This document shows positions 1 through 64,000 of a stretch of 64,000 nt of DNA, one piece after another. The position numbers and the translations under genes are program-made. The notes under the pieces are model-generated. The model did not search any database. It saw only the letters and a program-made list of their open reading frames with translations, and had not been told where the DNA came from. Positions within the stretch are counted from its first letter, which is position 1; every line of letters starts with the position of its first letter. The stretch spans positions 489,308 to 553,307 of the forward strand of contig NZ_PQWO01000001.1 of the NCBI RefSeq assembly GCF_003231495.1. The letters run 5' to 3'. This DNA is from Acaryochloris thomasi RCC1774. GTDB lineage: Bacteria; Cyanobacteriota; Cyanobacteriia; Thermosynechococcales; Thermosynechococcaceae.

Positions 1-299
1 CCTTGACGCACAAGACCTAATTCAGCCAGCTCCTGTTCATCAAGGACTGCATCCAGCTTTTGACGCTCAACAACTTTGAAGCTGCCTGTTGCAGATAGTT
101 CGTTACTCAATGCATCTGCAAGTTCCCTTGAGGTGCCCCCTCTCCACCACCACCAAGTAGTCTCATTCTTAAATTCTGGCACTGAGATAGTGGGTTTAGT
201 CTGGGCGATAGCTGCTGTCCCAGTGAACCCAGCGCCTATAACAACAAGCGCAACAGCCCCCTGTACGGCGGCAGATTTGAATGTAGAAAATAGTTGCAT
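1..299 (-). CDS. N-terminal part of a CsgG-like (COG1462) lipoprotein. The CDS runs off the window start; the start codon is at 299 on the minus strand.
   Basis: My own minus-strand translation from the ATG at 297-299 gives MQLFSTFKSAAVQGAVALVVIGAGFTG...KPTISVPEFKNETTWWWWRGGTSRELADALSNELSATGSFKVVERQKLDAVLDEQELAELGLVRQ. That is a signal-like N-terminus followed by a motif typical of CsgG/LpoB-type lipoproteins. The ORF track did not list it because it reaches the edge. Confidence 0.4.
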   Translation of the reverse strand, partial: MQLFSTFKSAAVQGAVALVVIGAGFTGTAAIAQTKPTISVPEFKNETTWWWWRGGTSRELADALSNELSATGSFKVVERQKLDAVLDEQELAELGLVRQ

Positions 300-566
300 A
301 GTGATTCTGCTAATAATAAAGACTGGAGAGCGAGAGTATTGCAACGCCGGGATCTATTTCTAATCTCTCTTTCAAGCAATCCATTAGAGTGAATCTGCTT
401 ATAGAACCCCTTAAGCAAGCGACTAGTTTAAGAGCACCAGAAATTGAGCCATTTTTCAGATAGCTCAGAATCGCTCTACATTAAGCCGTTAGCTTTGAAA
501 TAAATGAAAAAAAGACCCCAATAACCCCAAAATCCTAGATTTAGGACACAAGCCTAGCATATAAAA

Positions 567-1229
567 TTATTGATGTGAGAAATGTGAAGCGTTTTCTACA
601 AGACAAGATTGAACGGCCAGAAGTAAGTCATCAGGGGTGTCAATGATCATATCCGGCTGTTGCTGTTCTAAAACAACTCGGCTATTGAAGCCCCAGCTAA
701 CTGCAATTGAGGGAATCTGGACCTGCTGTGCAGCTTCTATATCTCGTGTCTCATCTCCGATATAGATGACTTGAGATGGCTGGAGACGATATCGTTTGAC
801 CAGACGCCGCAGAGTGCCTGCTTTACCCAGAAGGCCACGTCCTGCGTGAACAAAGTCAAATAGAGTATTGAGATCTTGGGTTACCAAGAAGTTTTCCACG
901 GTTGATTGAGCGTTAGACGTCACAATTCCGAGGCAGTAGCCTTCGTTTTTAAGGTCAGTGAGTGCTTCTTTCGCGCCGTCAAATAACTGAATCTGAGTCG
1001 CTAGCTTACTGACTTCTTGGCGCAGACCTTGCAGAAAAAAGGGTAGTCGCCAGCGGGCCACCGGTATTTGTTGAATGAGCGCTCGCGAACTGAGCGCACG
1101 AATCTGAGGAATCTGGCTGGTCTCAATGGGAGAATACCCATACTTTTTGGCAAGACAATTAGTGGCTTCAATAAAAATTTCAAGGGAATCGACGAGGGTG
1201 CCGTCGAAGTCGAAAATAAGGAGTTTCAT
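567..1229 (-). CDS. HAD-superfamily hydrolase (phosphoglycolate-phosphatase-like)
   Basis: HAD motif I MKLLIFDFDGTLVDS and motif IV IYIGDETRDIEAA. The start is taken at the internal Met of MKLLIFD; the track ORF extends to 1262. Confidence 0.75.
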   Translation of the reverse strand: MKLLIFDFDGTLVDSLEIFIEATNCLAKKYGYSPIETSQIPQIRALSSRALIQQIPVARWRLPFFLQGLRQEVSKLATQIQLFDGAKEALTDLKNEGYCLGIVTSNAQSTVENFLVTQDLNTLFDFVHAGRGLLGKAGTLRRLVKRYRLQPSQVIYIGDETRDIEAAQQVQIPSIAVSWGFNSRVVLEQQQPDMIIDTPDDLLLAVQSCLVENASHFSHQ

Positions 1230-1621
1230 GTCTCTTTTGCTTTGACGGCAGGCCACCGCCATTCAATGAGTTTGACAATGGCATACATGAACAAACAGCC
1301 GATGCCGTTGGCAATCATATCTTCGCCAGAGAAATGCCGACCGGGCACCCAATGTTGCCCAATCTCTAAGATGACAGAATATCCAAATAAAGCCATGAGT
1401 AGAGTTCTGTAGCGACCCGCTTGATGAAATGCCAAATATAGCGCCGCAGATAAGACAGCCCAGCACAGGAAATGCACCAGCTTATCTGGAGGGGAATCGA
1501 ATGCGTCAATCGCTTTGGGCGTTAGAGTTTGGTGAGTTGCGACTGCTAACAGCAGCCCAAAAATAAATTTCAACAGCGTTGACACTGGGCCTGAATTCCT
1601 CTTTGAAGCTTGCGATCGCAA
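1226..1621 (-). CDS. VanZ-family membrane protein
   Basis: 131 aa with several TM segments and an ILEIGQHWVPGRHFSGEDMIANGIG motif resembling the VanZ family. It overlaps the downstream HAD gene by 4 bp, which suggests an operon. Confidence 0.55.
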   Translation of the reverse strand: MRSQASKRNSGPVSTLLKFIFGLLLAVATHQTLTPKAIDAFDSPPDKLVHFLCWAVLSAALYLAFHQAGRYRTLLMALFGYSVILEIGQHWVPGRHFSGEDMIANGIGCLFMYAIVKLIEWRWPAVKAKET

Positions 1622-1825
1622 ATACCATCCATTGAGACCCCTCTTCCTCTACTTTTGTGCCCTTACCGAGATGCGACAAAAGTTAGCCTGAGATGGAATA
1701 CCGCAGAAAAAGCCACTCTGCTACTGATATGGCATGTTCTTCGCGGGAAAGGCTTGATAACATTGGCTTTGTGCTTAACTATCCAGTAAGGCTCCTTCAT
1801 TATCTGTAAAAAGGGAAATTCACTA

Positions 1826-3922
1826 GTGCTCAGGAATCTCAGCATTCAGTCCAAGACGACTCTTATGTTGTTGGCCGTGAGCATCAGCTCGATTTTGGTG
1901 ATTGCCCTCATCGGTTATGAGAGCGGCAAAACAGCGCTCAGGCGCAGCATCTTTAATCAGCTCACTAGCCTACGAGAAGCTAAAATCCAGGAACTGCAAG
2001 ATCTCAGTCAACGGACGGATCGGCAGATTCACGTTCTGAGCATAAACCCTACACTGATTCAGGCTGCCCAGGCCTTTAAAGGCAGCTATAACGAGCTGAC
2101 GAAGGCATCCATCCCGCCTCAGTGGAATATAGCCATTAGCCAGTACTACGAAAAAGAGTTCATCCCCAAGCTCGCAGAAAATTCTCAGGGCGAACCCAAC
2201 GCTGCAACCTATCAACCCTCTACCCCACAGGATCGATATCTGCAGTACCAGTACACGATTAAGTCCTCTGACTTTGAGGAAAAGGTATTAATTGATAATC
2301 CCCAAGACGGCAGCACCTTTAGCAAGGTACATCAGCAATTCCATCCTTTTTTACGGGAATATGTTGAAACCTATGAGCTAGAAGACTTATTTATTATCGA
2401 TCCAGAGACAGGCAATGTGGTCTACACCACCTATAAGGGAACTGATTTTGCGACCAATCTGAAGACCGGCCCATTCTCCGAGAGCGTACTTGCAAAGGCC
2501 TTTCGTAAGGTGGTCGAAGAAGGTGAAGATCAGTTCGTTGCGTTTGTCGATTTTGAACCCTATCGCCCCTCTCATAATGATCCAGCCGCGATTCAGGCGA
2601 CGCCGGTTTTTAAGGACGGTAAAATGATTGCAGTGCTTGCTCTTCAGGCGTCTTCTGTGGAGTTGAATAACATTATGACCAGTCGCGCCCGCTGGAAGGA
2701 GGTAGGATTGGGCGATTCAGGTGAGACCTATGTTGTCGGGCCTGATTATTTTATGCGTTCTGACTCGCGCTTTTTGACAGAGGAGCCTGAAAAATATTTC
2801 GCAGCTTTGGAAACACAGGGAGTACCTAAGTCTGAAATTGAGCGTATTCGAGAGCTGGAATCAACGATCTTAAATCAGGAAGTTAAGACCGAAGCTGTAG
2901 AGGCGGCCCTGCAGGGTCAGCGAGGCACTCGCATCGTTGATGATTATCGCGGCATTCCGGTCCTTAGTGCCTATGGGCCACTTGAGGGGGATCATAACTG
3001 GGTCTTGCTGGCTGAAATTGACGAATCAGAAGCATTTGCCCCGATCCAAGCCTTCCAAAGGCGGGTCTTAATTACGACCGTTCTGATTGTTCTGGTCGTG
3101 ACGCTAGCGGCTTTGCTGCTTTCTCATCTGTTCGTGCGGCCCATCCGCCTCTTAAACCAGGGCTTTGATCGGTTCAGCAAGGGCAACACTGACGTCAAGG
3201 TCGAAATTGACTCTAAGGATGAGTTCCACGAGCTGGCGCAGTCTTTCAATCAAATGGTGCAGGTTCTGCAGAAAAAAACGCAGCAACTGCAGGAAACCAG
3301 TCAAGAAAACGAGGAATTATTGCTTAGCATCCTGCCGGGGCCGGTGGCTCAACGCATTAAGAAGGGAGAAGATAAGATTGCCGATAGCTTCCCCAACGTG
3401 ACGGTTCTGTTTGCTGACCTCCTCGGCTTCTCTGACTTCGCAGAAACCGTCTCTGCGGATGAGACGGTGGCTTTGCTCAATGAATTGGTGAGTGCCTTTG
3501 ATGAGGCGGCTGACCGGCACGGTGTTGAGAAAGTGAAGACCATTGGCAGTGGCTATATGGCCGTGAGCGGCCTCTCTGTCCCGAGGCTTGATCACACCAA
3601 GCGCGTTGTCGATTTTGCCACGGAAATGGTGCAGATCGTCCAGCGATTTAATCAAACCCGTCAAACTCAGTTGCAGGCCCGGATTGGCGTTAATTCTGGC
3701 CCCGTGGTCGCTGGAATCGTGGGACGCAGCAAGTTTATCTATGATTTATGGGGCGATACAGTCAACATCGCCCATCATATGCAGACGGAGGGCCAGGGCG
3801 ACTCGATTCAGGTCACGGCCAGCATTCATGATCAGCTCAAAGATTTTTATGAGTTCCGTCATGTCAACGAGACTTCTCTGGGCAAGAAAGAGGGATTAGA
3901 GACTTGGCTAATCAAGGTATAA
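1826..3922 (+). CDS. Membrane-bound class III adenylate/guanylate cyclase with periplasmic sensor and HAMP domain
   Basis: N-terminal TM segment, a large extracytoplasmic region, a second TM (VLITTVLIVLVVTLAALLL) and a HAMP-like linker. The C-terminal cyclase catalytic core is FADLLGFSDF...KTIGSGYMAVSGL...GVNSGPVVAGIVG...YDLWGDTVNIA. Confidence 0.85.
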   Translation: MLRNLSIQSKTTLMLLAVSISSILVIALIGYESGKTALRRSIFNQLTSLREAKIQELQDLSQRTDRQIHVLSINPTLIQAAQAFKGSYNELTKASIPPQWNIAISQYYEKEFIPKLAENSQGEPNAATYQPSTPQDRYLQYQYTIKSSDFEEKVLIDNPQDGSTFSKVHQQFHPFLREYVETYELEDLFIIDPETGNVVYTTYKGTDFATNLKTGPFSESVLAKAFRKVVEEGEDQFVAFVDFEPYRPSHNDPAAIQATPVFKDGKMIAVLALQASSVELNNIMTSRARWKEVGLGDSGETYVVGPDYFMRSDSRFLTEEPEKYFAALETQGVPKSEIERIRELESTILNQEVKTEAVEAALQGQRGTRIVDDYRGIPVLSAYGPLEGDHNWVLLAEIDESEAFAPIQAFQRRVLITTVLIVLVVTLAALLLSHLFVRPIRLLNQGFDRFSKGNTDVKVEIDSKDEFHELAQSFNQMVQVLQKKTQQLQETSQENEELLLSILPGPVAQRIKKGEDKIADSFPNVTVLFADLLGFSDFAETVSADETVALLNELVSAFDEAADRHGVEKVKTIGSGYMAVSGLSVPRLDHTKRVVDFATEMVQIVQRFNQTRQTQLQARIGVNSGPVVAGIVGRSKFIYDLWGDTVNIAHHMQTEGQGDSIQVTASIHDQLKDFYEFRHVNETSLGKKEGLETWLIKV

Positions 3923-3987
3923 CAAGCTAAATCGTCCATCTGCAATGCATTCGGAAGAATACTCTAAACCGATTCAAAACAAGAACA

Positions 3988-5445
3988 ATGATTGAAGCAA
4001 TTCTTCAGCAACCCTGGCTTCTGTGGAGCATTGGGTTGATGGTGGGTTTCCCGCTAGCGATGGTGGGTCTCAACGAGGGGATTTTAAAGCTGCAGCGGCA
4101 GCGCAAAGCGCTCGCTAATACGCTCAAGATTATCCGTAACTGGGTGATGCCGACCCTCGTCCTGTTCTTATTCGTCACTCAGGTGATGGGATTAGATCCC
4201 GATTTAACCCCCATTCGCCTGGTGCAGACGCTGCTGCTGTTAGCCACCATGAATATGGGCCTATCGTTCGTCAACATCATGCTGTTTGTGGAGGCGGGGT
4301 CCAACACATGGCAGGCTCAGGTGCCCAAGCTGCTGCGGGATCTGGTGCGCTTTTTCCTGATTTTGATGGGGACAGCCCTGGTCCTTTCTCTTGTCTGGAA
4401 GACCGATCTAGGGGGCTTGATCACGGCTTTAGGCGTCAGCTCGATCGTTATCGGTCTGGCCCTTCAGGACACGCTGGGCAACTTATTTTCTGGGATTGCG
4501 CTGCTGTTTGGTCGTCCCTTTAAGGTGGGGGACTGGCTGCAGCTTGGCGAGACGGTGGGTAAGGTCAATGAGGTGAACTGGCGAGCGGTGCATCTGATGA
4601 CGCGCGAACAGGAGATGCTGATTATTCCAAACTCTGTACTGGCGAAGGAAATCTTTAAAAACTACAATCAACCGATCAAAATGCATGTGGAACCCGTAGA
4701 TGTCGGTTTTTCATACAACGATCCGCCCAATAAGGTTAAGCGGGTGATGTTGGAGGTGGCACTGGCGACGAAGGGCGTGCTAGAGAAGCCTCCCCCTGTG
4801 ATTCAGACGATTAACTATAACGATTCTTCGATCGATTATCGGGTGCGATTATTCTTGGCTGACTATTCAAAAGTGCCGCAGATTCGCGATGAATTTATGA
4901 CAAGGGTTTGGTATGCCGCCAACCGCTATGGCTTGAATATTCCGTTCCCGATTCGGACTGTGTTTCATCAGCAAATGGAGCCTGCAAATCTCGAAACGGA
5001 ACGCACAAGGATGCTGGAGGAGTTGCGATCGCTTCCTTCCTTTGCCATAGTCGAGTCAGATACCTTGACTGATTTGCTGCCCGATCTGGAAGTCAAAAGC
5101 TTTGGTCAAGGAGAAACAATCATCCGCCAAGGCGATACTGGCGTTAAACTTCACCTCATTCTCAAAGGTCAAGTTAAGGTTAGCGTCAACAATCGGGGCC
5201 TTGAAACGGAAATCGATCGCTTTGCGCGGGGCGAATTTTTTGGCACCCTCACGCTCCTGAGCAACGAACCCACGCCTAACACTGTCATTGCCTTAGATGA
5301 TCTGGAAGTTGTGGTGTTCGAAACCGAGGCACTTCATATTATGTTGGCTCGTACGCCCCGCCTCGCCCAAGAAATGGGAGCTGTCATTGAAGCTCGTCGT
5401 AGCGCCATTGAGTTAGTCCGGCAGCCCTCATCCCGAGTGGGTTAA
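3988..5445 (+). CDS. MscS-family mechanosensitive channel fused to a C-terminal cyclic-nucleotide-binding domain (bCNG-type)
   Basis: TM helices, then the MscS core GDWLQLGETVGKVNEVNWRAVHLMTREQEMLIIPNS. The C-terminal cNMP-binding motifs are FGQGETIIRQGD...GEFFGTLTLL. Confidence 0.8.
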   Translation: MIEAILQQPWLLWSIGLMVGFPLAMVGLNEGILKLQRQRKALANTLKIIRNWVMPTLVLFLFVTQVMGLDPDLTPIRLVQTLLLLATMNMGLSFVNIMLFVEAGSNTWQAQVPKLLRDLVRFFLILMGTALVLSLVWKTDLGGLITALGVSSIVIGLALQDTLGNLFSGIALLFGRPFKVGDWLQLGETVGKVNEVNWRAVHLMTREQEMLIIPNSVLAKEIFKNYNQPIKMHVEPVDVGFSYNDPPNKVKRVMLEVALATKGVLEKPPPVIQTINYNDSSIDYRVRLFLADYSKVPQIRDEFMTRVWYAANRYGLNIPFPIRTVFHQQMEPANLETERTRMLEELRSLPSFAIVESDTLTDLLPDLEVKSFGQGETIIRQGDTGVKLHLILKGQVKVSVNNRGLETEIDRFARGEFFGTLTLLSNEPTPNTVIALDDLEVVVFETEALHIMLARTPRLAQEMGAVIEARRSAIELVRQPSSRVG

Positions 5446-6084
5446 CGAGCGTGATTTGACACATTACTCAACGACAACTCCATCCCTCTTGCTAAGAGCG
5501 TTCTAACAGATTGAATCGTCTCATTTGCGCGTCATCAACCTCACTCTATCTCGCAAACAAGAGGAGAAAAAGCTTGCCCGCGAGCCACCATGCCAGCAAT
5601 GTTGCCGTTGGGGAAGAGGGGAGTTATATTGGGGCAGGGTAGAAAAATAAATACCTTAATATATTTGACTCTAACCACTAAGGTATGAATCAATTGTTGA
5701 CGCTCGGGATGATATTAATCCGTTGAATGTCAGCTTTTTAGGGGGGAATGAGTTCTTTTTACATCAGGAAGCATCATTAGTGGTGTTGACTAACGTGTAA
5801 ATGAACACAGTTGCGATTCGGTATTGGCAGCAATATATTGCTGTAGGGGGAAAACAGTAGATCAATTTAGTTCTACTGGGTTTATTAATATCGCGGATCA
5901 AAACTCTTGTTTTGTTGTTGGATCTTCAAGGTCGGAAGCAGCACTGTAGAAAGCAAAAGCTTTGATGCTGTTTACGCGTGCTACGAAGCGTCATAAATAT
6001 CTAAATTTTAGAGTGCGGTCTTTCTGACAAGACTGCAAGAGATTATTCTGAGTATTTCCAGTTTTATAGTGATTTAAATCATCG

Positions 6085-6984
6085 ATGGTCGCAGACTCTA
6101 AGACTATGCTTGAGTCTAACGCTGCAACATTTGAGCTAAGCCGTTATTTTAATAGTCCGATGCTTCATCAACTAAAACATCAAGCTTTAGGAACAAAGGC
6201 AGGCACTTTGCCAAAGATCAACGTCATTGGTTCGCCCGTCACAGCTTTGCCCTTTGACGACCAGATGAAAGTGATTCTGCATTGGGCAAAGTCTCGCTTG
6301 AGTAAGACGGTCTGCGTTGCCAACACTCATATGCTGGTTGAAGCTTACCGACGCCCTAAATTTCGGGCAGTTTTAAGAAGATCTGATTTGGTCACACCGG
6401 ATGGTATGCCTCTGGTCTGGATGATGAAGGTGATGGGGGCGCTCAGGCAAAACCGGGTGGCGGGGATGGATATTTTCTTGTCTCTTTGTGAGGCAGCACC
6501 ACGTCAAGAGACCAGTATCTTTTTGTTAGGTTCTCAGTCCGCTGTACTTCGGCAGATGCAGATCAAGCTAGAGGATGAGTTCCCTGATTTGCAGATTGCG
6601 GGCATGGAACCTCTACCGTTTCGACCACTCACGACTCTAGAGGATGATGAGCTGATTCAACGCATCAATGCTAGTGGAGCAGGTCTCGTATTTTTGGCGC
6701 TCGGCTGTCCCAAACAAGAGGCGTGGATTGCTCAACATAAGGGCCGTATTCGGGCCGTCATGCTGGGCGTCGGCGGCGTATTTCCGGTCTATGCTGGCAT
6801 CCAAAAAAGAGCGCCCCGCTGGATTCGTGAGTCTGGCTTAGAGTGGCTATATCGCTTAGTGCAGGAGCCAACGCGCCTATGGAAGCGCTATGGAACAACG
6901 ATTCCTTTGTTTGTATACCTAGCACTGAAGCAGGCACTGCAGCATAAGGTTGCCAATGGATATCTAAAGCGATCGCAAGTCTAA
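6085..6984 (+). CDS. WecB/TagA/CpsF-family glycosyltransferase
   Basis: Family-typical segments VTPDGMPLVWMMKVMG, FLLGSQSAVL, LVFLALGCPKQEAWI and SGLEWLYRL. Confidence 0.8.
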   Translation: MVADSKTMLESNAATFELSRYFNSPMLHQLKHQALGTKAGTLPKINVIGSPVTALPFDDQMKVILHWAKSRLSKTVCVANTHMLVEAYRRPKFRAVLRRSDLVTPDGMPLVWMMKVMGALRQNRVAGMDIFLSLCEAAPRQETSIFLLGSQSAVLRQMQIKLEDEFPDLQIAGMEPLPFRPLTTLEDDELIQRINASGAGLVFLALGCPKQEAWIAQHKGRIRAVMLGVGGVFPVYAGIQKRAPRWIRESGLEWLYRLVQEPTRLWKRYGTTIPLFVYLALKQALQHKVANGYLKRSQV

Positions 6985-7148
6985 GTAACTCCGCAACTGC
7001 AATGCATCATTAACGGCACGGACCTAGGCTCAATTATTCCTAATTTAAATCTAAAATCTGGTCGATTTCAGCTCATATTCCGTAAATTCACTCTGAATGA
7101 ACGAGAAAGGTAGCGGTTAGGCTAACAAGGAATCATTTGGGTATTCAT

Positions 7149-7179
7149 CCCCTCATCAAGATTTTGATGAGGGGGTTTT
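7149..7179 (+). terminator. Rho-independent terminator-like hairpin
   Basis: cccctcatca-agatttt-tgatgaggggg followed by tttt. It sits between the wecB-like gene and the thrS-fragment boundary. Confidence 0.5.
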
Positions 7180-7202
7180 CTTGTATAGAGCCATCAGACA
7201 AT

Positions 7203-7436
7203 TTAAAACGCAGAATAGGTTGCGATCGCATCTCCCAATTTCTCCAGCACTTCAGCAATGGGCGTCGCTCCCAGCTCGCCTGACACACGGGTCCGAATAT
7301 TAAGGCTTTCGGCTTCAACTTCCTTATCACCAATCACCGACATCACCGGTATTTTCGCCTTCTCCGCATTGCGAATCTTTTTACCCAAGCGCTCACCGGA
7401 GGTATTCACCTGTGGTGTGTTTTGGTTGTTGCACAC
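7203..7436 (-). pseudogene. thrS: Orphan duplicate of the 3' end (last ~72 codons) of thrS
   Basis: Its translation ...NTSGERLGKKIRNAEKAKIPVMSVIGDKEVEAESLNIRTRVSGELGATPIAEVLEKLGDAIATYSAF is near-identical to the thrS C-terminus at 11118-11340. Nucleotide identity is about 80% by eye over ~225 bp. There is no upstream coding continuation. Confidence 0.8.
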
Positions 7437-8053
7437 AACTTGGAAGGTTGTTTTAAAAGCCTTGCCAAATATAGGCTTCAGAGTACAGACATTTTCATAG
7501 TTTCAACGAGAATGCTGGATTTCAGCCTTATGATTGAACGCTAACCTTCCAAGTCGTGTGTTGCAGTCTGCTCTCGTAGGAAGATTGTCAGTATGAGCCT
7601 GGTATTTCTTTCCCCTCAAGCTTGCAGTGCAGAACGATCAAGCTCACGTTGGTGCTGTGATGCCTGCTCAGGAGTTGCAAGAAAAAGCTTTTGGGATAGG
7701 CAAAAGCGATAACGGCTCATGGATGGCTTATTTGAGCAGGTGGTGGAAGCAGATTTCCAAGATCTGAAAGAATAACCGAAGCAGACAAGGAAGAAGCGCA
7801 TTGTCTGGGCTGAGTAAGGTTGCTAGAGTCAGCAGTATAAATTCGAGTAGTCCAAGAATAATGTCGAGCAGTAGGTAGAGCATGAGTCATCAGGATTCAA
7901 AACGACCCTTTGAGAATCGCTGATATGACGTAAACCCAGGGCTTCTGCACTGTACAACTTGTGTAAACGTACCGTAATAGTTTTGTACGAGATTAAGATA
8001 TCTGGCTTTGAGAACGTTAAATTAAGTCTATTGGTGCTGATTGAAACAAAATC

Positions 8054-10453
8054 ATGAACGATCTCAACCTTATCGCTACGCCTGAAGGAATTCGGCGGGC
8101 TGAGATTGCCCTGATAGAGATGCAGTTAACTAAGACCAAGTTGGCAGAGCGACTGGGATTAACTCGTCCACCAATAAGCAAGTTTTTCAATGGCAAGACG
8201 ATTAGAAATGAGAACTTTGTGACGATTTGCAAGACATTAGGGCTTGACTGGCGGATCGTGTGCGGTCTGCAACAGATTGAGACAGTTACTGATCAAGCAG
8301 CTCAAGCTCCTAAAGATGAAGATTCACTTGAGAAGATTATTCAGAATATTCGAGATGATATTCGGCCAAGAATCACAAGAAATCACGGGAAAATAAAAGT
8401 TTTAAATCTTGAAAAGCCTATTGACTTAGATGATATCTATATCAGCATTAATATCCTGGAAAAGGTAACTAGACGTAAACAACTAGAATTCATCGAAATA
8501 ATGAGGAGAAAGCCATACGACGAAGTCAATCTAACATACGAAAACGTCGAAGTTATGATTCGACAGCCAATATATCCTGATGATGTCGATCGTTTCAGTC
8601 GTGGCCCAATTAAGGAGAAACACGTACCAATTTTAGATGCAGTTAGAGATTACAAGAATCTATTAGTTCTGGGAAAGCCTGGATCTGGAAAAACAACTTT
8701 ACTGAAGTATCTTGCAGTTCAGTGTATTAGAGCAGGAATTAAATCTCAATGCATTCCCATACTCATAACTTTAAAAGAATTTTCTGAAGCCAAGGGTCAG
8801 CCTAGCTTATTAGAATATATACGCCAAGATTTTCTAGATAAAGAGAGAAAATATCTCGAAAAGCTTCTAATCAACGGGAATATATTGATTCTATTAGATG
8901 GATTAGATGAGGTTTATGTTTCTGATATATCTAGAGTGACGACAGAGATAAAGAAATTCTCAGAAAAATACATCGAGAATAGTTGCATAGTTACCTGCCG
9001 TATTGCAGCAGAAGAACACAACCTAAACTTTATAGATATAGAAATTGATGATTTGGAAGATCCAGAGATTAAAGCTTTTGCCACGAAGTGGTTTTGCAGG
9101 AATAAGAGCAAAATCAATGCAGACGATTTTCTGAAGCAATTAAAGAGTAACTCGCAAATTCTAGAGCTTGCGAAAACTCCCAAACTATTAGCATTGCTAT
9201 GCTTGATTTTTGAAGATCTAGGCAAATTCCCACATGATCGCTCAAGACTATACCGTGATGCTGTCAAAACCCTAGTTAAGCAAGAGAAAAGGGAAAAAAA
9301 TGGCAGCACACTTTATACAGAGCTTTCAATAGGACAGAAAGAAAAATTATTTAGCTATATTGCCTACGTATCATTCGTGGAAGAAAAATATTTTTTTGAC
9401 GTTGACTATGCAAAAAAAATAATTAAAAAATTCCTCATAGAATCATCTGTGCCAAATTTAGACAGACTAGATATCGATAGGTTTATGAATTATATCCAAG
9501 CTCAGAATGGGTTAATTGTAGAACGCGCACATGAAGTATATTCATTTTCCCATCTGACTTTTCATGAGTATTTTGTCTCAAGAGAAATCGTCGAAAGCAC
9601 TCACAGAGAATTATTATTACTTAATCTATCTCGAAAAATCTTAGAGAGTCGTTGGAAAGAAGTTATTTTGCTCGTTTCTGAAATGATCCCAGAGATAGAC
9701 ACTTTTTTACTGAATATTAAGCATGTAATTGATAACTCAATATCAGAGGATCAGGATATACAGAAGTTTGTTAAATGGATATATAAAAGAGCAAGTCATG
9801 AAAGTGATTTATATAAGAAAGCAGCGATCCGGGCTTTCTACTGGGGAACGGTAGGTTATGGTTGCTGTTACGCAGAAGAAATAGCTCATGCTTTTGAACT
9901 AAATTATTCTAGTTTTTCTAATTTAGACAGCATACTGATCTTCTTACTGCTTCGTTCAAAAAGTTTAGATACTCAGGGCTTGTGGGATCTTTGGGCTGAA
10001 ACTAACCTTTTCGATTATAACCGTGCTGCTTGGTCCAGGGAGTTAATTCAAGCTATTGATGTAGCCCTTTCACTTTTGTATGACCTTGATTATTCTGTAT
10101 GGAGTGCTTTGCAAAAACTTAGAGAAAATCTAACTGAATTTGAATCGTCAGATAGCGATACAGTATGGGATGAGTGGTGGCAAAGCAATGGTTCGAGTTG
10201 GGTATCTAAATTGAATGTAGCTCTGACTTCATATCTTGAAGCTGATATCTATGGAATTCATAGTGGTTTTAATAATGCCCAAACAAATTCCATAATTAAA
10301 TACTTGGAGGCTAATGCGATCCTTGTTGCTTGTTTAAAAAAATCGTCCGATACTAATTCTACAGTTCGAGAAGAAATTGAAAATACACTGCTGCTACCTA
10401 TTATCGAGATTAAAAGCTATAAATCATTCAAGAAGAAAGATATAAAACAGTAA
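8054..10453 (+). CDS. NACHT-domain NTPase (STAND family) with an N-terminal HTH; a bacterial NACHT-type antiphage candidate
   Basis: HTH-like N-terminus (LAERLGLTRPPISKFFNGKTIRNENFVTICKTLGLDW). Walker A LVLGKPGSGKTTLLKYLAVQC and Walker B ILILLDGLDEV are present. A long C-terminal region of ~400 aa is unassigned. The segment is AT-rich relative to its flanks. Confidence 0.75.
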   Translation: MNDLNLIATPEGIRRAEIALIEMQLTKTKLAERLGLTRPPISKFFNGKTIRNENFVTICKTLGLDWRIVCGLQQIETVTDQAAQAPKDEDSLEKIIQNIRDDIRPRITRNHGKIKVLNLEKPIDLDDIYISINILEKVTRRKQLEFIEIMRRKPYDEVNLTYENVEVMIRQPIYPDDVDRFSRGPIKEKHVPILDAVRDYKNLLVLGKPGSGKTTLLKYLAVQCIRAGIKSQCIPILITLKEFSEAKGQPSLLEYIRQDFLDKERKYLEKLLINGNILILLDGLDEVYVSDISRVTTEIKKFSEKYIENSCIVTCRIAAEEHNLNFIDIEIDDLEDPEIKAFATKWFCRNKSKINADDFLKQLKSNSQILELAKTPKLLALLCLIFEDLGKFPHDRSRLYRDAVKTLVKQEKREKNGSTLYTELSIGQKEKLFSYIAYVSFVEEKYFFDVDYAKKIIKKFLIESSVPNLDRLDIDRFMNYIQAQNGLIVERAHEVYSFSHLTFHEYFVSREIVESTHRELLLLNLSRKILESRWKEVILLVSEMIPEIDTFLLNIKHVIDNSISEDQDIQKFVKWIYKRASHESDLYKKAAIRAFYWGTVGYGCCYAEEIAHAFELNYSSFSNLDSILIFLLLRSKSLDTQGLWDLWAETNLFDYNRAAWSRELIQAIDVALSLLYDLDYSVWSALQKLRENLTEFESSDSDTVWDEWWQSNGSSWVSKLNVALTSYLEADIYGIHSGFNNAQTNSIIKYLEANAILVACLKKSSDTNSTVREEIENTLLLPIIEIKSYKSFKKKDIKQ

Positions 10454-10475
10454 GCTCATTAAAATCTATAAAATC

Positions 10476-10766
10476 ATGAGAAGAGAACAAGTCATTAACA
10501 TCCTGAAGCAATATGAACAGAATATCAAGGACTTCGGCATTAGATCTGTTTCTGTTTTCGGTTCGGTAGCCCGCGATGAAGCTCATCTAGATAGTGATAT
10601 TGATATCCTTGTTGACTTTTTAGAAGCACCTACCTTTGATCGCTATATGGATCTTAAGTTTTACCTCGAAGACTGCTTTGGACAAAGTGTTGACTTAGTG
10701 AGCTACAAAATGCTGAAGCCTCAAATTCGGCAAGCTGTCGAGAAGGAAGCCATTCGTGTCGCGTAG
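10476..10766 (+). CDS. mntA: MntA-type minimal nucleotidyltransferase (antitoxin-like)
   Basis: Nucleotidyltransferase signature FGSVARDEAHLDSDIDILVDF in a 96-aa protein. It overlaps the next gene by 11 bp. Confidence 0.75.
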   Translation: MRREQVINILKQYEQNIKDFGIRSVSVFGSVARDEAHLDSDIDILVDFLEAPTFDRYMDLKFYLEDCFGQSVDLVSYKMLKPQIRQAVEKEAIRVA

Positions 10767-11094
10767 TGTTCAGCTTTACCTTGAAGATATTTGCGCAAGT
10801 TGCACTAAAGTACAGCGCTACACTCTAAATATGACTTTTGAAGGCTTTATAGAAGACGAACGGACTTATGATGCAGTTGTTCGCAACTTACAAATTATCG
10901 GCGAAGCCGTCAAGAAAATTCCTCCTGATATTCGCGAACAGTATCCAACCGTGGAGTGGAGGAAGATTGCTGGTCTTCGCGATATTTTAGCCCATGCCTA
11001 CTTTAGTCTTGAAGACGAGACACTTTGGGATGTTGTGCTGAATAAAGTACCAGAACTATTCGAGCAAATTCAGCTCGTTATCCAAGAAAATTAA
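10756..11094 (+). CDS. hepT: HepT-type HEPN toxin (DUF86)
   Basis: 112 aa with the HEPN Rx4-6H-like motif RDILAHAYF. It is translationally coupled to the upstream nucleotidyltransferase. Confidence 0.7.
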   Translation: MSRSVQLYLEDICASCTKVQRYTLNMTFEGFIEDERTYDAVVRNLQIIGEAVKKIPPDIREQYPTVEWRKIAGLRDILAHAYFSLEDETLWDVVLNKVPELFEQIQLVIQEN

Positions 11095-11117
11095 ACAACA
11101 GATAATCTTGAGGTGAT

Positions 11118-12950
11118 CTAAAACGCCGAATAGGTTGAGATCGCATCCCCCAGTTTCTCCAGCACTTCAGCCATCGGCATCGCCCCTAACTCACCCGACA
11201 CTCGAGTCCGAATATTAAGGCTGTCGGCTTCCACCTCCTTGTCGCCAATCACCGACATCACCGGAATCTTCGCTTTCTCCGCATTACGGATCTTCTTGCC
11301 CAAGCGTTCGCCGGACGTATCCACCTGCGCTCGAATCCCCTGCGCCTGCATTTGCTCCACAGCTTTCTGAGCAAAGGGCAAGTGAACCTCACTCACCGTT
11401 AGCAAACGTACCTGCTCAGGCGCTAGCCACAGCGGAAAGTCCCCAGCATACTCTTCAATCAGAATGCCGATTAAACGCTCTAAAGAACCGAAAGGCGCAC
11501 GATGAATCATGATCGGACGGCTGCGATCGCCCTCTGCATTCACGTACTCCAGCTCAAACCGCTCCGGTAGGTTATAGTCCACCTGCACGGTACCGAGCTG
11601 CCACTCGCGATCCAAAACATCCTGGAAGATAAAGTCCAGCTTGGGGCCGTAGAAAGCGGCTTCACCAATGCCCTCAAAGTAATCCATCCCCAGCGTTTCT
11701 ACTGCGCGGCGGATCGCATTTTGAGACTTCTCCCAGGCTTCATCGGAGCCAATATATTTGTCTGACTCTGGATCTCGAAAGCTCAGTCGGGCCTTAAAGT
11801 TCTTAAGCTGCAGCTTATCGAACACCGACAGAATTAGATCAACGACTTTGAGAAATTCATCATCCAGCTGATCGGGCGTGACAAAGAGGTGCGAGTCATC
11901 AACGGTGAAGCCGCGCACTCTCGTGAGGCCGCCCAGCTCACCGGACTGCTCATAGCGATAGACCGTGCCGAATTCTGCCAGCCGAATCGGCAGATCTCGA
12001 TAGGAACGCAGTTCATTTTTATAGATTTGAATGTGGAATGGGCAGTTCATGGGCTTCATGACAAAGCCATGTTCTGAGGCGCGATCCTCGTCGTTCTCGC
12101 TCATGAGCGGGAACATATCTTCTTGATAGTTTTGCCAGTGACCCGAGATTTTGAACAGGTCCACGCGGGCAATATGGGGCGTCACCACCGGGAGGTAGCC
12201 GCGTTTTGTTTGTTCGCCCTTGAGAAAGTCTTCGAGTTGCGATCGCAACACAGTCCCCTTCGGAGTCCACAGCGGTAGTCCTGCCCCCACTAAATCAGAA
12301 AAGATAAACAGCCCTAGCTCTTTACCCACCTTGCGGTGATCGCGGCGGGCTGCTTCTTCTTTACGCCGCTTGTGCTCGGTTAACTGCTCAGGTGTTTCCC
12401 AAGCTGTGCCATAGATGCGCTGCAGTTGAGCCTTGGTTTCATCACCTCTCCAGTAGGCTCCCGCTACACTTTCGAGAGCGATCGCCCTTGGGTTGAGATC
12501 GCCTGTACTTTCCACATGGGGACCGGCACACAAATCCCACCACTGATCGCCCAGATGATAGAGCGTGATCGGTTCCTGTAAATCAGCGAGGATTTCTAGT
12601 TTGTAAGGTTCCTCTAGAGCCTTGATGCGGGTCTCAGCTTCTTCGCGGCTCACCTCTTCTCGAATCACCGGCAGCTTCTTCTTGATGATCTTCACCATCT
12701 CTTTCTTGATCGCCTTGAGATCTTTTTCGGTAAAGGCTGCAGAGGTATCGAAGTCGTAGTAAAAACCATTCTCGATCCAGGGGCCAATCGTCACCTGCGT
12801 CCCGGGGAACAGCTTTTGCACCGCCATCGCCATCACGTGCGAGGTCGTATGGCGGATCTTTTTGAGATCGTCTGACTCACTGGTGCGAGGCAGATGGATT
12901 TTTTCAGGCTGTTGCTCGGTTTGCTCTGCAGCGGACATGGGCGGCGTCAC
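11118..12950 (-). CDS. thrS: Threonyl-tRNA synthetase
   Basis: 610 aa with class II aaRS catalytic core motifs and an anticodon-binding C-terminus. Typical ThrRS segments are HRAPFGSLERLIGILIEEY and FELEYVNAEG. Confidence 0.95.
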   Translation of the reverse strand: MTPPMSAAEQTEQQPEKIHLPRTSESDDLKKIRHTTSHVMAMAVQKLFPGTQVTIGPWIENGFYYDFDTSAAFTEKDLKAIKKEMVKIIKKKLPVIREEVSREEAETRIKALEEPYKLEILADLQEPITLYHLGDQWWDLCAGPHVESTGDLNPRAIALESVAGAYWRGDETKAQLQRIYGTAWETPEQLTEHKRRKEEAARRDHRKVGKELGLFIFSDLVGAGLPLWTPKGTVLRSQLEDFLKGEQTKRGYLPVVTPHIARVDLFKISGHWQNYQEDMFPLMSENDEDRASEHGFVMKPMNCPFHIQIYKNELRSYRDLPIRLAEFGTVYRYEQSGELGGLTRVRGFTVDDSHLFVTPDQLDDEFLKVVDLILSVFDKLQLKNFKARLSFRDPESDKYIGSDEAWEKSQNAIRRAVETLGMDYFEGIGEAAFYGPKLDFIFQDVLDREWQLGTVQVDYNLPERFELEYVNAEGDRSRPIMIHRAPFGSLERLIGILIEEYAGDFPLWLAPEQVRLLTVSEVHLPFAQKAVEQMQAQGIRAQVDTSGERLGKKIRNAEKAKIPVMSVIGDKEVEADSLNIRTRVSGELGAMPMAEVLEKLGDAISTYSAF

Positions 12951-13255
12951 TTAGACCTATCTCAGGGAACCGTTCTATCTTATCGAACCTGCTGAGCTTT
13001 ATACCTACGAACATTTATCAGTACCTCCACCTGGGTGGAACAACTTAGAAAATTGTTTCAAGGCTGACGGGTCTCGCAGAGAATCATTGGCGTGTGTACA
13101 ACTCAGCTCAACACCTTTCCCTTACTAATCCTGTCTCGATAAAGCCGGTATTGGATAAGCAATGTCCACAGCACAAAATCTTAGCCATGCGTTGCATATC
13201 TTCTGAACAACCAGAGCAATGTGTACTCGTACGTGATCGTCAATGGGAGTTTCAT

Positions 13256-13837
13256 ATGCTTATTTCCACATTTGAACTACTGCTCAAATCTCAATTACCT
13301 GAACCTCCTAAGGGTGTTCCAATCGATCCAAAACTAGAAAAGCTAGGAAGAAAGATAATCCAGGGTTATTTTCTCACATTAGCAAATACGAATAGTTTCA
13401 AGATCGAGCTAGAAGTCATCTTTACTCTTAAACTGCCAAAAGGATTAGGAATCGAAAAATTTATCACCTTTGTCGATCCTGTTGGAAACAGCAAAGATAT
13501 GGCAGGAAGGATAGCTCCTATACAGAACGAAAAAGATCGCTATAAAACTGATAAGTTATCCCTAGCCTCGGGAGACACTATTCTTCTTATCTTGCAGCCT
13601 GATTTTATCAAGGATATGGATCTTCTTACTAAAGCTAACTTCGAGGCAAGAGGCTACGCAGAGCTGCGTCTTGCATCTGATAATACTCCTACAGGGAGGG
13701 CTGATGTTTTGGTCTCTGCCGAGCATCGAGGAACATTTTTCAGAAGTCTAGAAGACGGGAAAGATCTTGATATTGGTCAACTTTCCTACGGTTTAGCCGT
13801 GCAGAATAGTGGCCTTTTAACTCTCAAGACTCAGTAA
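13256..13837 (+). CDS. Hypothetical protein (start uncertain; the track ORF begins at 13094)
   Basis: ORF with no motif I recognise. AT-rich. The N-terminal 54 codons of the track ORF look non-coding. Confidence 0.3.
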   Translation: MLISTFELLLKSQLPEPPKGVPIDPKLEKLGRKIIQGYFLTLANTNSFKIELEVIFTLKLPKGLGIEKFITFVDPVGNSKDMAGRIAPIQNEKDRYKTDKLSLASGDTILLILQPDFIKDMDLLTKANFEARGYAELRLASDNTPTGRADVLVSAEHRGTFFRSLEDGKDLDIGQLSYGLAVQNSGLLTLKTQ

Positions 13838-13859
13838 AAACAAGCTCAGGGGAACTCTC

Positions 13860-14795
13860 ATGCCTAACTTTCGCCCAATTTCTAATAGCTGGGTTGCACG
13901 ACACCCCAGCCCTAAAGGGGTCATTCAATTTATTGGAGGAACACTGGTTGGGAGTTACCCTACTTGGTTCTATAAGAGCTTACTGCAGGATTTATTTGAC
14001 CAGGAATATACAATCGTTGCCCTACCATTTCGCTTTACCTTTCGACACTGGTCGGTTGCCTTAAGCTTACTCAAAGAGCAGCAAGCAATACGTCAAGAAC
14101 TCTGCAAAATCAGTCAATCTGCTGGAGTCTCTGATCAGACAATCGAGCTATATCAAGACCGGACCCAATATAGTTGGGTCGGCCACAGCTTAGGATGCAA
14201 GTATATTGCACTACTAGAATTGCTCATTGAGTGGCAACGCGATCCCCAACATCTCCAAAAATGCATCAATAAACTCACAGCAAATCCGGGTTCTCAGATC
14301 GCACAAATTAAGACAGGCTACCGCTCTTTGATTGAATCAGCGGCTCAAGCCGATGATCAACCTGTAGAGACAATTATCGATCAAGTTTCTATACTGCTGG
14401 CTCCAGTCATCAGTGACACGAAAGATGCGATTCCGCTTCCCTTTCTACCTCAACTTATTGATGGGCTTGGATTGGGGGCTACACCCACTCAAGAAGAGAC
14501 CCTAAAACTGATTGGCGACAACAGCTTATTCAACCTCACTGGATTGATTGATTTTCAGGCCGATACTTGTGCAGGCAATCGTAACAGCAAAGACAAGAAT
14601 CCAAAAACGGTACCTGCTCTACTTTCGATTCTGCAAGATAACAAACCGTTAACATCAAAAAACGTTCTTGCAGGAGGGCACGGTCGGCCTTGGTCGCCTA
14701 AAACAAAGGAGATTGCTGAAATTGTTGTCGCTCAAATTCAAACACTCCGTGCCAAAGCTGAAGCTAAAGAGGTACTCACTTCCTCGGCACCTTAG
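13860..14795 (+). CDS. DUF1350-like alpha/beta-fold protein (cyanobacteria/plant family)
   Basis: N-terminal HPSPKGVIQFIGGTLVGSYPTWFYKSLL...IVALPF pattern and a GHSLG nucleophile-elbow-like motif. Confidence 0.45.
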   Translation: MPNFRPISNSWVARHPSPKGVIQFIGGTLVGSYPTWFYKSLLQDLFDQEYTIVALPFRFTFRHWSVALSLLKEQQAIRQELCKISQSAGVSDQTIELYQDRTQYSWVGHSLGCKYIALLELLIEWQRDPQHLQKCINKLTANPGSQIAQIKTGYRSLIESAAQADDQPVETIIDQVSILLAPVISDTKDAIPLPFLPQLIDGLGLGATPTQEETLKLIGDNSLFNLTGLIDFQADTCAGNRNSKDKNPKTVPALLSILQDNKPLTSKNVLAGGHGRPWSPKTKEIAEIVVAQIQTLRAKAEAKEVLTSSAP

Positions 14796-14852
14796 ACTCA
14801 CCCCCTTGTATTCCGTTACAATCGCCCAGGAATTCTCTAATAGTGAATAACT

Positions 14853-15587
14853 GTGCTCTCATCTCCCAGCTCAATGCCTCACACCATTTTTCTTGATGCC
14901 GTTGGTACGCTATTTGGCATCCGAGGGACCGTTGGTGAAATCTATGGTCGATTTGCTGCTGAGGCCGGAGTGCAGGTCAATGCACAACAACTCAATCAGG
15001 CTTTTATCGAGAGCTTCTTAGCCGCACCGCGAGCCGCATTCCCTGGAGTAAAGCCAGCAGAGATTCCGGCTCGTGAGTTTGCTTGGTGGCAGGCAGTCGC
15101 AGATCAAAGCTTTACGAAGGTGGGTGTCATTGATCAGTTTGCTAACTTTGATGATTTCTTCAAAGTTCTATTTGATCACTTTGCTAAGCCCGATCCCTGG
15201 ATTGTTTATCCCGAAGTTCTGCAAACGCTGCAGCAGTGGAAGCGGCAGGGGATTGAGCTGGGCGTCATTTCTAATTTCGATACTCGGCTGCATTCCGTTC
15301 TAGACGTCCTAGGCTTGGCTCAGTTCTTCACGTCTGTGACGATCTCTACGGCGGTGGGAGCAGCAAAACCTCAGGCGGATATTTTTGAAGTTGCGATCGC
15401 AAAACACAAATGCAGCCCTGAACAAGCCATCCACATTGGCGATAGTTGGTCAGAAGACTATCAAGGGGCCAAAGCTGCGGGTCTGCAGGCCGTTTGGCTC
15501 TACCGTAAAGAAGACTCCATTGAGCCTGAGCGGTCATCGGCAGACAGCATCAAAAGTCTAGCGGAACTGCAGTTTAGCTCTGATTAG
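14853..15587 (+). CDS. HAD-superfamily hydrolase, subfamily IA
   Basis: Motif I IFLDAVGTLFG, motif III-like LGVISNFD, and motif IV IHIGDSWSEDYQGAKAAG. Confidence 0.75.
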   Translation: MLSSPSSMPHTIFLDAVGTLFGIRGTVGEIYGRFAAEAGVQVNAQQLNQAFIESFLAAPRAAFPGVKPAEIPAREFAWWQAVADQSFTKVGVIDQFANFDDFFKVLFDHFAKPDPWIVYPEVLQTLQQWKRQGIELGVISNFDTRLHSVLDVLGLAQFFTSVTISTAVGAAKPQADIFEVAIAKHKCSPEQAIHIGDSWSEDYQGAKAAGLQAVWLYRKEDSIEPERSSADSIKSLAELQFSSD

Positions 15588-15864
15588 CCCGCCAAGCTAA
15601 AGCCACAGACATAATCACGGTAGGACTCAGCACAAGCGCCAAAGCCACGCTACTGGTTGCCGGAAGAGGCAGCAGCGGTCCCAGATACCTAATCGCCACT
15701 GAAATTACGGCTGACAGAACCAAAATCTTGACCAGAAAAATCCAAAGATTAGCGGTGGCGTTAGTCGTCATAATTTACGTTCTTGACTGAATCCCCCACA
15801 GGGGATCGGGACCGGGGCAGAAAACCCTAAAATCATTGTAGTCGCCTGGGCCGATCCGCAAACT

Positions 15865-16581
15865 ATGCACATTCTGCTTGTCGATGATGAAGTAGAGCTG
15901 ACGAAACCCCTCAGCCGCCTCCTGAAGCGGGAGGGCTATAGCGTTGAGATTGCCGATAATGGTGAGACGGCCCTAAAGCTGATCCAAGACCATGAACAGC
16001 AGGGCAGCCCTTACCAGCTACTCATTCTCGACTGGATGCTACCTCACCAGAGTGGTTTAGAGATTTGCCAGCAGTTGCGATCGCAAGCCATTACAACCCC
16101 AGTCCTGTTCTTGACTGCAAAAGATACCCTAGACGATCGCGTCCAGGGTCTTGATGCGGGGGCTGATGACTATCTCGTCAAACCCTTTGAGCTACGGGAA
16201 CTCCTCGCTAGAGTGAGGGCACTGATCCGGCGCACCGAACAGCTAGCAAAATCCATTGAGGAAGACTCAACAACTCAGCGGATTGAGAGCGAAGGCTTAG
16301 AGCTAGATTTAGAGAGTCAGGTTGCCTATCGAGGGGGACTTGCGATCGCACTTTCAGATAAAGAAAGCCGGTTGCTGGCCTATCTAATGGAGCATCCCCA
16401 GCAGCTTTTGACCCATGAAGAGATCTACCAACAGCTCTGGCCTGCAGGAGAGACCCCCAACAGCAACGTCTTAGCCGCGCAAATCAGATTGCTGCGTCGC
16501 AAACTTGGAAGCCCTAAAGCCTCAGCCCTGATCCACACCATCTATGGCAAAGGATATTGGTTTAGCGCCGCAGCCCCCTAA
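15865..16581 (+). CDS. OmpR-family two-component response regulator (orphan; no adjacent kinase)
   Basis: Receiver domain MHILLVDDE...LILDWMLP with a winged-helix output domain (LLRRKLG...IHTIYGKGYWF). Confidence 0.9.
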   Translation: MHILLVDDEVELTKPLSRLLKREGYSVEIADNGETALKLIQDHEQQGSPYQLLILDWMLPHQSGLEICQQLRSQAITTPVLFLTAKDTLDDRVQGLDAGADDYLVKPFELRELLARVRALIRRTEQLAKSIEEDSTTQRIESEGLELDLESQVAYRGGLAIALSDKESRLLAYLMEHPQQLLTHEEIYQQLWPAGETPNSNVLAAQIRLLRRKLGSPKASALIHTIYGKGYWFSAAAP

Positions 16582-16694
16582 CGGATTAATAGCAACGATC
16601 ATCGGCGAAAGCAAAAGCGGCAACAGAACCGAGTGCTGTTTATACTGAGCATCTCGTGCAGTGCTGGAGTCGTTAATATCTTAGTGATACAGCC

Positions 16695-17156
16695 TTATGA
16701 AGAGATAGACCGCCTCTTTCGGGGAGTATTTTTCTCTGCACCATTAAACCCTGCCGCTCCTTTACCCCGTGAAGGATACTTTCCTGTAACCGCCAAATAG
16801 CCAGAGGGCAGCCCCCAGACTAAAAAGCCCATCACTGCTCGAGTAAAATTTTGAGTTTGAAAACTATCAAACACATAAATAACGTAGGCGCTCAAAATCA
16901 ATCCGCCAATAAGACGCAGAGTAACAGGATGACTTTTTGGGAAAAGACAAGCAACGGTGATAATCACATAAACCGCGGCCATTCCATAAAAAACCAAGGC
17001 TCCTGACGGTAAGCCACTGGGGTCAAGGGCTGTCAGAAAAAACATCAAGGCACAAACTAAGGATACGGCTGCGATTACAATGCGTGACCCGAGACTCATT
17101 ACTCCCACTCCACCAATGATGAACCTTCTAGTGCTGCTCTGAAGCCTTCTAAACAA
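16695..17156 (-). CDS. Hypothetical polytopic membrane protein
   Basis: Four predicted TM segments and no recognised motif. Confidence 0.35.
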   Translation of the reverse strand: MFRRLQSSTRRFIIGGVGVMSLGSRIVIAAVSLVCALMFFLTALDPSGLPSGALVFYGMAAVYVIITVACLFPKSHPVTLRLIGGLILSAYVIYVFDSFQTQNFTRAVMGFLVWGLPSGYLAVTGKYPSRGKGAAGFNGAEKNTPRKRRSISS

Positions 17157-17506
17157 GTGTGCCCATCAATATGGACAAAAGCTCAGAGTCCTAATGGAGC
17201 TCCCAACCCTAACTCATTTTTTCTTTTAGTAAATAAAATCTGAATATTCTGCGTAAAAGCTAGAGTCTCTAGCGATAATTAGGTCAGGGGTACACTGCGA
17301 CAGATGGATCTGCTGTGTCATCGGCAGATCCAGACATTTTGGAGAATGAACAATGTGGGAATCTTTTGTGACTCAGTTGTTCAGCTTTTGGGTTATTTGC
17401 TGCGCCTTTGGCTGCTATTTTTCCTTAGAAGTGCAGCAGGGCGATCGCTAAATCTTTCGACAAGCGATCAGCTTTCCCGAGATGCAGAACAGCTAAATTA
17501 AGACGA

Positions 17507-17968
17507 TTATAGGTTCGTGGATATATCCAGTTCTCGAAAACCGGTGTCTGGATCGACTTGTCGCCGGAATCTGACTTCGGGCATCAAGGCAATCACTAAC
17601 TCTAACGTTGTATAAACAAGACAGCCTTCAACAAGATGACCGCCTTTGCACTCGCCCTGTTGATTGGCAACCATCATATGTAAATGTACGCCGTCTACTC
17701 CTATCGTTCCTGATAGAGTCAAGACTTCGTGCTTACCGGGCAATTTTGTAGGCGTCTTGGCGTCAGCAAAACGCAAGTAGACGTGGGATAAACTGCCAAC
17801 GGCACTCAATACGGTACCGGCACTGATTTTTTCTTGCTTTGCGATTTCAAGCAGCTCACGGCGAACATCTGCCCCAGGAGCAAGCCGCAACGCAACAGTT
17901 TCCAGAGAGGCTTGATTTCTTGCAAGGCAACTCACTCTCGGCGAATGTATCATTCTCTGCCTCATCAA
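17507..17968 (-). CDS. PPC/DUF296-domain protein (predicted DNA-binding)
   Basis: The ~150-aa pattern ...GTVLSAVGSLS...LTLSGTIG...HLHMMVANQQG...GHLVEG resembles the PPC (plants and prokaryotes conserved) domain. Confidence 0.5.
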   Translation of the reverse strand: MMRQRMIHSPRVSCLARNQASLETVALRLAPGADVRRELLEIAKQEKISAGTVLSAVGSLSHVYLRFADAKTPTKLPGKHEVLTLSGTIGVDGVHLHMMVANQQGECKGGHLVEGCLVYTTLELVIALMPEVRFRRQVDPDTGFRELDISTNL

Positions 17969-18373
17969 TAGGGCTTATCTGTGTGCAAGCATTTACGGCC
18001 TAAGGGTTGGTGACTACGAACAGAGCCGTTCAACAATCATTCTAGTCCTCTTGATCCTTGACAGAAAGAAAGGCCGCTTCCTCGGTCAGTCGTCGTACTA
18101 CTATCTACTCTTTTTTTGAAATTTAGGCAGAGTTTCTCGCGTCACTCAGTTGCCAAAAACCTACTTTACAGATTTAATATTCTACGACAAGTCGTCGAAC
18201 ACTAAATACTTCATGATTCTCTTATGGAGAGGGGCTTATAGCCAGACAGAATTTCATTTTCTAGTCGCTTTCTTGATCTAAGTATTTAAGATTTAAGATT
18301 GTTTTTCGTTTGACGGTCAGTCATACAAAGCCGAGGAGAGAAGTCTTTCACTTATCATGACTTCATCGGTTTA

Positions 18374-19861
18374 GTGGTTCATTCTTTGAGACAAAATAAC
18401 ATTCGACTCAGCAGGTTCTTTCTAACATTAGTGAGTGGTGGTTTAATTACCCTAGTGTTTCCCAAATTGAGTTGGGCTGAAACACCGTCCTTTCCTCAGC
18501 CTCGCTCAACTTCACCAGAGCCGACGCTAACTTCTACAGCTGAGACGGTTACCTCAACAAGTCCTAACTCAGCCTCGCAGAATGTGCAGGATTTACAGCC
18601 AGCCAATCTAGAAGTGCGTTCGGTGGAGAATATCGCCGATGCTGCTCACCTCTTCGGCTCTGCTCCTCAAGCAATCAATCCTCAGATTCATGCTGAAGAA
18701 ATCAATGCGATAGAGACTCCGGCAATATCTCCAGAGGTTAGCTTCTCGCCCCTAACAATGTCAGGGACGGAGCATCCCTTCAGTGACGCTTCATCAGAAC
18801 GCCGACTTTCTGAAGTGTTGGCCGCAGGGTTCCAAAACGCAACCCTGCTAGCGGATGCCCCTAACGATCCGGAAGGAGACGAAGCCGGAACTCGCAGCAA
18901 CAAATGGGATCCAGGCCGTCCTGACAGTCACGCTCCTATCGGGGTGATGGGCGACCATACCCACAGCAAAAGCGAAGTTATGCTGTCCTATCGCTATATG
19001 CGGATGGGGATGAGCGGGAATCTAGACGGCAGGAATAATCTCACTCCCGAGGAAGTTTTGGCCGACTTTCAGATCACTCCGCTCCGGATGACCACTGAGA
19101 TGCATATGTTCGGGGCCATGTATGCGCCAACGGATGAGCTGACGCTGATGGTGATGGCTCCCTACGTGATCAAAAGCATGGATCACCTCACGCGGATGGG
19201 CACGAACTTTACTACTAACTCTGAAGGGTTTGGTGATATTCGTTTGTCGGGGCTATACAAAGTCTTTGATCGCAGTAATCAACGAATACATTTCAACGCT
19301 GGCATTAGCTTCCCGACTGGCTCCATTAGTGAGAAAGATGCAACGCCTGCTGGCCCAAATCAGGTCTTGCCCTACCCGATGCAGACCGGGTCTGGCACGT
19401 TTAATTTGATGCCTGGTATCACTTATCTCGGTCAAGCTGGCAGTTGGTCTTGGGGTGGTCAGGGAATGGGCACGATTCGTCTGGGCCGCAATGTCCAAGA
19501 GTACCGACTCGGGAACCAGCTTAGCTTGACCGCTTGGGGTGCCCGCAAATGGTCAAAGTCTATCAGTACATCATTACGGCTGAAGGGACGAATCTTAGGC
19601 AATAACGTCGGCGAAGATCCCCGTTTAGCGCCGGGGAACCTATTAGAGCCACCGCTGATTCCTACTATTGATCCAGAGTTGCGGGGTGGTTCTCGGGTTG
19701 ATCTGAGTGTGGGACTCAATTTTCTTGCTCAAAAGGGATTTCTCAAGGGGCATCGCTTTGCTCTGGAAGCAGGACTGCCTATCTTCCAGTCTCTCTCTGG
19801 GCCTCAGCTTGAGAATGATTTTACGATTACGGTGGGCTGGCAAAAGGCTTTTAAGCCCTAG
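18374..19861 (+). CDS. Putative outer-membrane beta-barrel protein with an S/T/P-rich N-terminal extension
   Basis: Signal peptide (LITLVFPKLSWA), a low-complexity region, then alternating amphipathic beta-strand-like segments. The Met/His-rich stretch DHTHSKSEVMLSYRYMRMGM is suggestive of metal binding, which is not established. Confidence 0.4.
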   Translation: MVHSLRQNNIRLSRFFLTLVSGGLITLVFPKLSWAETPSFPQPRSTSPEPTLTSTAETVTSTSPNSASQNVQDLQPANLEVRSVENIADAAHLFGSAPQAINPQIHAEEINAIETPAISPEVSFSPLTMSGTEHPFSDASSERRLSEVLAAGFQNATLLADAPNDPEGDEAGTRSNKWDPGRPDSHAPIGVMGDHTHSKSEVMLSYRYMRMGMSGNLDGRNNLTPEEVLADFQITPLRMTTEMHMFGAMYAPTDELTLMVMAPYVIKSMDHLTRMGTNFTTNSEGFGDIRLSGLYKVFDRSNQRIHFNAGISFPTGSISEKDATPAGPNQVLPYPMQTGSGTFNLMPGITYLGQAGSWSWGGQGMGTIRLGRNVQEYRLGNQLSLTAWGARKWSKSISTSLRLKGRILGNNVGEDPRLAPGNLLEPPLIPTIDPELRGGSRVDLSVGLNFLAQKGFLKGHRFALEAGLPIFQSLSGPQLENDFTITVGWQKAFKP

Positions 19862-19878
19862 ACATGGGAAGCCTTTGT

Positions 19879-20532
19879 CTAGCCGTTGCCCGACAGGTGG
19901 TTGTCATCCTTGATCAGGGGCTTCATCTCAGTCCAGATCTGTTCGAGGGCATCGGTCATGGCGTGGTCAGTTTCAAGGGGGATGAGTCTGGTTCCAGATC
20001 GCTGAACGGCATATTTCTCACTTGCGGTGATTGGAATCGTGGTGTCTTGGGTTCCATGCAGAATCAGGGTGGGGACAGGGCGCTGTAGCTCGTCATCTCG
20101 ATAGGTTGAGAGGTCTTCAAAAAATCGGTAGCTCAGCGGCAAGGCTTGCTGAGCGCTGTGATGATAGACCGCTAAGGTTCCCTGCTCCTGCCACTGCTGC
20201 CGCTGAGCTTCGCCCAGAATCGGGAGCCAGTGATTGAGAAAGCCGAAGGCGGGAGCCAATAGAATAAGCTGCTGCACAGCAGGCTGTCGCTGAGCCACCC
20301 ATGCTGCCGTTAGTCCGCCAAAGCTAGAGCCGATGATTGTCCAGGGGGTTGCTGTATCCAAAATCTGATGAACTTGCTGGATCTGGCGGGAAAGGGTCAG
20401 GTGTAAAAAATCATCCTGATTTAGGTCAGGGATCTGAAGGCTGAAGCCGAGGGATTGGATGCGATCACAAAGATATTGCGCTTTCTGAGACTGCGGCCCC
20501 GAAGCAAAGCCGTGCAAGTACAGATAATTCAT
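19879..20532 (-). CDS. YqiA-like alpha/beta-hydrolase esterase
   Basis: Start taken at MNYLYLHGFASGP; serine nucleophile elbow GSSFGG. The track ORF has a 48-codon upstream extension that I do not trust. Confidence 0.65.
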   Translation of the reverse strand: MNYLYLHGFASGPQSQKAQYLCDRIQSLGFSLQIPDLNQDDFLHLTLSRQIQQVHQILDTATPWTIIGSSFGGLTAAWVAQRQPAVQQLILLAPAFGFLNHWLPILGEAQRQQWQEQGTLAVYHHSAQQALPLSYRFFEDLSTYRDDELQRPVPTLILHGTQDTTIPITASEKYAVQRSGTRLIPLETDHAMTDALEQIWTEMKPLIKDDNHLSGNG

Positions 20533-20614
20533 GGGAACAGCCCAGAAAGGGTCAGTAAAGTCATATTGGCCTTTGAGATTGCTATCTTTAAGAAGCAAAT
20601 GTGTTGGTGTTGCA

Positions 20615-21526
20615 ATGGAGTGGACTGATCTAAAGCAACTTGATAACCTTATTTTGGGAACCAAAGCTCTAGGCACACAGATCGAAGAAATTGGTGTTTC
20701 AGGTGAGGGAAGATCACTCTATGGAGTGACAGTAGGCGATAAACCTGCTACCCGTACAATCGTTATCATTGCAGGCTGTCATGCTGATGAGATTATTGGC
20801 CCACTTGCTGCTGTATCTATGATTCAAGACCTGGTACGACAGCCTCTTCTAGGTGTGAAATTTAAGATCGTACCAGTTGTTGATCCAGATTTTCTACATC
20901 GAAACGCAGAAGCATTACCAGTAACCCCTACTTTGCACGATTTGCTCAGCGTGAATCAAAACCGTGATCTAGAAGGGCACTTTACTGACAAAACTTACCC
21001 TGAATGCGTCGCTATTCGTCAGTGGATTCAACGATCTGCTCAGATTGACGCTTACTTTTCCTTGCACTCAGCAGGTTTAATTTCGCCAGGACTGTTTTTC
21101 TACGTGGGCAGTGGTACTGAGACGCGCTGTGTTGGTCATGTAGCAGATTGCGTTGCTGCTGCGACGCCCGACTACATTCCACTCTTGACTCATGATCCGA
21201 CCGGAGAAACTCAAACAGTTTTGTCTCCAGGATTTCTAGAAGTGGCTATTCCTAATGTCGAAGAGCTAGATCCAGAAAAGCCTAGCAATTCTCTTGCCTT
21301 CATCGCGCATCACTTTCAGCCTCAGTTCATTGGAGTCTCGGAGATACCCTTGGCCGTCTGTCCTGCGCTAAGTAACGTTTCACTATCTGAAATTGATCAA
21401 TGCAATCGTCGATTCAGTCGGACAGGCCATATCGACCATGCATTTCAAGAAATTAGCTTGGATACCCAATTGTTCATCATAAAAACTTTTATTGAATCTG
21501 TTGCTCAGTATATCGTTACCGCATAA
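20615..21526 (+). CDS. Zinc carboxypeptidase-like protein (M14 / succinylglutamate-desuccinylase-aspartoacylase superfamily)
   Basis: Start at MEWTD. The HxxE zinc-binding motif IIAGCHADEIIG is present. The 5' extension in the track overlaps the divergent esterase gene. Confidence 0.4.
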   Translation: MEWTDLKQLDNLILGTKALGTQIEEIGVSGEGRSLYGVTVGDKPATRTIVIIAGCHADEIIGPLAAVSMIQDLVRQPLLGVKFKIVPVVDPDFLHRNAEALPVTPTLHDLLSVNQNRDLEGHFTDKTYPECVAIRQWIQRSAQIDAYFSLHSAGLISPGLFFYVGSGTETRCVGHVADCVAAATPDYIPLLTHDPTGETQTVLSPGFLEVAIPNVEELDPEKPSNSLAFIAHHFQPQFIGVSEIPLAVCPALSNVSLSEIDQCNRRFSRTGHIDHAFQEISLDTQLFIIKTFIESVAQYIVTA

Positions 21527-21653
21527 GCTCACGAATGGTCAGTCAATGTCATCTCTCTTGCTCGGGCGGAGGGCAGGGCTAGATCAGCTTCGGTCAATAG
21601 AAGCGTGTATAGAGTAGCTATTGCCCATGTCCCACGCCCCATTCTCTCCCTGT

Positions 21654-22490
21654 ATGAAAATTGGCATTGTTGGTTTAGGTCTCATCGGTGGTTCCCTCGG
21701 ACTTGATTTCCGTGCTCTAGGCCACCAGGTTTTAGGCGTCAGCCGGAAGCCTCAGACCTGTGAGCTGGCGCTGCAGCGGGGAGCGGTCGATCAAGCTAGC
21801 GACGATCTGTCGCTGTTGTCAACAGCAGACGTTGTTTTTATTTGTACACCGTTGGGATCGATGCGAAACGTTGTTGAGCGGCTTATTCCCTATTTATACA
21901 CCGATGCTATTGTTACCGATGTTGGGTCGGTGAAAGCCTCTGTCGTCGATGCTCTTCATCCCCTATGGCCTCGTTTTTTAGGAGGCCATCCCATGTCTGG
22001 GACTGAGGCGGCAGGCATTGAAGCCGCGCAGTCAAACTTATTTCAGGGTAATTCCTATGTGCTGACACCCGTTGATGAAACACCAGCAGAGATTATCCCC
22101 ATTGTTGAACCCCTTGTCCAAAGCCTCGGGGGAACGGTGTATAAATGTGCCCCCGCAGAACATGATCGCGCGGTGGCCTGGATTTCTCATTTACCTGCGA
22201 TCGCAAGCACAACCCTGATCGCAGCCTGCCTCCAAGAGACTGACTCAGACGTGTTCAAACTCGCTCAAGATCTCGCCAGCTCGGGCTTCCGCGACACCAG
22301 CCGAGTCGGAGGCGGCAACCCCGAACTCACCCGCATGATGGCCGAACACAACCCGGATGCACTGCTGCAATCCTTAAGAGCCTATCGCCAGACCCTAGAC
22401 CAGTTGACCCAGCTCATTGAGCAAGGCGACTGGGACACGCTAGAAGCCCAGTGCATCCAAACACAAAAGATTCGCCCTCAATTCATGTAG
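21654..22490 (+). CDS. tyrA: Arogenate/prephenate dehydrogenase
   Basis: Rossmann motif MKIGIVGLGLIGGSLG plus the TyrA catalytic region (HPMSGTE..., SHLPA). Confidence 0.85.
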   Translation: MKIGIVGLGLIGGSLGLDFRALGHQVLGVSRKPQTCELALQRGAVDQASDDLSLLSTADVVFICTPLGSMRNVVERLIPYLYTDAIVTDVGSVKASVVDALHPLWPRFLGGHPMSGTEAAGIEAAQSNLFQGNSYVLTPVDETPAEIIPIVEPLVQSLGGTVYKCAPAEHDRAVAWISHLPAIASTTLIAACLQETDSDVFKLAQDLASSGFRDTSRVGGGNPELTRMMAEHNPDALLQSLRAYRQTLDQLTQLIEQGDWDTLEAQCIQTQKIRPQFM

Positions 22491-23589
22491 CCGTCGCGGT
22501 TAGAGCATCATGCTGACATCCCAAGGAGCCGAAGCGCTCCCAGCTAAAGGATTCCAGCAAAGGATCTGTCGTTTGCGTTAGAACCAATTCAGCAATCAGC
22601 GCAGCAGTAATTGGAGTGAGTAAAATGCCGTTGCGATAATGTCCGGTTGCAAGCACTAAATTCTCATAGGGACTCGCCCCTAGAATCGGCAGCTCATCCG
22701 GTGTCGTGGGTCGGAAGCCCCACCAAAATTCTTCCATCACGTAGTCGGCAAAACCCGGGAATAGACGAGTCGCCGCCGTCAAAAGCTGCTGAATACCCGC
22801 AGGGGTATTGTGGGGCGCGAAACCCACATCTTCACTCGTGGCCCCCACCACAATCTGGCCCCCCTGGCGCGGCACCAGGTAGATTTCGGAACCGAACAAG
22901 ACCTGATTGAGCCGAACGGCATGGGGTTGTGCCTTGACAGAGAGCAACTGCCCCTTACGCGGAAAAACCGGTACCGGCAGCAGATCTGCAGACCAAGCCC
23001 CGGTAGTCAGCACATAGGTCTGGGCCTGCCAATCGCCAGCCGTTGTCTCAACCTGCGTAATCCGGTGGGCATCATGCTGAATCTTTTTCACCGTTATGCC
23101 ATCAAAAAGCTGAACTCCAAGCTGCTGAGCTGCAGCATAGAGCACCTGCGCCAGCGCTCTGTTGTTCACCTGAGCATCATCTGGGAACCACCAGCCCCCT
23201 TTAACTTCAGCGCTTAACCCCGGCTGCCGCTGATTGAGGGTCTCGGGCTGCAGCCAGTCTGATGCATGGAGCGAGTGACCCGGCGGCGGCTCATACAAGG
23301 GAGATAAAATACCACAGGGCCAGTACCCGGCGTCTAAGCCAGTGAGTTCTTCTAACCCTTGAATCCAGTCGGGGTACATCGACCGGCTTTGCAAGCAAAG
23401 GTCTAGCATAGAGCTAGCAGCTAACCCCTCTGCTTGGGGGGCCAGCATCCCGGCGGCGGCATGAACGGCTGCTTCTTCAAAACTACGGCTAAGGACAGTC
23501 ACCTGTCGGTCTTGACGGGCCAGCTCAATGGCTGTCGCTAACCCCATTGCACCGCCACCGATGATTAGAATATCTGCACTGGAGTTCAT
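22483..23589 (-). CDS. thiO: FAD-dependent glycine oxidase (ThiO-like)
   Basis: FAD-binding ILIIGGGAMGLATAIELA, DAO-family length and C-terminal motif. It overlaps the tyrA stop by 8 bp, convergently. Confidence 0.75.
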   Translation of the reverse strand: MNSSADILIIGGGAMGLATAIELARQDRQVTVLSRSFEEAAVHAAAGMLAPQAEGLAASSMLDLCLQSRSMYPDWIQGLEELTGLDAGYWPCGILSPLYEPPPGHSLHASDWLQPETLNQRQPGLSAEVKGGWWFPDDAQVNNRALAQVLYAAAQQLGVQLFDGITVKKIQHDAHRITQVETTAGDWQAQTYVLTTGAWSADLLPVPVFPRKGQLLSVKAQPHAVRLNQVLFGSEIYLVPRQGGQIVVGATSEDVGFAPHNTPAGIQQLLTAATRLFPGFADYVMEEFWWGFRPTTPDELPILGASPYENLVLATGHYRNGILLTPITAALIAELVLTQTTDPLLESFSWERFGSLGCQHDALTATAT

Positions 23590-23655
23590 TCAGGCTGTGA
23601 CGTATCTATCAAAATAAGGCATCACTTAATTCTATAGTGAATCTCCTGTCTCTCG

Positions 23656-24276
23656 TTGCTCTCCGATAAGGCTATCAACATGACTCAAGTATCCATCGCA
23701 GCGCTCGTTGCGGCCGCTCGCTCTGGTCGGTTGGTGAGTTTTCCCACCGATACGGTCCCGGCGTTGGCAGCCTGTCCCACCGCGACACACGCTATTTATG
23801 CTGCAAAACATCGTCCGGCGGATAAACCTCTAATTTTGATGGCTGCAACACCGGGCGAACTCTGGCCGTTTGTCCAAGGCAGTACAGAAGAACAACGGTG
23901 CTGGCAGCAGATGGCGGCTCGCTCTTGGCCAGGGGCCGTAACGCTGGTTCTACCCGCCAGCGATCGCATCCCGCCAGGACTTGGCTCTCAGGCTAGAACG
24001 ATTGGTTTGAGAGTCCCCCAGTGGACCCTGACCCAAATTATTCTGCAGCAAACGGGCCCACTCGCCACCACCAGCGTCAATGAATCTAATCACCCTCCCC
24101 TGCTATCAGTGGCAGAAATACAAGACCAGTTTCCAGATGTGCTGCTGTCCCAGGACTGGCCGCTTCCGACAGTTCCTGAAGGGCAGCCCCCCATTCCCTC
24201 AACGGTCATGCAGTGGACGGGCGGTTCTGAGTGGAGCGTTCTCCGGCAGGGGGCGGCCAGAGTTGAGATTTTGTGA
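23656..24276 (+). CDS. tsaC: L-threonylcarbamoyladenylate synthase (YrdC/Sua5 family)
   Basis: YrdC-domain motifs SFPTDTVPALAA, KPLILMA and LRVP. Confidence 0.7.
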   Translation: MLSDKAINMTQVSIAALVAAARSGRLVSFPTDTVPALAACPTATHAIYAAKHRPADKPLILMAATPGELWPFVQGSTEEQRCWQQMAARSWPGAVTLVLPASDRIPPGLGSQARTIGLRVPQWTLTQIILQQTGPLATTSVNESNHPPLLSVAEIQDQFPDVLLSQDWPLPTVPEGQPPIPSTVMQWTGGSEWSVLRQGAARVEIL

Positions 24277-24663
24277 TCCGGTAAAGGAGAGCACCACAAA
24301 CTGATTGGCAATGCCCAAGACCTTCAAGGAATGTAGGGGCAGCTCCGTTGTATATAAGCTAAACAGCCAGAGATTCTGGCGCTGGGTGTTGTAAGTCACA
24401 AACTGCTGAATATCAGCAGCGCTGTCCACGGATAAGGTTTTGCAACTATTTCCCCACAGCTTTTCGAGTACATCAGATTGCTGCTGGTTGGCCTGACAAA
24501 TATCACGCAGCAGCAAGTCCACTGTTTGCTGCGTTGCAAATTCGCTGTAGGCCGACTCACCAGGATTGGAAAGCACTAACAGCGCACTCATGCCCGTTAC
24601 AACAACTGCACTGAGGTACTGAATGCTTTTAGTGGCTATGGCCGCCATAGAATCTGTCGCCAT
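24199..24663 (-). CDS. Hypothetical protein
   Basis: ORF only. Its 5' end overlaps the tsaC 3' end, so the real start is probably internal. Confidence 0.25.
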   Translation of the reverse strand: MATDSMAAIATKSIQYLSAVVVTGMSALLVLSNPGESAYSEFATQQTVDLLLRDICQANQQQSDVLEKLWGNSCKTLSVDSAADIQQFVTYNTQRQNLWLFSLYTTELPLHSLKVLGIANQFVVLSFTGSQNLNSGRPLPENAPLRTARPLHDR

Positions 24664-24752
24664 TTCACAGATGATATTTCATTAAGGCTGGAAATAAAGC
24701 TACACACCTTTACCCCATTTTAACGGTCACTCATGACTCTGAGTATCGGACT

Positions 24753-25526
24753 CTAGGTTGTTTTAAGCAGTTGTTCCATGACTGCAGGATTGAGGGGTAA
24801 ATCTAGCACTTGACCGTCCAGTACAAAAAATGGGGTGCGGTCAATGCCGATCTGTTCTCCGAGTGTGACATCTGCTTGGATGGCGGCTGCGGCTGCAGGA
24901 CTGTTGCGATCGCGATTAAATTGCTCCATTTTCAGCTCAAGCCGTTGGGCAATCTCGATATACAACGTTTCCCCAAGTTCTTCTTGCTGAGCGAACAGTG
25001 CATCATGGTACTCCCAGAATTTATTCTGCTGTTGGGCCGCCCACGAGGCTTGAGCTGCAGCTTGGGCTTGGTCATGAATCGTTGTGAGCGGGAAGTGCTT
25101 ATAGACCAGGGTCACCTGCTCGGAATGCTCCTCGACAAACTGGCGGACTGCTGGAGCCGACATCGCGCAAAAGGGACATTCAAAGTCTGAGAACTCTAGC
25201 AGTAGCGCTTGATCTTGTGCGCCTTTAGTGGGGGATGCACCCGTCAGAACTTGAGGCTGGTTCGCCAGCTCTTTTAGAACCCCCTGCTGCTGTTGTCGCT
25301 GCGCCTGCCGTTTTTGCGCCTCATAGTTTTGAACTGATTCCAAGATCACTTCCGGGTGATCGCGGATAATTTGGAGAACCTGCTCTTCTAAAGAGGCCGC
25401 TGCCACCCCCAACGGATGAAAGGCAAACAGAAACAGCAAAGTAAGAATGATAGCGATTGTACGCAAGGGATTATTCTCCAAAACAGGATCAGGATAGATC
25501 AAACGCAAGCCGATCTGCAGGGGCAA
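24753..25526 (-). CDS. DsbA-like thiol:disulfide oxidoreductase (thioredoxin fold)
   Basis: Signal/TM N-terminus and the CxxC active site FECPFCAMSAP. Confidence 0.75.
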   Translation of the reverse strand: MPLQIGLRLIYPDPVLENNPLRTIAIILTLLFLFAFHPLGVAAASLEEQVLQIIRDHPEVILESVQNYEAQKRQAQRQQQQGVLKELANQPQVLTGASPTKGAQDQALLLEFSDFECPFCAMSAPAVRQFVEEHSEQVTLVYKHFPLTTIHDQAQAAAQASWAAQQQNKFWEYHDALFAQQEELGETLYIEIAQRLELKMEQFNRDRNSPAAAAAIQADVTLGEQIGIDRTPFFVLDGQVLDLPLNPAVMEQLLKTT

Positions 25527-25636
25527 TCGATGCAGATTCTTCTGATCAATGATGCAGATATCCGTGCAAATTCAGTCTAAATCAATATTGATCAGGCATA
25601 ATGACCCCAACTATCCAACAGATTGGAGAACATATC

Positions 25637-26110
25637 ATGGACCGTCGAACGTTTATGTCTTGGGTTGGGTTAGGGTTCGTCGCCACGAGCTTGCCCGTTG
25701 CGATCGCAGCTTGCTCTTCTGACACAGCTGAATCCCCGACTGCGGATGCACCCGCCGATGCCCCACCACCGCCACCACCAGGAGCGCCCGCCCGGGAAGA
25801 TGGTTTTGTTGAGGTCGGTACCGTTGCTGATCTAGACGCCAATGGTGCGATTGCAGATAAAGACTTTAGCGCCGGTCCTTTGTCTGTTTTTCGTGACCCT
25901 GCCAACAGTGAAGCGCTGATTGCGGTGAATGCCACCTGTGCCCACCAGGGCTGTGTCGCAGACTGGAGCAAAGATGCCAGTCTGCTCATCTGTCCCTGTC
26001 ACGGTTCTAAATTCAATCCCGACGGCAGCATTGACACCGGCCCTGTCGAAAAGCCCCTTGATGTCTTTGAAGCCAAAATTGATGGAGAGGCTGTGTTAGT
26101 CAAGGCTTAA
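25637..26110 (+). CDS. Small Rieske [2Fe-2S] protein with Tat signal and lipobox (PetC3-like)
   Basis: Twin-arginine motif MDRRTFMSW and the lipobox-like IAACSSD. A Pro/Ala-rich linker follows. Rieske boxes are CAHQGC and CPCHGS. Confidence 0.8.
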   Translation: MDRRTFMSWVGLGFVATSLPVAIAACSSDTAESPTADAPADAPPPPPPGAPAREDGFVEVGTVADLDANGAIADKDFSAGPLSVFRDPANSEALIAVNATCAHQGCVADWSKDASLLICPCHGSKFNPDGSIDTGPVEKPLDVFEAKIDGEAVLVKA

Positions 26111-26737
26111 CTTTAGATGAGGGGCGATTAGTATCGCCCCCAATCGATTCATCTGGAGGTGGATGTAGTCCAGCTTGAATCCAAAAGCGTCTTGCACTCT
26201 GAATAGAGTCATTCTCTGGATAGCGAGTATCGTTAAGATCAAGGCGGTTACAAGTCGCTCGCCCTATAGGAGAAAGCCCCTCAATCAAGATCCCGGCTGC
26301 CTCCCATAGCAGTATTCACATAGGTAGTTGGCTCTTTCTCGCACAAACTGCCAATCTATTTCATTAATCGGCATTCTGGGCCGCAGTCATCGCGTTAATG
26401 TGCGTAAAAATTCGGTCTAGTTCACCAATGGACTGGAGTTCTGTCTCTTCTTCCAAAGTCAATAGATCCGCCTTCCGTTTTTCTAAAAGCTTCTCCATCC
26501 GATCTTGCAAAGATTCGCTGAACTTGAACAGGTTCAAGTGCCCCACTTGTTCCATACGGATTTCATGGATAAGAGAAGACGGTTGAGTTAATACAGTAAC
26601 CACATTGCCTCCTTGCTCCCGCAAATTATAACAATTGCCCTATTGCCTCCCCCGTCTGTGCTTAGAAGCAAACAGGATCGGGGGAAGGACAACATGAGCA
26701 AGAACAAATGGCTGATCAAGCCAGTGAAGCTTTAGAT

Positions 26738-28168
26738 CTAGCCCCTGGGCGCTTCAGTAATGGTGGTCCATTCTGTGTGGAAGCTACCGTCTTTATCGAC
26801 GCGCTCGTAGGTGTGGGCACCAAAGAAGTCGCGCTGAGCCTGCGTCAGGTTCTGAGGCAAATGCTCACGCCGATAGGAATCAAAGTAATCAAGGGAGGCG
26901 CTAAAGGCAGGCACCGGCACCCCGATCTTGGCAGCGGTTGCCATCACTTCTCGCCACGCTTCTTGGCGATCTAAAATCGTCTGCTTAAACTCAGGTGCAA
27001 GCAGCAGATTGGAGAGGTTCGGATCATCAGAGAACGCTTTCTTGATCTTGTCTAGAAAGCCCGCTCGAATAATGCAGCCGCCTTTCCAAATGCGGGAAAT
27101 CTCGCCCAGATCGAGATTAAAGCCAAACTCCTTAGAAGCCGCGCCCATCAGCGCCATGCCCTGAGCGTAGGAGCAAATCTTAGAGCAGTACAGCGCATCC
27201 CGAACCTGATTGACAAAGGTCTGCTGATCGCCGTCATATTTCGCTGTGGGGCCTGACAGAATCTTCGAGGCTGCAATGCGCTCATCTTTGTAAGACGAAG
27301 CAATGCGCGCATTCACCGCTGCCGTAATGGTGGGAATGGGCACGCCCAGCTCTAGGGCGCTCATCACGGTCCAGCGGCCTGTGCCCTTTTGACCGGCTTT
27401 ATCCATAATCACGTCCACCAATGGCTTTTTGGTGTCAGGATCAATGTAGGTGAAGATCTCGGTTGTGATTTCAATCAAGAATGAATTTAGCTCATCCGTC
27501 TTGTTCCAGTCGGCAAAGACATCGTGCAGCTGAGCCGCCGTCAGCCCCACAGATCGGAGTAAATCGTAGGCTTCAGCAATGAGCTGCATGTCGCCATATT
27601 CAATGCCGTTGTGAACCATCTTGACGTAGTGACCTGCGCCCCCTGGACCGATATAGGTCACACAGGGACCGTCATCAACTTGAGCAGCAATCTTGGTCAG
27701 AATCGGCTCAAGATCGGTATAGGCTTCTTGAGTACCACCCGGCATTAGACTGGGGCCATTAAGTGCTCCTTCTTCGCCACCGCTGACGCCCATGCCAATA
27801 AACCGTAGGCCGTCTGCCTCTAACTCTTTGGTGCGACGAACCGTATCTTCGTAGAGAGAGTTACCGCCGTCAATGAGGGCATCGCCAGGCGAAAGCAGGG
27901 GCTTGAGCTGTTGAATAACGGCATCAACCGGGCCACCGGCTTTGACCATGATTACAATTCGGCGAGGCTGCGCGAGGGATTCCACCAATTCTTCTGGGGA
28001 ATAGGTGGGCTTGATATTTCGACCCGCAGCGCGCTCTTTCATAAACTCGTCGGTCCGAGAGGCGGTGCGGTTGTACACGGCGACGGGGAAGCCATTGCGT
28101 TCCACGTTGAGAGCGAGATTTTCACCCATCACGGCAAGGCCGATCAGACCAAATTGTTGCTGAGACAT
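26738..28168 (-). CDS. gnd: 6-phosphogluconate dehydrogenase (decarboxylating)
   Basis: GLIGLAVMGENLALN NADP-binding motif and full-length conservation (476 aa). Confidence 0.95.
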   Translation of the reverse strand: MSQQQFGLIGLAVMGENLALNVERNGFPVAVYNRTASRTDEFMKERAAGRNIKPTYSPEELVESLAQPRRIVIMVKAGGPVDAVIQQLKPLLSPGDALIDGGNSLYEDTVRRTKELEADGLRFIGMGVSGGEEGALNGPSLMPGGTQEAYTDLEPILTKIAAQVDDGPCVTYIGPGGAGHYVKMVHNGIEYGDMQLIAEAYDLLRSVGLTAAQLHDVFADWNKTDELNSFLIEITTEIFTYIDPDTKKPLVDVIMDKAGQKGTGRWTVMSALELGVPIPTITAAVNARIASSYKDERIAASKILSGPTAKYDGDQQTFVNQVRDALYCSKICSYAQGMALMGAASKEFGFNLDLGEISRIWKGGCIIRAGFLDKIKKAFSDDPNLSNLLLAPEFKQTILDRQEAWREVMATAAKIGVPVPAFSASLDYFDSYRREHLPQNLTQAQRDFFGAHTYERVDKDGSFHTEWTTITEAPRG

Positions 28169-28274
28169 CGGTGGACTTCCTTCGGAACACGTTCGCCTTC
28201 AGCCTAGCTTGATCCCCTTGGTGGCTGATGGGTGTGAGATTAAAACACTCTTGAGATTTCCTGAAATATTGCGG

Positions 28275-28968
28275 CTAAGGCTCTTTAAGTGCCTGCTTAA
28301 GCTGCGGTAGAGTTCTGTCGTATTTTTGTAATCTTGCTCGATCCTGAACCGTGGGTGCTGCAATGCGGCTGAGATCCATGTTGTCTGTCATATCGACAAT
28401 TTTGACGCGTAGCGCCATCTGATTGGCAATCACGCGCTGTAAGTAGTCGTCCCTGAAAAACCTCATTAGCCCATATATCACCAGCCTTTCAGGCACTAAA
28501 ATGTGGATCTAAATTGCAAGTAAATTCGCTGCCCCTTGCAAAAACTGGTGAAATGGCGCTTTTCTTAATTGCTTGAAGCCCCCAATCCATGTGTTTGCAC
28601 AAATCTATGTGCTCCAAATCGGGTCTCCAGAAGCTCTGATATACAGGGGCCGCAGCAAAATACCTTCAAAATGCAAGGGGTTTTTCAGGGACGACTAAGT
28701 AGGTTTCGTAGGCTTCAGCTTCTCGTTTCGTGATCGCATCAATGGCCGCAACGATGCGATCAGGGAAGCCGGCCCGTCGTAGCTCAGTCAACGTTAATTC
28801 AGAGTCTTCTACAGCATCGTGGAGAACGCCCACAATTTTGTCAGGGGTTGTGGACAATTGCTGCATGACTCTTAAGGGATGGCTGATATAAGGCTGTCCG
28901 GCTTTATCAACTTGACCTGCGTGGGCTTGGTGGGCGAGGTTAATAGCCGTCTGCAACAGATCAACCAT
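28275..28968 (-). pseudogene. Small HD-domain ((p)ppGpp-hydrolase/SpoT-HD-like) gene split by an inserted inverted-repeat element
   Basis: The upstream piece (28666-28968) carries ...PYISHPLRV...VLHDAVED...LTKREAEAYETYL and then runs 9 codons into the insert to a stop. The downstream piece (28275-28496) resumes inside the insert and then reads ...QRVIANQMALRVKIVDMTDNMDL, matching the conserved KLADRLHNM region. Confidence 0.55.
28444..28700. mobile_element. MITE-like insertion bounded by 19-bp perfect terminal inverted repeats (TAGTCGTCCCTGAAAAACC)
   Basis: The IR is at 28444-28462 and its exact reverse complement at 28682-28700. The ~219-bp AT-rich interior has no ORF. It interrupts the HD-domain reading frame. 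Confidence 0.5.
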
Positions 28969-29737
28969 GATCGAAGGACTGCATCAGCTCAGGCGTGAGG
29001 TCTTGAACGTTATTGAGAGTTGCGATCGCACCCACTTCCTTCAACTTCTGCGCATACTCTGGCGAATCTTGAGCATGGGGCGGCAGCACACCTACACCGA
29101 TCCAGTTGATGTTGGGATATTGCGATCGCGCATTAATCACCGTTTGAATATCTGCCACCGTGTCGCCCACATAAAAAACAGTCAGTGACAGATTAGAATC
29201 CTGCCCCTCTCGCAGAGTCTCGACAGTCGCCATCAGCCCTGTAGGATCGGGTTTGCCGGGAGCATCCTCCATTGCCACCAGTACCGGAGACTCTAGCTCT
29301 AGCCGATGCTCTAAAACATAGGAAGCAGAACCACGCGTCGCTCCACTAAAAAAACCCCAGGCAATATTCGCTTGCGTGAGCTGTTCTAAATAGGCACGGG
29401 TCATGAGCAGCGGTTCATTTTGGATGTAGCCGGAGAAATCCTGCCCCCGATAGCGGCTTTGAAAAAAATCAACCAGGGCAGAGTAGTCAATCGTGGGTCG
29501 CTCTAAATTTTGGGCTTTGCAAAAACGATAAACTAGCTCTTCAGAAGCCTTCCAGTCATTGTTCCAGCAGCCTTCTGCCTTGAGTGCATCAATCTCTGCC
29601 ATCGTGGGCCGGTACTGACCTTGGGTAAATTGTTCGACGGTGTCAGCCAATGCTCGCCGATAGGAGCCTGCAACATCGCGCACAACACCATCAATATCAA
29701 AAACGACCATTAGTGCCCGAGATTGAGAATCCTGCAT
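28961..29737 (-). CDS. HAD-superfamily hydrolase
   Basis: Motif I MVVFDIDGVVRDV and motif IV FYVGDTVADI. Confidence 0.7.
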   Translation of the reverse strand: MQDSQSRALMVVFDIDGVVRDVAGSYRRALADTVEQFTQGQYRPTMAEIDALKAEGCWNNDWKASEELVYRFCKAQNLERPTIDYSALVDFFQSRYRGQDFSGYIQNEPLLMTRAYLEQLTQANIAWGFFSGATRGSASYVLEHRLELESPVLVAMEDAPGKPDPTGLMATVETLREGQDSNLSLTVFYVGDTVADIQTVINARSQYPNINWIGVGVLPPHAQDSPEYAQKLKEVGAIATLNNVQDLTPELMQSFDHG

Positions 29738-29859
29738 GTTAATGATTAAGAACAGATCGCCATCATGCTACATCACTGACGTTTTCTCGTAGTCGAGACA
29801 CCCTGAATGCGTTAAAATTGATGTCGTTCAATACGCAGTTTTAAGTTCTGGAGGTTTGA

Positions 29860-30159
29860 TTGGCCAAGTTTATTTTAAAGGCACTGTGGCTCGACGATAA
29901 CGTTGCCCTCGCCGTGGATCAAGTTGTAGGCAACGGCAGCAGCCCCTTGACCTCTTATTTTTTCTGGCCTCGTGCTGATGCTTGGGAAGAGCTGAAGACA
30001 GAAATGGAAAAAAAGAGCTGGATCAACGAAGTCGATAGAGTCGAACTGTTGAACCAAGCGACAGAAGTGATTAACTACTGGCAAGAAGAAGGCCGCCGCC
30101 GTCCGCTGGAAGAAGCTCAGGGTAGGTTCCCTGACGTTATGTTCACCGGTACAACCTAA
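29860..30159 (+). CDS. ycf65: Ycf65 / PSRP-3-like ribosome-associated protein
   Basis: 99 aa; [20 protein letters not shown] and [13 protein letters not shown] match my recollection of the PSRP-3 family. Confidence 0.55.
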
Positions 30160-30257
30160 GGGTTGAGAGTCTTAACCTAGGTCACTAGATAAAGTAGAAG
30201 ACTTGACGTCGGTTTGTGAGACAGGGTTCTGAGAACAAATGGGACCGTTAACAGCGC

Positions 30258-30292
30258 AAAATGGGGAGCACAGCCTTGTACTCCCCATTTTG
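30258..30292 (-). terminator. Rho-independent terminator downstream of rpmF
   Basis: On the minus strand: aaaatggggag-tacaaggctgtg-ctcccc followed by atttt. Confidence 0.5.
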
Positions 30293-30317
30293 ATGAATTC
30301 GAGCGTGAGACGCTAAT

Positions 30318-30494
30318 TTACTTTTCGTCGTCTTCGTCTTCCTTAACAGGGTAGTAGAACCCTTTCGCACGTCCGCTTAGGATCGATTTCCCGGTGGACA
30401 TGGCTCGCTGAGCGGCAAGATTAGCCTTACGATTCCAGTGAGCTCTGCGGGAGTTGCGCTTGGAGTTAGAAGTCTTCTTCTTGGGGACGGCCAT
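30318..30494 (-). CDS. rpmF: 50S ribosomal protein L32
   Basis: My own translation gives [58 protein letters not shown] (58 aa), which is below the ORF-track length cutoff. MAVPKKKTS is the canonical L32 N-terminus. Confidence 0.8.
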
Positions 30495-30580
30495 GAATCT
30501 ATACGTACATTGATTAATAAGTTCACTATTGTAGCATTGCTGAAGAGTGCTGCTTGAAGCATTTGATGTGCAAGTGTTCT

Positions 30581-31003
30581 TTATCCCTGAGCCTTTAAGA
30601 TTGCCAGATCTTGTTTAAGGCGCTCAATACCAGCCTGAGTTTTGTGCTGTTCGTATGCATCACTGGCTTTTAATAAGCTGCGGACGGCTTTGTCGTTGTC
30701 CCCAACGTTTGCGTATGCTAGGCCGATATTGTGCCAAGCTTCAGCACAGCTTGGTTCTTGCTCTACCACTGGCATCATTTGCGAGATCGCGTCTTGGTAG
30801 TTACCCGTTTTGTATGTAGCCACCGAACTTACGAAGTCTGCCATCACGGCGTCTGATATGGAGATAGCAGGCAAATCGATGACGGTATCAGGAAAAGGTA
30901 GTACCGCAATCGGTGTGCGAAAGGCTCTTACCATGGAGACAATGGCGAACCCCGCGATGCCGAACACGACGACAGCCCAGATTAAAAAATTAGGAGTTTC
31001 CAT
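30581..31003 (-). CDS. Membrane-anchored TPR-repeat protein
   Basis: Start taken at METPNF. One TM helix is followed by TPR-like repeats ([27 protein letters not shown]). Confidence 0.55.
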
Positions 31004-31237
31004 ATTTGTAGATAGCCGTAAGTAATAGAAGAGACGTGGAGATGACAGGAAAAGCATTAAACGGCTCAGTGTAGCCTATCAGTCGTTAGATGGGGCTAGG
31101 GGGGGGCTTGAGTGCTAAGCAAGATTATCGATCGTTTCTCACGTCACTACAGCCCCACAATGGATCGAAATATTGCAATATGCCCGGAATTAAATGAGTC
31201 CTCTTAAAGTTGTCGATATCATCTGCAAACACTTCGC

Positions 31238-32764
31238 ATGTTTAAGTCGTTTTATATCAAGCCTCATGAACGGGGAATGCTCTTTTATCGCAGCAACTTT
31301 CAGCAAGTGCTGCAGCCTGGAATCCACCGCCGCATAGGGTGGCATTGGAATGTGAGAACGTTTGACCTCAACCAGCCAGAGGCTCAGCTTGAAAATCTTG
31401 AGCTGCTGCTGCAGTCTCACGCCGATCAGCTCAATGAGCATTTCACGGTGGTTCGTACGACCTTTAGCAGCGCGGCGCTAGTGCGTCTGGGACAGCGATG
31501 GTGTACGGTGGGGCCGGATCAGTTGCGGGTGTTTTGGCGCGGTTTTATTGAGGTTGAGGTCCACTTTTTCAATTTGGATGAGGATTTCGAGCTACCAACG
31601 GCTTTTGTGCAGCAGCTACGGGAGCAAGTGCTGCCGGGGCTGACGCTTGTTCAGATCTCTGAATCACAGGTGGGAATGCTCTATGAGCGGGATAACTTTG
31701 TGCGCCCGCTGGAGTCGGGGGAGTATGGGTTTTGGACATTCAATCGTAAGGTTCAGATTCCTGTTTTTGACTGCACACACCCTGCCCCCAGTTTCCCCAA
31801 TGAAGAGGTGCTCTTTGAGCAGCATCCCGAATTTGTGGCGACCTACTGTGAGGCGGTGCAGTTAGGGGGACAAGAGGTTGCGATCGCACGTCACAAGAAC
31901 AAGGTCATCGCCGTCCTGCCACCCTGCAGCCGCAAGCTGTTCTGGAAAGGGGTCACGGTCGAGGTGATCGATATTAGTTCTAACGCCAAGCTCCCGGCAG
32001 CACTGGTGGCTGAGTTGATTTCGGGTCTACCTGAGGTCTTAGATCTCGCTTACGGATCGCTGCATGTCTTGGAGGTGCCGTCCCAGCATTTAGGTCTGCT
32101 CTACAACGAAGGTGCTTTTCAAGAACCCCTGGCACCGGGCTATCACGGCTGGTGGATCTATGGGCGATCGCTGACCACTGAAGTCATTGATTTGCGGCTA
32201 CAGACTCTGGAGGTCTCCGGCCAGGAAATTCTCTCGAAAGATAAGGTACCGCTGCGCCTAAACTTAACGGCGGGCTATCGGATCGAAGATCCGGTGAAGG
32301 CGAAAACGGGGCTGGCGGATATTGAAGGGTTTGTCTATAAGGAACTCCAGTTTGCGCTGCGGGGAGCGGTGGGCACGAAAACGCTGGATGCCCTATTAGA
32401 AGATAAGGGGGCTATCGATAATTCAGTGGCCGAACACATGCTGCCCAAGGTGGAAGAGTATGGCATTAATCTAGAGTCGGTGGGCGTCAAGGATATTATC
32501 TTGCCGGGTGAGATCAAGGCGATTTTGTGTCAGGTGGTGGAAGCGGAGAAATCAGCGCAGGCCAATGTGATTCGACGGCGGGAAGAAACGGCGGCGACCC
32601 GCAGCATGCTGAATACGGCGAAGGTGATGGAGAACAATCCGGTGGCTTTGCGGTTAAAGGAGCTGGAGTTGCTGGAGCGGATCGCGGACAAGATCGAGAA
32701 GATTAACGTTAACGGCAGTTTGGACAGTATTCTCACAGATATTATCCAAATTGAGCGTCAGTAG
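31238..32764 (+). CDS. SPFH/band-7 domain protein with a triplicated N-terminal module
   Basis: C-terminal band-7 core (VPLRLNLTAGYRIEDP...VGVKDIILPGEIK...AEKSAQANVIRRRE). Upstream are three repeats of a ~35-aa GxLY/FxxxxFQxxLxPGxHxxW motif. Confidence 0.75.
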   Translation: MFKSFYIKPHERGMLFYRSNFQQVLQPGIHRRIGWHWNVRTFDLNQPEAQLENLELLLQSHADQLNEHFTVVRTTFSSAALVRLGQRWCTVGPDQLRVFWRGFIEVEVHFFNLDEDFELPTAFVQQLREQVLPGLTLVQISESQVGMLYERDNFVRPLESGEYGFWTFNRKVQIPVFDCTHPAPSFPNEEVLFEQHPEFVATYCEAVQLGGQEVAIARHKNKVIAVLPPCSRKLFWKGVTVEVIDISSNAKLPAALVAELISGLPEVLDLAYGSLHVLEVPSQHLGLLYNEGAFQEPLAPGYHGWWIYGRSLTTEVIDLRLQTLEVSGQEILSKDKVPLRLNLTAGYRIEDPVKAKTGLADIEGFVYKELQFALRGAVGTKTLDALLEDKGAIDNSVAEHMLPKVEEYGINLESVGVKDIILPGEIKAILCQVVEAEKSAQANVIRRREETAATRSMLNTAKVMENNPVALRLKELELLERIADKIEKINVNGSLDSILTDIIQIERQ

Positions 32765-32813
32765 TGTTTAGCGATTCGTTCCGTCCGAAGGTTTCTTGGA
32801 AATTATGATAGCT

Positions 32814-32852
32814 CTGCATTGGCCCCCCCGGCCCCCAAATTCTGGGGGGAGA
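32814..32852. repeat. GC-homopolymer palindromic repeat, copy 1 (ctgcatt-G/C-ccccccggccccc-aattctgggggga)
   Basis: Shares about 35 of 39 positions with the copy at 34014-34052 in the same orientation. It is internally near-palindromic (CCCCCC...AATTCT...GGGGGG). Confidence 0.7.
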
Positions 32853-32959
32853 GATATACCTGTGACGTTCAAACCGGTAAGTTCTGCATTGTTGAGGTCT
32901 TGCCGATGTTCATGGAACTCCTTTAGAGTTCTGTCGTTGCAGCCTTCAGGTGTTGGGGG

Positions 32960-33718
32960 ATGAGTCAGAGTGCAAACATCTCGCCTATTCATCTTTGGTG
33001 TTTGCACGGTAATTTACAGCAGCCTAGCGTTTGGGAAACGGCTCTGAGAGATCTTTGGCGAGACCCAGCGATCAGGGTTATTCCGGTGGATTTGTGGTCA
33101 ACGACGGCTCAGGATTTTTGGGGTTGGGCAGAGCAGTTCTGTGAACGGGTGGTGGCTGAGGGAGCCAGTCGCAATGTAGTGTTGGGCTACTCTTTGGGTG
33201 GACGGTTGGCCCTCCATGCAGTGCTGCAAAATCCGGGGTTGTGGAAGGGTGCGATCGCAACCAGCACATCCCCTGGTCTCTCTAGTTTTAAGGACCGTCA
33301 GGCCTGTCTTCAGCGCGATCGAATCTGGGGCCAACGCTTTAGAACAGAACCGTGGCAAGCGCTCCTAAATGAGTGGGATAACCTACCCGTTTTTAATGGC
33401 ATTCCCTGCAACATTGAGCGAAAGGAAAGTCAGTTTTCTCGACAGCGGATTGCGCGACTGTTCGATATTTTTTCCCAGGGCCGTCAAGAGGATTTGCTAC
33501 TTCGATTAAAAGCGCTGGAGAACCCGCCAATCTTGTATATTTCTGGGGAGCTTGATCGAAAATACTGCGCGATGGGTCGTCGTTTGGCTGAGGCGTGTCG
33601 TGGGGTGGAGTGGGTTGCGATCGCAAATGCAGGCCATCGAGTCCCGTGGGAGAACACGCCTGTATTTACGCAGGTGGTTGAACAGTGGTTGCGTCAGCTC
33701 CCAGATCAAACAAATTGA
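32960..33718 (+). CDS. Alpha/beta hydrolase, MenH (SHCHC synthase)-like
   Basis: LWCLHGNLQQPSVWE and the nucleophile elbow GYSLGGRLAL. The overall length and pattern match the MenH-type family. Confidence 0.5.
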   Translation: MSQSANISPIHLWCLHGNLQQPSVWETALRDLWRDPAIRVIPVDLWSTTAQDFWGWAEQFCERVVAEGASRNVVLGYSLGGRLALHAVLQNPGLWKGAIATSTSPGLSSFKDRQACLQRDRIWGQRFRTEPWQALLNEWDNLPVFNGIPCNIERKESQFSRQRIARLFDIFSQGRQEDLLLRLKALENPPILYISGELDRKYCAMGRRLAEACRGVEWVAIANAGHRVPWENTPVFTQVVEQWLRQLPDQTN

Positions 33719-34013
33719 GTTGTTTAGAGCGAACCTGGGTCAACACCCAGCTTTCGCAAATGCTCCGCTAATTGTTCTGCCCTTTCGTGTTCTTGGTCTG
33801 CTCGTTGATGCTCTTGGTCTAGCTGTTGGGTTAACTCAACTGGTATCGTAGGGGGAGTGGGTTGCGATCGCACAGAGAAGATGAGCCTGCTTTTGTTTAG
33901 GTGGTCAGCCGTTTGTTTGGTCAGTTTTGAATGCTTATTAATGGAGCACTGTAAATAGACAAGTCTTGTTGGCAAACGCACACTTGCTCGTATCGTGAGA
34001 TTTAGCAACACGA

Positions 34014-34052
34014 CTGCATTCGCCCCCCGGCCCCCCAATTCTGGGGGGAGAA
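34014..34052. repeat. GC-homopolymer palindromic repeat, copy 2
   Basis: ctgcattcgccccccggccccccaattctggggggagaa. It is in direct orientation to copy 1 and inverted relative to copy 3, which lies 145 bp downstream. Confidence 0.7.
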
Positions 34053-34194
34053 CAGCTTTATCTTGTTATCTCTTTGCGTTCAATTGTGGCTGTGAATCAG
34101 CTTATTGTTAACCCATTTGATTTCAATAGTTGTCTACTCAAGTGGTGGTGAGAGCAACTCTCTAAATATTGGTACCACAATGAAAACTCTCAAA

Positions 34195-34235
34195 ACTCTC
34201 CCCCCAGAATTGGGGGACTGGGGGGCAGTGCAAGA
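34195..34235. repeat. GC-homopolymer palindromic repeat, copy 3 (inverted)
   Basis: ctcccccccagaattgggggactggggggcagtgcaag, the reverse-complement orientation of copies 1 and 2. Together with copy 2 it frames a ~220-bp hairpin-capable element. Confidence 0.65.
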
Positions 34236-34744
34236 CGCTAATTGAAAGAAGGCAGCTTGAAATCATAGCGGTATACGCAAAAAGTCTTGTGTATACGTTT
34301 GCCATGCAGGCATTGCAGGGCTAATGATGATTTTCTAGCAACCCAACAGCTTATTTGGGGTGTGTATAGTCACCTGCGACAAAATGAGTACGGTGAAAAC
34401 ACGTATAAATTAGTGTTTGTTTTATTTTGAAAATGGTTGATTTCCCTGATAGCTAACGATTTTGGCTGGGCATACTTGGATACAGAGAGCCAATCATCTG
34501 CAGTATTTAAGGGGTTCAAAAAAGATAGAGCGTTCACAACAAAGGCTTTTATCTCTGGGCTGAAAAATAATTTTATTTTTCTGTCACCCAGTCAACACTC
34601 AATCTGTCTTTCTTGCCACTTGTATTGATGAAGTGACTGTTTTACAGCGGAGCTTGTTTCTAGGCCGCTGCGGTTTACTGCTGCTCTAACTTCAGTTGTG
34701 GTTCTTTCTACAAGGAGAAGCACTCTGACATTTGTGGGATCTGT

Positions 34745-34839
34745 CTCAAGCGGGGGAGTCCCAGTAGTTTTACCTTGACCTCAGCGCGGGTGAAGGAATC
34801 CAATCTGTCTGTTGTTATTTAATTTAGTTGAGACGATTT
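34745..34839 (+). promoter_or_regulatory. Conserved leader / upstream block shared by both FG-GAP–RTX paralogs
   Basis: gggggagtccca...ccttgacctc...ggtgaaggaatccaatctg...ttagttgagacgatttATG. It is conserved at 42965-43069, including a hairpin (ccttcacctc/ggtgaagg) and an identical ttgagacgatt motif ahead of the ATG. Confidence 0.45.
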
Positions 34840-37257
34840 ATGCCCTCTTTTAACGAGCAAACTGGCACCAATAATCCCTTTGACGGCATTGATGCGGGGA
34901 TTGAGGGTGATCCTACTTTGGTAGACGTAGATGGCGACGGCGACTTTGATCTGGTAGCGGGGGATAGCGACGGTGCGCTCAGATACTTTGAAAATACAGG
35001 CGGTGCCACCACCCCTAGCTATAGCGAACAAACCGGCACCAACAATCCTTTTAACGGGATTGATGTGGGAGACGATAGCTCTCCTGCTTTTGCTGATATT
35101 GATGGCGACAGCGACCTTGATCTACTAGTTGGAGGAAATAATGGTGGCGTTCAACTAGAGTATTTTGAGAATATAGGTAGTGCCACTAACCCTAGCTTCA
35201 GCGCACAGACCGGCACCAATAACCCCTTGGGCAGGCTTTCTGTGGGATATGACAACTCACCTACCTTTGCTGATATCGATGGCGATGGCGACTTTGATCT
35301 AGTGGTGGGAGATGATACCAATCAGCTCAGTTACTTTGAGAATACAGGTAGTGCCACCAGCCCAAGTTTCAGCCAGATCACCGGTACTAATAACCCATTT
35401 GAAGGTATTGGCCAGGGAATTAACAGCTCCCCCACATTGGTCGATGTGGATGGAGATGGCGACCTTGACCTAGTGGTGGGCAATGGTAACTATACACTCA
35501 GTTACTTTGAGAATATAGGTAGTGCCACTAACCCTAGCTTCAGCGCACAGACCGGCACCAATAACCCCTTTGACGGGCTTAACTTCGGAAGTGCTTTTGG
35601 CTCCGTTACACCTACTTTTGCCGATGTCGATGGTGATGGCAACCTCGATCTAGTCTCTGGCACAGGGCAATTAAGCTTCTTCGTCAGCAATGAACCAGCG
35701 ATCATTACTGGCGATATTTCAGGTGCAGTTACTGAAGACACTACCACTACAACTGCCACTGGCACACTAAACGCAACCGATGTTGACTCCAGCGCTGACT
35801 TCACTGTGCAAACTGATACTGCTGGTACATACGGCACCTTCTCTATCGATGCAGCTGGAGTCTGGACTTACACGCTCGACAACGCTGATGCTGATACCGA
35901 TGCTCTAGAAGCAGATGAAATGATCACGGATGTCTTCACTGTCGCCACAGCTGATGGCACAACTCAAGAGGTCACCGTCACTGTCACAGGTGCTAATGAT
36001 GCAGCTATCATCGCCGGCACAACAACAGGTGCAGTCACTGAAGATGACGCTATTACGACTGCGATGGGTAGCCTAATGGCCACCGATGTCGATTCCAGCA
36101 CTGACTTCGCAGTGCAAACCGATGCAGCGGGCACCTACGGCACATTCTCCATTGACGCATCCGGCAACTGGACCTACACCCTCGATAACAGTGATGCTGA
36201 TACAGAAGCTTTGGGTTCTAGTGACACTGTTACAGATGTGATCACCGTTGCTACTGCCGATGGCACGACTCAAGATATCACCATCACCATCGATGGCAAT
36301 AGTGATACCGTTCAAATCGGTACTCCTGGCCCCGATCTAATTGTGGGAACCCCCCTCGACGATACTCTAGAAGGCTTAGATGGCAACGATCGCATCCGTG
36401 GCCTTAACGGCAACGACCTCATCTTGGGCGGCAACCACAGTGACACCCTCTTTGGCGACGGCGGCAACGATTCCCTCTTCGGCGGCAACGGCATCGACCG
36501 ACTGTTTGGCGGCAACGGCAACGATTCCCTCAACGGTGGCAACAACAACGACACCCTCTCAGGCCAAGGTGGCGACGATACGCTCTTGGGCGGCAGCGGC
36601 AACGATATTCTCATCGGTGCTGCAGGCAATGACCTCCTGCAAGGCGGACTCGATAACGATCGCCTCGTCGGTGGCAGCAATGACGACAGGCTGTTTGGCC
36701 AAGCAGGTAACGATACTCTGATCGGAGCTAGCGGCCTCGATTCTCTGGTCGGCTCCGCAGGCAATGACCTTCTACAAGGGGGCACTGGCAATGATTCCCT
36801 CAACGGCGGCAACGACAACGATGTGCTCGAAGGTCAAGGTGGCTTCGATATCTTAATCGGTGCCAGCGGCGACGACCTGCTCGTAGGTGGTTCTAACGAT
36901 GACACACTCACAGGCGGCACTGGGTCTGATACATTCCGATTTGACGTTGGCTTCAACAGCCTCGGCCTTGATACGATTACAGACTTCGCTAGCAATGATG
37001 TACTGGAGTTAAGCCAGTCTGTCTTTGGGCTGATGGGTGCCATCGGTGGCGTCATCGATGTGAGTGACTTTGCAAGCGTTAGCTCTTTTGCTGAGGCCGA
37101 AAGCAGTGGCGCAGCGATTGCTTACAACAGTAATGACGGTAGCCTCTATTTCGATGCCAACGGCGCTGCAGCCGGATTTGGCAACGGCGGCGGTCAGTTC
37201 GCTCAGCTAGAGAACGCCTTCGACCTCCAAGCCAACCAGATTGAATTGATTGCCTAA
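34840..37257 (+). CDS. Secreted-type repeat protein: 5 FG-GAP/VCBS-like propeller repeats, 2 VCBS (TIGR01965-like) domains and RTX nonapeptide Ca-binding repeats (T1SS-substrate architecture)
   Basis: No N-terminal signal peptide. There are five ~57-aa repeats (NPFDGI...FADIDGDGDLDLVVG...YFENTGSAT.PS). Two ~100-aa modules follow (GAVTED...DVDSS.DF.VQTD.AGTYGTFSID.AG.WTYTLDN). Then come many GGxGNDxL-type repeats (GGNGNDSLNGGNNNDTLSGQGGDDTLLGGSGND) and an acidic Gly-rich C-terminus ending ...QIELIA. The start is taken at the ATG at 34840; the track used an upstream TTG. Confidence 0.85.
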   Translation: MPSFNEQTGTNNPFDGIDAGIEGDPTLVDVDGDGDFDLVAGDSDGALRYFENTGGATTPSYSEQTGTNNPFNGIDVGDDSSPAFADIDGDSDLDLLVGGNNGGVQLEYFENIGSATNPSFSAQTGTNNPLGRLSVGYDNSPTFADIDGDGDFDLVVGDDTNQLSYFENTGSATSPSFSQITGTNNPFEGIGQGINSSPTLVDVDGDGDLDLVVGNGNYTLSYFENIGSATNPSFSAQTGTNNPFDGLNFGSAFGSVTPTFADVDGDGNLDLVSGTGQLSFFVSNEPAIITGDISGAVTEDTTTTTATGTLNATDVDSSADFTVQTDTAGTYGTFSIDAAGVWTYTLDNADADTDALEADEMITDVFTVATADGTTQEVTVTVTGANDAAIIAGTTTGAVTEDDAITTAMGSLMATDVDSSTDFAVQTDAAGTYGTFSIDASGNWTYTLDNSDADTEALGSSDTVTDVITVATADGTTQDITITIDGNSDTVQIGTPGPDLIVGTPLDDTLEGLDGNDRIRGLNGNDLILGGNHSDTLFGDGGNDSLFGGNGIDRLFGGNGNDSLNGGNNNDTLSGQGGDDTLLGGSGNDILIGAAGNDLLQGGLDNDRLVGGSNDDRLFGQAGNDTLIGASGLDSLVGSAGNDLLQGGTGNDSLNGGNDNDVLEGQGGFDILIGASGDDLLVGGSNDDTLTGGTGSDTFRFDVGFNSLGLDTITDFASNDVLELSQSVFGLMGAIGGVIDVSDFASVSSFAEAESSGAAIAYNSNDGSLYFDANGAAAGFGNGGGQFAQLENAFDLQANQIELIA
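35164..35228. repeat. Intragenic ~65-bp exact DNA repeat (second copy at 35507-35571)
   Basis: tttgagaatataggtagtgccactaaccctagcttcagcgcacagaccggcaccaataacccctt occurs twice inside the FG-GAP repeat region. Confidence 0.7.
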
Positions 37258-37294
37258 ACTACTGGTAACAAGTCAACTGAATAGATAAGCAAAA

Positions 37295-37324
37295 GCCAGC
37301 CGATCATGATCGGCTGGCTTTTTT
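37295..37324 (+). terminator. Rho-independent terminator after the FG-GAP–RTX gene
   Basis: Perfect palindrome gccagccgatca/tgatcggctggc followed by tttttt. Confidence 0.7.
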
Positions 37325-37538
37325 GCCTGACAAGTATCGGCTCATCTGATCCGGTAAAACCAACCGCACGATTGCGATATGGCGTAGATTTATATTTTGA
37401 CTGGGCACACTGAAAGCAAAAGAGTGAGCGCATTTTATAGAAAAGTTTGAGGCTAGCGTTCCCCTCTCATGATCAGGACATGGCTGCTTTCTATAACCTT
37501 TGACCCGCAATGACTTTATTGTTACCCCAGATTGATAC

Positions 37539-40500
37539 ATGACCGCTTCTTTGAATGAGCCACGTTTATCGAGTACTCCTGGCGGTGACGCAGGTGTCGC
37601 CGCGCCAACGTTAGAGGCTACCCATTCTGAAGGGTTCGGCCATTGGCTGCAGCAACAGCAGCTCAGTCTAGCCTTTACGACCTACCAAACGAATCGCTTA
37701 TTTTGTCTGGGCACGACACAGGCAGGGAAAATGGCGCTACATGAACGCTTGTTTGATAAGCCAATGGGCCTGTTCGCCCAGGACAATCGCCTCTACATGA
37801 GTACCCGCTATCAAATATGGCAGCTCGATAATCTGCTAAGACCCGGAGAACTGCGTCAGGGTTGCGATCTCATCTACACCCCAAAACTAGCGCACACAAC
37901 CGGCGACCTCAACGTTCACGACGTGGTTATCGACGCATCCGGCGAACTTCTGTTTGTGAATACCGACTTCAACTGTTTAGCCCGTCTCAGCCCTGACTAT
38001 AGCTTTGTACCGCAATGGCGACCGCCCTTTATCTCGAAATGGGTCGCCGAAGATCGCTGTCACCTCAACGGCCTCGCCCTGCGAGAGGGCAAACCGGCCT
38101 ACATGACCGCCTGTAGCAGCACCAATACAGCCGCCAGTTGGCGTCACCACCGGGTTGACGGCGGCGTCGTGATGGATATCCAAGCCAACGAAGTGATCGC
38201 CACGGGCCTCTCAATGCCCCACTCGCCACGCTGGTATCGCGGCAAGCTCTGGTTGCTCAATTCAGGGACCGGTGAACTCGGTCACATCGACTTCGACAGC
38301 GGTGCCTTTGTCCCGCTCACCTTCTGCCCCGGCTTCGTGCGGGGAATGACCTTTTGCGGCAACGTCGCCGTGATCGGTCTATCAAAATTGAGGTCAAAAT
38401 CTTTCACCGGTCTAGCGCTGGAAAAACGACTAACGGCAGCGGGAGATCGCCCCCACTGTGGCTTGATGGTTGTTGACCTAGAGACCGGCAACGTTTTGCA
38501 TTGGCTGCGTTTAGAGGGAGTCGTTGAAGAGCTTTTTGATGTGGTGGTGCTACCCAACGTCCGCCAGCCGCAATCTCTAGGGTTCCAGTCTGATGAAATT
38601 GAGCGGCTAGTCACCTTCCCAGAGGCTGAAGGGATTGTGGTCACAAAACCCACGGTCAAGCGCCCGAGTTTGGCAGGCAAAGCCCCCGTTGCTGGCGTAC
38701 CCCGCACCGTCTGGGATGGGCAGTCAAGCTCCTCAACGGCTTCAGTCCCGTCGATCGCTGCCGCTTTAGACTCCCTTAAGTTTCAGCACGTTTACCATCT
38801 GACACCAGAAAATCTGGCAGACTACGACGATTTCACGTTTCCGCGTCTACGGCAGCGCTGGTCACAGCAGCCTCAGCGCGGCGAGATGCTCGGCGTATCA
38901 GCGTCGGTAGAGGGCGACATGGTGGCCTTCGGTGTGGCTGAGCTGCTGCCCGATCAGTCGGCTGAGGTGATCTCGCTTTGGGTGACCCCAGAGTACCGGC
39001 AACAAAGGATCGGACAGCGGTTGATGGCAATTCTGGAGCAGAAAGTCTGCCAAGAGGGCTGCACTAAACTGTTAATCGCCTACGAGGCCACTGCCCTTAC
39101 CCAGATAGAGCCTTTATTGAAAAACTTGGGCTGGCAAGCCCTCTCTCAGAACCACACCCAGCATAGATGGCACAAAAATTTCGCACCGCAGCTTGAGAAA
39201 GAGGCACCACACCCCTTTGAGCAGGGCAAAGCCTTTGCTAAGCAAGGAGATCTAGACGCAGCCATCGCTTGCTTTACTGAGGCCCTTCGCCAACGCCCCG
39301 ACCACCTCGCCGCCTATAACCAACTGGGCAATGCCTATCAGCAGTTGGGGCAAACAGAAGATGCGATCGCAACCTATCAAGCCCTCTTAGAACGCAATCC
39401 CAACGTCGCGCAGGCCCACGCCAACCTAGGGGCGATCTGGCAGATTCAGGGGAAAACGGGAGATGCGATCGCATCCTATCAAACCGCCATTGCCCTCAAG
39501 CCCGACTTAACCGTAGCCCATCTCAATCTAGCCAAGCTGCACGCAACAGCAGGCCAGCAAAAAAACGCTGCAGTGCATTATCAAGCGGCCCTTGCAGCCG
39601 ATCCCCAACAAGTAGAAGCCCACTACGGCCTTGCCAAGGTATCGCTGACTCAGGACCATTTAGAGCAGGCAAACGCCTGTTTTCGGCAGGTTTTAAAGCT
39701 CCAGCCGGAACACTCAGCCGCTCTATTAGAGCTAGGCTTTTTGTCTGAGGCCCAAGGGCAACTAGCGGTTGCTCGTGCCTGCTACCAGAAGCTATTTAAT
39801 ACCTGCCTAGAGTGGCAGCATTTAGCCGCTTACCAGCTTAGCTATGTGCGGCGGCAGCTTTGCAACTGGCAGCACGACGATGCGCGTATGACAGAGCTAC
39901 TGCAGCGCCTTGAGACGCACATTGCTCAGACCGACAGTCCTGCCCTCGCCCCCTTGAGCCTGAGCGTTTTCCCCGCATCGCCAGCATTGCATCGGGCCGT
40001 GAACGAACACCACGCAGCGCAGATTCAGCGACGCATGGCCGAGACTAAAGAACGATGTCATTTCCAGCATCCTCAGGGGCCTGTCGATAAACTGCGGATT
40101 GGCTACGTCTCGCCTGATTTCCGCAATCATCCGGTGGGCTGGCTGATGCAAGATTTGTTTCAGTACCACGACCGCGATCGCTTTGAAATCTTTGCCTATA
40201 GCCTCCGCCATGCCGAAGATTCAGTGCAGGCCAACATTGAGGCCGGGTGCGATCATTTTATCGACTGCTCCCAGCTATTGCCGGAAGAGAGTGCTCACCG
40301 CATTCATGCTGATGGCATTCATATTTTGATTGATCTAGCGGGTTACACCACCTATTCTCGACCTGAGATTTTTGCGCTGCGTCCCGCACCAATTCAGTGC
40401 AGCTATTTAGGCTATCCCGATACCACCGGTTCAGAGAGTATCGATTATCTGATCACCGATGAGTGGGTCGTGCCGCCTGCATTGGCAGCTCACTGTACTG

Positions 40501-41198
40501 AGCAGGTGGTCTACCTACCGCATCAGTTTGTGGTATCGCCAACATTCGCAGAGTCTTGTTTGCCAAAGGCCGAGATAGATCAAGAGGTACTAAAACAAGG
40601 GAATTTAAAGCAGACCCGCCAGGACTATGGTTTACCTGCAAAGGGGTTTGTGTTCTGTTGTTTTAATCTCCATCGCAAGATCGAACCGACGGTGTTTTCG
40701 GTGTGGATGAAGATTTTGCAGCAGGTACCAAACTCAGTGCTTTGGCTCTCAGATGGGCCAGACCCGGTCAAGGTGAATCTGCGTCAGGCCGCCCAGGCTC
40801 ATGGGGTTGCGGCAGAGCGATTGATTTTTGCCCCTCGGCTCCCCTTTGACGAATACTTAGCCCGCTATCAATTTGCTGATTTGTTTCTGGATACCTTCTC
40901 CTATGGAGCGGGTTCGACCGCAATCTGCGCGCTCTCTGCAGGAGTACCTTTGTTGACCCATCCAGGCGAGACCAATGCCTCACGGATGGGGGCCAGCATT
41001 TGCGCGGCAGCGGGCTTAGAAGACTTGCTGATTTGCGACAGCATATTGACCTACGAACAAAGGGCTGTGCATCTTGCAACTCACGCAGAAGAGATGGCGA
41101 CCCTACGGCAGAAGTTACGCGGCAATCGCAGCAATTTACCGCTGTTTCAACCCCAGCAATGGATCTCTCACTGGGAAGAAACGCTAGAGAAACTCTGA
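37539..41198 (+). CDS. Multidomain O-GlcNAc-transferase-like (GT41) protein: N-terminal beta-propeller-like domain (DUF4915/TIGR03032-like by recollection), then GNAT acetyltransferase, TPR repeats and a GT41 catalytic domain
   Basis: The GT41 region aligns strikingly with eukaryotic OGT as I recall it. Our LRIGYVSPDFRNHPVGWLMQ matches OGT [20 protein letters not shown]; our VPNSVLWL is identical; our PGETNASRMGAS matches PGETLASRVAAS. TPR repeats run (AAYNQLGNAYQQLGQTEDAIATYQ...) x~6. A GNAT core (Q/RxxGxG/A-like RIGQRLMAILEQ) lies at ~aa 450-520. The N-terminal ~380 aa have repeated strand-rich blades. Confidence 0.85.
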   Translation: MTASLNEPRLSSTPGGDAGVAAPTLEATHSEGFGHWLQQQQLSLAFTTYQTNRLFCLGTTQAGKMALHERLFDKPMGLFAQDNRLYMSTRYQIWQLDNLLRPGELRQGCDLIYTPKLAHTTGDLNVHDVVIDASGELLFVNTDFNCLARLSPDYSFVPQWRPPFISKWVAEDRCHLNGLALREGKPAYMTACSSTNTAASWRHHRVDGGVVMDIQANEVIATGLSMPHSPRWYRGKLWLLNSGTGELGHIDFDSGAFVPLTFCPGFVRGMTFCGNVAVIGLSKLRSKSFTGLALEKRLTAAGDRPHCGLMVVDLETGNVLHWLRLEGVVEELFDVVVLPNVRQPQSLGFQSDEIERLVTFPEAEGIVVTKPTVKRPSLAGKAPVAGVPRTVWDGQSSSSTASVPSIAAALDSLKFQHVYHLTPENLADYDDFTFPRLRQRWSQQPQRGEMLGVSASVEGDMVAFGVAELLPDQSAEVISLWVTPEYRQQRIGQRLMAILEQKVCQEGCTKLLIAYEATALTQIEPLLKNLGWQALSQNHTQHRWHKNFAPQLEKEAPHPFEQGKAFAKQGDLDAAIACFTEALRQRPDHLAAYNQLGNAYQQLGQTEDAIATYQALLERNPNVAQAHANLGAIWQIQGKTGDAIASYQTAIALKPDLTVAHLNLAKLHATAGQQKNAAVHYQAALAADPQQVEAHYGLAKVSLTQDHLEQANACFRQVLKLQPEHSAALLELGFLSEAQGQLAVARACYQKLFNTCLEWQHLAAYQLSYVRRQLCNWQHDDARMTELLQRLETHIAQTDSPALAPLSLSVFPASPALHRAVNEHHAAQIQRRMAETKERCHFQHPQGPVDKLRIGYVSPDFRNHPVGWLMQDLFQYHDRDRFEIFAYSLRHAEDSVQANIEAGCDHFIDCSQLLPEESAHRIHADGIHILIDLAGYTTYSRPEIFALRPAPIQCSYLGYPDTTGSESIDYLITDEWVVPPALAAHCTEQVVYLPHQFVVSPTFAESCLPKAEIDQEVLKQGNLKQTRQDYGLPAKGFVFCCFNLHRKIEPTVFSVWMKILQQVPNSVLWLSDGPDPVKVNLRQAAQAHGVAAERLIFAPRLPFDEYLARYQFADLFLDTFSYGAGSTAICALSAGVPLLTHPGETNASRMGASICAAAGLEDLLICDSILTYEQRAVHLATHAEEMATLRQKLRGNRSNLPLFQPQQWISHWEETLEKL

Positions 41199-42058
41199 GA
41201 TCTGTTCTAAGACAGGAAAGTCCCCATCGTGCTGCCTTCATCTTTTTGGGCCGCTTCACGGAGAATGCGGCCCATCTTAATTGAGGGGAATTGAAGAATG
41301 GAGACGGTTGCGATCGCATCGATCAACCGCTGTCTCTCTCATCAAGAACAGGCCTACTCTCACATAGATTATCCCGCAATGTCTTCATTTGCTTAGACCG
41401 CACAGCTCCAGATCAGTAAGCTATCAAGCCTGCGATATGACATCAAAAGAAATCAGCCGTCCGTCAGACACGATCAGGCGACAAGAAACTTAAAACGATA
41501 GCCATTGCGTTTTTGAAGATTGCACCACGAGGCTGAAACGCTTACCCCAAGCCACAAAAAGCAAAACAGAAGCTGTACCAGCAGAAAACAGCTTGGAGAA
41601 ATCCTGTATGTTTTTAAGTCTTATTTTATTGAGCTATAAACACTCAGTTATTATCATCCTAAATACTAGGTATAACGCTGTAACCCTTGCTCTACAAAAG
41701 TGATAGTTAACGCTCGAATATTTCTGCTCCAGAAATTCAGGTTTTTTTGTATGCTTTGATGTTCTACTTTGTTGGTTTCAAAAACAACTTTCGCATGATG
41801 TTGGCATACCTCAGAATCACATCTAGGCAATAAAAACGTGTCTAAAAACAATAGAAGCATGATGAGATGGAGTTCTACAAAAAATATTTCCAGAGAAATT
41901 TTGTATATTTTCGCGTTTGTTTTTGCTTACCGCTACGTGTTGAATTCCATTGTTATACAAAGTTTTTAGCTGGGTACACTCAATTTCAGACAGCTTAATA
42001 ATTTAAATTTCAAAATTCTATATAGACTTCTTCTTCTGCCAGTTGCTCGGATTTATTT

Positions 42059-42980
42059 ATGATTGCGTCTTTGAACCCGCAACGTTTACTGAACGTTGTG
42101 AAATTCTCCGCTGACGATAAAAATTTCGAACCCCCAGCTATAGCCTCCCAGCTAAAAGTGACTCATTCTGAAGGGTTACCCAATGGGTTACAGCATCAAG
42201 ACCTGAATGTAGCTTTTACCACTCATCAAACCAACCGTCTTTTCTGCGTGAGTCTCGTCCAGAAGGACGTATAAACAATGCGTGAACGCTTGGTTGACAA
42301 GCCGATGGGTCAATTTGCCCAGAATAATTGCCTCTGCATGAGTACTCGCCATCAGAAGTGGCAGCTCGATCATTTGCTAAGGGCACGAGGGTTGCGTCAG
42401 AGTTGCGATCGCATCTATATCCCTGAACTGGCTTACACGACCGATAACCTCAAAATCCGTGAAGTGGTTCCATCTGAGTCTGTCGAACAACAGATGTTGC
42501 GGCAGGTTCCGGGAGCAGCGCTATTGCTCTTTGATAGGACAAACTCAGTCAAGGTCAACGTGCGCCAAGCCGCACGCGCCCAGGAGCTTGATCCTGACCA
42601 ACTGATCTTTGCTCCTCAGCTACCCTTTAACGAATATTTAACCCGCTATCGCTGTTCGGATCTGCTCCTAGACGCCTGCACCTACAGGGTCGGTTCGACG
42701 GCGATTGCACTCTCAGCCTGGTTGCCGTTGCTCACCCATCCTGATGCATCACAAACGGAAGCCAGTATCTGCGCAGCGGCGGGTTTCAAAGATTTGCTCA
42801 TTTGTGACAGTGCTGTTGCTTATGAGCAAAAGACAGTCCATCCTGCCACTCATGCAGGTGGGATGGCTGCCATATAGCGGAGATTATGCGAAAACTGCAG
42901 CAGGTTTACCGCTATTCCAACCCCAGTCGTGGATTTTCTACTTGGAAGAGTCTCCTGGGAAGCTCTGGGATCTGTCTTAG
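42059..42980 (+). pseudogene. Decayed, internally deleted copy of the GT41 multidomain gene (N-terminal ~130 codons and C-terminal ~170 codons remain, in frameshifted pieces)
   Basis: MIASLNPQRL...VTHSEGLPNGLQHQDLNVAFTTHQTNRLFC matches MTASLNEPRL...ATHSEGFGHWLQQQQLSLAFTTYQTNRLFC. ...LIFAPQLPFNEYLTRYRCSDLLLDACTYRVGSTAI...ICAAAGFKDLLICDS... matches the GT41 C-terminus. Three short ORFs lie in different frames. Confidence 0.75.
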
Positions 42981-43069
42981 GACGGGGGAGTCCCATCGCT
43001 TTTCCTTCACCTCAACATAGGTGAAGGAATTCAATCTGTTCTTCATTAAATTATTAGTTGAGACGATTA
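42965..43069 (+). promoter_or_regulatory. Conserved leader / upstream block, copy 2 (see 34745-34839)
   Basis: gacgggggagtcccatcgcttttccttcacctcaacataggtgaaggaattcaatctg...ttagttgagacgattaATG. Confidence 0.45.
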
Positions 43070-44863
43070 ATGCCCACCTTTAACGAACAAACCGGCACCA
43101 ATAACCCCTTTGATGGGATTAATGTTGGAAGTGACAGCCACCCTACCTTTGCCGATATTGATGACGATGGGGATCTTGATCTACTGATCGGGGACTTTTC
43201 CGATGGCATTCTAAACTTCTTTGAGAATACGGGTAGTGCCTCTAGCCCCAGCTATGTTGAACAAACCGGCACCAATAACCCTTTCGACGGTATTTCTAGA
43301 AGTGAAAGCACCCCCACCTTTGCCGACATTGATGGCGATGATGATCTTGATCTGGTTATTGGACAATCCTTCGGTGGCCTGAGTTTCTTTGAAAATACAG
43401 GCAGTGCCACTAGCCCTAGCTACATCGAACAAACTGGCACTGATAATCCTTTCCCTAGCGTTGGTTCAAACGATAGCAACTCTCCCTTCTTTGCCGATCT
43501 TGATGGCGACGGTGATCTCGATCTAGTCACGGGAGATGGCAATGGCACGATAAACTACGTTGAGAACACGGGCAGTGCCACTAGCCCCAGCTACATCGAG
43601 CAAACCGGCACTAACAATCCCTTCGATGGGTTTAATGTAGGCTTTGAAAGCCAACCGGTCTTGGCTGATGTTGATGGTGATGGCGACCTTGATCTAGTTG
43701 TTGGGGCTGGCAGTGGCACAATCAATTTCTTTGAGAACACAGGCAGTACAACCAGTCCCAACTACATCGAGCAAACCGGCACTAGCAATCCCTTCGATGG
43801 GTTTAATGTGGGGGGTGAAAGCCAACCTGTCTTGGCTGATGTTGATGGTGATGGCGACCTCGATCTAGTTGTTGGAAATGGCCCTGGCACAATCAATTTC
43901 TTTGAGAATGCCGGGAGTCCCAATGGCGCGACCCCTGGTCCAGATCGCCTTTCAGGAACCCCTGATGACGACACTTTAGAAGGCTTAGATGGTCGAGATC
44001 GTCTCAATGGCCGAAATGGCAATGATCGCATCGTAGGCGGCAATGGTAGTGACACCCTCCTGGGTGAAGGTGGTAACGATACCCTCTTCGGCGGCAGCGG
44101 TATCGACCTCCTCTTTGGCGGTAACGGCAATGACTTTCTTAATGGGGGCAACAATAACGACACGCTGCAGGGCCAAGCGGGAGACGATACTCTTCAAGGC
44201 GGCAGCGGCAACGATATATTGATTGGCTCAACAGGAAGCGACCTGCTTCAAGGGGGACTCGACAACGACTTCCTGAGTGGGGGGAGCGACAACGACACGC
44301 TGGTCGGCCAAGCCGGAGATGATACTCTCCTAGGCGGAAACGGACTCGATCGTCTGATCGGCACTGCAGGTGATGACCAACTAAGGGGTGGCTTCGGCAA
44401 CGATACACTTAACGGCGGCAACGACAACGATGTGCTCGAAGGTCAAGCTGGTTCTGATCGCTTGATTGGCGGCGGCGGTGACGACATTCTCGTCGGTGGC
44501 TCCAGCGATGACACACTTGTAGGTGGAGTCGGGTCTGATACGTTCCGATTTGGCGGTGGCTTCAACAGCCTCGGCACCGATACGATCATAGACCTTACCA
44601 GCGATGATGTAATGGAGTTGAGTCTGTCTGTCTTTGGTCTGACAGGTGCCATCGGTGACATCATCGATATGAGCGAGTTCGCCAGCGTCAGCTCTCTGGC
44701 TGACGCCGAAAGCAGTGGTGCATCCATCGCTTACAACAGCAATGATGGTAGCCTCTACTTCAATGCCAATGGCGCTGCAGCAGGCTTCGGTACTGGCGGT
44801 CAGTTCGCTCAGCTCAACAATACCTTTGACCTCCAAGCCAGTCAGATTGAGTTGATTGCCTAA
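43070..44863 (+). CDS. Paralogous FG-GAP/VCBS-like propeller + RTX repeat protein (lacks the two VCBS modules of the first copy)
   Basis: Five FG-GAP-like repeats then RTX nonapeptides (GGNGSDTLLGEGGNDTLFGGSGID...). The C-terminal ~110 aa are near-identical to the first paralog, ending QIELIA. There is no signal peptide. Confidence 0.85.
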   Translation: MPTFNEQTGTNNPFDGINVGSDSHPTFADIDDDGDLDLLIGDFSDGILNFFENTGSASSPSYVEQTGTNNPFDGISRSESTPTFADIDGDDDLDLVIGQSFGGLSFFENTGSATSPSYIEQTGTDNPFPSVGSNDSNSPFFADLDGDGDLDLVTGDGNGTINYVENTGSATSPSYIEQTGTNNPFDGFNVGFESQPVLADVDGDGDLDLVVGAGSGTINFFENTGSTTSPNYIEQTGTSNPFDGFNVGGESQPVLADVDGDGDLDLVVGNGPGTINFFENAGSPNGATPGPDRLSGTPDDDTLEGLDGRDRLNGRNGNDRIVGGNGSDTLLGEGGNDTLFGGSGIDLLFGGNGNDFLNGGNNNDTLQGQAGDDTLQGGSGNDILIGSTGSDLLQGGLDNDFLSGGSDNDTLVGQAGDDTLLGGNGLDRLIGTAGDDQLRGGFGNDTLNGGNDNDVLEGQAGSDRLIGGGGDDILVGGSSDDTLVGGVGSDTFRFGGGFNSLGTDTIIDLTSDDVMELSLSVFGLTGAIGDIIDMSEFASVSSLADAESSGASIAYNSNDGSLYFNANGAAAGFGTGGQFAQLNNTFDLQASQIELIA

Positions 44864-44900
44864 ACCATTTGCAATTGAGTCAATTGAATAAATAAAACTA

Positions 44901-44936
44901 GGCCAACAGATTAACGATGAATCTGTTGGCCTTTTT
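44901..44936 (+). terminator. Rho-independent terminator after the RTX paralog 2
   Basis: ggccaacagatt-aacgatg-aatctgttggcc followed by ttttt. Confidence 0.7.
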
Positions 44937-45078
44937 GTACTACATCGAGAGCCGCTCTTTTGCCTAGATTCAACCAGTAGAAGGGAGTCACTTGCAATGA
45001 GCAATTTTTAGAGCAGCGGAAAACGAAAGGCAAGAATCAAATTATAAAAGCGTTCTGAAGCTGGATTCAGGAGCTGAC

Positions 45079-45687
45079 TTAAGATGGCTCGCGCGCCCAC
45101 ACAGCTAAGCCACCCCCTCGCCCCCGAGCGGCCAGCACCGTATCGCAGATCAAGAAATAGGCAAAGAACGCCTGTTGCCCCACCTTCCGCTGATAGAACT
45201 TCGCTTCACTGGCTTCACCCTTGCGGATAAAACTGTCGAACAGCTTCACGCCATAAACCCTGACCGCCATGCGCGTAAAATCAAAGGCCATAATGTTCTG
45301 AGGTGACAAAAACTTCGCGGGGCCTGAAACGGATAGGTGAATGCCCAGAAACTTGATGTCGTTGGCGATTGTACCCGCCGTAAATTTTTCTCCTGAGTTC
45401 TCCGCTGGCTGTTCTCTGGGCGTGTAGGACAGAGAAATAGAGGCCAGCTTCGGTAAATATCGACCGGCCCCCATCACTGGCCCTGCTTTCTTCTGCGTTT
45501 TTTTCGTGCCGGTGATAAAGCAAAGTCGCCAGTCCCCGACTAGTTGATCAAAGCCATGACTCTCCCTGGAATGTCTGCTTATGTTCTCGGCCTCAAGACA
45601 AGCTTCTCGTACAGCGTCAGGGGCAGGTCGCTCCGCAGCATTGAATGCCTTTTGAGCGGCCTGTTCTAGAATCTCAACCGGTGACAT
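45079..45687 (-). CDS. PAP/fibrillin-family protein (putative)
   Basis: About 200 aa. LVGDWRLCFITG resembles the fibrillin L.GKWRLVYT motif, and the C-terminal ...AARGRGGGLAVW resembles the fibrillin C-terminal RISRG..G.LFVL motif. Confidence 0.4.
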   Translation of the reverse strand: MSPVEILEQAAQKAFNAAERPAPDAVREACLEAENISRHSRESHGFDQLVGDWRLCFITGTKKTQKKAGPVMGAGRYLPKLASISLSYTPREQPAENSGEKFTAGTIANDIKFLGIHLSVSGPAKFLSPQNIMAFDFTRMAVRVYGVKLFDSFIRKGEASEAKFYQRKVGQQAFFAYFLICDTVLAARGRGGGLAVWAREPS

Positions 45688-45842
45688 GATTCACTCCTTC
45701 TGCTGCTTTTACCCTCAACCCCAGTGTCAGGCTTAAGGGGCATCTTCCGCTAGTGCTAAAGGCTTGTGTGTGGGACTCTTCGTGCTGTAATTGTGAAGCA
45801 GCGACAATTCCGCTGTCTTGCAGTCCTTCGCTTAGAGCCGTT

Positions 45843-46898
45843 ATGAAGCATCGTCCGTTTTTCCGTCGAGCCGTGGTGACCGGTCTTTTCTGTCTCAGCA
45901 CGCTAACCGGCTGTCTTCCTAGCCTGGACTCTTCCGGTTCATCCTCTTCTGGGAGGCTGCAGGCCATTTTAGAGCGAGGGCAGCTCAACTGCGGTATCAG
46001 CGGCGAGCTGCCGGGATTTAGCTTTGTCAATCCTGAGGGCGAGTATTCGGGACTGGATGTTGATTTTTGTCGTGCGATCGCATCTGCTCTTTTCGACGAT
46101 CCCAACGCCGTCAACTACCGCCGCCTCAACGCCAAAGAACGGTTCACCGCTGTACAAACCGGCGAGATCGACGTCCTCAGCCGCAACACCACCTGGACCC
46201 TCAGCCGTGACGGATCGAACCGGATGGCCTTTGCCCCCGTGGTTTTCTATGACGGCCAGGGCATGATGGTGCGCAAAAGCAGCGGTATCAAAACCCTCAA
46301 AGACTTTGCCGGGAAATCAGTCTGCACCCAGACCGGCACCACCAATGAACAAAACCTCTCAGATCAGATGCGGAAGCTGGGGGTTGACTACACTCCTGTT
46401 GTCTACGAAGACATCAACGCCGCCTACAAAGCCTATGCCGAAGATCGGTGCCAGGGCGTCACTTCAGATCGGTCTCAGCTCCTCTCGCGCCGCAGTGCCT
46501 TCCCGCAACAGGACGATCACGTCATTCTTGAAGAGGTTATGTCCAAAGAGCCCCTTGCGCCAGCCGTCGCTGATGGTGATTCTCAATGGTTAGATGTAGT
46601 CACATGGGTCATTTACAGCACCATAGAAGCCGAAGATCTAGACATTCGCTCCGATAATCTCGATCAGTTTGCTGATAGCGACGATCCTGTTATTCAGAGA
46701 TTTCTCGGCAAAGAAGATAACCTGGGGACCGGTATCGGTCTCCCTGATGACTTCGCCGTCCGCGTGATCAAAAACGTTGGTAATTACGCTGAAATTTACG
46801 ATCGCAACCTCGGCCCCAACACAAAGCTCAACCTACCCCGAGGCCAAAATAAGCTAGCGCAGGATGGTGGATTACTGTACGCCCCTCCATTCCGCTAA
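45843..46898 (+). CDS. General L-amino-acid ABC transporter substrate-binding lipoprotein (AapJ/BztA-like)
   Basis: Lipoprotein signal (FCLSTLTGC) and an SBP type-3 domain with LDVDFCRAIASALF and FTAVQTGEIDVLSRNTTWTLSRD. Confidence 0.7.
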   Translation: MKHRPFFRRAVVTGLFCLSTLTGCLPSLDSSGSSSSGRLQAILERGQLNCGISGELPGFSFVNPEGEYSGLDVDFCRAIASALFDDPNAVNYRRLNAKERFTAVQTGEIDVLSRNTTWTLSRDGSNRMAFAPVVFYDGQGMMVRKSSGIKTLKDFAGKSVCTQTGTTNEQNLSDQMRKLGVDYTPVVYEDINAAYKAYAEDRCQGVTSDRSQLLSRRSAFPQQDDHVILEEVMSKEPLAPAVADGDSQWLDVVTWVIYSTIEAEDLDIRSDNLDQFADSDDPVIQRFLGKEDNLGTGIGLPDDFAVRVIKNVGNYAEIYDRNLGPNTKLNLPRGQNKLAQDGGLLYAPPFR

Positions 46899-47003
46899 TG
46901 TTGTTGCCAAGACAGATGATGGATGCCGTGAGCGGCTTCATGAGTAGAGCCTTTAAGACCTTGATGACTGCTAGCATAGAAGCAAAATTGCTAGGTTAGC
47001 TGT

Positions 47004-47693
47004 ATGTCAGTTGCGATTACAGAAGCCATCACCACACTCGCAGAGGCAGAGCAGCGATTTCAATTGACTCGTACAGAGGATGAAGCGTTCTTCTGTGAAT
47101 GGTCTCAGAGCCTACCTAGCCTGACAGAAAAAGAGAAGACAGACTTAACGGCCATGCGTCGTCGGTATCTCTACCAGCGATCTGAAGGACACTTGCTCGA
47201 AGGAACAATCACGCTCCTGTTTGCTTCTCCTTTGCTGACAATCGCGGGATTTTACGATCCGCCCTTCAGGGTTCGTGCAGAAAAAGCAGTACAGCTCAAC
47301 CTCGAAGACAGTGAAGAGGTCTTGCAGGGCCGTTTAGACGTGTTGGTCCTTAAGAACCAACTTTGGGTGGTCATTTTAGAGTCAAAAAAAACAGCGCTTT
47401 CTATCTGGTCAGCCTTACCTCAAACACTTGCCGACCTAATGACAAATCCCCACCCCAAACTGCCAAGATTTGGCATGATGACCAATGGCGACGATTCAGT
47501 CTTTGTAAAGCTTGCTCCCTCTGACACGCAAAGGCAGTACAATTTTTCACGCGTCTTCGCAGCATTAACCTCTGACCAAGAAACCTACCGAATCTTGCAA
47601 ATTTTGCAGCACATTGCTCGAATTACAGGAAAAGCAGAGCAGAAACAACCCGCATTGCCTGATGGATACTGTCCGCTCAGAAAGGGGAAATAA
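47004..47693 (+). CDS. Hypothetical protein with a PD-(D/E)xK-nuclease-like motif
   Basis: GRLDVLVLKNQLWVVILESKK fits a D...E.K restriction-endonuclease-fold signature. No other motif recognised. Confidence 0.3.
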   Translation: MSVAITEAITTLAEAEQRFQLTRTEDEAFFCEWSQSLPSLTEKEKTDLTAMRRRYLYQRSEGHLLEGTITLLFASPLLTIAGFYDPPFRVRAEKAVQLNLEDSEEVLQGRLDVLVLKNQLWVVILESKKTALSIWSALPQTLADLMTNPHPKLPRFGMMTNGDDSVFVKLAPSDTQRQYNFSRVFAALTSDQETYRILQILQHIARITGKAEQKQPALPDGYCPLRKGK

Positions 47694-47816
47694 AGGTATT
47701 TGTAATCTTCGATACAAGGTAGAACCCCTCATACCTCCCATAGTGGTTCGCAAAAGTGAATTGTTGTCTTGCAATCTTTGAGATCTCGCAATTACAGCAG
47801 TCGCAGGAGTGAATTC

Positions 47817-48389
47817 ATGAGTTTTGTCTGTCGCAGCGTTCCTTCACGAACGTCATCCCGCTTGGGAATATCCCTAAAATTAGGGCTAATGGCCTGTTCA
47901 TTAGCCTACGGATGTTTGCAGCCCGCCCTCCCTAGTGCGGCTTCAACAACTTCTTACCGGATAGCTAAGCAAACGTCTCAGTCACCCAACATTGCCACAA
48001 TGGAGCAACAGCTTCTGCGGCAGGTGAATCATCAACGGCAGCGATATGGACTGCCCGCCCTCAGGCGAAACCCCAGACTCAGCCAGGTTGCGCGCACCTA
48101 CAGTCAACAAATGGCTGCCTACAATATCTACGGACACATCGGCCCCTCAGGAGAGACCCATCGACAACGCGTTGAAGCCGCCGGTCTGCGCGCAGCTTTA
48201 ATTGGTGAAAACTTGATGAAGGTTGGTTACAACAGACATCCTGTCGCTTTGTCAGTCAACGGCTGGATGAACAGTGCAGGACATCGTAAAAATATTTTGC
48301 TTCCCCAAATGACTGAAACGGGCGTGGGTATTTGGCAGCGCGGTTCAACCTATTATGTGACCCAGCTCTATATTGAACCCAAGCGTTAA
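47817..48389 (+). CDS. CAP/SCP/PR1-domain (YkwD-like) secreted protein
   Basis: Signal-like N-terminus, then CAP-domain motifs LLRQVNHQRQRYGLPAL, GHIGPSGET, NSAGHRKNIL and YYVTQLY. Confidence 0.65.
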   Translation: MSFVCRSVPSRTSSRLGISLKLGLMACSLAYGCLQPALPSAASTTSYRIAKQTSQSPNIATMEQQLLRQVNHQRQRYGLPALRRNPRLSQVARTYSQQMAAYNIYGHIGPSGETHRQRVEAAGLRAALIGENLMKVGYNRHPVALSVNGWMNSAGHRKNILLPQMTETGVGIWQRGSTYYVTQLYIEPKR

Positions 48390-48417
48390 TCGCGACGGAG
48401 CTGATTATCTGAAAAGA

Positions 48418-49218
48418 TTAGGATGCAGTGGGCACAACCGTTTCAGACTGAGACTCCATAGATAAGAACTCTAGTGGACGGCTCATGTTGGCAGCGAAGC
48501 CGAGAATGTTGCGATCGCAAAACTCATACACCAGCTCTCCATTCTCAAACAAAAACGTCCCGCCTCGCTGCGTAATGTGAGCTGCATCAGGAACGTAGGT
48601 GCCCCAGTTGCCCAACACCTCCGCCATATTCCGCAGCCTCAGCGTCGCTAGCTCAAAGGGCCGCTGAAAACCTTTGCCCCCTACATTCTTGAACAGTTCA
48701 CCTTTTACGGGTGGCAGTGGTGTCGCCTTGACCACTTCATCATCAGCAATCAACTGAGGCGCGTTGCGATCGCCCTTGTATCCGCGAAAAACCTCCGTTA
48801 ACGTTCCCGGACTGCCAATCCCTGCACACATGAGCAGCAAACTGAAATAGGCATTTTGAGCGACTGAGCAGCCCGGAACCTTAAGCCTTAGGCCAGGGTA
48901 GAGATCGAGCTGTTGATGGAGTTCTGCTTTGGGATCGACGTATAAACAGTCTGCGGGGAACCCTGTATATTCGCAAAACTTTTTGCCGGAGTTGCGATCG
49001 CCAATCCCCACCGCCCGGAAGACAATACCTTGCTCTTGAAGTAACTCAGCCTCTCGCCGCAGCCACCAGGCATATTCAAGACTATCAAAGTCACCTAACT
49101 GGGGCCACACCATCACTAGCAAGCGACGAGCTGACTCGCAGCCGCTGAGGATTGGCGCTATTTCACCATCATTCACGCGCTGAAATTGAGATTGCTTAAA
49201 AGTATTGAAGGTATTCAT
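48418..49218 (-). CDS. Hypothetical protein, possibly a thioredoxin-fold AhpC/TSA_2-like protein
   Basis: The ORF is well conserved in appearance, but I do not see a CxxC. The family assignment comes from overall pattern only. Confidence 0.3.
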   Translation of the reverse strand: MNTFNTFKQSQFQRVNDGEIAPILSGCESARRLLVMVWPQLGDFDSLEYAWWLRREAELLQEQGIVFRAVGIGDRNSGKKFCEYTGFPADCLYVDPKAELHQQLDLYPGLRLKVPGCSVAQNAYFSLLLMCAGIGSPGTLTEVFRGYKGDRNAPQLIADDEVVKATPLPPVKGELFKNVGGKGFQRPFELATLRLRNMAEVLGNWGTYVPDAAHITQRGGTFLFENGELVYEFCDRNILGFAANMSRPLEFLSMESQSETVVPTAS

Positions 49219-49448
49219 GTACTAATTGTATTGATATTGCTCAGCTTTGCAGCCAAAATTCATTACCTAGTATTCACTTCGATTCATAGGACGCTCCGTT
49301 ATGGCTTACACCGTACAACCGTGAACTGAATTGAAGACTAAAATTATGAATGAGAAAAGCGTCATAATTAGCAACAATCTCTCAGATCTATACCATTCGG
49401 GCCGCACAGGCTGATACAATACTTAACTTAAGCAGTTGGAGTCTTCGA

Positions 49449-49643
49449 ATGAAAATAGGTCAGAAAGTCCGCGTTGCTCGCATCCTCGATCGCCTCTCGG
49501 GTGATGCTAGCGATAAAGTGGGTCAAATGGGGGTTGTAAAAGACTACAAAATGACGGACGGTAGCGGCGTGGGCGTTGTAGTAGCCTTCAACGATAACAG
49601 CAGCAGTTGGTTTTTTGAAGATGAACTCGAAGGTCGTCGATAA
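49449..49643 (+). CDS. petP: PetP-like small protein (cytochrome b6f-associated, SH3/KOW-like)
   Basis: 64 aa; MKIGQKVRVARILDRLS...GVVKDYKMTDGSGVGVVVAFNDNSSSWFFEDELE resembles my recollection of ssr2998-family PetP. Confidence 0.4.
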   Translation: MKIGQKVRVARILDRLSGDASDKVGQMGVVKDYKMTDGSGVGVVVAFNDNSSSWFFEDELEGRR

Positions 49644-49646
49644 ATC

Positions 49647-50750
49647 ATGAGCTTTATTCTCACGTTTTTGGGCAAGGGGGGGACAGGACGCACGACGGTT
49701 GCGATCGCAGCCGCCAAGCAATATGCCAGCCAAGGTAAGCGCGTCCTGCTGACCACTCAAGATCCAGGCCCAGTCTTTGAAATGCTGCTGGGCAAACCAG
49801 TCGGCGCTGAGCCTCAAACAGTAGAGCCAAACTTAAACGCTGTGCAATTTCAAACAGCCGCTCTTCTCGAAAAAAGTTGGGAACAGGTCAAACAGCTTGA
49901 AGCTGAGTATGTGCGTACCCCCTTCTTCAAAAACGTGTACGGCCAAGAACTAGGGGTGCTCCCTGGCCTAGAAAGTGCACTCTCCCTCAACGCCATTCGT
50001 GAATATGACGCCAGTGGAGACTACGACGTCATTATTGTTGACGGTCCTGGCGACCAAACCACACTGCGAATGCTGGGCATGCCAGAAGTCTTAAGCTGGT
50101 ACATTCGCCGCTTTCGGCAGGTCTTTGCAGACTCTGATCTTGGCCGCACGCTATCTCCCTTTATCCAGCCCATTTCCAGTGCCGTACTGACGGTCAATTG
50201 GTCGGGTGATAACTTTGCCGAGCCGACCCAGCAGGTCAACAACCAACTTGATGAAGGCAAAAATGCTGTAGCCGATCCTCGTAGAGTCGCCGCTTATTTA
50301 GTGACCACAAGTGATGAAACGGCCATCGCAACAGCCCGCTATCTGTGGGGCAGCGCCCAACAAGTGGGCTTAACCGTTGGTGGCGTTCTTTTAAATCAGC
50401 CCAGCTTGAGCATGAAGACCGCCACCATTGAAGAGCAGTTTGCTCCCCTGCCCATTCAATCGATTCCATTTCGCAGCGGTGAACATTGGCAGCCCCTCAT
50501 GTCAGCCCTGCCCAGCTTCACGGAAGCCGAACAGGCCCCCCAGCCCATTACAATCGACCTCGCGCAGCAGCAGGTCAAGCTGTTTTTACCTGGCTTTGAT
50601 AAAAAACAGGTTAAGTTGACACAATATGGCCCCGAAGTCACCATCGAAGCTGGAGACCAACGGCGTAACATTTTTCTACCCTCAGAGTTGCGTGGGAAAC
50701 CTGTTAAAGGCGCTAAGTTTCAAGGTAGCTCACTCATTATTTCCTTTTAA
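49647..50750 (+). CDS. ArsA/GET3-family P-loop ATPase
   Basis: Deviant Walker A FLGKGGTGRTTVAIAAA and a DTAP-like TTQDPG motif. The start codon is 4 bp after the petP-like stop. Confidence 0.75.
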   Translation: MSFILTFLGKGGTGRTTVAIAAAKQYASQGKRVLLTTQDPGPVFEMLLGKPVGAEPQTVEPNLNAVQFQTAALLEKSWEQVKQLEAEYVRTPFFKNVYGQELGVLPGLESALSLNAIREYDASGDYDVIIVDGPGDQTTLRMLGMPEVLSWYIRRFRQVFADSDLGRTLSPFIQPISSAVLTVNWSGDNFAEPTQQVNNQLDEGKNAVADPRRVAAYLVTTSDETAIATARYLWGSAQQVGLTVGGVLLNQPSLSMKTATIEEQFAPLPIQSIPFRSGEHWQPLMSALPSFTEAEQAPQPITIDLAQQQVKLFLPGFDKKQVKLTQYGPEVTIEAGDQRRNIFLPSELRGKPVKGAKFQGSSLIISF

Positions 50751-51332
50751 CCCAACAAAATCGCTCAAGACTTGAACCATTGAGTCTATAAATAAAATCT
50801 AAATATACTTGCCGTTCCAGGACTAATAGCGATACTGTATCCTTAGCTATCTGTTCGATAGACGTATAAGGTGCTGGAACATGCTTTCAGTCCTGAATGT
50901 CATTGAGCAATAGGATTACCTTAAAGAAATTAAGCTTTAAGGGTTGAGGGTGTTATCTGAGACATTATCAGCATCAATGACTGGCATACAGTTGGGGGTA
51001 TGGCAATTAGTCATTGTCTTCAAATAGGGGTGTTACCAAGTTATTTAAGCTAATCCAACGTCCAAGTGGATAAGGCAGTTGAGCAGTCTCTCAATCTGCT
51101 TTTTACACAGATGGTTCAAGTTTTATAAGCATAGCTACACAGCAGGCAGTCTTATTCCTGCTGTCTTGACCAGGAGAACTTATTGCTGTTCTCCTCGGTT
51201 CCTTTATTCTTGTGCACTGACTTAAGGTTGATGCGCGTAGGCTCTGCTGTCCACAGGCTGAAAAGTATGGGGGTGAAGAGCCTACGCGGCAGAATTTCAT
51301 GCTGTGAGTTTTTTCTATCGAGGTCTAAGTTA

Positions 51333-53768
51333 ATGACTGACATATTCAGTTCTGATTTATTTGACTCTGCTCCCAAGAGCATCATGGGGCAGAGCAACTT
51401 AAGCGCAGAAACAGTTGAGGTAGAAGAAGCCTCTTCAGGTCTAGAGTTTCGCTCCATCAACGGTTCTGACAATAATGATACAAATACAGGCGTCACCGGC
51501 GAGCAACTTTTGCGCCTCTTCACGAATGCTTTTGAAGACGGTATCAGTACACCACGTGGGGGAGACTTTCCCAATCCCTTCGATCCCTCAAGTCCGCCTT
51601 CATCCCTTCCCAATCCTCGTACTATCAGTAATACAATCGCTGCTCAATCAGAGTCAGTCTCTAATTTTCTGAATGCCAGTGATTGGATATGGCAGTGGGC
51701 ACAATTCATCGATCATGACCTCGATTTAAACGAGTCAACCGCAGACAACCCTGGTGAATTCACACCCATTGTGGTTCCAAATGGCGATCCCACATTCTCT
51801 GATGGAACATTTCTGCCCTTTTTGAGAGTAGGGGCTTCAGAAGGAACCGGCATCAATAATCCCCGCCAGGCCGACAATCTAATTACCAGCTTTATTGATG
51901 CTTCCAGTGTGTATGGCTCTGATGAAGAGCGGGGCGACTTTTTACGTTCCTTTGCAAATGGGCAGCTCAAATTCTCAGAAACCAACAATGGCGAAGTCCT
52001 CTTGCCAGAGAATCCTGATGAAGGAACGGGAGAAAGGCAAGAAAATGCCACAGGTGGAACCCTCGGTGACTTCCAGTATGTTGCCGGAGATATTCGAGCG
52101 AATGAGCAAATTGGCTTAACAGCAGTTCACACCTTGTTCGTGCGTGAACATAATCGTCTTGCGGCAGATCTTCTTGACCGCCTAGAAGCAGGTGAAGCAG
52201 CATTAGTCGAAAAGTTTGAGCAGTTCACAGAGACCAGCGACGAAACAGATAGCGATGCTCTGCAGGATGAGTTTATTTACCAAGCAGCCCGCAAGGTTGT
52301 AGGGGCCAAGATCCAGCAAATTACCTATGATGAATTCCTACCTCTGTTGATTGGTGAAGGAACAACAGCAGAGTACGACGGCTATAAATCTGATGTGCTG
52401 GCATCCATCAGTACAGAGTTTGCTAATGCAGCCTACCGTGTGGGTCACACCTTACTATCGGATCAAATACAGCGCCTGAGTACAAATGGCCTCAGCGAGA
52501 TTGCGTTAGGCGATGCTTTCTTTATCCCCGAACAAATCAAAGACGAGGGCGTTGATTCAACCCTACGCGGTTTAATCCTCCAAGCTTCACAAGAGGCAGA
52601 TAATCTTGTCATTGATGGGGTGCGGAACTTCCTATTCGAGGCAGGGACCGGAGGGCTTGATCTAGCCTCTGTAAATATTGCAAGAGGGCGTGATACCGGC
52701 TTACCTGGCTATGTTGAAGTCTATGAAGCCCTTTTCGGCACCAGCATCGATAGCTTTGATGATCTCGGATCTTCGGGCCTAGGGCTCATAGCAGATGATG
52801 TCGTTGCTCTCTTTGAAGAAGCTTATGAAACAGTCGACCAAATTGACCTCTGGATTGCAGGCATCTCTGAGCAGGCGGATGATCATGGTGGTCTTCTTGG
52901 CCCAACCTTTAGCGCTATCATTGCTGAGCAGTTTGCTCGAACGCGTGATAGCGATCGATTCTTCTATCTCAATGAGCTAGAAGACATCCAGTTATTAGAT
53001 CCTGATTTCGCCAATACCAGTCTTTCTGAGGTACTGCGTGGCAACACTGAAGAGGGCTATCTCATTCAAGACAATGCCTTTGACGTTCCCTATGAAAATT
53101 CAGTCGTCGGGAATGAATCGAATAATATTTTGTTAGGAACTAACGTTGCTGATTTAATCGATGGCAAAGAGGGACGCGATTTTATCATTGGTCGTCGGGG
53201 TGACGACATTCTCTTAGGCGATGCCGGTAATGACGTGCTCATGGGCGGTCAAGGAAATGACACCGTTCTAGGCGGACTTGGACAAGATCGTATCCTCGGT
53301 AGCCTCGGTAACGATGTGCTTCTGGGGGGGGATGATAAGGACATCATCAGTGGTGGCTCCGGGAACGACACTGTTTCAGGAGGTAACGGTAATGATCGGC
53401 TATTGGGCATTCGAGGGAATGACTTGATTCTAGGTAATGCTGGCAACGACTTACTTGCAGGTGGCGGGGGGGCTGATTCCCTGGAAGGTGGAGTTGGTAG
53501 CGACACTCTTCGGGGTGGAGCAGCATCCGACACCTTCATATTCAGTGATGATATCCTCAATGATGGCGTATCTGATACAGACACAATCTGGGGTTTCCAG
53601 CGCTTTGATAGCTTTGATTTTACCGAGTATAGTGGCTCCATTGACTTTAATCGAGTAAGCAGACGACTGCTAGAGATTGAACTCAATGGTGGTGAAGATA
53701 CCATCAATATATTTGGCAGTCGCGCTGGATTGAATGCAGCACAGACGCAACTTTCAGAGCGAGCCTAG
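51333..53768 (+). CDS. Animal-heme-peroxidase-family (peroxidase-cyclooxygenase superfamily) enzyme fused to C-terminal RTX Ca-binding repeats ('peroxicin'-type), paralog 1
   Basis: Distal His region WQWAQFIDHDLDL and proximal region RANEQIGLTAVHTLFVREHNRLA. The C-terminus has GDDILLGDAGNDVLMGGQGNDTVLGG... repeats and ends ...LLEIELNGGEDTINIFG. There is no signal peptide. Start taken at the ATG at 51333. Confidence 0.85.
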   Translation: MTDIFSSDLFDSAPKSIMGQSNLSAETVEVEEASSGLEFRSINGSDNNDTNTGVTGEQLLRLFTNAFEDGISTPRGGDFPNPFDPSSPPSSLPNPRTISNTIAAQSESVSNFLNASDWIWQWAQFIDHDLDLNESTADNPGEFTPIVVPNGDPTFSDGTFLPFLRVGASEGTGINNPRQADNLITSFIDASSVYGSDEERGDFLRSFANGQLKFSETNNGEVLLPENPDEGTGERQENATGGTLGDFQYVAGDIRANEQIGLTAVHTLFVREHNRLAADLLDRLEAGEAALVEKFEQFTETSDETDSDALQDEFIYQAARKVVGAKIQQITYDEFLPLLIGEGTTAEYDGYKSDVLASISTEFANAAYRVGHTLLSDQIQRLSTNGLSEIALGDAFFIPEQIKDEGVDSTLRGLILQASQEADNLVIDGVRNFLFEAGTGGLDLASVNIARGRDTGLPGYVEVYEALFGTSIDSFDDLGSSGLGLIADDVVALFEEAYETVDQIDLWIAGISEQADDHGGLLGPTFSAIIAEQFARTRDSDRFFYLNELEDIQLLDPDFANTSLSEVLRGNTEEGYLIQDNAFDVPYENSVVGNESNNILLGTNVADLIDGKEGRDFIIGRRGDDILLGDAGNDVLMGGQGNDTVLGGLGQDRILGSLGNDVLLGGDDKDIISGGSGNDTVSGGNGNDRLLGIRGNDLILGNAGNDLLAGGGGADSLEGGVGSDTLRGGAASDTFIFSDDILNDGVSDTDTIWGFQRFDSFDFTEYSGSIDFNRVSRRLLEIELNGGEDTINIFGSRAGLNAAQTQLSERA

Positions 53769-54717
53769 ACTAAAGAGCTTCAGCAAGCCCTTTAATCTAT
53801 CTGAAGCTCGTCTTTTAAGACTACTCTTTTTAAGAAGCCTCAAAGCCTATCTCTTTGAGGCTTCTCGCATATGTCAATCATGCAAAACCAATTCTATACA
53901 TCACAGAAACAGAGAGTTGAAGCGCAGAATAGATTAAACAAGTGCCTAATCGCTAGTTTTGAAGTTCATGTTTACTCAATTTTGCCTTTAATTATTGATA
54001 GAGATTAACCTCAGCTTGACTTGAGCTGTTTGAAGTTCCATTTACACTAAACTCTGGGACTATCTACAGAAGGTATTCAGACGCTGGGATTTCACCAAGA
54101 CTGACAATATAGGATTGCCTAAGTAAGGCTCCCTCCTTGCTCTCTCAGTAAAGTTCAGGATGAAGCCAAGCCTGAACAAGCAGTCAGTCACAACAAAATC
54201 TAAATTTACTTGCCGTTCCAGGGTTGATGAGGTTAAGCTAATTTTAGATTCAAGCTAAAGTACAAAACAGTATTGGAACTCTTTTCCATTTTTTGCAGTC
54301 TTTAGGACTACTGCTGCTTTGAATTCTAAGGGTGTTATCTGACAGACCATTCATATCCATGGTGGTTTATCAATTGGGGATATGGCTACTAGCCATTTGT
54401 TTTTCCAGTGTTATTTCAAAGCTGTTGAAGCTAGCCTTCAGGCACAGCATCTGAGATTTACGGGGGTTATCTCAGCTTGCTTCTGAAAGCAAAGTTTAAA
54501 TTTTTACAAACGTAACTTAAGCAGAATACTAACTTTTGGTTAGTGATTTGCTGATGCGGGAAGAACCTATCGGTGTTCTTTTCATGTCTTTACTTTTGCG
54601 AGTTGATGCCAAGTAAGTGCATCTAAATCTTGCTGTCTGAGTTTTGAAAACTCTGGACGGAGAGTTTGACTCGTTTATTCCGTGTTGTGAGTTCTTTATC
54701 TTTTGAGGTTTAAATTA

Positions 54718-57045
54718 ATGAGTGATCAGCTAGGTTCTAATTTACTAGATTCTGCTCCTGGGAGTATCATGGGTCAGCAGAATTTGACTGTAGAAACAGT
54801 TGAGGTAGAAGAAGCAACTGCTGGGCTAGAGGGACTAGAATTCCGCTCCATTGACGGTTCCGGCAACAATATTGACGACTCCGAATTGGGTACCCCCCAT
54901 ACCCAGCTTCGACGTTTAAGCGATGCAGACTATGACGACGGGATTTCGACTCCTCGTAGTATTGCTTCTGATAACAGTACTGAGTTGCCAAGTGCTCGCG
55001 CTATTAGCAACAGCGTCGCTTCTCAATCCGGCTCAGTGTTGAACTCTCTGGGTCTCAGCGATTGGTTTTGGCAATGGGGGCAATTCCTCGATCACGATAT
55101 TGACCTAACAGAAGGTGGGGAGGTTGCAGAACCCTTCAATATTAGTGTGCCCATGGGTGACCAACACTTCGACCCATTCAATACCGGAACAGCACAAATT
55201 GAGCTTAACCGGTCTGTCTTCGACGAGCATACGGGTACAGAAAATCCACGCCAACAGATCAACGAGATCACAACCTATATCGATGGTTCGATGGTCTATG
55301 GTTCAGATCAAGAACGTGCCGATGCACTACGTTCTAACGACGGCACCGGACGTCTTAAGACATCTGAAGGCGATTTACTGCCGTTTAACGAAGGTGGCTT
55401 TGGCAATGCAGGTGGCGATAGCGCTGACCTATTTTTAGCCGGTGATATCCGCGCCAATGAACAAATTGGCCTGACATCAGTACACACGTTGTTCGTACGT
55501 GAGCACAATCGCATTGCAGATAGTCTTCTAGAAAGAATCGAAAGTGGTGACAGCACCGTTGTACAAAAGCTAAATGCTTTCTTATCTGAGAATGCAGAGG
55601 CAACTGAAGGTGACTTTGTCTACGAATCTGCCCGCAAGCTCATTGGCGCTAAGATTCAGATGATTACCTATAACGAGTTTCTACCCCTCATGCTGGGTGG
55701 ACCACTCGCTGCCTATGGCGGCTATGACTCCAGCGTAGATCCCAGCATTGCCAATGAGTTCTCAACGGCAGCATTCCGCTTCGGCCACACGATGCTGTCC
55801 CCTCAACTGCAGCAGTACGATGCCAATGGTAGCCTGGGCAGTACCGCACTACAGGATGCTTTCTTTCGACCCACTCTGGCTCAAGATGGCGGTGTAGAAT
55901 CCTTCCTCTTAGGACTGGGTCTGCAGCAGGCTCAAGAAGTCGATACGCTAGTAATTGACGATGTCCGTAACTTCCTGTTTGGGCCTCCTGGAGCCGGTGG
56001 CTTTGATCTTGTTTCTCTCAACATTCAGCGAGGACGGGATCACGGTTTACCTGCCCTTAATGATGTTCGCGACAGCTTGGGTCTCTCTACGTACGATAGC
56101 TTCCTTGATTTGGCCGGTGGCGATGCAGACCTTGCCGCTAAATTCGAAAGTGTTTACGCCTCGGTCGATGACGTTGATCTATGGATCGGTGGACTAGGTG
56201 AACAGCACGTCAATGGCGGTGTATTGGGCGAGACCTTCAACACTATCGTGGCGGATCAGTTTACGCGGCTACGAGATGGCGATCGCTTTTTCTACGCCAA
56301 CGATTTAGAAAGTCTCGAGTGGCTAGATGCCGACATCGCTGACACGACCTTTGCTGACATCATCCGGGACAACACCGAGAGTTCCCTTCTCGTTCAAGAT
56401 AATCCCTTTCAAGTTCCTTACAAAAACACAATTTCCGGCGATGAGTCACGCAATGCCTTAGTCGGCACTAATCAGCATGATCTCGTTGATGGTGAAGCTG
56501 GAAGTGACAATATCAATGGCTTTTGGGGGAATGATATTGTCCTGGGTGGTAACGGAGCTGATGTGCTCTTTGGTAGTTACGGCAACGACACCCTCGTCGG
56601 TGGTTTAGGTGCTGATACAATCTCTGGCAGCTGGGGTTCTGATGCCCTTATGGGAGGCGATGCCAATGATCTCCTCCGCGGTGGCGCTGGATATGACACC
56701 CTCGTCGGCGGGATCGGTAAAGACATTCTCTCAGGCGGCAATGGTGTAGATCACCTTGAAGGTGAGGCCGGTAGCGACACCCTATATGGCGGTCGTGGTG
56801 CAGATCTGTTCATCTTCAGTGATGCTCTCCTTGAAGATGGCTTTTCAGATACTGATGTCATTATTGGCTTCCAGAAAATTGATACTTTTGATTTCAGTGA
56901 CTACAGTGGCTCAATTGATGTCAATCGAGTCAGCCACGGTTTACTTGAAATTGAACTCAACGGTGGCGAAGATACGATTAACGTTTTCGGAAATCGTGCT
57001 GCTATCAACGTGGCTCAGGCGCAGCTTTCAGATCTATTAGCCTAG
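54718..57045 (+). CDS. Heme peroxidase + RTX repeats, paralog 2
   Basis: WQWGQFLDHDIDL and RANEQIGLTSVHTLFVREHNRIA. The C-terminal RTX repeats and the tail ...LLEIELNGGEDTINVFG are homologous to paralog 1. Start at the ATG at 54718 in the same ttaATGA context as paralog 1. Confidence 0.85.
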   Translation: MSDQLGSNLLDSAPGSIMGQQNLTVETVEVEEATAGLEGLEFRSIDGSGNNIDDSELGTPHTQLRRLSDADYDDGISTPRSIASDNSTELPSARAISNSVASQSGSVLNSLGLSDWFWQWGQFLDHDIDLTEGGEVAEPFNISVPMGDQHFDPFNTGTAQIELNRSVFDEHTGTENPRQQINEITTYIDGSMVYGSDQERADALRSNDGTGRLKTSEGDLLPFNEGGFGNAGGDSADLFLAGDIRANEQIGLTSVHTLFVREHNRIADSLLERIESGDSTVVQKLNAFLSENAEATEGDFVYESARKLIGAKIQMITYNEFLPLMLGGPLAAYGGYDSSVDPSIANEFSTAAFRFGHTMLSPQLQQYDANGSLGSTALQDAFFRPTLAQDGGVESFLLGLGLQQAQEVDTLVIDDVRNFLFGPPGAGGFDLVSLNIQRGRDHGLPALNDVRDSLGLSTYDSFLDLAGGDADLAAKFESVYASVDDVDLWIGGLGEQHVNGGVLGETFNTIVADQFTRLRDGDRFFYANDLESLEWLDADIADTTFADIIRDNTESSLLVQDNPFQVPYKNTISGDESRNALVGTNQHDLVDGEAGSDNINGFWGNDIVLGGNGADVLFGSYGNDTLVGGLGADTISGSWGSDALMGGDANDLLRGGAGYDTLVGGIGKDILSGGNGVDHLEGEAGSDTLYGGRGADLFIFSDALLEDGFSDTDVIIGFQKIDTFDFSDYSGSIDVNRVSHGLLEIELNGGEDTINVFGNRAAINVAQAQLSDLLA

Positions 57046-57208
57046 AAGGCTCTGCTTCAAGGTGTTTCAAATCTATCTTGAAGTTGCTTTCTACGCTGTG
57101 ACTTGAGATTCAAGATTATTCAAAGACGACTCAGGGGGCATCCCTCTGAGTCGTCTTTATTGTGAACGTGGCACCAATCTCACGCTAATATGGCGTTTAT
57201 AGAGGCAT

Positions 57209-57282
57209 GGGGCTGTGGCTCAGATGGATAGAGCAAGCGCCTCCTAAGCGCTAGGTCGGCGGTTCGAATCCGCCCAGTCCCG
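57209..57282 (+). tRNA. tRNA-Arg (anticodon CCU)
   Basis: I folded this 74-nt sequence by hand into a cloverleaf. The acceptor GGGGCUG/CAGUCCC has one G-U pair. D-stem is GCUC/GAGC. The anticodon stem AGCGC/GCGCU carries loop CUCCUAA. T-arm is GGCGG-UUCGAAU-CCGCC. The discriminator is G, and no CCA is encoded. Confidence 0.85.
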
Positions 57283-57580
57283 TTTTTAGGCTTGATGTAA
57301 TGCTGGTCCTCCATTTGCGAGCGGCTCTCTTCGACGAATGGAGTCAGTCGCCGTATTGCAAAGCAGCGATTCAGAAAACTAAAACCAACCTTTGCAGGAG
57401 AATCGGTTGTTCAGTATCGTTTGCTGACTTTGAGCGTCTAGGAATAGGCTCACGTTTCCCGACTTTAAGAAAAAATTCGATATTTATATCCCATTTTTGA
57501 GTAGAATCGGCTACACTTGCCAACGAACTGAGTCCGCTTGACAAGAAATCTGAAGTGTGAGGGATCGGGGTTAAAACAGC

Positions 57581-58606
57581 ATGATGGATCTAACGTTTTT
57601 AATACAGAAGGCGGGCGACCGAGAATGGTTGCCTTTAGAATCTCCTACCGTTGAAGTGTTGGAGGGAAGATATCATTTAATAGCCCATGCGACTCAACTT
57701 GATCAGCCCCTAGATATTCAGATTCGCCATCGTTATGAAAACAACGGTGTTCTCCAGGAAGAGCGTCAACAGCATCGGCAGAAACCCGACGTCCATGGCA
57801 ATCTGAGCCTTTTACCAGATGCTTACTTGGGACATGGTCTTTGGACTTTAACCTGTACCTTTTTGGCGGACCAGACTAACGAGTACAGTCAGTCTATTAA
57901 TCTTCAAGTGCTGGCAGAGGACTGTGATGCGATATCTGATTGGGAGTTTGTGGAAGCCACTCAAAATAGCTGGCCGCAGGTGCAAGAGATAGACGCTACT
58001 GTCATGAGTGAGATTGCCAACCAGATTAATGCAGAAAAGAATTTCGTGGCTACCGGTGCAACAAAAAACGTTGGGTCACAAGCTGCTGACTGTGATCTGA
58101 TAGATGTAGCGGACATTGTGCAAAGTGATATGGAGGAGAAGAGTAATGTTTCTTTCTCTATAGATTATTGCGAGGCAAGCCTCGTCGATACCCATCATTT
58201 CCCTGCGATGGAGATAGACGAGGTCTCTGAACACCAGGACTTAGACGCTGTGAGTTTACCTGTTCTACCTCGGCAAAAACAGACTATTCAGTGTCAGCCG
58301 TCTCAAGGGACAACATTGCCGCCTCAGCTTTCTGCACATCAGATTACAGAACAGGACAAACGACCTTTAGACCTACCGGCATTCCCACGCGATGTTCATT
58401 GGCGCTATATTCCCCTCAATAAGCTATCGGTGGGTATGCATCACAGGCAATTGATTCATCAAGCTCACTGCAACGACATTGAGCAAGCGTTTACAGCCCT
58501 AGAGCTTCAGCAACGTTTCTGGCGGACAATGCATCAATTGATTGATCCTAGGGCTGCTCAAACTAACTCTGAGCCTGTATCTGTGTTCACGCGCACGGCT
58601 GACTAA
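57581..58606 (+). CDS. Hypothetical protein
   Basis: 341-aa ORF with no motif recognised. Confidence 0.35.
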   Translation: MMDLTFLIQKAGDREWLPLESPTVEVLEGRYHLIAHATQLDQPLDIQIRHRYENNGVLQEERQQHRQKPDVHGNLSLLPDAYLGHGLWTLTCTFLADQTNEYSQSINLQVLAEDCDAISDWEFVEATQNSWPQVQEIDATVMSEIANQINAEKNFVATGATKNVGSQAADCDLIDVADIVQSDMEEKSNVSFSIDYCEASLVDTHHFPAMEIDEVSEHQDLDAVSLPVLPRQKQTIQCQPSQGTTLPPQLSAHQITEQDKRPLDLPAFPRDVHWRYIPLNKLSVGMHHRQLIHQAHCNDIEQAFTALELQQRFWRTMHQLIDPRAAQTNSEPVSVFTRTAD

Positions 58607-58969
58607 ATTGACATGAAGGTATGGCTCACTAGTTTTATTGTGCTGTTGGCTTTGGTTGAAAGCAGTAAGTGGCTTCAGCAGATTGCACTGCCTTGGCCAG
58701 CCCTACTAATAGGAGGAGCGGCGTTAGCCGTAATCTCTAACGGGTCTGTTTTATTCACTCAGTCTGATCTCATGCTGCGGTCGATGCCTGAAAAGATGAT
58801 TGAGAAGAAACGCTCTGCATCGGAGTAAGAAGATCTGTGAACAGCAGGGCAGATAGCAAGCTTGTGCTTGCTTTCCAGTCTTCTAAAATTGGCAAACTGT
58901 GAAGACTGCGAAGTTTTTGATAAGAACAAAGCGAAGAAGAACTAGATAGAGCTAGGCCTGTCTTCTTTG

Positions 58970-59563
58970 TTAGCGTCCCATTTTCCGTTTTAATTGATCG
59001 AGTTCATCATCCATTTCCCAGCGCTGGAACTGCTCTTCTAGAGGGTCGGAGGCTCCTCCGGAGGACGTTTTCTGATACCAGCCGGTCGTCTGGGCGGTGC
59101 GGGCGGTTTGCTGTTTAGGTGCCTGACGAATCTTCGCCTGAACTTCTTGCCGGCGGACCTGAATTTTTTGATGAAGCTCTTTGGTTTGAGCAACGCGCTC
59201 TTTGATAATTTCAAGCTGCCCCCACTGCTGGTTGCCCTGGCGCAGGAGTGCAGCTTCTCGCTGCTCCGCTGCCGTTGCTAAATCTTTGCGACCAGCCTGC
59301 TGTGCTTTTTTGATACGCTGATGCCAGCGCTGAATTTCATTGGCCGTCTCTAGAATGGCTTTTTGCTGCTGTTGTTCTTCGGCCTGAAGTTGGGCCAGTA
59401 GTTTTGCGGTATCTGCGGCTTGATCACGAAGCTTATCATCAAGAACCTGTAGCTCTAAATGAGGATGGGCACGTAGATATTCCTCAAGGCGCTCTTCTAG
59501 GAAGCGGCTAACATCGTCGAATACACTCATCGGGCAATTTCCATCAAGATTGATTGGTCCCAC
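58970..59563 (-). CDS. Hypothetical coiled-coil protein (Q/E/K/R-rich)
   Basis: Heptad-like charged repeats throughout and a C-terminus ending DPLEEQFQRWEMDDELDQLKRKMG. No confident family assignment. Confidence 0.35.
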   Translation of the reverse strand: MGPINLDGNCPMSVFDDVSRFLEERLEEYLRAHPHLELQVLDDKLRDQAADTAKLLAQLQAEEQQQQKAILETANEIQRWHQRIKKAQQAGRKDLATAAEQREAALLRQGNQQWGQLEIIKERVAQTKELHQKIQVRRQEVQAKIRQAPKQQTARTAQTTGWYQKTSSGGASDPLEEQFQRWEMDDELDQLKRKMGR

Positions 59564-59950
59564 TTATTAAAGTGTGTCATATTTCTTTATTCCGACTTCA
59601 ATCTTTGACCGATTCATGCAAAAAAGCCGTTTTGTATCCGTCAATCGTTCATCTATCCGCTCAATAGCGTTGAGGTTTAAAGCCAGACCAATGATGAATA
59701 TCTTCTCATACAGGATGAGAGGTTTCTTACTGCGGCACCACTTCTGTTTCAAGCTGGCTATCTACGGTTAAGGTGTGGAAATCAAAAGGAGATAGCGTAT
59801 AGGCGGCCTTGAGTCGATGTTTAATTTATACATCGATGTATAAATAGGCTGCTCATAGGAACTAGCCATTAGGGGAATACGCTCACGAGTTGCTCACATC
59901 TGTCATAACTAGAGAGGCGCTAACGAACAGTAAGCAAGACTCTACAAAAG

Positions 59951-61489
59951 ATGGTGATTTCAAAAATAAGGCAGCTCATACTGTTGCTTTTCGCGGGTCT
60001 TTTCATCGTCCTGTCTTGGTGGGGCATCTATTCAGCACAGATAGGAGTGACGAGTCGTTCCCTAACGGTTGAGGACATTCCGATGCAGTTGATGACTCCG
60101 CAGACAGCAGGGCAGCATCCTGGTGTCTTAATTGCCCACGGTTTCTCTGGCTCCAAACAGCTGATGCTTGGGTATGCCTATGTGCTGGTTCACAACGGCT
60201 ACGGTGTGCTGCTCTGGGATTTGCCAGGGCACGGGGCCAACACACAGCCCTTTGTCTATGAGTCTCTACAGCATAGTTTTGACGTATCGCTCTCGACCTT
60301 GGAACAACAGCCAGAGATTGATCCTCAGAGACTCGCTGCGTTAGGGCATTCAATGGGTGGGGGGGTTGCCCTAAGGGGCGGCATTGAGCATGGTGATCAG
60401 CTTGATGCGGTGGTGGCGATTTCATCTACTGATGCCCCGGTCACGCCGGAGCTACCTAAAAATTTGAATCTCCAGATTGGTCAGTGGGAATCTTATCTTG
60501 CTCCCTATGCAGAGCGATTGTTGGACCAAGCGGGGGGTGCCAGTCTAGATGTGTCGCAGGGGCGAGGGCGGTCCTTCAAAATTATTCCTGCCGTGGAGCA
60601 TGCCACGATTTTGTTTAGCGATGTCAGCCATCAAGAGTCGCTTAACTGGCTCAACCAAACCTTTGGCTTGACCTCTATGAGTACCTATAAAGATCGACGA
60701 ATGGCTTGGTATGGTTTGCACCTGCTAGGGTGGGTGGTTGCGATCGCATCTGCTCTACCGACAGTCATCAAACCACCTTCCCCTCCCTCAAAATCCTGGG
60801 ATTCCATGCCTTCCCCCGCGTCTCCTGTCCCGGGACCATCACAACCACTCCAGAGAAAAGCGACTGCGGCCCGATGGAGCTGGGGCGGCCTTTTGTTCGC
60901 TCCGGTCATCCCCATCGCATTCCTTAAGCTGCTTAACCGACAAACCCCCATCGATAATTTAGGTGGCTTGCTGATTGGGGGTGCCCTTGGCGTTTGGATG
61001 CTGCTCGCCGGGTTAGTGTGGTTGGGCACGGTCACTGCTGGGGGCCGAGCTGCGATTAGAAAACCCACAATCAAAGATCTGAAGGTGGGTGCGGTTGGCT
61101 TTGCAATGTTGTGGCTGGGGCTGGGGGCCTTGGCACAATGGGTCTGGCTGCCCTGGTTTCTTGTGCCGACTCGGCTGCTCCTGTGGGTTGCGATCTCGGT
61201 CGCCTGCATTCCCTGGTTCCTGGCGTCTAGCCTCGTGCAGCATCAGGCAAAACGGCGACGCCGTCTAGCGTGGTGGCTGGGACAAAGCCTTGTCTTCTTG
61301 GTGGGATTAACCGGCACGATTGCACTGTTGCCTTCTTTGGGATTCTTGGCGATCATGCTGCCTGTTTTCCCGCTTTTGGTCGCTCTGTTTTCACTGGTTA
61401 CTGCTAAGGCTGCCTCACCCTGGGGTGCTTGCCTTGCCTGTGCGCCCATTTTTAGTTGGCTAATTGTGACACCCTTTCCGTTGGTTTAG
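59951..61489 (+). CDS. Membrane protein: N-terminal alpha/beta hydrolase (dienelactone-hydrolase-like) domain fused to a polytopic C-terminal membrane domain
   Basis: N-terminal TM, then HGFSGSKQ and the nucleophile elbow GHSMGGG. About 8 predicted TM helices fill the last 250 aa. Confidence 0.55.
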   Translation: MVISKIRQLILLLFAGLFIVLSWWGIYSAQIGVTSRSLTVEDIPMQLMTPQTAGQHPGVLIAHGFSGSKQLMLGYAYVLVHNGYGVLLWDLPGHGANTQPFVYESLQHSFDVSLSTLEQQPEIDPQRLAALGHSMGGGVALRGGIEHGDQLDAVVAISSTDAPVTPELPKNLNLQIGQWESYLAPYAERLLDQAGGASLDVSQGRGRSFKIIPAVEHATILFSDVSHQESLNWLNQTFGLTSMSTYKDRRMAWYGLHLLGWVVAIASALPTVIKPPSPPSKSWDSMPSPASPVPGPSQPLQRKATAARWSWGGLLFAPVIPIAFLKLLNRQTPIDNLGGLLIGGALGVWMLLAGLVWLGTVTAGGRAAIRKPTIKDLKVGAVGFAMLWLGLGALAQWVWLPWFLVPTRLLLWVAISVACIPWFLASSLVQHQAKRRRRLAWWLGQSLVFLVGLTGTIALLPSLGFLAIMLPVFPLLVALFSLVTAKAASPWGACLACAPIFSWLIVTPFPLV

Positions 61490-61904
61490 ATCCCTCTCAA
61501 CAATCTGAGATCTTGCCTGTCTTGATCTATCTTGGTTTGACTTGTATCGATTACGGTTCCAATTGCGATCGCAATCTTAAATTTTTCTGCTCTCCCTTGC
61601 CATTCAAAAAATGCATTCTAGTCATGCATTACTCAATATTTTTGCCAGTTGAGAGCATTAAGGGGTAATTGAGGATACTAAACTCTGGAGAGAAACTCAG
61701 TACGTTGTGAGAATGATTTAACTTTATCTTTTATCTATTTTTGTAGCCTAAAAGACAAATCTAAAGCATCGAAATATTTGCCCTTAATGCTACTTCAACA
61801 CAACCAAATTTGGCTTTAAATACCCTCATTTTTTGGCTTTACGAAGAAGACTTTTGCCGCGAACTTTCAAGATTAGATACTTGTGAAGCACTTCAGGAGA
61901 CCGA

Positions 61905-63332
61905 TTGCTTATGCTTCAAGTACCGGAAAGCGATCAAGCTGAGACAGAAAAGGAAGCGCAATCCTCTGATCAGCCTCGTCAACTGACCTACACTCAGCTT
62001 GTTTTATGCGCCGCGCTGATTGGTGCCGTCGGTGGTCTCGTCGCCACAATTTATTACTTTGTTCTAGAGTTCATGATGCATGGGATGTGGCACACTACCC
62101 CAGACTTTCTAGAGCCGTATTTCCCGAGCTGGTTGCCGACCCAGAACTATGTGTGGATCGCTACTACCGTGGGCGGCTTTTGCGTCGGTCTAGTCCTCTA
62201 CTTTATGGGTCTACCTGGGGAGATGGCTCAGGTCGTAGACAACATCCACAGCCCCGGCAAGATTGATGTCCGTAAAACCCCGGCGATGATTATTGCCTCT
62301 TTGGTTGCCATCACCTCTGGCGGCAGTGCCGGCCCTGAAGCACCTCTTGTACAGGTGAACGGCAGCTTTGGTAGTTGGCTGGGAGAAAAGCTAAAACTCT
62401 CAGGTGAGTCCGTGCGGGTCCTCACGTTTTGCGGCATGAGTGCGGCCCTCGGTGCTTTTTTCGGTGCCCCCATTGGCGCAGCTTTGTTTGCTTTAGAGAT
62501 TCCCCATCGCAAGGGTCTGGAGTATTACGAAGCGATCGCACCTGCCATCGTCTCGGCCATCCTGTCCTTTGCCGTCTTTCGCATCAATACCGGCATCACC
62601 ATCGGCGGGTTCTACCACTTTGAAACCGTTCCGGCCCTAACGCCAATGAATCTATTTGAAGGATTAGTTTTGGGCGTGATCGGTGCAGGCATAGCCGTAA
62701 TGTTTATCGGGGTCTTTCGCCTCATTGGTCAACTGTTAGAGCCATTAGAGCACTACCGGATTGCCTTAGCCACATTGGGCGGTCTCTCCATTGGCTTAAT
62801 TGCGTTTGCCTTTCCTCAGACGCTATTTTTCAGTGAAGAGCAGATTCATACTGTGATTGAAACCGGCGCAACGCTGGGCATTAGCTTTTTGCTGATGATT
62901 GCTGTCGCCAAAATGTTTGCCATTAGCTTTACGCTGCATTCAGGTTTCCTGGGTGGATTTATCTTCCCGCTGTTTTTTATTGGAGCTAATGTCGGTCTGG
63001 CAATTTCTCTCGCGGTGCCGCAGGTTCATCCCACAGTTGGCATGGTTTGTCTAATGGCGGCGGTGAATGTGGCCGTGACTAAAACGCCAGTAAGCAGCAG
63101 CATTATTCTCAGCGTTTTGTCGGGGACTGCGATGCTGCCGGTGATCGTCATCGCTAGCTTTACGAGCTTTTTACTCACCAGCAAGGTAACGATGATTGGG
63201 ACTCAGCGATCGCGTAGTACAGAAAGTTTGGTCATAAGTGCGATGTCTGCTCAGCCCGATTTGGTTGCAAGCCTGCAGCAGGTTGCCGGTCCGCCGCCCC
63301 CTGCTCTGCGGCTCAACGAGCCACTGAGTTGA
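61905..63332 (+). CDS. ClC-family chloride channel/transporter
   Basis: ClC selectivity motifs GSGGSAGPEAP (GxEGP-like) and GGFIFPLFFIG (GxFxP), with about 10 TM helices. Confidence 0.75.
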   Translation: MLMLQVPESDQAETEKEAQSSDQPRQLTYTQLVLCAALIGAVGGLVATIYYFVLEFMMHGMWHTTPDFLEPYFPSWLPTQNYVWIATTVGGFCVGLVLYFMGLPGEMAQVVDNIHSPGKIDVRKTPAMIIASLVAITSGGSAGPEAPLVQVNGSFGSWLGEKLKLSGESVRVLTFCGMSAALGAFFGAPIGAALFALEIPHRKGLEYYEAIAPAIVSAILSFAVFRINTGITIGGFYHFETVPALTPMNLFEGLVLGVIGAGIAVMFIGVFRLIGQLLEPLEHYRIALATLGGLSIGLIAFAFPQTLFFSEEQIHTVIETGATLGISFLLMIAVAKMFAISFTLHSGFLGGFIFPLFFIGANVGLAISLAVPQVHPTVGMVCLMAAVNVAVTKTPVSSSIILSVLSGTAMLPVIVIASFTSFLLTSKVTMIGTQRSRSTESLVISAMSAQPDLVASLQQVAGPPPPALRLNEPLS

Positions 63333-63960
63333 CTAGGACAAAGCCACGGCTCTTACCTGACGTTGAATCCAAGGTATTGATCGCCTTCCATAACGCCTCT
63401 GCTTCAACCCAGAGGGGTTCATACCTGTAGCGAGCAACATCGAGGATCAAAAATCGATCTGATTCTGCGTTGTAGGCAGCAATTGGCGAGATATGACCGC
63501 CACCTTTTTGCCCAAGGCTGCGCCGCAAATAGTTAACAGCGACGAAGTTCTTGGGTTGTTGAAGGTTTTGCACAACGGAGTTTCGGAACTGATCTAAACT
63601 CACTTCTTGACCATGAAAAACCTGCACATCCAAAGGATAGCTTTGAAACAGTCCTCCAAGCTCCTGTAGAGTCATGCCCTGCTTTTTGATGGTCTCGGGC
63701 TTGATGACGGTGTGAGTGTTCTCGTTTTCAAACACATTCTCTTGCGTGAAAAAGCGATAGGAGACCAATCCTGGAACGGTATGGCTGACAACTTCTGGTG
63801 CATCAACCTCTAAAGCATTGAGAATCATGACGATGGTGGCAACGCCGCAGTAGGCAAGATGATTCTGAGTCAGAAACTCCGAGGACAGCGGTAGATAGTC
63901 CCGTCGAGCTTGACTTGTAAACAACAACTGTTCGCCCGCTTGTGAGTCGAGGTCTACCAA
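63313..63960 (-). CDS. Phytochelatin-synthase-like (C83 papain-fold) protein. The annotated start at 63960 may not be the true N-terminus.
   Basis: Catalytic Cys context LAYCGVATIVMILNAL plus His/Asp-bearing downstream segments typical of the PCS N-domain. The upstream in-frame sequence near the window end was not assessed. Confidence 0.6.
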   Translation of the reverse strand: MVDLDSQAGEQLLFTSQARRDYLPLSSEFLTQNHLAYCGVATIVMILNALEVDAPEVVSHTVPGLVSYRFFTQENVFENENTHTVIKPETIKKQGMTLQELGGLFQSYPLDVQVFHGQEVSLDQFRNSVVQNLQQPKNFVAVNYLRRSLGQKGGGHISPIAAYNAESDRFLILDVARYRYEPLWVEAEALWKAINTLDSTSGKSRGFVLVNSVAR

Positions 63961-64000
63961 AGCTTTCGTTTTAGAGATTTCCTGCGCAGCGCTGGAACCA

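What the first reader, a model, noticed from the sequence alone, without database searches (positions are those of the whole stretch)
7149..12950. AT-rich 3.9-kb islet inserted at the 3' end of thrS, bracketed by a duplicated thrS tail
The islet carries a NACHT NTPase, a nucleotidyltransferase and a HEPN protein.

- A ~225-bp fragment at 7203-7436 encodes the last ~72 residues of ThrRS.
- It is a diverged direct repeat (about 80% identity by eye) of the true 3' end of the intact thrS at 11118-11340.
- Everything between the two copies is markedly AT-richer than the surrounding chromosome.
- That interior holds the HTH-NACHT gene and an overlapping MntA/HepT-like pair, all on one strand, plus a strong terminator hairpin just outside the left copy.

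This is the classic footprint of an integrative element that targets the 3' end of a housekeeping gene and supplies its own replacement tail. Here no integrase is left. The cargo looks like an antiphage/abortive-infection payload.
Basis: partly seen in the sequence, partly recalled or inferred. Interest (0 to 1): 0.75.

Follow-up and report, generated by a model that had tools for sequence, protein, structure and literature searches.

The report
Integrase-less defence islet swapping thrS tail
A 3.9-kb block of foreign toxin-antitoxin and NACHT "immune" genes was spliced into the end of the essential threonyl-tRNA synthetase gene of the cyanobacterium Acaryochloris thomasi, bringing a replacement gene end and leaving the old end behind; similar integrase-less insertions in other cyanobacteria suggest ordinary recombination rather than a dedicated mobile-element enzyme.

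Summary
Window 7201-7412 is an ungapped, collinear copy (85.4% over 212 bp) of the 3' end of the intact thrS (11116-11327). Sister-lineage contigs (ThrRS 94-97% identical) have the empty site, thrS next to wecG. Their thrS-downstream sequence matches what follows the fragment, so the fragment is the displaced resident tail.

The two tails differ almost only at synonymous sites (dN/dS 0.04). One tail was therefore imported from a related species, not duplicated in place.

The cargo is a co-inherited module: a small hydrophobic ORF, HTH-NACHT-NCH2, MntA and HepT. The same module sits at the 3' end of sufS in metagenomic cyanobacteria, again with displaced tail fragments.

No integrase or remnant was found here or in about nine analogous TA/defence islets at thrS, sufS and an aminotransferase gene. 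Their repeat boundaries vary and often lie at HIP1 palindromes, though not in this window.

Best reading (confidence about 0.5): integrase-independent, homology-anchored insertion, either single crossover of a circularised fragment or homology-facilitated illegitimate recombination. The main rival (about 0.3) is a decayed or trans-mobilised integrase element. Cargo function is inferred from homology only.

The parts
6085..6984 (+). wecG/TagA/CpsF-family glycosyltransferase gene. It is the ancestral neighbour of thrS, convergent with it, and forms the left flank of the insertion site.
   Evidence: Pfam Glyco_tran_WecG, E 2.8e-62. In empty-site relatives wecG lies directly downstream of thrS: L087/L088 249 bp away, L090 33 bp away. 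blastn synteny.
7147..7176 (+). Intrinsic terminator hairpin of the ancestral thrS-wecG intergenic region. The T run is on the wecG strand.
   Evidence: 13-pair stem followed by TTTTCTTG. The hairpin and its flanking sequence (GAGGGGATGAATACCCAAATGATTC...) are homologous to the sequence just after the thrS stop codon in L087/L088.
7203..7412 (-). Displaced resident thrS tail ('tail B'): the last 69 codons plus the stop, with no 5' part of the gene attached.
   Evidence: 85.4% ungapped match to 11116-11327. HGTP_anticodon, E 9e-14. Contiguous with the ancestral intergenic sequence: L087 11610-11903 matches window 7414-7121 at 81.5%.
7413..7727 (.). Distal 315 bp of the imported DNA, with no recognisable gene or RNA. 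It contains a terminator-like hairpin at 7687-7707 on the minus strand, just downstream of the small ORF.
   Evidence: No Pfam hit at E<=1 in six frames, no Rfam family, and no match in plasmids or any fetched locus. Hairpin.
7728..7883 (-). Small hydrophobic ORF (51 aa) transcribed divergently from the NACHT gene; a possible fourth member of the cargo module.
   Evidence: 59.5% identical over 42 aa (E 1.6e-11) to a 54-aa ORF at the same position upstream of the NACHT gene in L081/L082. No Pfam family. The other relatives (L083-L086) carry an unrelated 76-aa hydrophobic ORF in that position.
8054..10453 (+). HTH(XRE)-NACHT-NCH2 STAND NTPase, 799 aa (C1752_00470 of Acaryochloris thomasi RCC1774).
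   Evidence: Pfam NCH2 3.4e-20, NACHT 1.6e-13, HTH_26/HTH_3 about 1.5e-5. PADLOC PDC-S60, 6.5e-13. Walker A GKPGSGKTT and the NACHT signature DGLDE can be read in the translation. 100% hit to the NCBI record.
10476..10766 (+). MntA-type minimal nucleotidyltransferase (96 aa), the antitoxin partner of HepT.
   Evidence: Pfam Polbeta 2.7e-14 and NTP_transf_2 3.3e-12. PADLOC PDC-S09, 6e-32. GSX10DXD motif (GSVARDEAHLDSDID) in the translation. 77% identical to the L081 orthologue.
10756..11094 (+). HepT-type HEPN ribonuclease toxin (112 aa). It overlaps mntA by 11 nt, and its stop codon lies 23 nt from the thrS stop codon (convergent).
   Evidence: Pfam HepT-like, 3.5e-30. RX4HXY motif (RDILAHAY) in the translation. 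81% identical to the L081 orthologue.
11095..11117 (.). 23-bp proximal junction between the cargo and the thrS stop codon, with no terminator in it.
   Evidence: Sequence read. Homology of relatives to the thrS side ends at 11115, 3 nt past the stop. No terminator-like site here.
11118..11327 (-). thrS tail now in service ('tail A'). It is the copy joined directly to the cargo, and on the best reading it arrived with the cargo.
   Evidence: It differs from tail B at 30 of 207 coding positions, 25 of them third positions; dS 0.81, dN 0.033. It is followed by cargo, not by the ancestral intergenic sequence.
11118..12950 (-). Intact threonyl-tRNA synthetase gene thrS. The ORF from the GTG at 12950 gives 610 aa; the NCBI model is 606 aa, which I infer starts at the ATG at 12938.
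   Evidence: Pfam tRNA_SAD, tRNA-synt_2b and HGTP_anticodon. Identical to the A. thomasi RCC1774 protein.

Best explanation
**What it is.** The segment 7413-11117, together with the thrS tail now in use (11118-11327), is a horizontally acquired toxin-antitoxin/defence islet without an integrase, in Acaryochloris thomasi RCC1774.

**How it got there (inferred).**
- The incoming DNA came from a sister-species-level relative. It consisted of that donor's thrS 3' end followed directly by the cargo.
- RecA-type homologous pairing in thrS anchored the DNA.
- The far end was then closed in one of two ways. Either an illegitimate, microhomology-type joint formed inside the resident thrS tail (homology-facilitated illegitimate recombination). 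Or, giving the same product, the fragment first circularised and then integrated by a single Campbell-type crossover.
- Both routes leave thrS intact, put the cargo right after its stop codon, and push a 5'-truncated copy of the tail (7203-7412) downstream. That copy still abuts the ancestral terminator and wecG.

**Cargo (function inferred).**
- It is a co-inherited module: a small hydrophobic ORF, an HTH-NACHT-NCH2 STAND NTPase, and the type VII toxin-antitoxin pair MntA/HepT.
- The likeliest role is phage defence or addiction. The NACHT protein would act as a nucleotide-switch sensor or regulator, and HepT as an RNase toxin held in check by MntA.

**Shown:** the insertion, the displaced tail, the foreign origin of one tail, the absence of a recognisable recombinase, the recurrence of the pattern, and the conservation of the module.

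**Inferred:** the recombination route and every cargo function.
For: **This window**
1. Empty site. Contigs with ThrRS 97% and 94% identical have thrS and wecG adjacent and convergent.
2. Their post-stop intergenic sequence and hairpin are homologous to what follows tail B. Their homology to the tail A side stops 3 nt after the stop codon.
3. The two tails differ at 30 of 207 sites, 25 of them third positions, with dN/dS 0.04 and no frameshift or stop. They diverged as working genes in separate lineages. The 85% identity equals the distance between A. thomasi and its sister lineages.
4. No recombinase is visible. Six-frame Pfam of the only non-coding stretch gives nothing at E<=1, and all four genes are accounted for.

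**Other cyanobacteria**
5. The same footprint recurs without an integrase, and tail-pair dN/dS is 0.00-0.08 in the other thrS cases tested (L002, L026, L068).
   - thrS + UPF0175/DUF3368: L002, 0.9 kb; L098, 3.7 kb.
   - thrS + PIN pair: L026, with an eroded copy in L014.
   - thrS + XisH/XisI: L068.
   - Aminotransferase gene + BrnT/BrnA: L004.
   - Serial arrays at sufS: L081, L083, L084.
   - Sources.
6. Breakpoints differ between events in the same gene. Outcomes are imprecise: the ThrRS C-terminus is altered in L068, and the toxin ORF runs into the fragment in L002.
7. Six of 20 repeat boundaries lie within 6 nt of a HIP1 octamer, against 0.85 expected (P about 1e-4).
8. No tyrosine recombinase was found among 433 ORFs downstream of thrS in 80 species. 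Integrase families are not among the recurrent Pfam hits. No cyanobacterial thrS tail is present in viral contigs.

**Literature**
9. HIP1 enhances natural transformation and recombination in cyanobacteria (bioRxiv 10.1101/2024.09.10.611283).
10. In E. coli, single crossover of circular molecules carrying part of a locus gave 109-950 bp duplications of that locus. That is the same product seen here (PMC3240628).

**Cargo module**
11. The NACHT-MntA-HepT order and spacing are kept in relatives with NACHT 48%, MntA 77% and HepT 81% identity.
Against: - The final product of an integrase reaction and of a homology-anchored event can be identical.
- In this window the joint (7412/7413) has only a 6-bp shared block (CAGGTG) and no HIP1 nearby. 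The HIP1 argument therefore rests entirely on other genomes.
- Those other events are not fully independent. L081, L083 and L084 are related populations, and L026 and L068 share one HIP1 position.
- Four independent events at thrS among 81 species, against about one at the roughly 1,500 flanking genes (my estimate from about 1.6 Mb of flanks), looks like site preference. A dedicated recombinase would explain that more naturally.
- Integrase-based serial accretion with partial target copies, followed by decay, is documented in cyanobacteria: the tycheposons.
- Classical homology-facilitated illegitimate recombination usually deletes recipient DNA rather than duplicating it.
- Competence of A. 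thomasi is unknown.
- Which tail is native could not be confirmed by sequence similarity.
- No donor carrying tail A next to this cargo was found.
Confidence: 0.5

Rival explanations
1. **Site-specific integrative element.** A tyrosine or serine recombinase recognising a core in the thrS 3' end integrated a circular element whose attP carried a thrS-like tail. The integrase gene was later deleted, or the islet is a non-autonomous cassette (CIME-like) mobilised in trans by an integrase encoded elsewhere in the genome.
For: - A flanking direct repeat of a target-gene 3' end, with a functional replacement tail, is the textbook signature.
- Empty sites exist in relatives.
- The cargo is AT-rich and defence-type.
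- thrS is hit four independent times in 81 species, against about one hit among the flanking genes.
- L026 and L068 share exactly the same inner boundary while carrying different cargo.
- Tycheposons show that integrase-driven serial accretion with partial target copies, followed by decay, occurs in cyanobacteria.
Against: - No integrase or remnant in this islet, nor in any of about nine analogous islets. Several are 0.7-0.9 kb TA pairs with no room for one.
- No intact integrase-bearing element was seen at thrS in 86 loci.
- Three different inner boundaries occur within about 90 nt of thrS.
- Only 6 identical bases lie at the window's inner boundary.
- Junctions are imprecise in L068 and L002.
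- No thrS-tail-bearing viral contigs.
Confidence: 0.3
2. **Whole-structure import.** The complete arrangement (thrS-tail A-cargo-tail B-wecG) arose in another lineage. It entered RCC1774 by ordinary double-crossover homologous recombination in the flanking core genes. On this reading neither tail need be native to this strain, and the founding event happened elsewhere.
For: - TA islets lacking mobile-element genes are thought to spread by homologous recombination at flanking core genes (PMC13617665).
- Analogous islets are inherited and shared between sister species, for example L026/L014 and L002/L001/L098.
- Neither tail is clearly closer to the sister lineages than the other.
Against: - It does not explain how the duplicated-tail structure first formed. 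It only moves that event to another lineage.
- No other genome with this islet at thrS was found.
- The flanks show no detectable mosaic, although the relatives are too distant (76-85% nt identity) for that test to have power.
Confidence: 0.12
3. **In-situ duplication.** The thrS tail was duplicated in place, for example as a long target-site duplication or by replication slippage during insertion. The non-functional copy then decayed.
For: - The two copies are direct, collinear and in the same locus.
Against: - A dead copy should accumulate changes at all codon positions. Here 25 of 30 differences are at third positions and dN/dS is 0.04, with an open frame over 69 codons at dS 0.81.
- The same holds in three other genomes.
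Confidence: 0.02

Closest known systems
Integrative elements that insert in the 3' end of a protein gene and carry a replacement end (e14 / phage 21 in E. coli icd; my own knowledge, not checked here)
   Same: - Direct repeat of the gene's 3' end.
- The functional copy is joined to the inserted DNA and the displaced copy sits at the far end.
- The two copies differ mostly at silent sites.
- Empty sites exist in relatives.
   Different: - Those elements encode their integrase next to the att site and use one fixed core.
- Here no recombinase is present, the islet has four genes, and analogous events in the same gene have different boundaries.
Tycheposons of Prochlorococcus (bioRxiv 10.1101/2020.12.28.424599)
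   Same: - Cyanobacterial islands built by repeated insertion at one site.
- New arrivals push older ones outward, separated by partial copies of the target.
- Cargo includes defence genes.
   Different: - Tycheposons carry tyrosine recombinases and replication modules, and they target tRNA/tmRNA genes with att sites of about 40 nt.
- The islets here target protein-gene tails with fragments of 39-420 bp, and none carries a recombinase.
Effector-immunity arrays of Vibrio T6SS and orphan Rhs/CDI toxin modules, proposed to grow by homology-facilitated illegitimate recombination (PMC5361080)
   Same: - A conserved upstream gene acts as the homologous anchor.
- An incoming module is added next to it, and the older 3' end and its partner genes are shifted downstream and retained.
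- No recombinase is involved, and serial arrays result.
   Different: - There the anchor belongs to the toxin system itself, and the displaced part is a toxin end plus its immunity gene.
- Here the anchor is an unrelated essential housekeeping gene, and the cargo is a set of self-contained TA/defence cassettes.
Single-crossover integration of circular DNA carrying part of a locus (E. coli lacZ experiments, PMC3240628)
   Same: - The product is a partial duplication (109-950 bp) of the homologous segment flanking the inserted DNA.
- That geometry and size range match what is seen here (212 bp).
   Different: - That was a laboratory conjugation system with an engineered plasmid.
- No natural cassette, no interspecies tail and no HIP1 were involved.
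TA islets without mobile-element genes in bacterial chromosomes (Photorhabdus study, PMC13617665)
   Same: - Very small islands containing only TA genes lie between core genes and lack integrases or transposases.
- They are thought to spread by homologous recombination at the flanks.
   Different: - That study points to Tn3-type res-like palindromes and decayed transposons.
- In the passages I searched (term search) it does not mention displaced gene-tail copies or imported gene ends.
MntA/HepT type VII toxin-antitoxin and bacterial NACHT (NLR-related) antiphage proteins (bioRxiv 10.1101/2022.07.19.500537; MntA/HepT biochemistry from my own knowledge)
   Same: - Domain content and catalytic or signature motifs are all present.
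- NACHT proteins are very common in cyanobacteria.
- HEPN RNases occur as fused effector domains of other bacterial NACHT proteins.
   Different: - Here HEPN is a separate gene with its own MNT antitoxin, next to a NACHT protein whose only N-terminal domain is an HTH.
- The linkage holds only in a subclade. NACHT homologues at 36-37% identity lack MntA/HepT.
- No function was tested.

Membership tests
Integrase-mediated integrative island | Direct repeats derived from the target site flank the inserted DNA | tested here: met
   7201-7412 matches 11116-11327 at 85.4% over 212 bp, ungapped.
Integrase-mediated integrative island | A site-specific recombinase gene (or a recognisable remnant) lies inside the element, usually next to one att site | tested here: not met
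   All ORFs are assigned to other families. Six-frame Pfam of 7413-8053 gives no hit at E<=1.
Integrase-mediated integrative island | A short identical core at the crossover, at the same position in independent insertions | tested here: inconclusive
   Only CAGGTG (6 bp) is identical at the window's inner boundary, and the longest identical block (20 bp) is internal. Inner boundaries differ in the window, L002 and L026/L068. Later mutation could have blurred a core.
Integrase-mediated integrative island | An unoccupied site exists in related genomes | tested here: met
   L087/L088 and L090 have thrS and wecG adjacent.
Integrase-mediated integrative island | Precise excision and a circular intermediate | not testable with these tools
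   Needs PCR or sequencing on RCC1774 cultures.
Homology-anchored, recombinase-independent insertion (HFIR or single crossover of a circularised fragment) | A homologous anchor on one side, with the anchor allele imported from the donor | tested here: met
   The tails differ at dS 0.81 and dN/dS 0.04, equal to the distance to sister lineages. Tail A is joined to the cargo and tail B to the ancestral flank.
Homology-anchored, recombinase-independent insertion (HFIR or single crossover of a circularised fragment) | An illegitimate or closure joint at a short microhomology | tested here: inconclusive
   In the window, the 6-bp block shared at the joint cannot be told apart from tail homology, and no HIP1 is near. 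In related loci, 6 of 20 boundaries lie at HIP1 octamers (P about 1e-4).
Homology-anchored, recombinase-independent insertion (HFIR or single crossover of a circularised fragment) | Partial duplication of the homologous segment flanking the insert (109-950 bp in the E. coli experiments) | tested here: met
   212 bp here; 39 to about 420 bp in the analogous loci. Reference experiment: PMC3240628.
Homology-anchored, recombinase-independent insertion (HFIR or single crossover of a circularised fragment) | The host can take up DNA and recombine it (natural competence or an equivalent route) | not testable with these tools
   Only a 64-kb window is available. The general cyanobacterial evidence comes from the literature.
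Type VII toxin-antitoxin MntA/HepT | A minimal nucleotidyltransferase with the GSX10DXD motif, encoded upstream of and overlapping the toxin gene | tested here: met
   Pfam Polbeta/NTP_transf_2. GSVARDEAHLDSDID is in the translation, and the genes overlap by 11 nt. The motif definition is from my own knowledge.
Type VII toxin-antitoxin MntA/HepT | A HEPN toxin with the RX4HXY active-site motif | tested here: met
   Pfam HepT-like, 3.5e-30. RDILAHAY is in the translation.
Type VII toxin-antitoxin MntA/HepT | Toxicity of HepT and its neutralisation by MntA-catalysed AMPylation | not testable with these tools
   Requires expression and biochemistry.
Bacterial NACHT (NLR-related) defence proteins | A NACHT NTPase module with Walker A and the D[GAS]hDE signature | tested here: met
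   Pfam NACHT, 1.6e-13. GKPGSGKTT and DGLDE are in the translation. The signature is as quoted.
Bacterial NACHT (NLR-related) defence proteins | A C-terminal sensor-type domain | tested here: met
   NCH2 (NACHT C-terminal helical domain 2), 3.4e-20.
Bacterial NACHT (NLR-related) defence proteins | A fused effector domain (typical of the family, not defining) | tested here: inconclusive
   The only N-terminal domain found is an XRE-type HTH. A HEPN RNase is encoded separately two genes downstream.
Bacterial NACHT (NLR-related) defence proteins | Protection against phage | not testable with these tools
   Needs phage challenge.

The most novel reading that the evidence does not exclude
Cyanobacteria may have a recombinase-independent 'tail-swap' route by which toxin-antitoxin and defence cassettes are captured serially at the 3' ends of conserved housekeeping genes such as thrS, sufS and aminotransferase genes.

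- Incoming DNA would carry a foreign copy of the gene's end as its homology anchor.
- HIP1 palindromes would often serve as the illegitimate or circle-closure joint.
- Each event would leave a displaced gene-tail fragment as a datable scar.

The thrS islet of A. thomasi would be one instance. Its cargo (small membrane peptide, HTH-NACHT, MntA, HepT) would act as a single four-gene defence system, with the HEPN RNase serving as the effector of the NACHT sensor.
Probability: 0.3. Interest if true: 0.7.

Novelty: new variant of a known kind. Interest (0 to 1): 0.55.

Why it matters
**How small islets move.** How small TA and defence islets that carry no mobility genes get into chromosomes is an open question (PMC13617665).
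- Displaced gene tails whose divergence is almost purely synonymous are a direct and datable record. They show that DNA arrived from a related species together with its own copy of the flanking gene end.
- If the recombinase-independent reading holds, conserved housekeeping genes themselves act as landing pads for defence genes in naturally transformable bacteria.

**HIP1.** The enrichment of HIP1 at the joints would give a concrete evolutionary consequence to an abundant cyanobacterial palindrome whose function has been debated for decades.

**A testable candidate system.** The conserved NACHT-MntA-HepT module is a candidate multi-gene defence system in a phylum where such systems are little tested.

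**If the integrase reading is right,** the finding is an ordinary decayed island.

Tried and rejected
1. In-situ duplication followed by decay: rejected by dN/dS 0.04.
2. Integrase remnant in 7413-8053: none by six-frame Pfam.
3. Structured RNA in 6900-13200: only a sub-threshold PyrG_leader match on the terminator hairpin.
4. Plasmid or phage vehicle.
   - The spacer has no plasmid match.
   - mntA-hepT matches three cyanobacterial plasmids at only 65-67%.
   - NACHT homologues sit on 49 cyanobacterial plasmids, but at only 29-39% identity.
   - No cyanobacterial thrS tail is present in viral contigs.
5. Deciding which tail is native by similarity to relatives, or by three-way SNP comparison: uninformative. 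All A. thomasi-clade tails are about equally distant, and the patterns are mosaic.
6. Looking for a mosaic in thrS or its flanks against the empty-site relatives: the relatives are too diverged, at 76-85%.
7. Exact-protein look-up of the NACHT gene: not on record in that index.
8. Metagenome scan with a HepT alignment: one partial locus only (L096). The JGI samples that hold the close relatives are evidently not in that collection.
9. Wider linkage of NACHT with MntA/HepT: absent at 36-37% NACHT identity. The triad is therefore a subclade feature.
10. Other gene-tail duplications in about 1.6 Mb of flanking sequence: only L004 among the 14 repeat pairs I inspected. Those pairs were mostly intergenic repeats; the remaining roughly 72%-identity pairs were not inspected and look like tandem paralogues.
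11. Census of integrases downstream of thrS. One phmmer seed has limited sensitivity, and the Pfam family table lists only families shared by at least 2-3 ORFs. One or two isolated integrases could therefore have been missed.

Full report

Yes.
- thrS is intact on the minus strand (11118-12950) with all three ThrRS domains.
- In ungapped register, 7201-7412 matches 11116-11327 at 85.4% over 212 bp.
- Similarity ends 2-3 nt past the stop codon at one end and at 7412/11327 at the other. The homologous piece is therefore 69 codons plus the stop. The ORF that runs on to 7436 does so by chance.
- tblastn finds exactly these two copies of the tail in the window.
- GC is 0.32-0.39 across 8.2-10.8 kb, against 0.50-0.55 in thrS. 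The first 0.8 kb of the interior is only mildly AT-shifted.
- The genes are as described: HTH-NACHT-NCH2 (8054-10453), an MntA-type nucleotidyltransferase (10476-10766) and HepT (10756-11094), which overlaps MntA by 11 nt.
- The hairpin at 7147-7176 is a canonical terminator on the wecG strand.
- The window comes from Acaryochloris thomasi RCC1774.

**2. Is it an insertion, and which copy is where?**

The closest species representative, A. marina, has no conserved synteny. A protein search found closer ThrRS relatives at 93-97% identity, and their contigs settle the question.
- In L087/L088 (97%) and L090 (94%), thrS is followed directly by a convergent wecG, 249 and 33 bp away.
- In L087 the sequence after the thrS stop is a hairpin followed by GAGGGGATGAATACCCAAATGATTC.... 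This is homologous to what follows the fragment in the window.
- L087 aligns continuously through tail B and into the intergenic region (window 7414-7121, 81.5%). Its alignment on the thrS side stops at 11115, 3 nt after the stop.
- So tail B (7203-7412) sits in the ancestral position. Tail A is joined to foreign DNA only 23 nt before the HepT stop codon.

**3. Origin of the second tail**

- The two tails differ at 30 of 207 coding positions, 25 of them third positions.
- dS is 0.81, dN 0.033 and dN/dS 0.04, with no stop or frameshift.
- A copy that had been dead since an in-place duplication would show changes at all codon positions. These two sequences diverged as parts of working genes in separate lineages.
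- Their distance (about 15% nt) equals the distance between RCC1774 and its sister lineages. Both tails fall inside that clade.
- One tail therefore came in by horizontal transfer from a sister-species-level donor.
- Sequence similarity alone could not tell which tail is native. Position says tail B is the resident one.

**4. No recombinase**

- The only non-coding stretch (7413-8053) gives no Pfam hit at E<=1 in six frames.
- It has no Rfam family.
- It has no match in plasmids or in any fetched locus.
- Part of it is a real small gene: a 51-aa hydrophobic ORF (7728-7883, minus strand). It is 59.5% identical over 42 aa to an ORF at the same position upstream of the NACHT gene in a metagenomic relative. 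It has its own terminator-like hairpin.

**5. The cargo is a co-inherited module**

- The nearest NACHT homologues (48% identity; JGI contigs L081-L086) are followed, in the same order and spacing, by a 96-aa MntA and a 112-aa HepT.
- Against the window, MntA is 77% identical, HepT 81% and NACHT 48%. The block has GC 0.37 in both hosts.
- NACHT homologues at 36-37% identity lack the pair. The linkage is therefore a subclade feature.
- All signature motifs can be read in the translations: Walker A and DGLDE in NACHT, GSX10DXD in MntA, and RX4HXY in HepT.
- HEPN RNases occur as fused effectors of other bacterial NACHT proteins, and 58% of cyanobacteria encode NACHT proteins.
- The suggestion that HepT serves as the effector of this NACHT protein is an inference from that fused arrangement. 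Nothing about function was tested.

**6. The footprint recurs, always without an integrase**

*thrS.* A tail search over 80 species-representative thrS loci found three more duplicated tails.

| Locus | Organism | Cargo between thrS and the fragment |
|---|---|---|
| L002 | Acaryochloris MAG | UPF0175 + DUF3368 |
| L026 | Nostoc spongiaeforme | PIN pair |
| L068 | Nostoc | XisH/XisI |

- Each cargo is about 0.9 kb.
- Tail-pair dN/dS in these cases is 0.08, 0.06 and 0.00.
- L098, A. marina-like, has a 3.7-kb version ending in the same UPF0175/DUF3368 pair and a frameshifted fragment.
- L014 and L001 hold eroded versions of the L026 and L002 events.

*Another gene.* A self-comparison of all the loci found one further case, BrnT/BrnA after an aminotransferase gene (L004).

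*sufS.* In the contigs that carry the NACHT module, the island sits at the 3' end of sufS.
- sufS tail fragments lie 6.5 kb away in L081, at two places in L083, and as three copies in L084.
- L083 and L084 serve as a before/after pair for a RES module.

*Recombinases.*
- None of these islands contains a recombinase according to the precomputed Pfam hits.
- phmmer with a XerC-like seed found none among 433 ORFs within 10 kb downstream of thrS.
- Integrase families are not among the recurrent hits of 248 ORFs in the first 5 kb. The commonest downstream neighbour is thrB.

**7. The joints**

- Inner boundaries differ between events. The window's lies 21 nt upstream of the L026/L068 position, and L002's lies 66 nt downstream of it.
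- Outcomes can be imprecise. In L068 the ThrRS C-terminus is altered, and in L002 the toxin ORF reads into the fragment.
- Six of 20 repeat boundaries lie within 6 nt of a HIP1 octamer (GCGATCGC), against 0.85 expected (P about 1e-4).
- The old sufS fragment of L084 ends where L083 has a HIP1.
- Caveats: these events are not all independent, the boundaries are blastn-defined, and the window's own joint has no HIP1.
- Recent work reports that HIP1 boosts natural transformation and recombination in cyanobacteria.

**8. Mechanism**

*Best reading: homology-anchored, recombinase-independent insertion.*
- In E. coli, single crossover of circular molecules carrying part of lacZ produced 109-950 bp duplications of that segment flanking the insert. 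That is exactly this geometry.
[quoted passage not shown] In both, an incoming module displaces the old 3' end.
- Either route yields an intact gene, cargo directly after the stop codon, and a 5'-truncated displaced tail.

*Main rival: an integrase element that decayed or is mobilised in trans.*
- The footprint is classical.
- thrS looks preferred: four independent events in 81 species, against about one in the flanking genes.
- Tycheposons show integrase-driven serial accretion in cyanobacteria.
- Against it stand the total absence of recombinases in about ten islets and 86 thrS loci, the minimal cassette sizes, and the variable and imprecise joints.

*Weights.* I put about 0.5 on the recombinase-independent route and about 0.3 on an integrase. 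About 0.12 goes to import of the whole pre-formed structure by flanking homologous recombination, which only relocates the founding event.

**9. A consequence worth noting (inference)**

thrS now ends 23 nt from hepT, convergently and with no terminator between them. Its ancestral terminator lies 3.9 kb away. Read-through antisense transcription between thrS and the toxin operon is therefore likely.

**10. Novelty**

- Small TA islets without mobility genes are known, and their mode of entry is debated.
- Tail duplication is known for integrase elements.
- My literature searches found no description of two things seen here. One is the recurrent pairing of an imported, purifying-selection-marked gene tail with a displaced tail, around integrase-less TA/defence cassettes in cyanobacteria. 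The other is the HIP1 enrichment at the joints.
- The searched library is incomplete, so this absence is not proof.
- I rate the finding a new variant of a known kind, with moderate interest.

Noticed in passing
L081 5181-5245 vs 11758-11822; L083 3170-3278 and 3972-4010 vs sufS 10302-11552; L084 3955-4012, 5140-5558, 7783-7867: In metagenomic cyanobacterial contigs the same NACHT-MntA-HepT module lies in a TA-rich island at the 3' end of sufS. The island also holds RES, UPF0175/DUF3368, Phd/ParE, ParD/ParE, YoeB and DUF4351 genes. Up to three nested sufS tail fragments are present, and L083 and L084 look like before and after states of a RES-module insertion.
   Followed up: partly
L004 4271-4365 vs 5069-5164: In Phormidesmis priestleyi, a BrnT/BrnA toxin-antitoxin pair is inserted after an aminotransferase gene. 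It is flanked by an 85%-identical repeat of the gene's last 60 nt plus 35 nt downstream, with a HIP1-like GCGATCG at the joint.
   Followed up: partly
L068 12686-13615 (minus strand): A NACHT-like P-loop NTPase gene convergent with thrS is truncated exactly where the partial thrS tail fragment ends. The ThrRS C-terminus in this genome is also altered (…NFDN|LQIDVTSAD). Together these indicate further rearrangement at the same site.
   Followed up: no
L014 12647-12662; L001 11822-12085: These are eroded versions of the thrS islets. L014 keeps the PIN cassette (its toxin gene now truncated) and only the first 15 nt of the tail fragment (GCGATCGCTTGGGTA). A. marina MBIC11017 keeps the first 264 nt of the L002 cassette and then has IS-like DNA.
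   Followed up: partly
window 13094-13837: An AT-rich (GC about 0.39-0.42) 247-aa ORF with no Pfam family is transcribed divergently from thrS. The region between thrS and the HAD/response-regulator genes also differs from that in the empty-site relative L087.
   Followed up: no
window 51183-53768 and 54703-57045; tRNA-Arg(CCT) at 57208-57283: There are two tandem paralogues encoding animal-haem-peroxidase domains fused to RTX calcium-binding repeats, about 75% identical at the DNA level at their ends. A tRNA-Arg gene follows them.
   Followed up: no
window 37539-41198 and 42278-42877; repeats 34.7-35.6 kb vs 43.0-43.9 kb: A 1219-aa DUF4915-GNAT-TPR-GT41 protein gene has a 78%-identical copy of its 5' DUF4915 part 4.4 kb downstream, a gene-head rather than gene-tail duplicate. 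There are also 72%-identical dispersed repeats 8 kb apart.
   Followed up: no
80 thrS loci, first 5 kb downstream: The commonest downstream neighbour of thrS in cyanobacteria is a GHMP kinase, which I take to be thrB (18 of 248 ORFs). DUF4058 (10 ORFs) and Uma2 (4 ORFs) endonuclease-like genes are also frequent there.
   Followed up: no
window 7407-7417: The distal joint creates a small imperfect palindrome, CACC-TGT-GGTG, right at the boundary between tail B and the imported DNA. This is possibly coincidental.
   Followed up: no

What the first reader, a model, noticed from the sequence alone, without database searches (positions are those of the whole stretch)
8054..10453. HTH–NACHT–unknown-C-terminus STAND NTPase as a candidate bacterial NACHT antiphage sensor
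- Walker A (GKPGSGKTT) and Walker B (LLDGLDEV) sit in a NACHT-like context.
- They are preceded by a ~150-aa N-terminal region containing a helix-turn-helix.
- They are followed by ~400 aa with no TPR/WD40/LRR that I can recognise.
- The protein is encoded on a horizontally acquired islet next to a TA pair.

Bacterial NACHT proteins have been shown to be antiphage. An HTH effector/sensor arrangement with an unassigned C-terminal sensor is not a textbook architecture.
Basis: partly seen in the sequence, partly recalled or inferred. Interest (0 to 1): 0.65.

Follow-up and report, generated by a model that had tools for sequence, protein, structure and literature searches.

The report
HTH-NACHT sensor paired with small membrane gene
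The gene encodes an intact bacterial NLR-like (NACHT) ATPase whose domain layout is already catalogued, but it turns out to be half of a conserved, undescribed gene pair with a tiny hydrophobic protein, which suggests an immune-type sensor that acts by switching on a neighbouring gene.

Summary
The 799-aa ORF (8054..10453, +) is real and intact. It has a Cro/C1-type HTH (aa 20-66), a NACHT NTPase with every signature motif, and an all-helical C-terminus. That C-terminus is not unknown: it matches Pfam NCH2 (E=3.4e-20). The architecture "HTH+NACHT+NCH2" is already listed in Kibby et al. Table S1 under bNACHT clade 6, and more than 2,000 mostly cyanobacterial homologues exist. The host is Acaryochloris thomasi RCC1774.

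The islet claim holds. The segment has 36-44% GC against about 50% in the flanks, and it is bracketed by a 212-nt direct repeat of the thrS 3' end.

New here: a 51-aa hydrophobic ORF (7728..7883, -) is transcribed divergently 170 nt upstream. It belongs to an unannotated family of 340 proteins. In 6 of 6 independently sampled places, members of that family lie beside a NACHT+NCH2 gene. Other HTH-NACHT loci carry unrelated small hydrophobic genes in the same position.

MntA/HepT is linked only in the closest subclade (0 of 80 wider loci), and HepT is decaying in some members.

Best reading (inferred): an NLR-type, ATP-dependent transcription switch that controls a small membrane effector. Antiphage function is plausible but untested.

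The parts
7201..7412 (-). Left copy of the direct repeat: an orphan fragment of the thrS 3' end (the last ~70 codons, within ORF 7203..7436). It marks one islet boundary.
   Evidence: the repeat finder family D1 at 85% identity. The alignment starts exactly at the stop codon and ends abruptly, and the differences are mostly at third-codon positions. Pfam HGTP_anticodon, E=9e-14.
7687..7707 (-). Terminator-like hairpin followed by a T-run, 21 nt downstream of the small ORF's stop codon.
   Evidence: Consensus scan. This is a pattern match only.
7728..7883 (-). Small hydrophobic helical-hairpin protein gene (51 aa, MLYLLLDIILGLLEFILLTLATLLSPDNALLPCLLRLFFQILEICFHHLLK). It is transcribed divergently from the NACHT gene.
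   Evidence: It clusters with divergent small ORFs in L001, L021, L025, L050 and L073. The substitution pattern is coding: 0.46/0.32/0.58 per codon position, and 47% in-frame amino-acid identity against 27-30% in the other frames. A profile finds 340 homologues, best E=9e-26. In 6 of 6 sampled places the neighbour is a NACHT+NCH2 gene. It is also present in L093. No Pfam, PADLOC or PHROGs family matches.
7884..8053 (.). 170-nt divergent intergenic region. It presumably holds both promoters and is the candidate binding site for the HTH.
   Evidence: The position follows from the two start codons. Relatives carry tandem G[TA]NCAAGNT repeats with a 10-11 nt period (L001 x3, L073 x3, L025 x2, L050 x2), but the window has one copy, and the motif does not clearly exceed shuffled sequence.
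8054..10453 (+). HTH-NACHT-NCH2 STAND NTPase, 799 aa (locus C1752_00470 of Acaryochloris thomasi RCC1774).
8111..8251 (+). Cro/C1-type helix-turn-helix domain (aa 20-66).
   Evidence: Pfam HTH_26 and HTH_3 above cut-off. pLDDT above 90. A family profile matches HipB/Xre regulators in the PDB at E~0.004. The recognition-helix residues are nearly invariant across 40 homologues.
8621..9595 (+). NACHT module (nucleotide-binding domain, helical domain and winged helix; about aa 190-514).
   Evidence: Pfam NACHT. Motifs present. Foldseek top hits are NLRC4, NLRP3/7/9, NOD2 and NAIP at E~1e-8.
10100..10399 (+). NCH2 (NACHT C-terminal helical domain 2, aa 683-782), within an all-alpha C-terminal region (aa ~515-799).
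   Evidence: Pfam PF22727, E=3.4e-20. The C-terminal model is all-helical and has no significant PDB neighbour, best E=0.32.
10476..10766 (+). MntA-like nucleotidyltransferase (type VII antitoxin). It starts 22 nt after the NACHT stop codon.
   Evidence: Pfam Polbeta and NTP_transf_2. NCBIfam MntA at 47.4 bits, below the cut-off of 60. GS...DxD motif present. The same position is kept in L001-L005, L092 and L093.
10756..11094 (+). HepT (HEPN) RNase toxin. It overlaps the end of the MntA gene.
   Evidence: Pfam HepT-like, E=3.5e-30. Rx4HxY motif present.
11116..11327 (-). Right copy of the direct repeat: the 3' end of the intact thrS gene (11118..12950). It marks the other islet boundary.

Best explanation
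Shown:
- The ORF encodes an intact NACHT-clade STAND NTPase with the catalogued clade-6 layout: Cro/C1 HTH, NACHT, NCH2.
- It is one half of a conserved divergent gene pair. The other half is a small hydrophobic helical-hairpin protein gene (7728..7883, -).
- In this subclade the pair travels with an MntA(/HepT) module.
- The whole 3.7-kb low-GC cassette is inserted at the 3' end of thrS.

Inferred mechanism:
1. The helical C-terminal region, including NCH2, keeps the NACHT module in an off state until it perceives a cue. The cue is most likely infection-related, as for the clade-6 relatives bNACHT25 and bNACHT32.
2. Nucleotide-dependent oligomerisation then brings several N-terminal HTH domains together.
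3. That changes their occupancy of the ~170-nt divergent intergenic region.
4. The small membrane protein is switched on (or de-repressed).
5. The small protein perturbs the membrane and stops the cell or the phage.

This is MalT-like signalling logic built on an NLR chassis, with the effector encoded as a separate, swappable small gene rather than fused to the N-terminus.
For: Identity:
- Pfam HTH, NACHT and NCH2 all pass their cut-offs.
- The D[GAS]hDE Walker B signature, sensor-1 arginine and winged-helix histidine are present.
- The fold matches NLRC4, NLRP3 and NOD2.
- The same architecture is listed under clade 6 in Kibby Table S1.

Gene pair:
- 35 of 69 loci have a divergent 40-140-aa hydrophobic ORF starting 30-350 nt upstream. 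Controls give 19/69 (same region, + strand), 11/69 (downstream) and 8% (shuffles).
- Eight conserved small-ORF families cover 36 loci.
- The window-type family shows coding selection and has 340 members.
- In 6 of 6 sampled places the neighbour is a divergent NACHT+NCH2 gene, while all other neighbours differ.

N-terminus:
- All N-termini seen are DNA-binding types. Most are Cro-like and some are LuxR-like.
- The recognition helix is nearly invariant.

Module exchange:
- L092 shares the LuxR HTH and family-A small gene with L003.
- Its NACHT body is 86% identical to the Cro/family-B loci L001 and L093, against 73% to L003.
- So the block of small gene, intergenic region and HTH moves as a unit.

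Effector hint:
- One partner family is Pfam CyanoTRADDas_TM (2.6e-17), with weak SLATT similarity. SLATT is a predicted pore-forming effector.

Literature:
- Kibby et al. predict that DNA-binding 'adaptors' trigger a transcriptional response.
Against: - No operator is demonstrated. The direct-repeat motif occurs once in the window, is absent in L021, and does not clearly exceed shuffles. The k-mer enrichment test was confounded by composition.
- The small-protein families are unrelated to one another (hhalign probabilities below 9%). The window-type hairpin has short helices containing charged residues, so membrane insertion and toxicity are assumptions.
- The small-gene family tracks the NACHT body only weakly (62.7% against 56.6% identity). 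It does not strictly follow HTH type in the wider family.
- The small gene lies next to the HTH-coding 5' end, so they would be inherited together through physical linkage alone.
- Nine Nostocales loci share synteny with sbcC, which looks like vertical inheritance rather than a defence island.
- No family member has been tested experimentally, and no relatives occur on viral contigs.
Confidence: 0.45

Rival explanations
1. It is a stand-alone antiphage bNACHT. The protein alone senses infection and acts through oligomerisation or an unrecognised activity. The HTH only autoregulates its own expression or binds phage DNA as part of sensing. The small gene is a co-regulated accessory or membrane anchor, not the effector.
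For: Clade 14 bNACHT proteins defend without a recognisable effector domain. Many defence systems carry HTH autoregulators (general knowledge). No operator or toxicity has been shown here.
Against: The divergent small gene is conserved in position across at least eight unrelated families. The reverse linkage test gave 6 of 6. It is hard to see why a passenger gene would be kept so consistently.
Confidence: 0.2
2. It is not a defence gene. It is a STAND-type signal-transducing transcription factor comparable to MalT, GutR or AfsR. It controls a small membrane protein in response to a physiological or developmental cue in cyanobacteria.
For: Non-immune STAND transcription regulators are interspersed with defence clades. 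Nine Nostocales loci share synteny with sbcC. Many pairs sit among housekeeping genes such as glyQ, FBA, MutS and carB. There is no hit to a named PADLOC system, only weak candidate models PDC-S60 and mad8.
Against: - The window copy is on a foreign islet with a TA pair.
- Close relatives lie in TA-rich patches.
- Several genomes carry more than one copy.
- The small gene and the HTH are swapped between close relatives.
- Homologues have a variable low-complexity segment in the C-terminal region.
- Other clade-6 members carry TIR, caspase, HEPN or REase effectors, and two of them are proven antiphage.
Confidence: 0.2
3. It is a three-component NACHT-MntA-HepT system. The NACHT protein senses infection and releases the HepT RNase from MntA control, which would be a split version of the fused HEPN+NACHT+NCH2 architecture.
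For: MntA follows the NACHT stop codon by 22-38 nt in all five distinct subclade members, in at least four different genomic settings. MntA and HepT are 71-80% identical between loci where the NACHT proteins are 48-49% identical. A fused HEPN+NACHT+NCH2 protein exists in clade 6.
Against: None of the 80 wider family loci has MntA or HepT downstream. HepT is truncated in L093 and L004 and missing in L092, while the NACHT gene stays intact. A promoter-like site lies just upstream of MntA. MntA/HepT pairs are very common mobile TA modules (general knowledge), so co-carriage on a mobile cassette is a sufficient explanation.
Confidence: 0.1

Closest known systems
RUR88354.1 (Nostoc sp. [quoted passage not shown] Table S1
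   Same: The domain order is the same and the coordinates nearly match: HTH 35-101, NACHT 121-613, NCH2 689-789, against 20-66, ~120-514 and 683-782 here. Both are cyanobacterial.
   Different: Only the catalogue entry exists: no function, partner gene or mechanism was reported. Direct sequence identity to the window protein was not measured. Family members in general are about 35% identical.
bNACHT25 / bNACHT32 (E. coli, clade 6; REase+NACHT+NCH1), antiphage with DnaJ-dependent sensing
   Same: They share clade 6 in Table S1 and have a NACHT module followed by a NACHT C-terminal helical domain instead of repeats.
   Different: Their N-terminus is a PD-(D/E)XK nuclease that is required for defence, and their C-terminal domain is NCH1, not NCH2. 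Here the N-terminus is a non-catalytic HTH, and the likely output is a separate small gene.
MalT / GutR / AfsR-type STAND transcription regulators
   Same: A STAND NTPase is fused to a DNA-binding HTH. The known logic is ligand- and ATP-driven oligomerisation that controls promoter binding (established knowledge for MalT).
   Different: Those proteins use non-NACHT STAND modules with TPR or SUPR sensors and a C-terminal LuxR (MalT) or N-terminal SARP (AfsR) DNA-binding domain. They regulate metabolic or antibiotic operons. No Pfam match to those families was found here.
Small 2TM effectors of conflict systems (SLATT; Pfam CyanoTRADDas_TM)
   Same: They are small two-helix hydrophobic proteins encoded next to a sensor/NTPase gene. 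One partner family of HTH-NACHT genes (L008, L034) is CyanoTRADDas_TM. SLATT is a predicted pore-forming effector.
   Different: The window-type small protein matches neither family. SLATT effectors are thought to respond to nucleotide signals, whereas transcriptional control is proposed here.
MntA-HepT type VII toxin-antitoxin
   Same: The pair consists of a 96-aa nucleotidyltransferase and a 112-aa HEPN RNase with overlapping genes and intact catalytic motifs.
   Different: Both score below the NCBIfam equivalog cut-offs: 47.4 and 43.3 bits against 60. Here the pair is carried directly behind a NACHT gene on a mobile cassette.

Membership tests
NACHT clade of STAND NTPases | Walker A P-loop, GxxxxGK[ST] | tested here: met
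   GKPGSGKT at aa 207-214.
NACHT clade of STAND NTPases | Walker B with the D[GAS]hDE signature, as defined in Kibby et al. | tested here: met
   LILLDGLDE at aa 278-286. D282, G283, L284, D285 and E286 are invariant in 40 homologues.
NACHT clade of STAND NTPases | Profile match above the curated threshold | tested here: met
   PF05729 at 51.3 bits against a cut-off of 26.7.
NACHT clade of STAND NTPases | NBD-HD-WHD fold as in NLRs | tested here: met
   AF2 model with mean pLDDT 77.6. Foldseek top hits are NLRC4, NLRP3/7/9, NOD2 and NAIP at E~1e-8, probability 1.0. The winged-helix motif FSHLTFHEY is present.
NACHT clade of STAND NTPases | NTP-dependent oligomerisation | not testable with these tools
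   Requires biochemistry.
bNACHT clade 6 (Kibby et al.) | C-terminal NACHT-associated helical domain (NCH1 or NCH2) instead of repeats | tested here: met
   PF22727 NCH2, E=3.4e-20. All 14 NCH2-bearing rows of Table S1 (28 occurrences of the term, two per row) are in clade 6.
bNACHT clade 6 (Kibby et al.) | Phylogenetic placement of the NACHT module within clade 6 | not tested
   No tree was built with the reference sequences. Assignment rests on the matching architecture.
bNACHT clade 6 (Kibby et al.) | Antiphage activity | not testable with these tools
   Only the REase+NACHT+NCH1 members (bNACHT25, bNACHT32) were reported as tested.
EruA antiphage NACHT protein (NF058535) | Equivalog score of at least 1000 bits | tested here: not met
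   38.1 bits.
Named PADLOC defence systems (Avs and others) | Significant match to a system model | tested here: inconclusive
   Only the candidate model PDC-S60 (6.5e-13, NACHT region) and weak mad8, HerA and IetA P-loop hits were found.
MalT/LAL-type STAND transcription factors | MalT-type NTPase with a SUPR/TPR sensor and a C-terminal LuxR HTH | tested here: not met
   No such Pfam families matched, the HTH is N-terminal and Cro-type, and the NTPase is NACHT. The resemblance is in working logic only.
MntA-HepT type VII TA (neighbouring genes) | Nucleotidyltransferase with GSx10-11DxD plus a HEPN RNase with Rx4HxY, in adjacent or overlapping genes | tested here: met
   Pfam Polbeta/NTP_transf_2 and HepT-like. 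Both motifs are present. The NCBIfam equivalog cut-offs are not reached, at 47.4 and 43.3 bits against 60.
SLATT / CyanoTRADDas_TM 2TM effectors (for the small ORF 7728..7883) | Profile match | tested here: not met
   The window-type protein has no hit. Only partner family G (L008, L034) matches PF20712.

The most novel reading that the evidence does not exclude
HTH-NACHT-NCH2 proteins and their divergent small hydrophobic genes form a widespread, undescribed class of two-gene cyanobacterial immune modules. In this class an NLR-like sensor works as an infection-triggered transcription factor. Its effector is a swappable small membrane-toxin cassette, exchanged together with its cognate HTH.
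Probability: 0.3. Interest if true: 0.8.

Novelty: new variant of a known kind. Interest (0 to 1): 0.55.

Why it matters
Bacterial NLR-related proteins studied so far act through fused enzymatic effectors or have no recognised effector. The HTH-fused forms are among the most abundant NACHT proteins in cyanobacteria, yet they have only been listed as an architecture with a suggested 'transcriptional response'. A conserved divergent target gene turns that suggestion into a testable two-gene system: one defined promoter region, one 51-aa product, and clear mutants. If confirmed, it would show an NLR-like sensor signalling through gene expression in bacteria. It would also add several unannotated small-protein families to the set of candidate membrane effectors. 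If the pair proves to be a physiological regulator instead, it would mark a functional switch inside a defence clade.

Tried and rejected
- **Single-protein scan of genome contigs:** found nothing. The exact protein is also not on record in the contig index. An alignment-based scan was needed.
- **MntA/HepT as a general partner:** rejected. It is downstream in 0 of 80 loci, with one distant MntA on the opposite strand in L069.
- **Other recurrent neighbours:** response regulators, SbcC and a ~240-aa downstream protein. These are explained by large family size or by lineage-specific synteny.
- **Strict co-variation of small-gene family with HTH type:** not supported. Families A and E each contain both HTH types. 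Correlation with the NACHT body is weak, 62.7% against 56.6% identity.
- **Operator search:** the G[TA]NCAAGNT direct repeats are suggestive in 4 of 6 loci but not above shuffles. K-mer enrichment against mostly coding controls returned only AT-rich words.
- **Common origin of the small-protein families:** rejected, with hhalign probabilities below 9%.
- **C-terminal fold search:** no significant PDB neighbour. The PDB sequence profile found only HipB/Xre for the N-terminus and NLRP3 for the NACHT region.
- **Viral contigs:** no relatives.
- **Rfam on the islet:** nothing.
- **Hits with ~75% query coverage:** suspected to carry non-HTH N-termini, but all have Cro-type HTHs. The planned comparison of HTH and non-HTH relatives could therefore not be run.
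- **Literature searches for the small partner:** found no description. This covers only the searchable library.
Full report
**1. Observation**

The ORF at 8054..10453 (+) is real and encodes 799 aa. An identical protein is on record as hypothetical protein C1752_00470 of the cyanobacterium Acaryochloris thomasi RCC1774.

- Walker A, GKPGSGKT, at aa 207-214.
- Walker B, LILLDGLDE, at aa 278-286. It carries the D[GAS]hDE signature that Kibby et al. use to separate NACHT from other STAND NTPases.
- A sensor-1-like TCR at aa 314-316.
- The winged-helix histidine motif FSHLTFHEY at aa 498-506.

Pfam gives NACHT (aa 203-347, 51.3 bits against a cut-off of 26.7) and Cro/C1-type HTH_26 and HTH_3 (aa 20-66), both above threshold. 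No TPR, WD40 or LRR family matches.

An AlphaFold2 model built on 40 homologues has mean pLDDT 77.6. Its best PDB neighbours are NLRC4, NLRP3/7/9, NOD2 and NAIP at E~1e-8.

**2. The C-terminus is not unknown and the architecture is catalogued**

Residues 683-782 match Pfam PF22727, "NACHT C-terminal helical domain 2" (NCH2), at E=3.4e-20.

Table S1 of Kibby et al. (bioRxiv 10.1101/2022.07.19.500537) lists RUR88354.1 of Nostoc sp. PCC 7120 as HTH+NACHT+NCH2 (35-101, 121-613, 689-789) in clade 6. All 14 NCH2-bearing rows of that table are in clade 6. In those rows the N-terminal slot is filled by TIR, caspase, EAD, HEPN or Schlafen domains, by an HTH in one row, or by no annotated domain.

Clade 6 also contains bNACHT25 and bNACHT32 (REase+NACHT+NCH1). 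Both are antiphage and depend on DnaJ for sensing. The paper's supplementary discussion already places DNA-binding domains among non-enzymatic 'adaptor' effectors that may activate a transcriptional response.

The family is large. 2,084 proteins scored E<=1e-5 among the candidates examined. Nearly all named ones are cyanobacterial, and most are full-length at about 35% identity.

A separate model of residues 515-799 is all-helical (pLDDT 71.8) and has no significant solved structural neighbour, with best Foldseek E=0.32. A family profile finds only HipB/Xre regulators for the N-terminus and NLRP3 for the NACHT region in the PDB. The C-terminal domain is therefore a named family of unknown structure and function, not a housekeeping fold.

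**3. The islet**

GC content falls to 0.36 in the NACHT gene and to 0.39-0.45 in the rest of the islet, against 0.50-0.55 in the flanks.

A 212-nt direct repeat at 85% identity (7201-7412 and 11116-11327) brackets the segment. Each copy is the last ~70 codons of thrS. The similarity starts exactly at the stop codon and ends abruptly, and most differences are at third-codon positions. The left copy is an orphan fragment next to a strong hairpin terminator (7147-7176). The right copy completes the intact thrS gene.

This is the scar expected when an element that carries its own copy of the target gene's 3' end inserts there. No integrase is present. The 315 nt at 7413-7727 has no ORF of 60 aa or more and no Rfam match. 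Which repeat copy is native cannot be decided from composition.

**4. The TA pair is linked only locally**

ORF 10476..10766 is an MntA-like nucleotidyltransferase, and 10756..11094 is a HepT RNase. Both have intact motifs.

The five closest NACHT relatives are 46-49% identical and come from metagenomes. All have a 96-aa MntA gene 36-38 nt downstream, in settings that differ from the window: next to the suf operon, or between Uma2 genes. MntA and HepT are 71-80% identical between loci where the NACHT proteins are 48-49% identical.

Against a functional link:
- None of 80 genome loci at 31-39% identity has MntA or HepT downstream.
- HepT is truncated in L093 and L004 and absent in L092.

I read this as co-carriage on a mobile cassette, perhaps stabilising it, rather than as an obligatory component.

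**5. A conserved divergent small gene**

In 35 of 69 loci, a 40-140-aa ORF with a hydrophobic segment starts 30-350 nt upstream of the NACHT gene on the opposite strand. The same region on the + strand gives 19 of 69, a downstream control gives 11 of 69, and shuffled sequence gives 8%.

These ORFs fall into at least eight conserved families covering 36 loci. The families are not detectably related to each other (hhalign probabilities below 9%).

The window's copy is 7728..7883 (-), 51 aa, starting 170 nt upstream of the NACHT start codon. It groups with ORFs in L001, L021, L025, L050 and L073 through the shared core ...IEF....ATWLNP......LKLCFQIL.

Evidence that it is a real gene:
- Substitutions per codon position are 0.46, 0.32 and 0.58.
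- In-frame amino-acid identity is 47%, against 27-30% in the other two frames.
- A terminator-like hairpin follows its stop codon by 21 nt.
- A profile of the six sequences finds 340 proteins, best E=9e-26. Those that carry an organism name are cyanobacterial and are called 'hypothetical protein', and none has a Pfam domain.

Reverse test: five members were chosen without reference to NACHT. They gave six places, and in all six the small gene lies divergently beside a 723-825-aa NACHT+NCH2 gene. The gaps are 29-251 nt by the stored gene calls, and every other neighbour differs between places. L093 also carries the small gene.

The window-type family has no hit in Pfam, PADLOC or PHROGs. Another partner family (L008, L034) is Pfam CyanoTRADDas_TM at E=2.6e-17, with weak SLATT similarity. 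SLATT is a predicted pore-forming effector of conflict systems.

I found no description of this pairing in the searchable literature.

**6. The N-terminus is a DNA-binding domain in almost every locus examined**

Most are Cro-like, and eight are LuxR/GerE-like by motif. Three exceptions stand out: L060 has a different N-terminus, and L031 and L063 have almost none. The Cro recognition helix (SRQP.xKFFxGK) is nearly invariant across 40 homologues.

Within the window's subclade, L092 and L003 share a LuxR-type HTH and a family-A small gene. Yet L092's NACHT body is 86% identical to L001 and L093, which have a Cro HTH and a family-B small gene, and only 73% identical to L003. The block of small gene, intergenic region and HTH-coding segment has therefore been exchanged as a unit.

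This fits an HTH matched to an operator next to its target gene. Physical adjacency alone would also produce it.

**7. Mechanism**

Shown:
- An intact NACHT NTPase.
- A DNA-binding-type N-terminus.
- A conserved divergent small hydrophobic gene.
- Modular exchange of the 5' block.

Inferred:
- The C-terminal helical region gates NACHT activation.
- Oligomerisation clusters the HTH domains on the shared intergenic region.
- That switches on the small gene, whose product acts on the membrane.

The logic resembles MalT-type STAND regulators, built on an NLR chassis.

Not shown:
- DNA binding.
- The operator. Tandem G[TA]NCAAGNT repeats occur in four relatives but only once in the window, and they do not clearly exceed shuffles.
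- Toxicity of the small protein.
- The activating cue.
- Any antiphage effect.

The rivals are a stand-alone sensor whose HTH only autoregulates, a non-defence physiological regulator, and a NACHT-MntA-HepT system. They are scored separately.

**8. Verdict**

Its interpretation is partly supported: this is a bacterial NLR-related protein on a foreign islet. However, the C-terminus is a named domain, and the architecture is published and common, so the protein on its own is a new member of a known kind.

What raises interest is the conserved, apparently undescribed pairing with small hydrophobic genes. It makes the 'transcriptional adaptor' idea directly testable. I rate the whole as a new variant of a known kind, of moderate interest.

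Noticed in passing
window 7201-7412 and 11116-11327: The last ~70 codons of thrS are duplicated as a direct repeat (85% identity, mostly synonymous differences) flanking the islet. No integrase lies between the copies, and which copy is native is undecided.
   Followed up: yes
window 7413-7727: 315 nt of islet DNA (GC 0.45) between the thrS fragment and the small gene has no ORF of 60 aa or more and no Rfam match. It may be a decayed remnant of the element that delivered the islet.
   Followed up: partly
window 13094-13837 (+): A 247-aa ORF just beyond thrS has no Pfam, NCBIfam or PADLOC match.
   Followed up: no
window 10377-10404 (+): A promoter-like site (TTGAAA, 16-nt spacer, TATTAT; 10 of 12 matches) lies inside the 3' end of the NACHT gene, about 70 nt upstream of MntA. 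The TA pair may therefore be transcribed on its own.
   Followed up: no
Homologues P0008, P0009, P0013, P0015, P0017, P0019 (region aligned to window aa ~600-680): Many family members carry a variable-length, D/L-rich low-complexity repeat (such as LDRALDRDLNRDLD) between the conserved AAVRAFY motif and NCH2. The window protein lacks it. It could be a hypervariable sensor segment.
   Followed up: no
L008 6592-6921 (-) and L034 6521-6838 (-): In these loci the divergent small partner is a member of Pfam CyanoTRADDas_TM (E=2.6e-17), a 2TM family named for its association with TRADD-N conflict systems. This links HTH-NACHT loci to that family.
   Followed up: partly
L035, L043, L044, L049, L053, L070, L071, L072 (immediately downstream of the NACHT gene): A conserved ~240-aa protein is encoded on the same strand -4 to 75 nt after the NACHT stop codon in seven of these loci (288 nt in L070). 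It is a second, subclade-specific partner. By eye it looks cupin-like, but it was not profiled.
   Followed up: no
L092 6349-7180, L093 4842-5054, L004 3633-3896: HepT is missing or truncated while MntA and the NACHT gene remain intact, so the toxin decays first in this cassette.
   Followed up: partly
L006, L007, L011, L013, L017, L027, L030, L066, L076: Nine loci, all named ones from Nostocales (L017 is a Coleofasciculaceae MAG), share a ~1008-aa SbcC-like gene upstream of the NACHT pair. This suggests one orthologous, vertically inherited copy in that group.
   Followed up: partly
L060 6824-9031: This NACHT-NCH2 relative has a non-HTH, helical adaptor-like N-terminus (MADNPRLQLLNILKALPSPLFNELLYVINPP...). 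Its upstream neighbour is a 698-aa gene on the same strand, not a divergent small ORF. It is a single case that agrees with the model's prediction.
   Followed up: no

What the first reader, a model, noticed from the sequence alone, without database searches (positions are those of the whole stretch)
28275..28968. HD-domain (SpoT-HD/Mesh1-like) gene split by a 257-bp element with 19-bp perfect terminal inverted repeats
The N-terminal 91 codons carry the HD catalytic motif and then read 9 codons into an insert to a stop. A second ORF restarts within the other inverted repeat and continues into the conserved ...VKIVDM.DNM... region.

The insert (28444-28700) is bounded by TAGTCGTCCCTGAAAAACC and its exact reverse complement, a MITE-like structure.

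This is either a fresh pseudogenisation of a small alarmone hydrolase or an excisable element. If active, the 19-bp IR defines a previously uncatalogued MITE family for this genome.
Basis: seen in the sequence. Interest (0 to 1): 0.55.

Follow-up and report, generated by a model that had tools for sequence, protein, structure and literature searches.

The report
MITE insertion splitting an alarmone-hydrolase gene
A 250-base non-autonomous transposon (a MITE with the ends of a widespread IS5-family insertion sequence) has landed inside a small alarmone-hydrolase gene of the cyanobacterium Acaryochloris thomasi and broken it, which is an ordinary, well-understood kind of event.

Summary
A 250-bp element (28446-28695) has perfect 17-nt terminal inverted repeats and is flanked by a perfect 6-bp target-site duplication, TAAGTA. 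It interrupts a minus-strand HD-domain gene.

Removing 256 bp restores a 145-aa ORF. This ORF aligns end to end with uninterrupted orthologs in other cyanobacteria, including one locus with the same HAD / HD / 6-phosphogluconate-dehydrogenase gene order.

The 17-mer is not a local palindrome. It is the conserved end of a 1.35-1.6 kb IS5-family insertion sequence (NCBIfam NF033578; annotated relative ISGlo4) found in many phyla, with the same TA-NN-TA 6-bp duplication. Two further ~250-bp elements with the same ends and a related left half occur in other cyanobacteria.

The broken gene is most similar to Aph1, the (p)ppApp-specific small alarmone hydrolase (PDB 7SMG). It is much less similar to Mesh1.

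The insertion separates the His/Asp metal ligands from the C-terminal Asp/Asn/Arg residues, so the gene is a recent pseudogene.

Three things could not be tested: the copy number in this genome, the presence of a transposase partner there, and excision.

Verdict: a correct reading of an ordinary feature; a new member of a known kind; low interest.

The parts
28446..28695 (.). MITE proper: 250 bp, 45% GC, no transposase coding capacity.
   Evidence: Boundaries come from the TIRs and TSD. The six-frame translation has only short ORFs, and none matches any of 5.8e9 database proteins. There is no Rfam match. The single strand folds with z = -4.6, closed by the TIR stem.
28446..28462 (+). Left terminal inverted repeat, GTCGTCCCTGAAAAACC.
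   Evidence: It is identical to the ends of full-length IS5-family elements in other genomes.
28679..28695 (-). Right terminal inverted repeat: GGTTTTTCAGGGACGAC on the + strand, the same 17-mer on the - strand.
28440..28445 (.). Left copy of the target-site duplication, TAAGTA.
   Evidence: A direct repeat at offset 256. It fits the TA-NN-TA flank consensus of 122 ends.
28696..28701 (.). Right copy of the target-site duplication, TAAGTA. On the minus strand it reads TAC TTA, encoding Tyr90-Leu91 of the gene.
28696..28968 (-). 5' part of the aph-like HD gene, codons 1-91. It carries D21, H30, H50-D51 and E54-D55.
   Evidence: Pfam HD_4. Alignment with orthologs and Aph1. As it stands, the frame reads 9 more codons into the MITE and stops at 28666-28668. 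This 100-aa product is what GenBank annotates for A. thomasi RCC1774 (P0020).
28275..28439 (-). 3' part of the aph-like HD gene, codons 92-145 plus the stop. It carries D107, N111 and R116.
   Evidence: It corresponds to almost all of the C-terminal segment (Aph1 Y90-E143, i.e. Y87-Q140 here) used to define the Aph family.
28961..29737 (-). Upstream HAD-type hydrolase gene (TIGR01548). Its stop overlaps the HD start by 8 bp, so the two are probably co-transcribed.
   Evidence: The same arrangement is seen in L121.
26738..28168 (-). Downstream 6-phosphogluconate dehydrogenase gene (gnd), a conserved neighbour.
   Evidence: The same neighbour is seen in L121-L125.

Best explanation
[quoted passage not shown] It is 250 bp long, non-coding, and carries the 17-nt ends recognised by the DDE transposase of a widespread IS5-family insertion sequence (NCBIfam NF033578; ISGlo4-like).

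Inferred mechanism: a transposase supplied in trans cut the element out at its inverted repeats and inserted it into a TA-NN-TA site (TAAGTA) inside the small HD-domain alarmone-hydrolase gene of Acaryochloris thomasi RCC1774. Repair of the staggered cut duplicated the 6-bp target.

Consequences for the gene:
- It is an Aph1-type probable (p)ppApp hydrolase lying between a HAD hydrolase gene and gnd.
- It is now split after codon 91, with a frameshift and a stop 9 codons into the element.
- The N-terminal fragment keeps three metal/catalytic motifs (H30, H50-D51, E54-D55).
- The C-terminal fragment keeps D107, N111 and R116.
- Neither fragment alone should be active, so the gene is a recent pseudogene.

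Shown here: the anatomy (TIR, TSD, frame restoration), the empty site in orthologous loci, identity of the ends with autonomous IS5 elements elsewhere, and the family of the broken gene.

Inferred, not shown: trans-mobilisation by an IS5 transposase in this genome, loss of enzyme function, and recency.
For: Anatomy:
- 19/19 IR, 17-nt TIR and 6-bp TSD; removing 256 bp restores a 145-aa ORF.

Empty sites:
- P0001 and P0002 are intact 145-aa genes (77% and 74% identity).
- L121 has the same HAD / HD / 6PGD order and the same 8-bp overlap.
- The DNA alignment shows one clean 256-bp gap, exactly at TAYCTA in the relatives.

Ends match an autonomous IS:
- Twelve pairs of ends 1355-1597 bp apart look like complete elements. 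Ten carry one 422-473-aa ORF; in L052 and L054 that ORF is broken.
- Perfect 6-bp TSDs flank six full-length elements (TAACTA, TATTTA, TAGATA, TACTTA, TCAATA, TATCTA) and three small ones (TATTTA, TACATA, TAGCTA).
- The ORF scores 497 bits on NF033578, IS5 family transposase.
- 37 loci have a transposase homolog within 400 nt of the 17-mer.
- Annotated relatives ISGlo4 and a Leptospira IS5 have near-identical ends; the Leptospira copy has the TSD TATTTA.
- The flank logo reads T83 A99 n n T99 A99, out of 122 ends.

This IS group makes small derivatives:
- L113 (462 bp), L035 (516 bp) and L046 (589 bp) are internal-deletion copies.

Same MITE type elsewhere:
- L004 (249 bp, TSD TAACTA) and L128 (249 bp, TSD TATCTTA) are in HIP1-rich cyanobacterial DNA.
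- They are 60-68% identical to each other and to the window copy over the left ~100 nt beyond the TIR.

Gene family:
- HD_4 and the TIGR00691 N-terminal region.
- Aph1 7SMG: E 2e-32, ungapped over residues 4-140, 43% identity. The Aph1 specificity residues D24 and R119 are conserved as D21 and R116.
- The restored protein has the conserved residue at all 32 columns that are invariant in the 16-sequence alignment that includes it, so there is no sign of decay.
Against: - Only one copy is present in the 64-kb window, and there is no transposase homolog in the window.
- No A. thomasi transposase appeared among the best 120 of 8000 IS5 hits. This is uninformative rather than negative.
- No database protein contains a MITE-encoded peptide, and there is no plasmid match. 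So there is no positive evidence that this exact element is multi-copy anywhere.
- Apart from 17-25 nt at the ends, the element shares no detectable sequence with the full-length IS copies retrieved. Descent from that IS by internal deletion is therefore not shown.
- The three ~250-bp elements are only 56-58% identical overall. Their right halves (40-46%) are barely above what an optimised alignment of unrelated DNA might give.
- The draft assembly (160-bp paired reads, 20x) was not re-examined.
Confidence: 0.92

Rival explanations
1. The repeat is a local palindrome or hairpin that arose in place (for example a structured regulatory insert), not a mobile element.
For: There is only one copy in the window. 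The single strand folds well (z = -4.6).
Against: - The element is flanked by a perfect 6-bp direct repeat, and the offset is exactly what restores the frame.
- Orthologous loci have an empty site.
- The 17-mer and the TA-NN-TA flank recur at the ends of IS5 elements in more than 100 loci from many phyla.
Confidence: 0.01
2. The element is a self-splicing or programmed-excision element (a group I/II intron, or a developmentally excised element like the heterocyst nifD/fdxN/hupL elements), so the gene stays functional.
For: It sits inside a conserved coding sequence whose flanks show no other lesion.
Against: - No Rfam family, intron or otherwise, matches at E <= 1.
- The insert is 256 bp, not a multiple of 3, and brings in-frame stops.
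- It encodes no recombinase or maturase.
- TIR plus TSD is the signature of DDE transposition.
- From established knowledge, the known cyanobacterial excision elements are kilobases long and encode XisA/XisC/XisF-type recombinases.
Confidence: 0.02
3. The element is a still-active MITE, and the insertion is reversible: precise excision through the 6-bp repeats would make the hydrolase gene switch on and off in the population.
For: The TIRs and TSD are perfect and the ORF is otherwise intact, so precise loss of 256 bp would fully restore the gene.
Against: - There is no evidence for a transposase partner or for other copies in this genome.
- From general knowledge, DDE cut-and-paste excision usually does not restore the target precisely, and TSD-mediated precise excision is rare.
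- Nothing suggests selection for switching.
Confidence: 0.05
4. The insertion is an assembly artefact: a mis-join through a repeat in the short-read draft.
For: The genome is a 20x draft from 160-bp paired reads.
Against: A chimeric join would not create a perfect 6-bp target duplication that matches the family's TA-NN-TA consensus, nor an insert whose removal restores the reading frame exactly. The element is also shorter than a read pair's span.
Confidence: 0.01

Closest known systems
IS5-family insertion sequences of the NCBIfam NF033578 type (annotated relatives: ISGlo4 of Trichlorobacter lovleyi pGLOV01; unnamed IS5 copies on Leptospira plasmids)
   Same: - The terminal 17 nt are identical or nearly so (ISGlo4 GTCGTCCCTGAAG... 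/ ...CTTTTTCAGGGACGAC; Leptospira GTCGTCCCTGAAAAAGG).
- The 6-bp TSD and TA-NN-TA target are the same.
   Different: - Those elements are 1.35-1.6 kb and encode a 420-470-aa DDE transposase. This one is 250 bp with no coding capacity.
- Its interior has no detectable similarity to them.
Prokaryotic MITEs, including cyanobacterial ones (Nezha; Microcystis MITEs; MITE inactivation of the Anabaena mcy genes), as reviewed in PMC10969869
   Same: Small size, TIRs, TSD, no transposase, a stable fold, and insertional inactivation of a gene.
   Different: - It has different ends and a different presumed IS partner.
- Multi-copy status, typical of MITEs, is not shown for this genome.
The ~250-bp elements in Leptolyngbyaceae UHCC 1019 (L004 1363-1611) and in metagenome contig Ga0209172_10000594 (L128 6656-6904)
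   Same: - Same length (249-250 bp), same left TIR, and a 6-7-bp TA..TA TSD.
- Shared conserved blocks in the left ~115 nt, such as AAATYGCAAGNAA and CCCTTG.
   Different: - They are only 56-58% identical overall.
- Their right TIRs are degenerate (3-5 mismatches), whereas the window copy has perfect ends.
Aph1, the (p)ppApp-specific small alarmone hydrolase of Bacteroides caccae (PDB 7SMG; PMC10083569)
   Same: - Single-domain HD protein of about 145-149 aa.
- 43% identity, ungapped across the whole length, with the HD motif conserved.
- Specificity residues D24 and R119 are conserved as D21 and R116.
   Different: - Aph1 is prophage-encoded, next to a (p)ppApp-synthetase toxin. The cyanobacterial gene sits between a HAD hydrolase gene and gnd with no toxin nearby.
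- Its activity is untested, and here the gene is disrupted.
Mesh1 / SpoT hydrolase domain
   Same: Same HD_4 fold family and the same catalytic motifs.
   Different: The similarity is much weaker (Mesh1 E 1e-3 to 1e-4, Rel/SpoT about 1e-10, against 2e-32 for Aph1).

Membership tests
MITE (non-autonomous DDE-transposon derivative) | Small size (tens to a few hundred bp) with no transposase gene | tested here: met
   The element is 250 bp. The longest open stretch between stops is 58 aa, and no six-frame segment matches any protein.
MITE (non-autonomous DDE-transposon derivative) | Terminal inverted repeats | tested here: met
   17-nt perfect TIR (19 nt counting the TA of the TSD).
MITE (non-autonomous DDE-transposon derivative) | Target-site duplication flanking the element, with an empty site in related genomes | tested here: met
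   TAAGTA on both sides. There is a clean 256-bp gap relative to L121 and L124.
MITE (non-autonomous DDE-transposon derivative) | Ends shared with an autonomous IS that can supply the transposase | tested here: met
   The 17-mer is identical at the ends of 1.35-1.6 kb IS5-family elements in other genomes. Presence of such an IS in A. thomasi itself was not testable.
MITE (non-autonomous DDE-transposon derivative) | Multiple copies in the host genome | not testable with these tools
   One copy is present in the 64-kb window.
IS5 family, NF033578 / ISGlo4-like group (as the source of the ends) | Conserved terminal sequence GTCGTCCCTGAAAAA... | tested here: met
   17/17 at both ends; compare.
IS5 family, NF033578 / ISGlo4-like group (as the source of the ends) | 6-bp (occasionally 7-bp) TSD at a TA-N2-3-TA target | tested here: met
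   The window has TAAGTA. Nine other complete elements have perfect 6-bp TSDs, and L007 and L128 have 7-bp TSDs.
IS5 family, NF033578 / ISGlo4-like group (as the source of the ends) | Interior derived from the IS by internal deletion | tested here: not met
   BLASTN finds only 18-25 nt at the ends. By contrast, L113, L035 and L046 align over hundreds of nt with the IS.
Aph family of (p)ppApp hydrolases (the disrupted gene) | HD-domain small alarmone hydrolase with the HD motif | tested here: met
   HD_4 at 28.2 bits against a 27.2 cutoff. H50-D51 is invariant.
Aph family of (p)ppApp hydrolases (the disrupted gene) | Homology over the C-terminal ~53 residues (Aph1 Y90-E143) that the authors used to separate Aph from (p)ppGpp hydrolases | tested here: met
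   The alignment to 7SMG is ungapped through residues 4-140, E 2e-32.
Aph family of (p)ppApp hydrolases (the disrupted gene) | Specificity residues D24 and R119 of Aph1 | tested here: met
   D21 and R116 are invariant in 16 sequences.
Aph family of (p)ppApp hydrolases (the disrupted gene) | Selective hydrolysis of (p)ppApp over (p)ppGpp | not testable with these tools
   This needs an enzyme assay of the restored protein or of an intact ortholog.
Self-splicing intron | Conserved intron RNA structure, with splicing that restores the reading frame | tested here: not met
   No Rfam match at E <= 1 in 27500-29800. TIR and TSD are present instead.

The most novel reading that the evidence does not exclude
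The ~250-bp elements in the window, L004 and L128 could be a distinct cyanobacterial MITE lineage. Their conserved left half is unrelated to the IS and might carry a function of its own, such as transposase-binding or regulatory sequence. The window copy, with perfect ends, could still be mobile in A. thomasi, cross-mobilised by an ISGlo4-like IS5 transposase. The Aph-type (p)ppApp hydrolase gene would then be a reversible, naturally occurring knock-out in a phylum where (p)ppApp metabolism has not been studied.
Probability: 0.06. Interest if true: 0.45.

Novelty: new member of a known kind. Interest (0 to 1): 0.2.

Why it matters
The practical value is mostly for annotation.
- The two ORFs 28666-28968 and 28275-28496 should be annotated as one pseudogene carrying a mobile-element insertion. 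GenBank currently names the 100-aa fragment 'GTP pyrophosphokinase'.
- The intact orthologs are probably (p)ppApp hydrolases, not (p)ppGpp synthetases.

Two minor points of wider use:
- The 17-nt end GTCGTCCCTGAAAAACC with a TA-NN-TA 6-bp duplication is a compact, very conserved signature. It locates this IS5 group and its small derivatives across many phyla.
- A. thomasi RCC1774 appears to be a natural null for an Aph-type hydrolase that is conserved next to gnd in many cyanobacteria. This could help anyone asking what (p)ppApp turnover does in cyanobacteria.

Tried and rejected
- **Rfam** at permissive threshold on 27500-29800: nothing. An intron or structured-RNA reading was dropped.
- **Promoter/terminator scan** of 28100-29100: no promoter-like site, and one terminator-like site outside the element. 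This is no more than in shuffles, so no case for an outward promoter or polar terminator.
- **Plasmid collection** searched with the 250-bp element (distant mode): no match.
- **Exact-protein look-ups**, to find the source contig, alternative assemblies or other copies: P0020, the 42-aa internal ORF, Gnd and the HAD protein are none of them on record. A. thomasi is therefore not in that index.
- **Transposase homolog search**, to spot an A. thomasi partner: 8000 hits, and none of the best 120 is named A. thomasi. Uninformative.
- **Concatenated six-frame peptides of the element** against 5.8e9 proteins, to catch genes elsewhere that read into copies: no hit at E <= 10.
- **Literature search** for the TIR sequence and for ISGlo4: only unrelated primer hits, or nothing.
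- **Alternative parse**, a 19-nt TIR with a 2-bp TSD (AG): rejected. In L101 the duplicated 6-mer is TCAATA, so TA is not part of the element's end.
- **TA dinucleotide TSD (IS630/mariner-like)**: rejected. A 252-bp removal does not restore the frame.

Full report
**1. What is in the sequence**

Arms 28444-28462 and 28679-28697 form a perfect 19-nt inverted repeat 216 nt apart. It is the only perfect IR of that length within 2.5 kb anywhere in the window.

Two ORFs lie on the minus strand. ORF 28666-28968 (100 aa) carries an HD motif. ORF 28275-28496 (73 aa) continues into ...VKIVDMTDNM....

A direct repeat, TAAGTA(G), lies at 28440 and again at 28696, an offset of 256. Deleting 256 bp gives one ORF of 145 aa.

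The element proper is therefore 28446-28695 (250 bp, 45% GC). It has 17-nt TIRs (GTCGTCCCTGAAAAACC) and a 6-bp target-site duplication. The outer TA of each 19-nt arm belongs to the duplication.

**2. Source**

The 100-aa N-terminal ORF is identical to a GenBank protein of Acaryochloris thomasi RCC1774 on a 605,849-bp contig (P0020). That is the length of the longest contig of the published draft: 72 contigs, 5.93 Mb, 160-bp paired reads at 20x (PMC6002478). The window has 37 HIP1 octamers (GCGATCGC), as expected for a cyanobacterium.

**3. Empty sites**

The restored protein finds 1887 homologs. Nearly all of the best are cyanobacterial single-domain proteins of 141-207 aa (the 100-aa P0020 is this locus's own truncated fragment), several of them from Acaryochloris.

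The two closest, P0001 (77%) and P0002 (74%), are 145 aa. In L121, P0001 lies between a HAD hydrolase gene and a 6-phosphogluconate dehydrogenase gene, with an 8-bp overlap with the HAD gene. This is the window's arrangement exactly.

The DNA alignment shows a single clean 256-column gap in the relatives. It falls where they read TAT CTA or TAC CTA and the window reads TAC TTA on either side of the insert. The two ORFs are thus one gene split by an insertion.

**4. The ends belong to a widespread IS**

These came from cyanobacteria, Planctomycetota, Nitrosomonas/Nitrosospira, Xanthomonas cissicola, Nitrospinota, Ca. Kuenenia, Bacteroidota and others. Many matches lie about 110-125 nt from a contig end, as expected for a repeat that breaks assemblies.

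Allowing up to 3 mismatches at the second end gave twelve pairs of ends 1355-1597 bp apart, together with several smaller pairs and one 3105-bp pair. Perfect 6-bp duplications flank six of the full-length elements (L038 TAACTA, L052 TATTTA, L054 TAGATA, L100 TACTTA, L101 TCAATA, L103 TATCTA) and three small ones (L033 TATTTA, L041 TACATA, L113 TAGCTA).

Ten of the twelve full-length elements carry one ORF of 422-473 aa; in L052 and L054 that ORF is broken. The L038 ORF scores 497 bits on NF033578 (IS5 family transposase), and Pfam finds DUF772 plus DDE_Tnp_1_6.

In 37 of the 120 loci a homolog of this transposase lies within 400 nt of the 17-mer. Over 122 ends the outward flank reads T(83) A(99) n n T(99) A(99).

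Annotated relatives are 'IS5-like element ISGlo4 family transposase' on T. lovleyi pGLOV01 and IS5 copies on Leptospira plasmids. Their ends are GTCGTCCCTGAAG... and GTCGTCCCTGAAAAAGG. The Leptospira copy has the TSD TATTTA.

L101, whose duplication is TCAATA, shows that TA is target and not part of the element end. This rules out the parse with a 19-nt TIR and a 2-bp TSD.

**5. Small derivatives and the window's MITE type**

L113 (462 bp), L035 (516 bp) and L046 (589 bp) align over hundreds of nt with full-length copies, so they are internal-deletion derivatives.

The window element shares only 18-25 nt at each end with any retrieved IS.

Two further elements of the same size share its left TIR and conserved blocks over the left ~115 nt:
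- L004 1363-1611, Leptolyngbyaceae UHCC 1019, TSD TAACTA.
- L128 6656-6904, a JGI metagenome contig, TSD TATCTTA.

The three are 60-68% identical in the left part and 56-58% identical overall. Both loci are HIP1-rich and have no transposase within 8-10 kb. The two relatives have degenerate right TIRs, whereas the window copy's ends are perfect.

**6. The broken gene**

Pfam gives HD_4 (28.2 bits, cutoff 27.2). NCBIfam matches the N-terminal hydrolase region of RelA/SpoT.

The best solved structure by far is 7SMG, Aph1, the (p)ppApp hydrolase of Bacteroides caccae: E 2e-32, ungapped over residues 4-140, 43% identity. Rel/SpoT hydrolase domains score about 1e-10, and Mesh1 scores 1e-3 to 1e-4.

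The Aph1 paper defines the family by the C-terminal segment Y90-E143. [quoted passage not shown] These correspond to D21 and R116 here, both invariant in a 16-sequence alignment.

The insertion falls after Y90-L91, three residues after the start of that C-terminal segment. It separates D21, H30, H50-D51 and E54-D55 from D107, N111 and R116. Neither fragment should be active; this is an inference.

The restored protein shows the conserved residue at all 32 columns that are invariant in the alignment that includes it. Together with the perfect TIRs and TSD, this argues for a recent event.

**7. What was not found**

- No second copy and no transposase in the window.
- No Rfam family.
- No promoter- or terminator-like site in the element.
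- No plasmid match.
- No protein anywhere containing a peptide encoded by the element.
- No A. thomasi entry among the best 120 transposase hits.
- The A. thomasi genome is absent from the contig index.

Copy number, a transposase partner and excision in this genome therefore remain untested. The element was assembled through from 160-bp reads inside a 606-kb contig. This suggests, weakly, that it is not highly repeated in this genome.

**8. Comparison with what is known, and verdict**

MITEs are common in bacteria, cyanobacteria included, and MITE inactivation of genes is documented, for example the Anabaena mcy genes (review PMC10969869).

This is a textbook case: TIRs, a TSD, an empty orthologous site, and ends shared with a catalogued IS5-family group. 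What is new is the particular ~250-bp element type and its placement in an Aph-type hydrolase gene.

Novelty: a new member of a known kind. Interest: low (0.2).

Noticed in passing
window 32821-32853, 34021-34051, 34196-34226: Three copies (two direct, one inverted) of a ~30-nt G/C-rich repeat, GCCCCCCGGCCCCC(C/A)AATTCTGGGGGGAGA. Each contains the near-palindrome CCCCCAGAATTGGGGG. All are intergenic, around ORF 32960-33718. The scan found 3 matches against 0.04 expected. This may be a REP-like or other small repeat family.
   Followed up: partly
L040 3993-4034; L046 436-1024: In two loci the 6-bp flanks of the IS5-type ends are inverted rather than direct (TATGTA / TACATA and TAGTTA / TAACTA). 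L040 is just two TIRs back to back, 42 bp in all. This could reflect recombination between copies or a hairpin-type rearrangement.
   Followed up: no
L100 2477-4067: Two copies of the full-length IS lie head to tail and share a single TACTTA between them, suggesting tandem insertion or a tandem dimer.
   Followed up: no
L007 1219-4323; L128 6656-6904: Some members of the group have 7-bp duplications (TATGTTA, TATCTTA), so the target is TA-N2-3-TA rather than strictly 6 bp.
   Followed up: partly
window 28961-28968; L121 4001-4008: The HAD hydrolase (TIGR01548) stop and the aph-like start overlap by 8 bp, both here and in a 77%-identical relative. gnd follows about 110 bp downstream in five loci. 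This conserved HAD / aph / gnd arrangement hints at a link between (p)ppApp turnover and sugar-phosphate metabolism.
   Followed up: partly
window 28666-28968 (GenBank product, P0020): Public sources name the truncated 100-aa fragment and many intact orthologs 'GTP pyrophosphokinase'. None has a synthetase domain. They are single HD_4 hydrolase domains closest to Aph1.
   Followed up: yes
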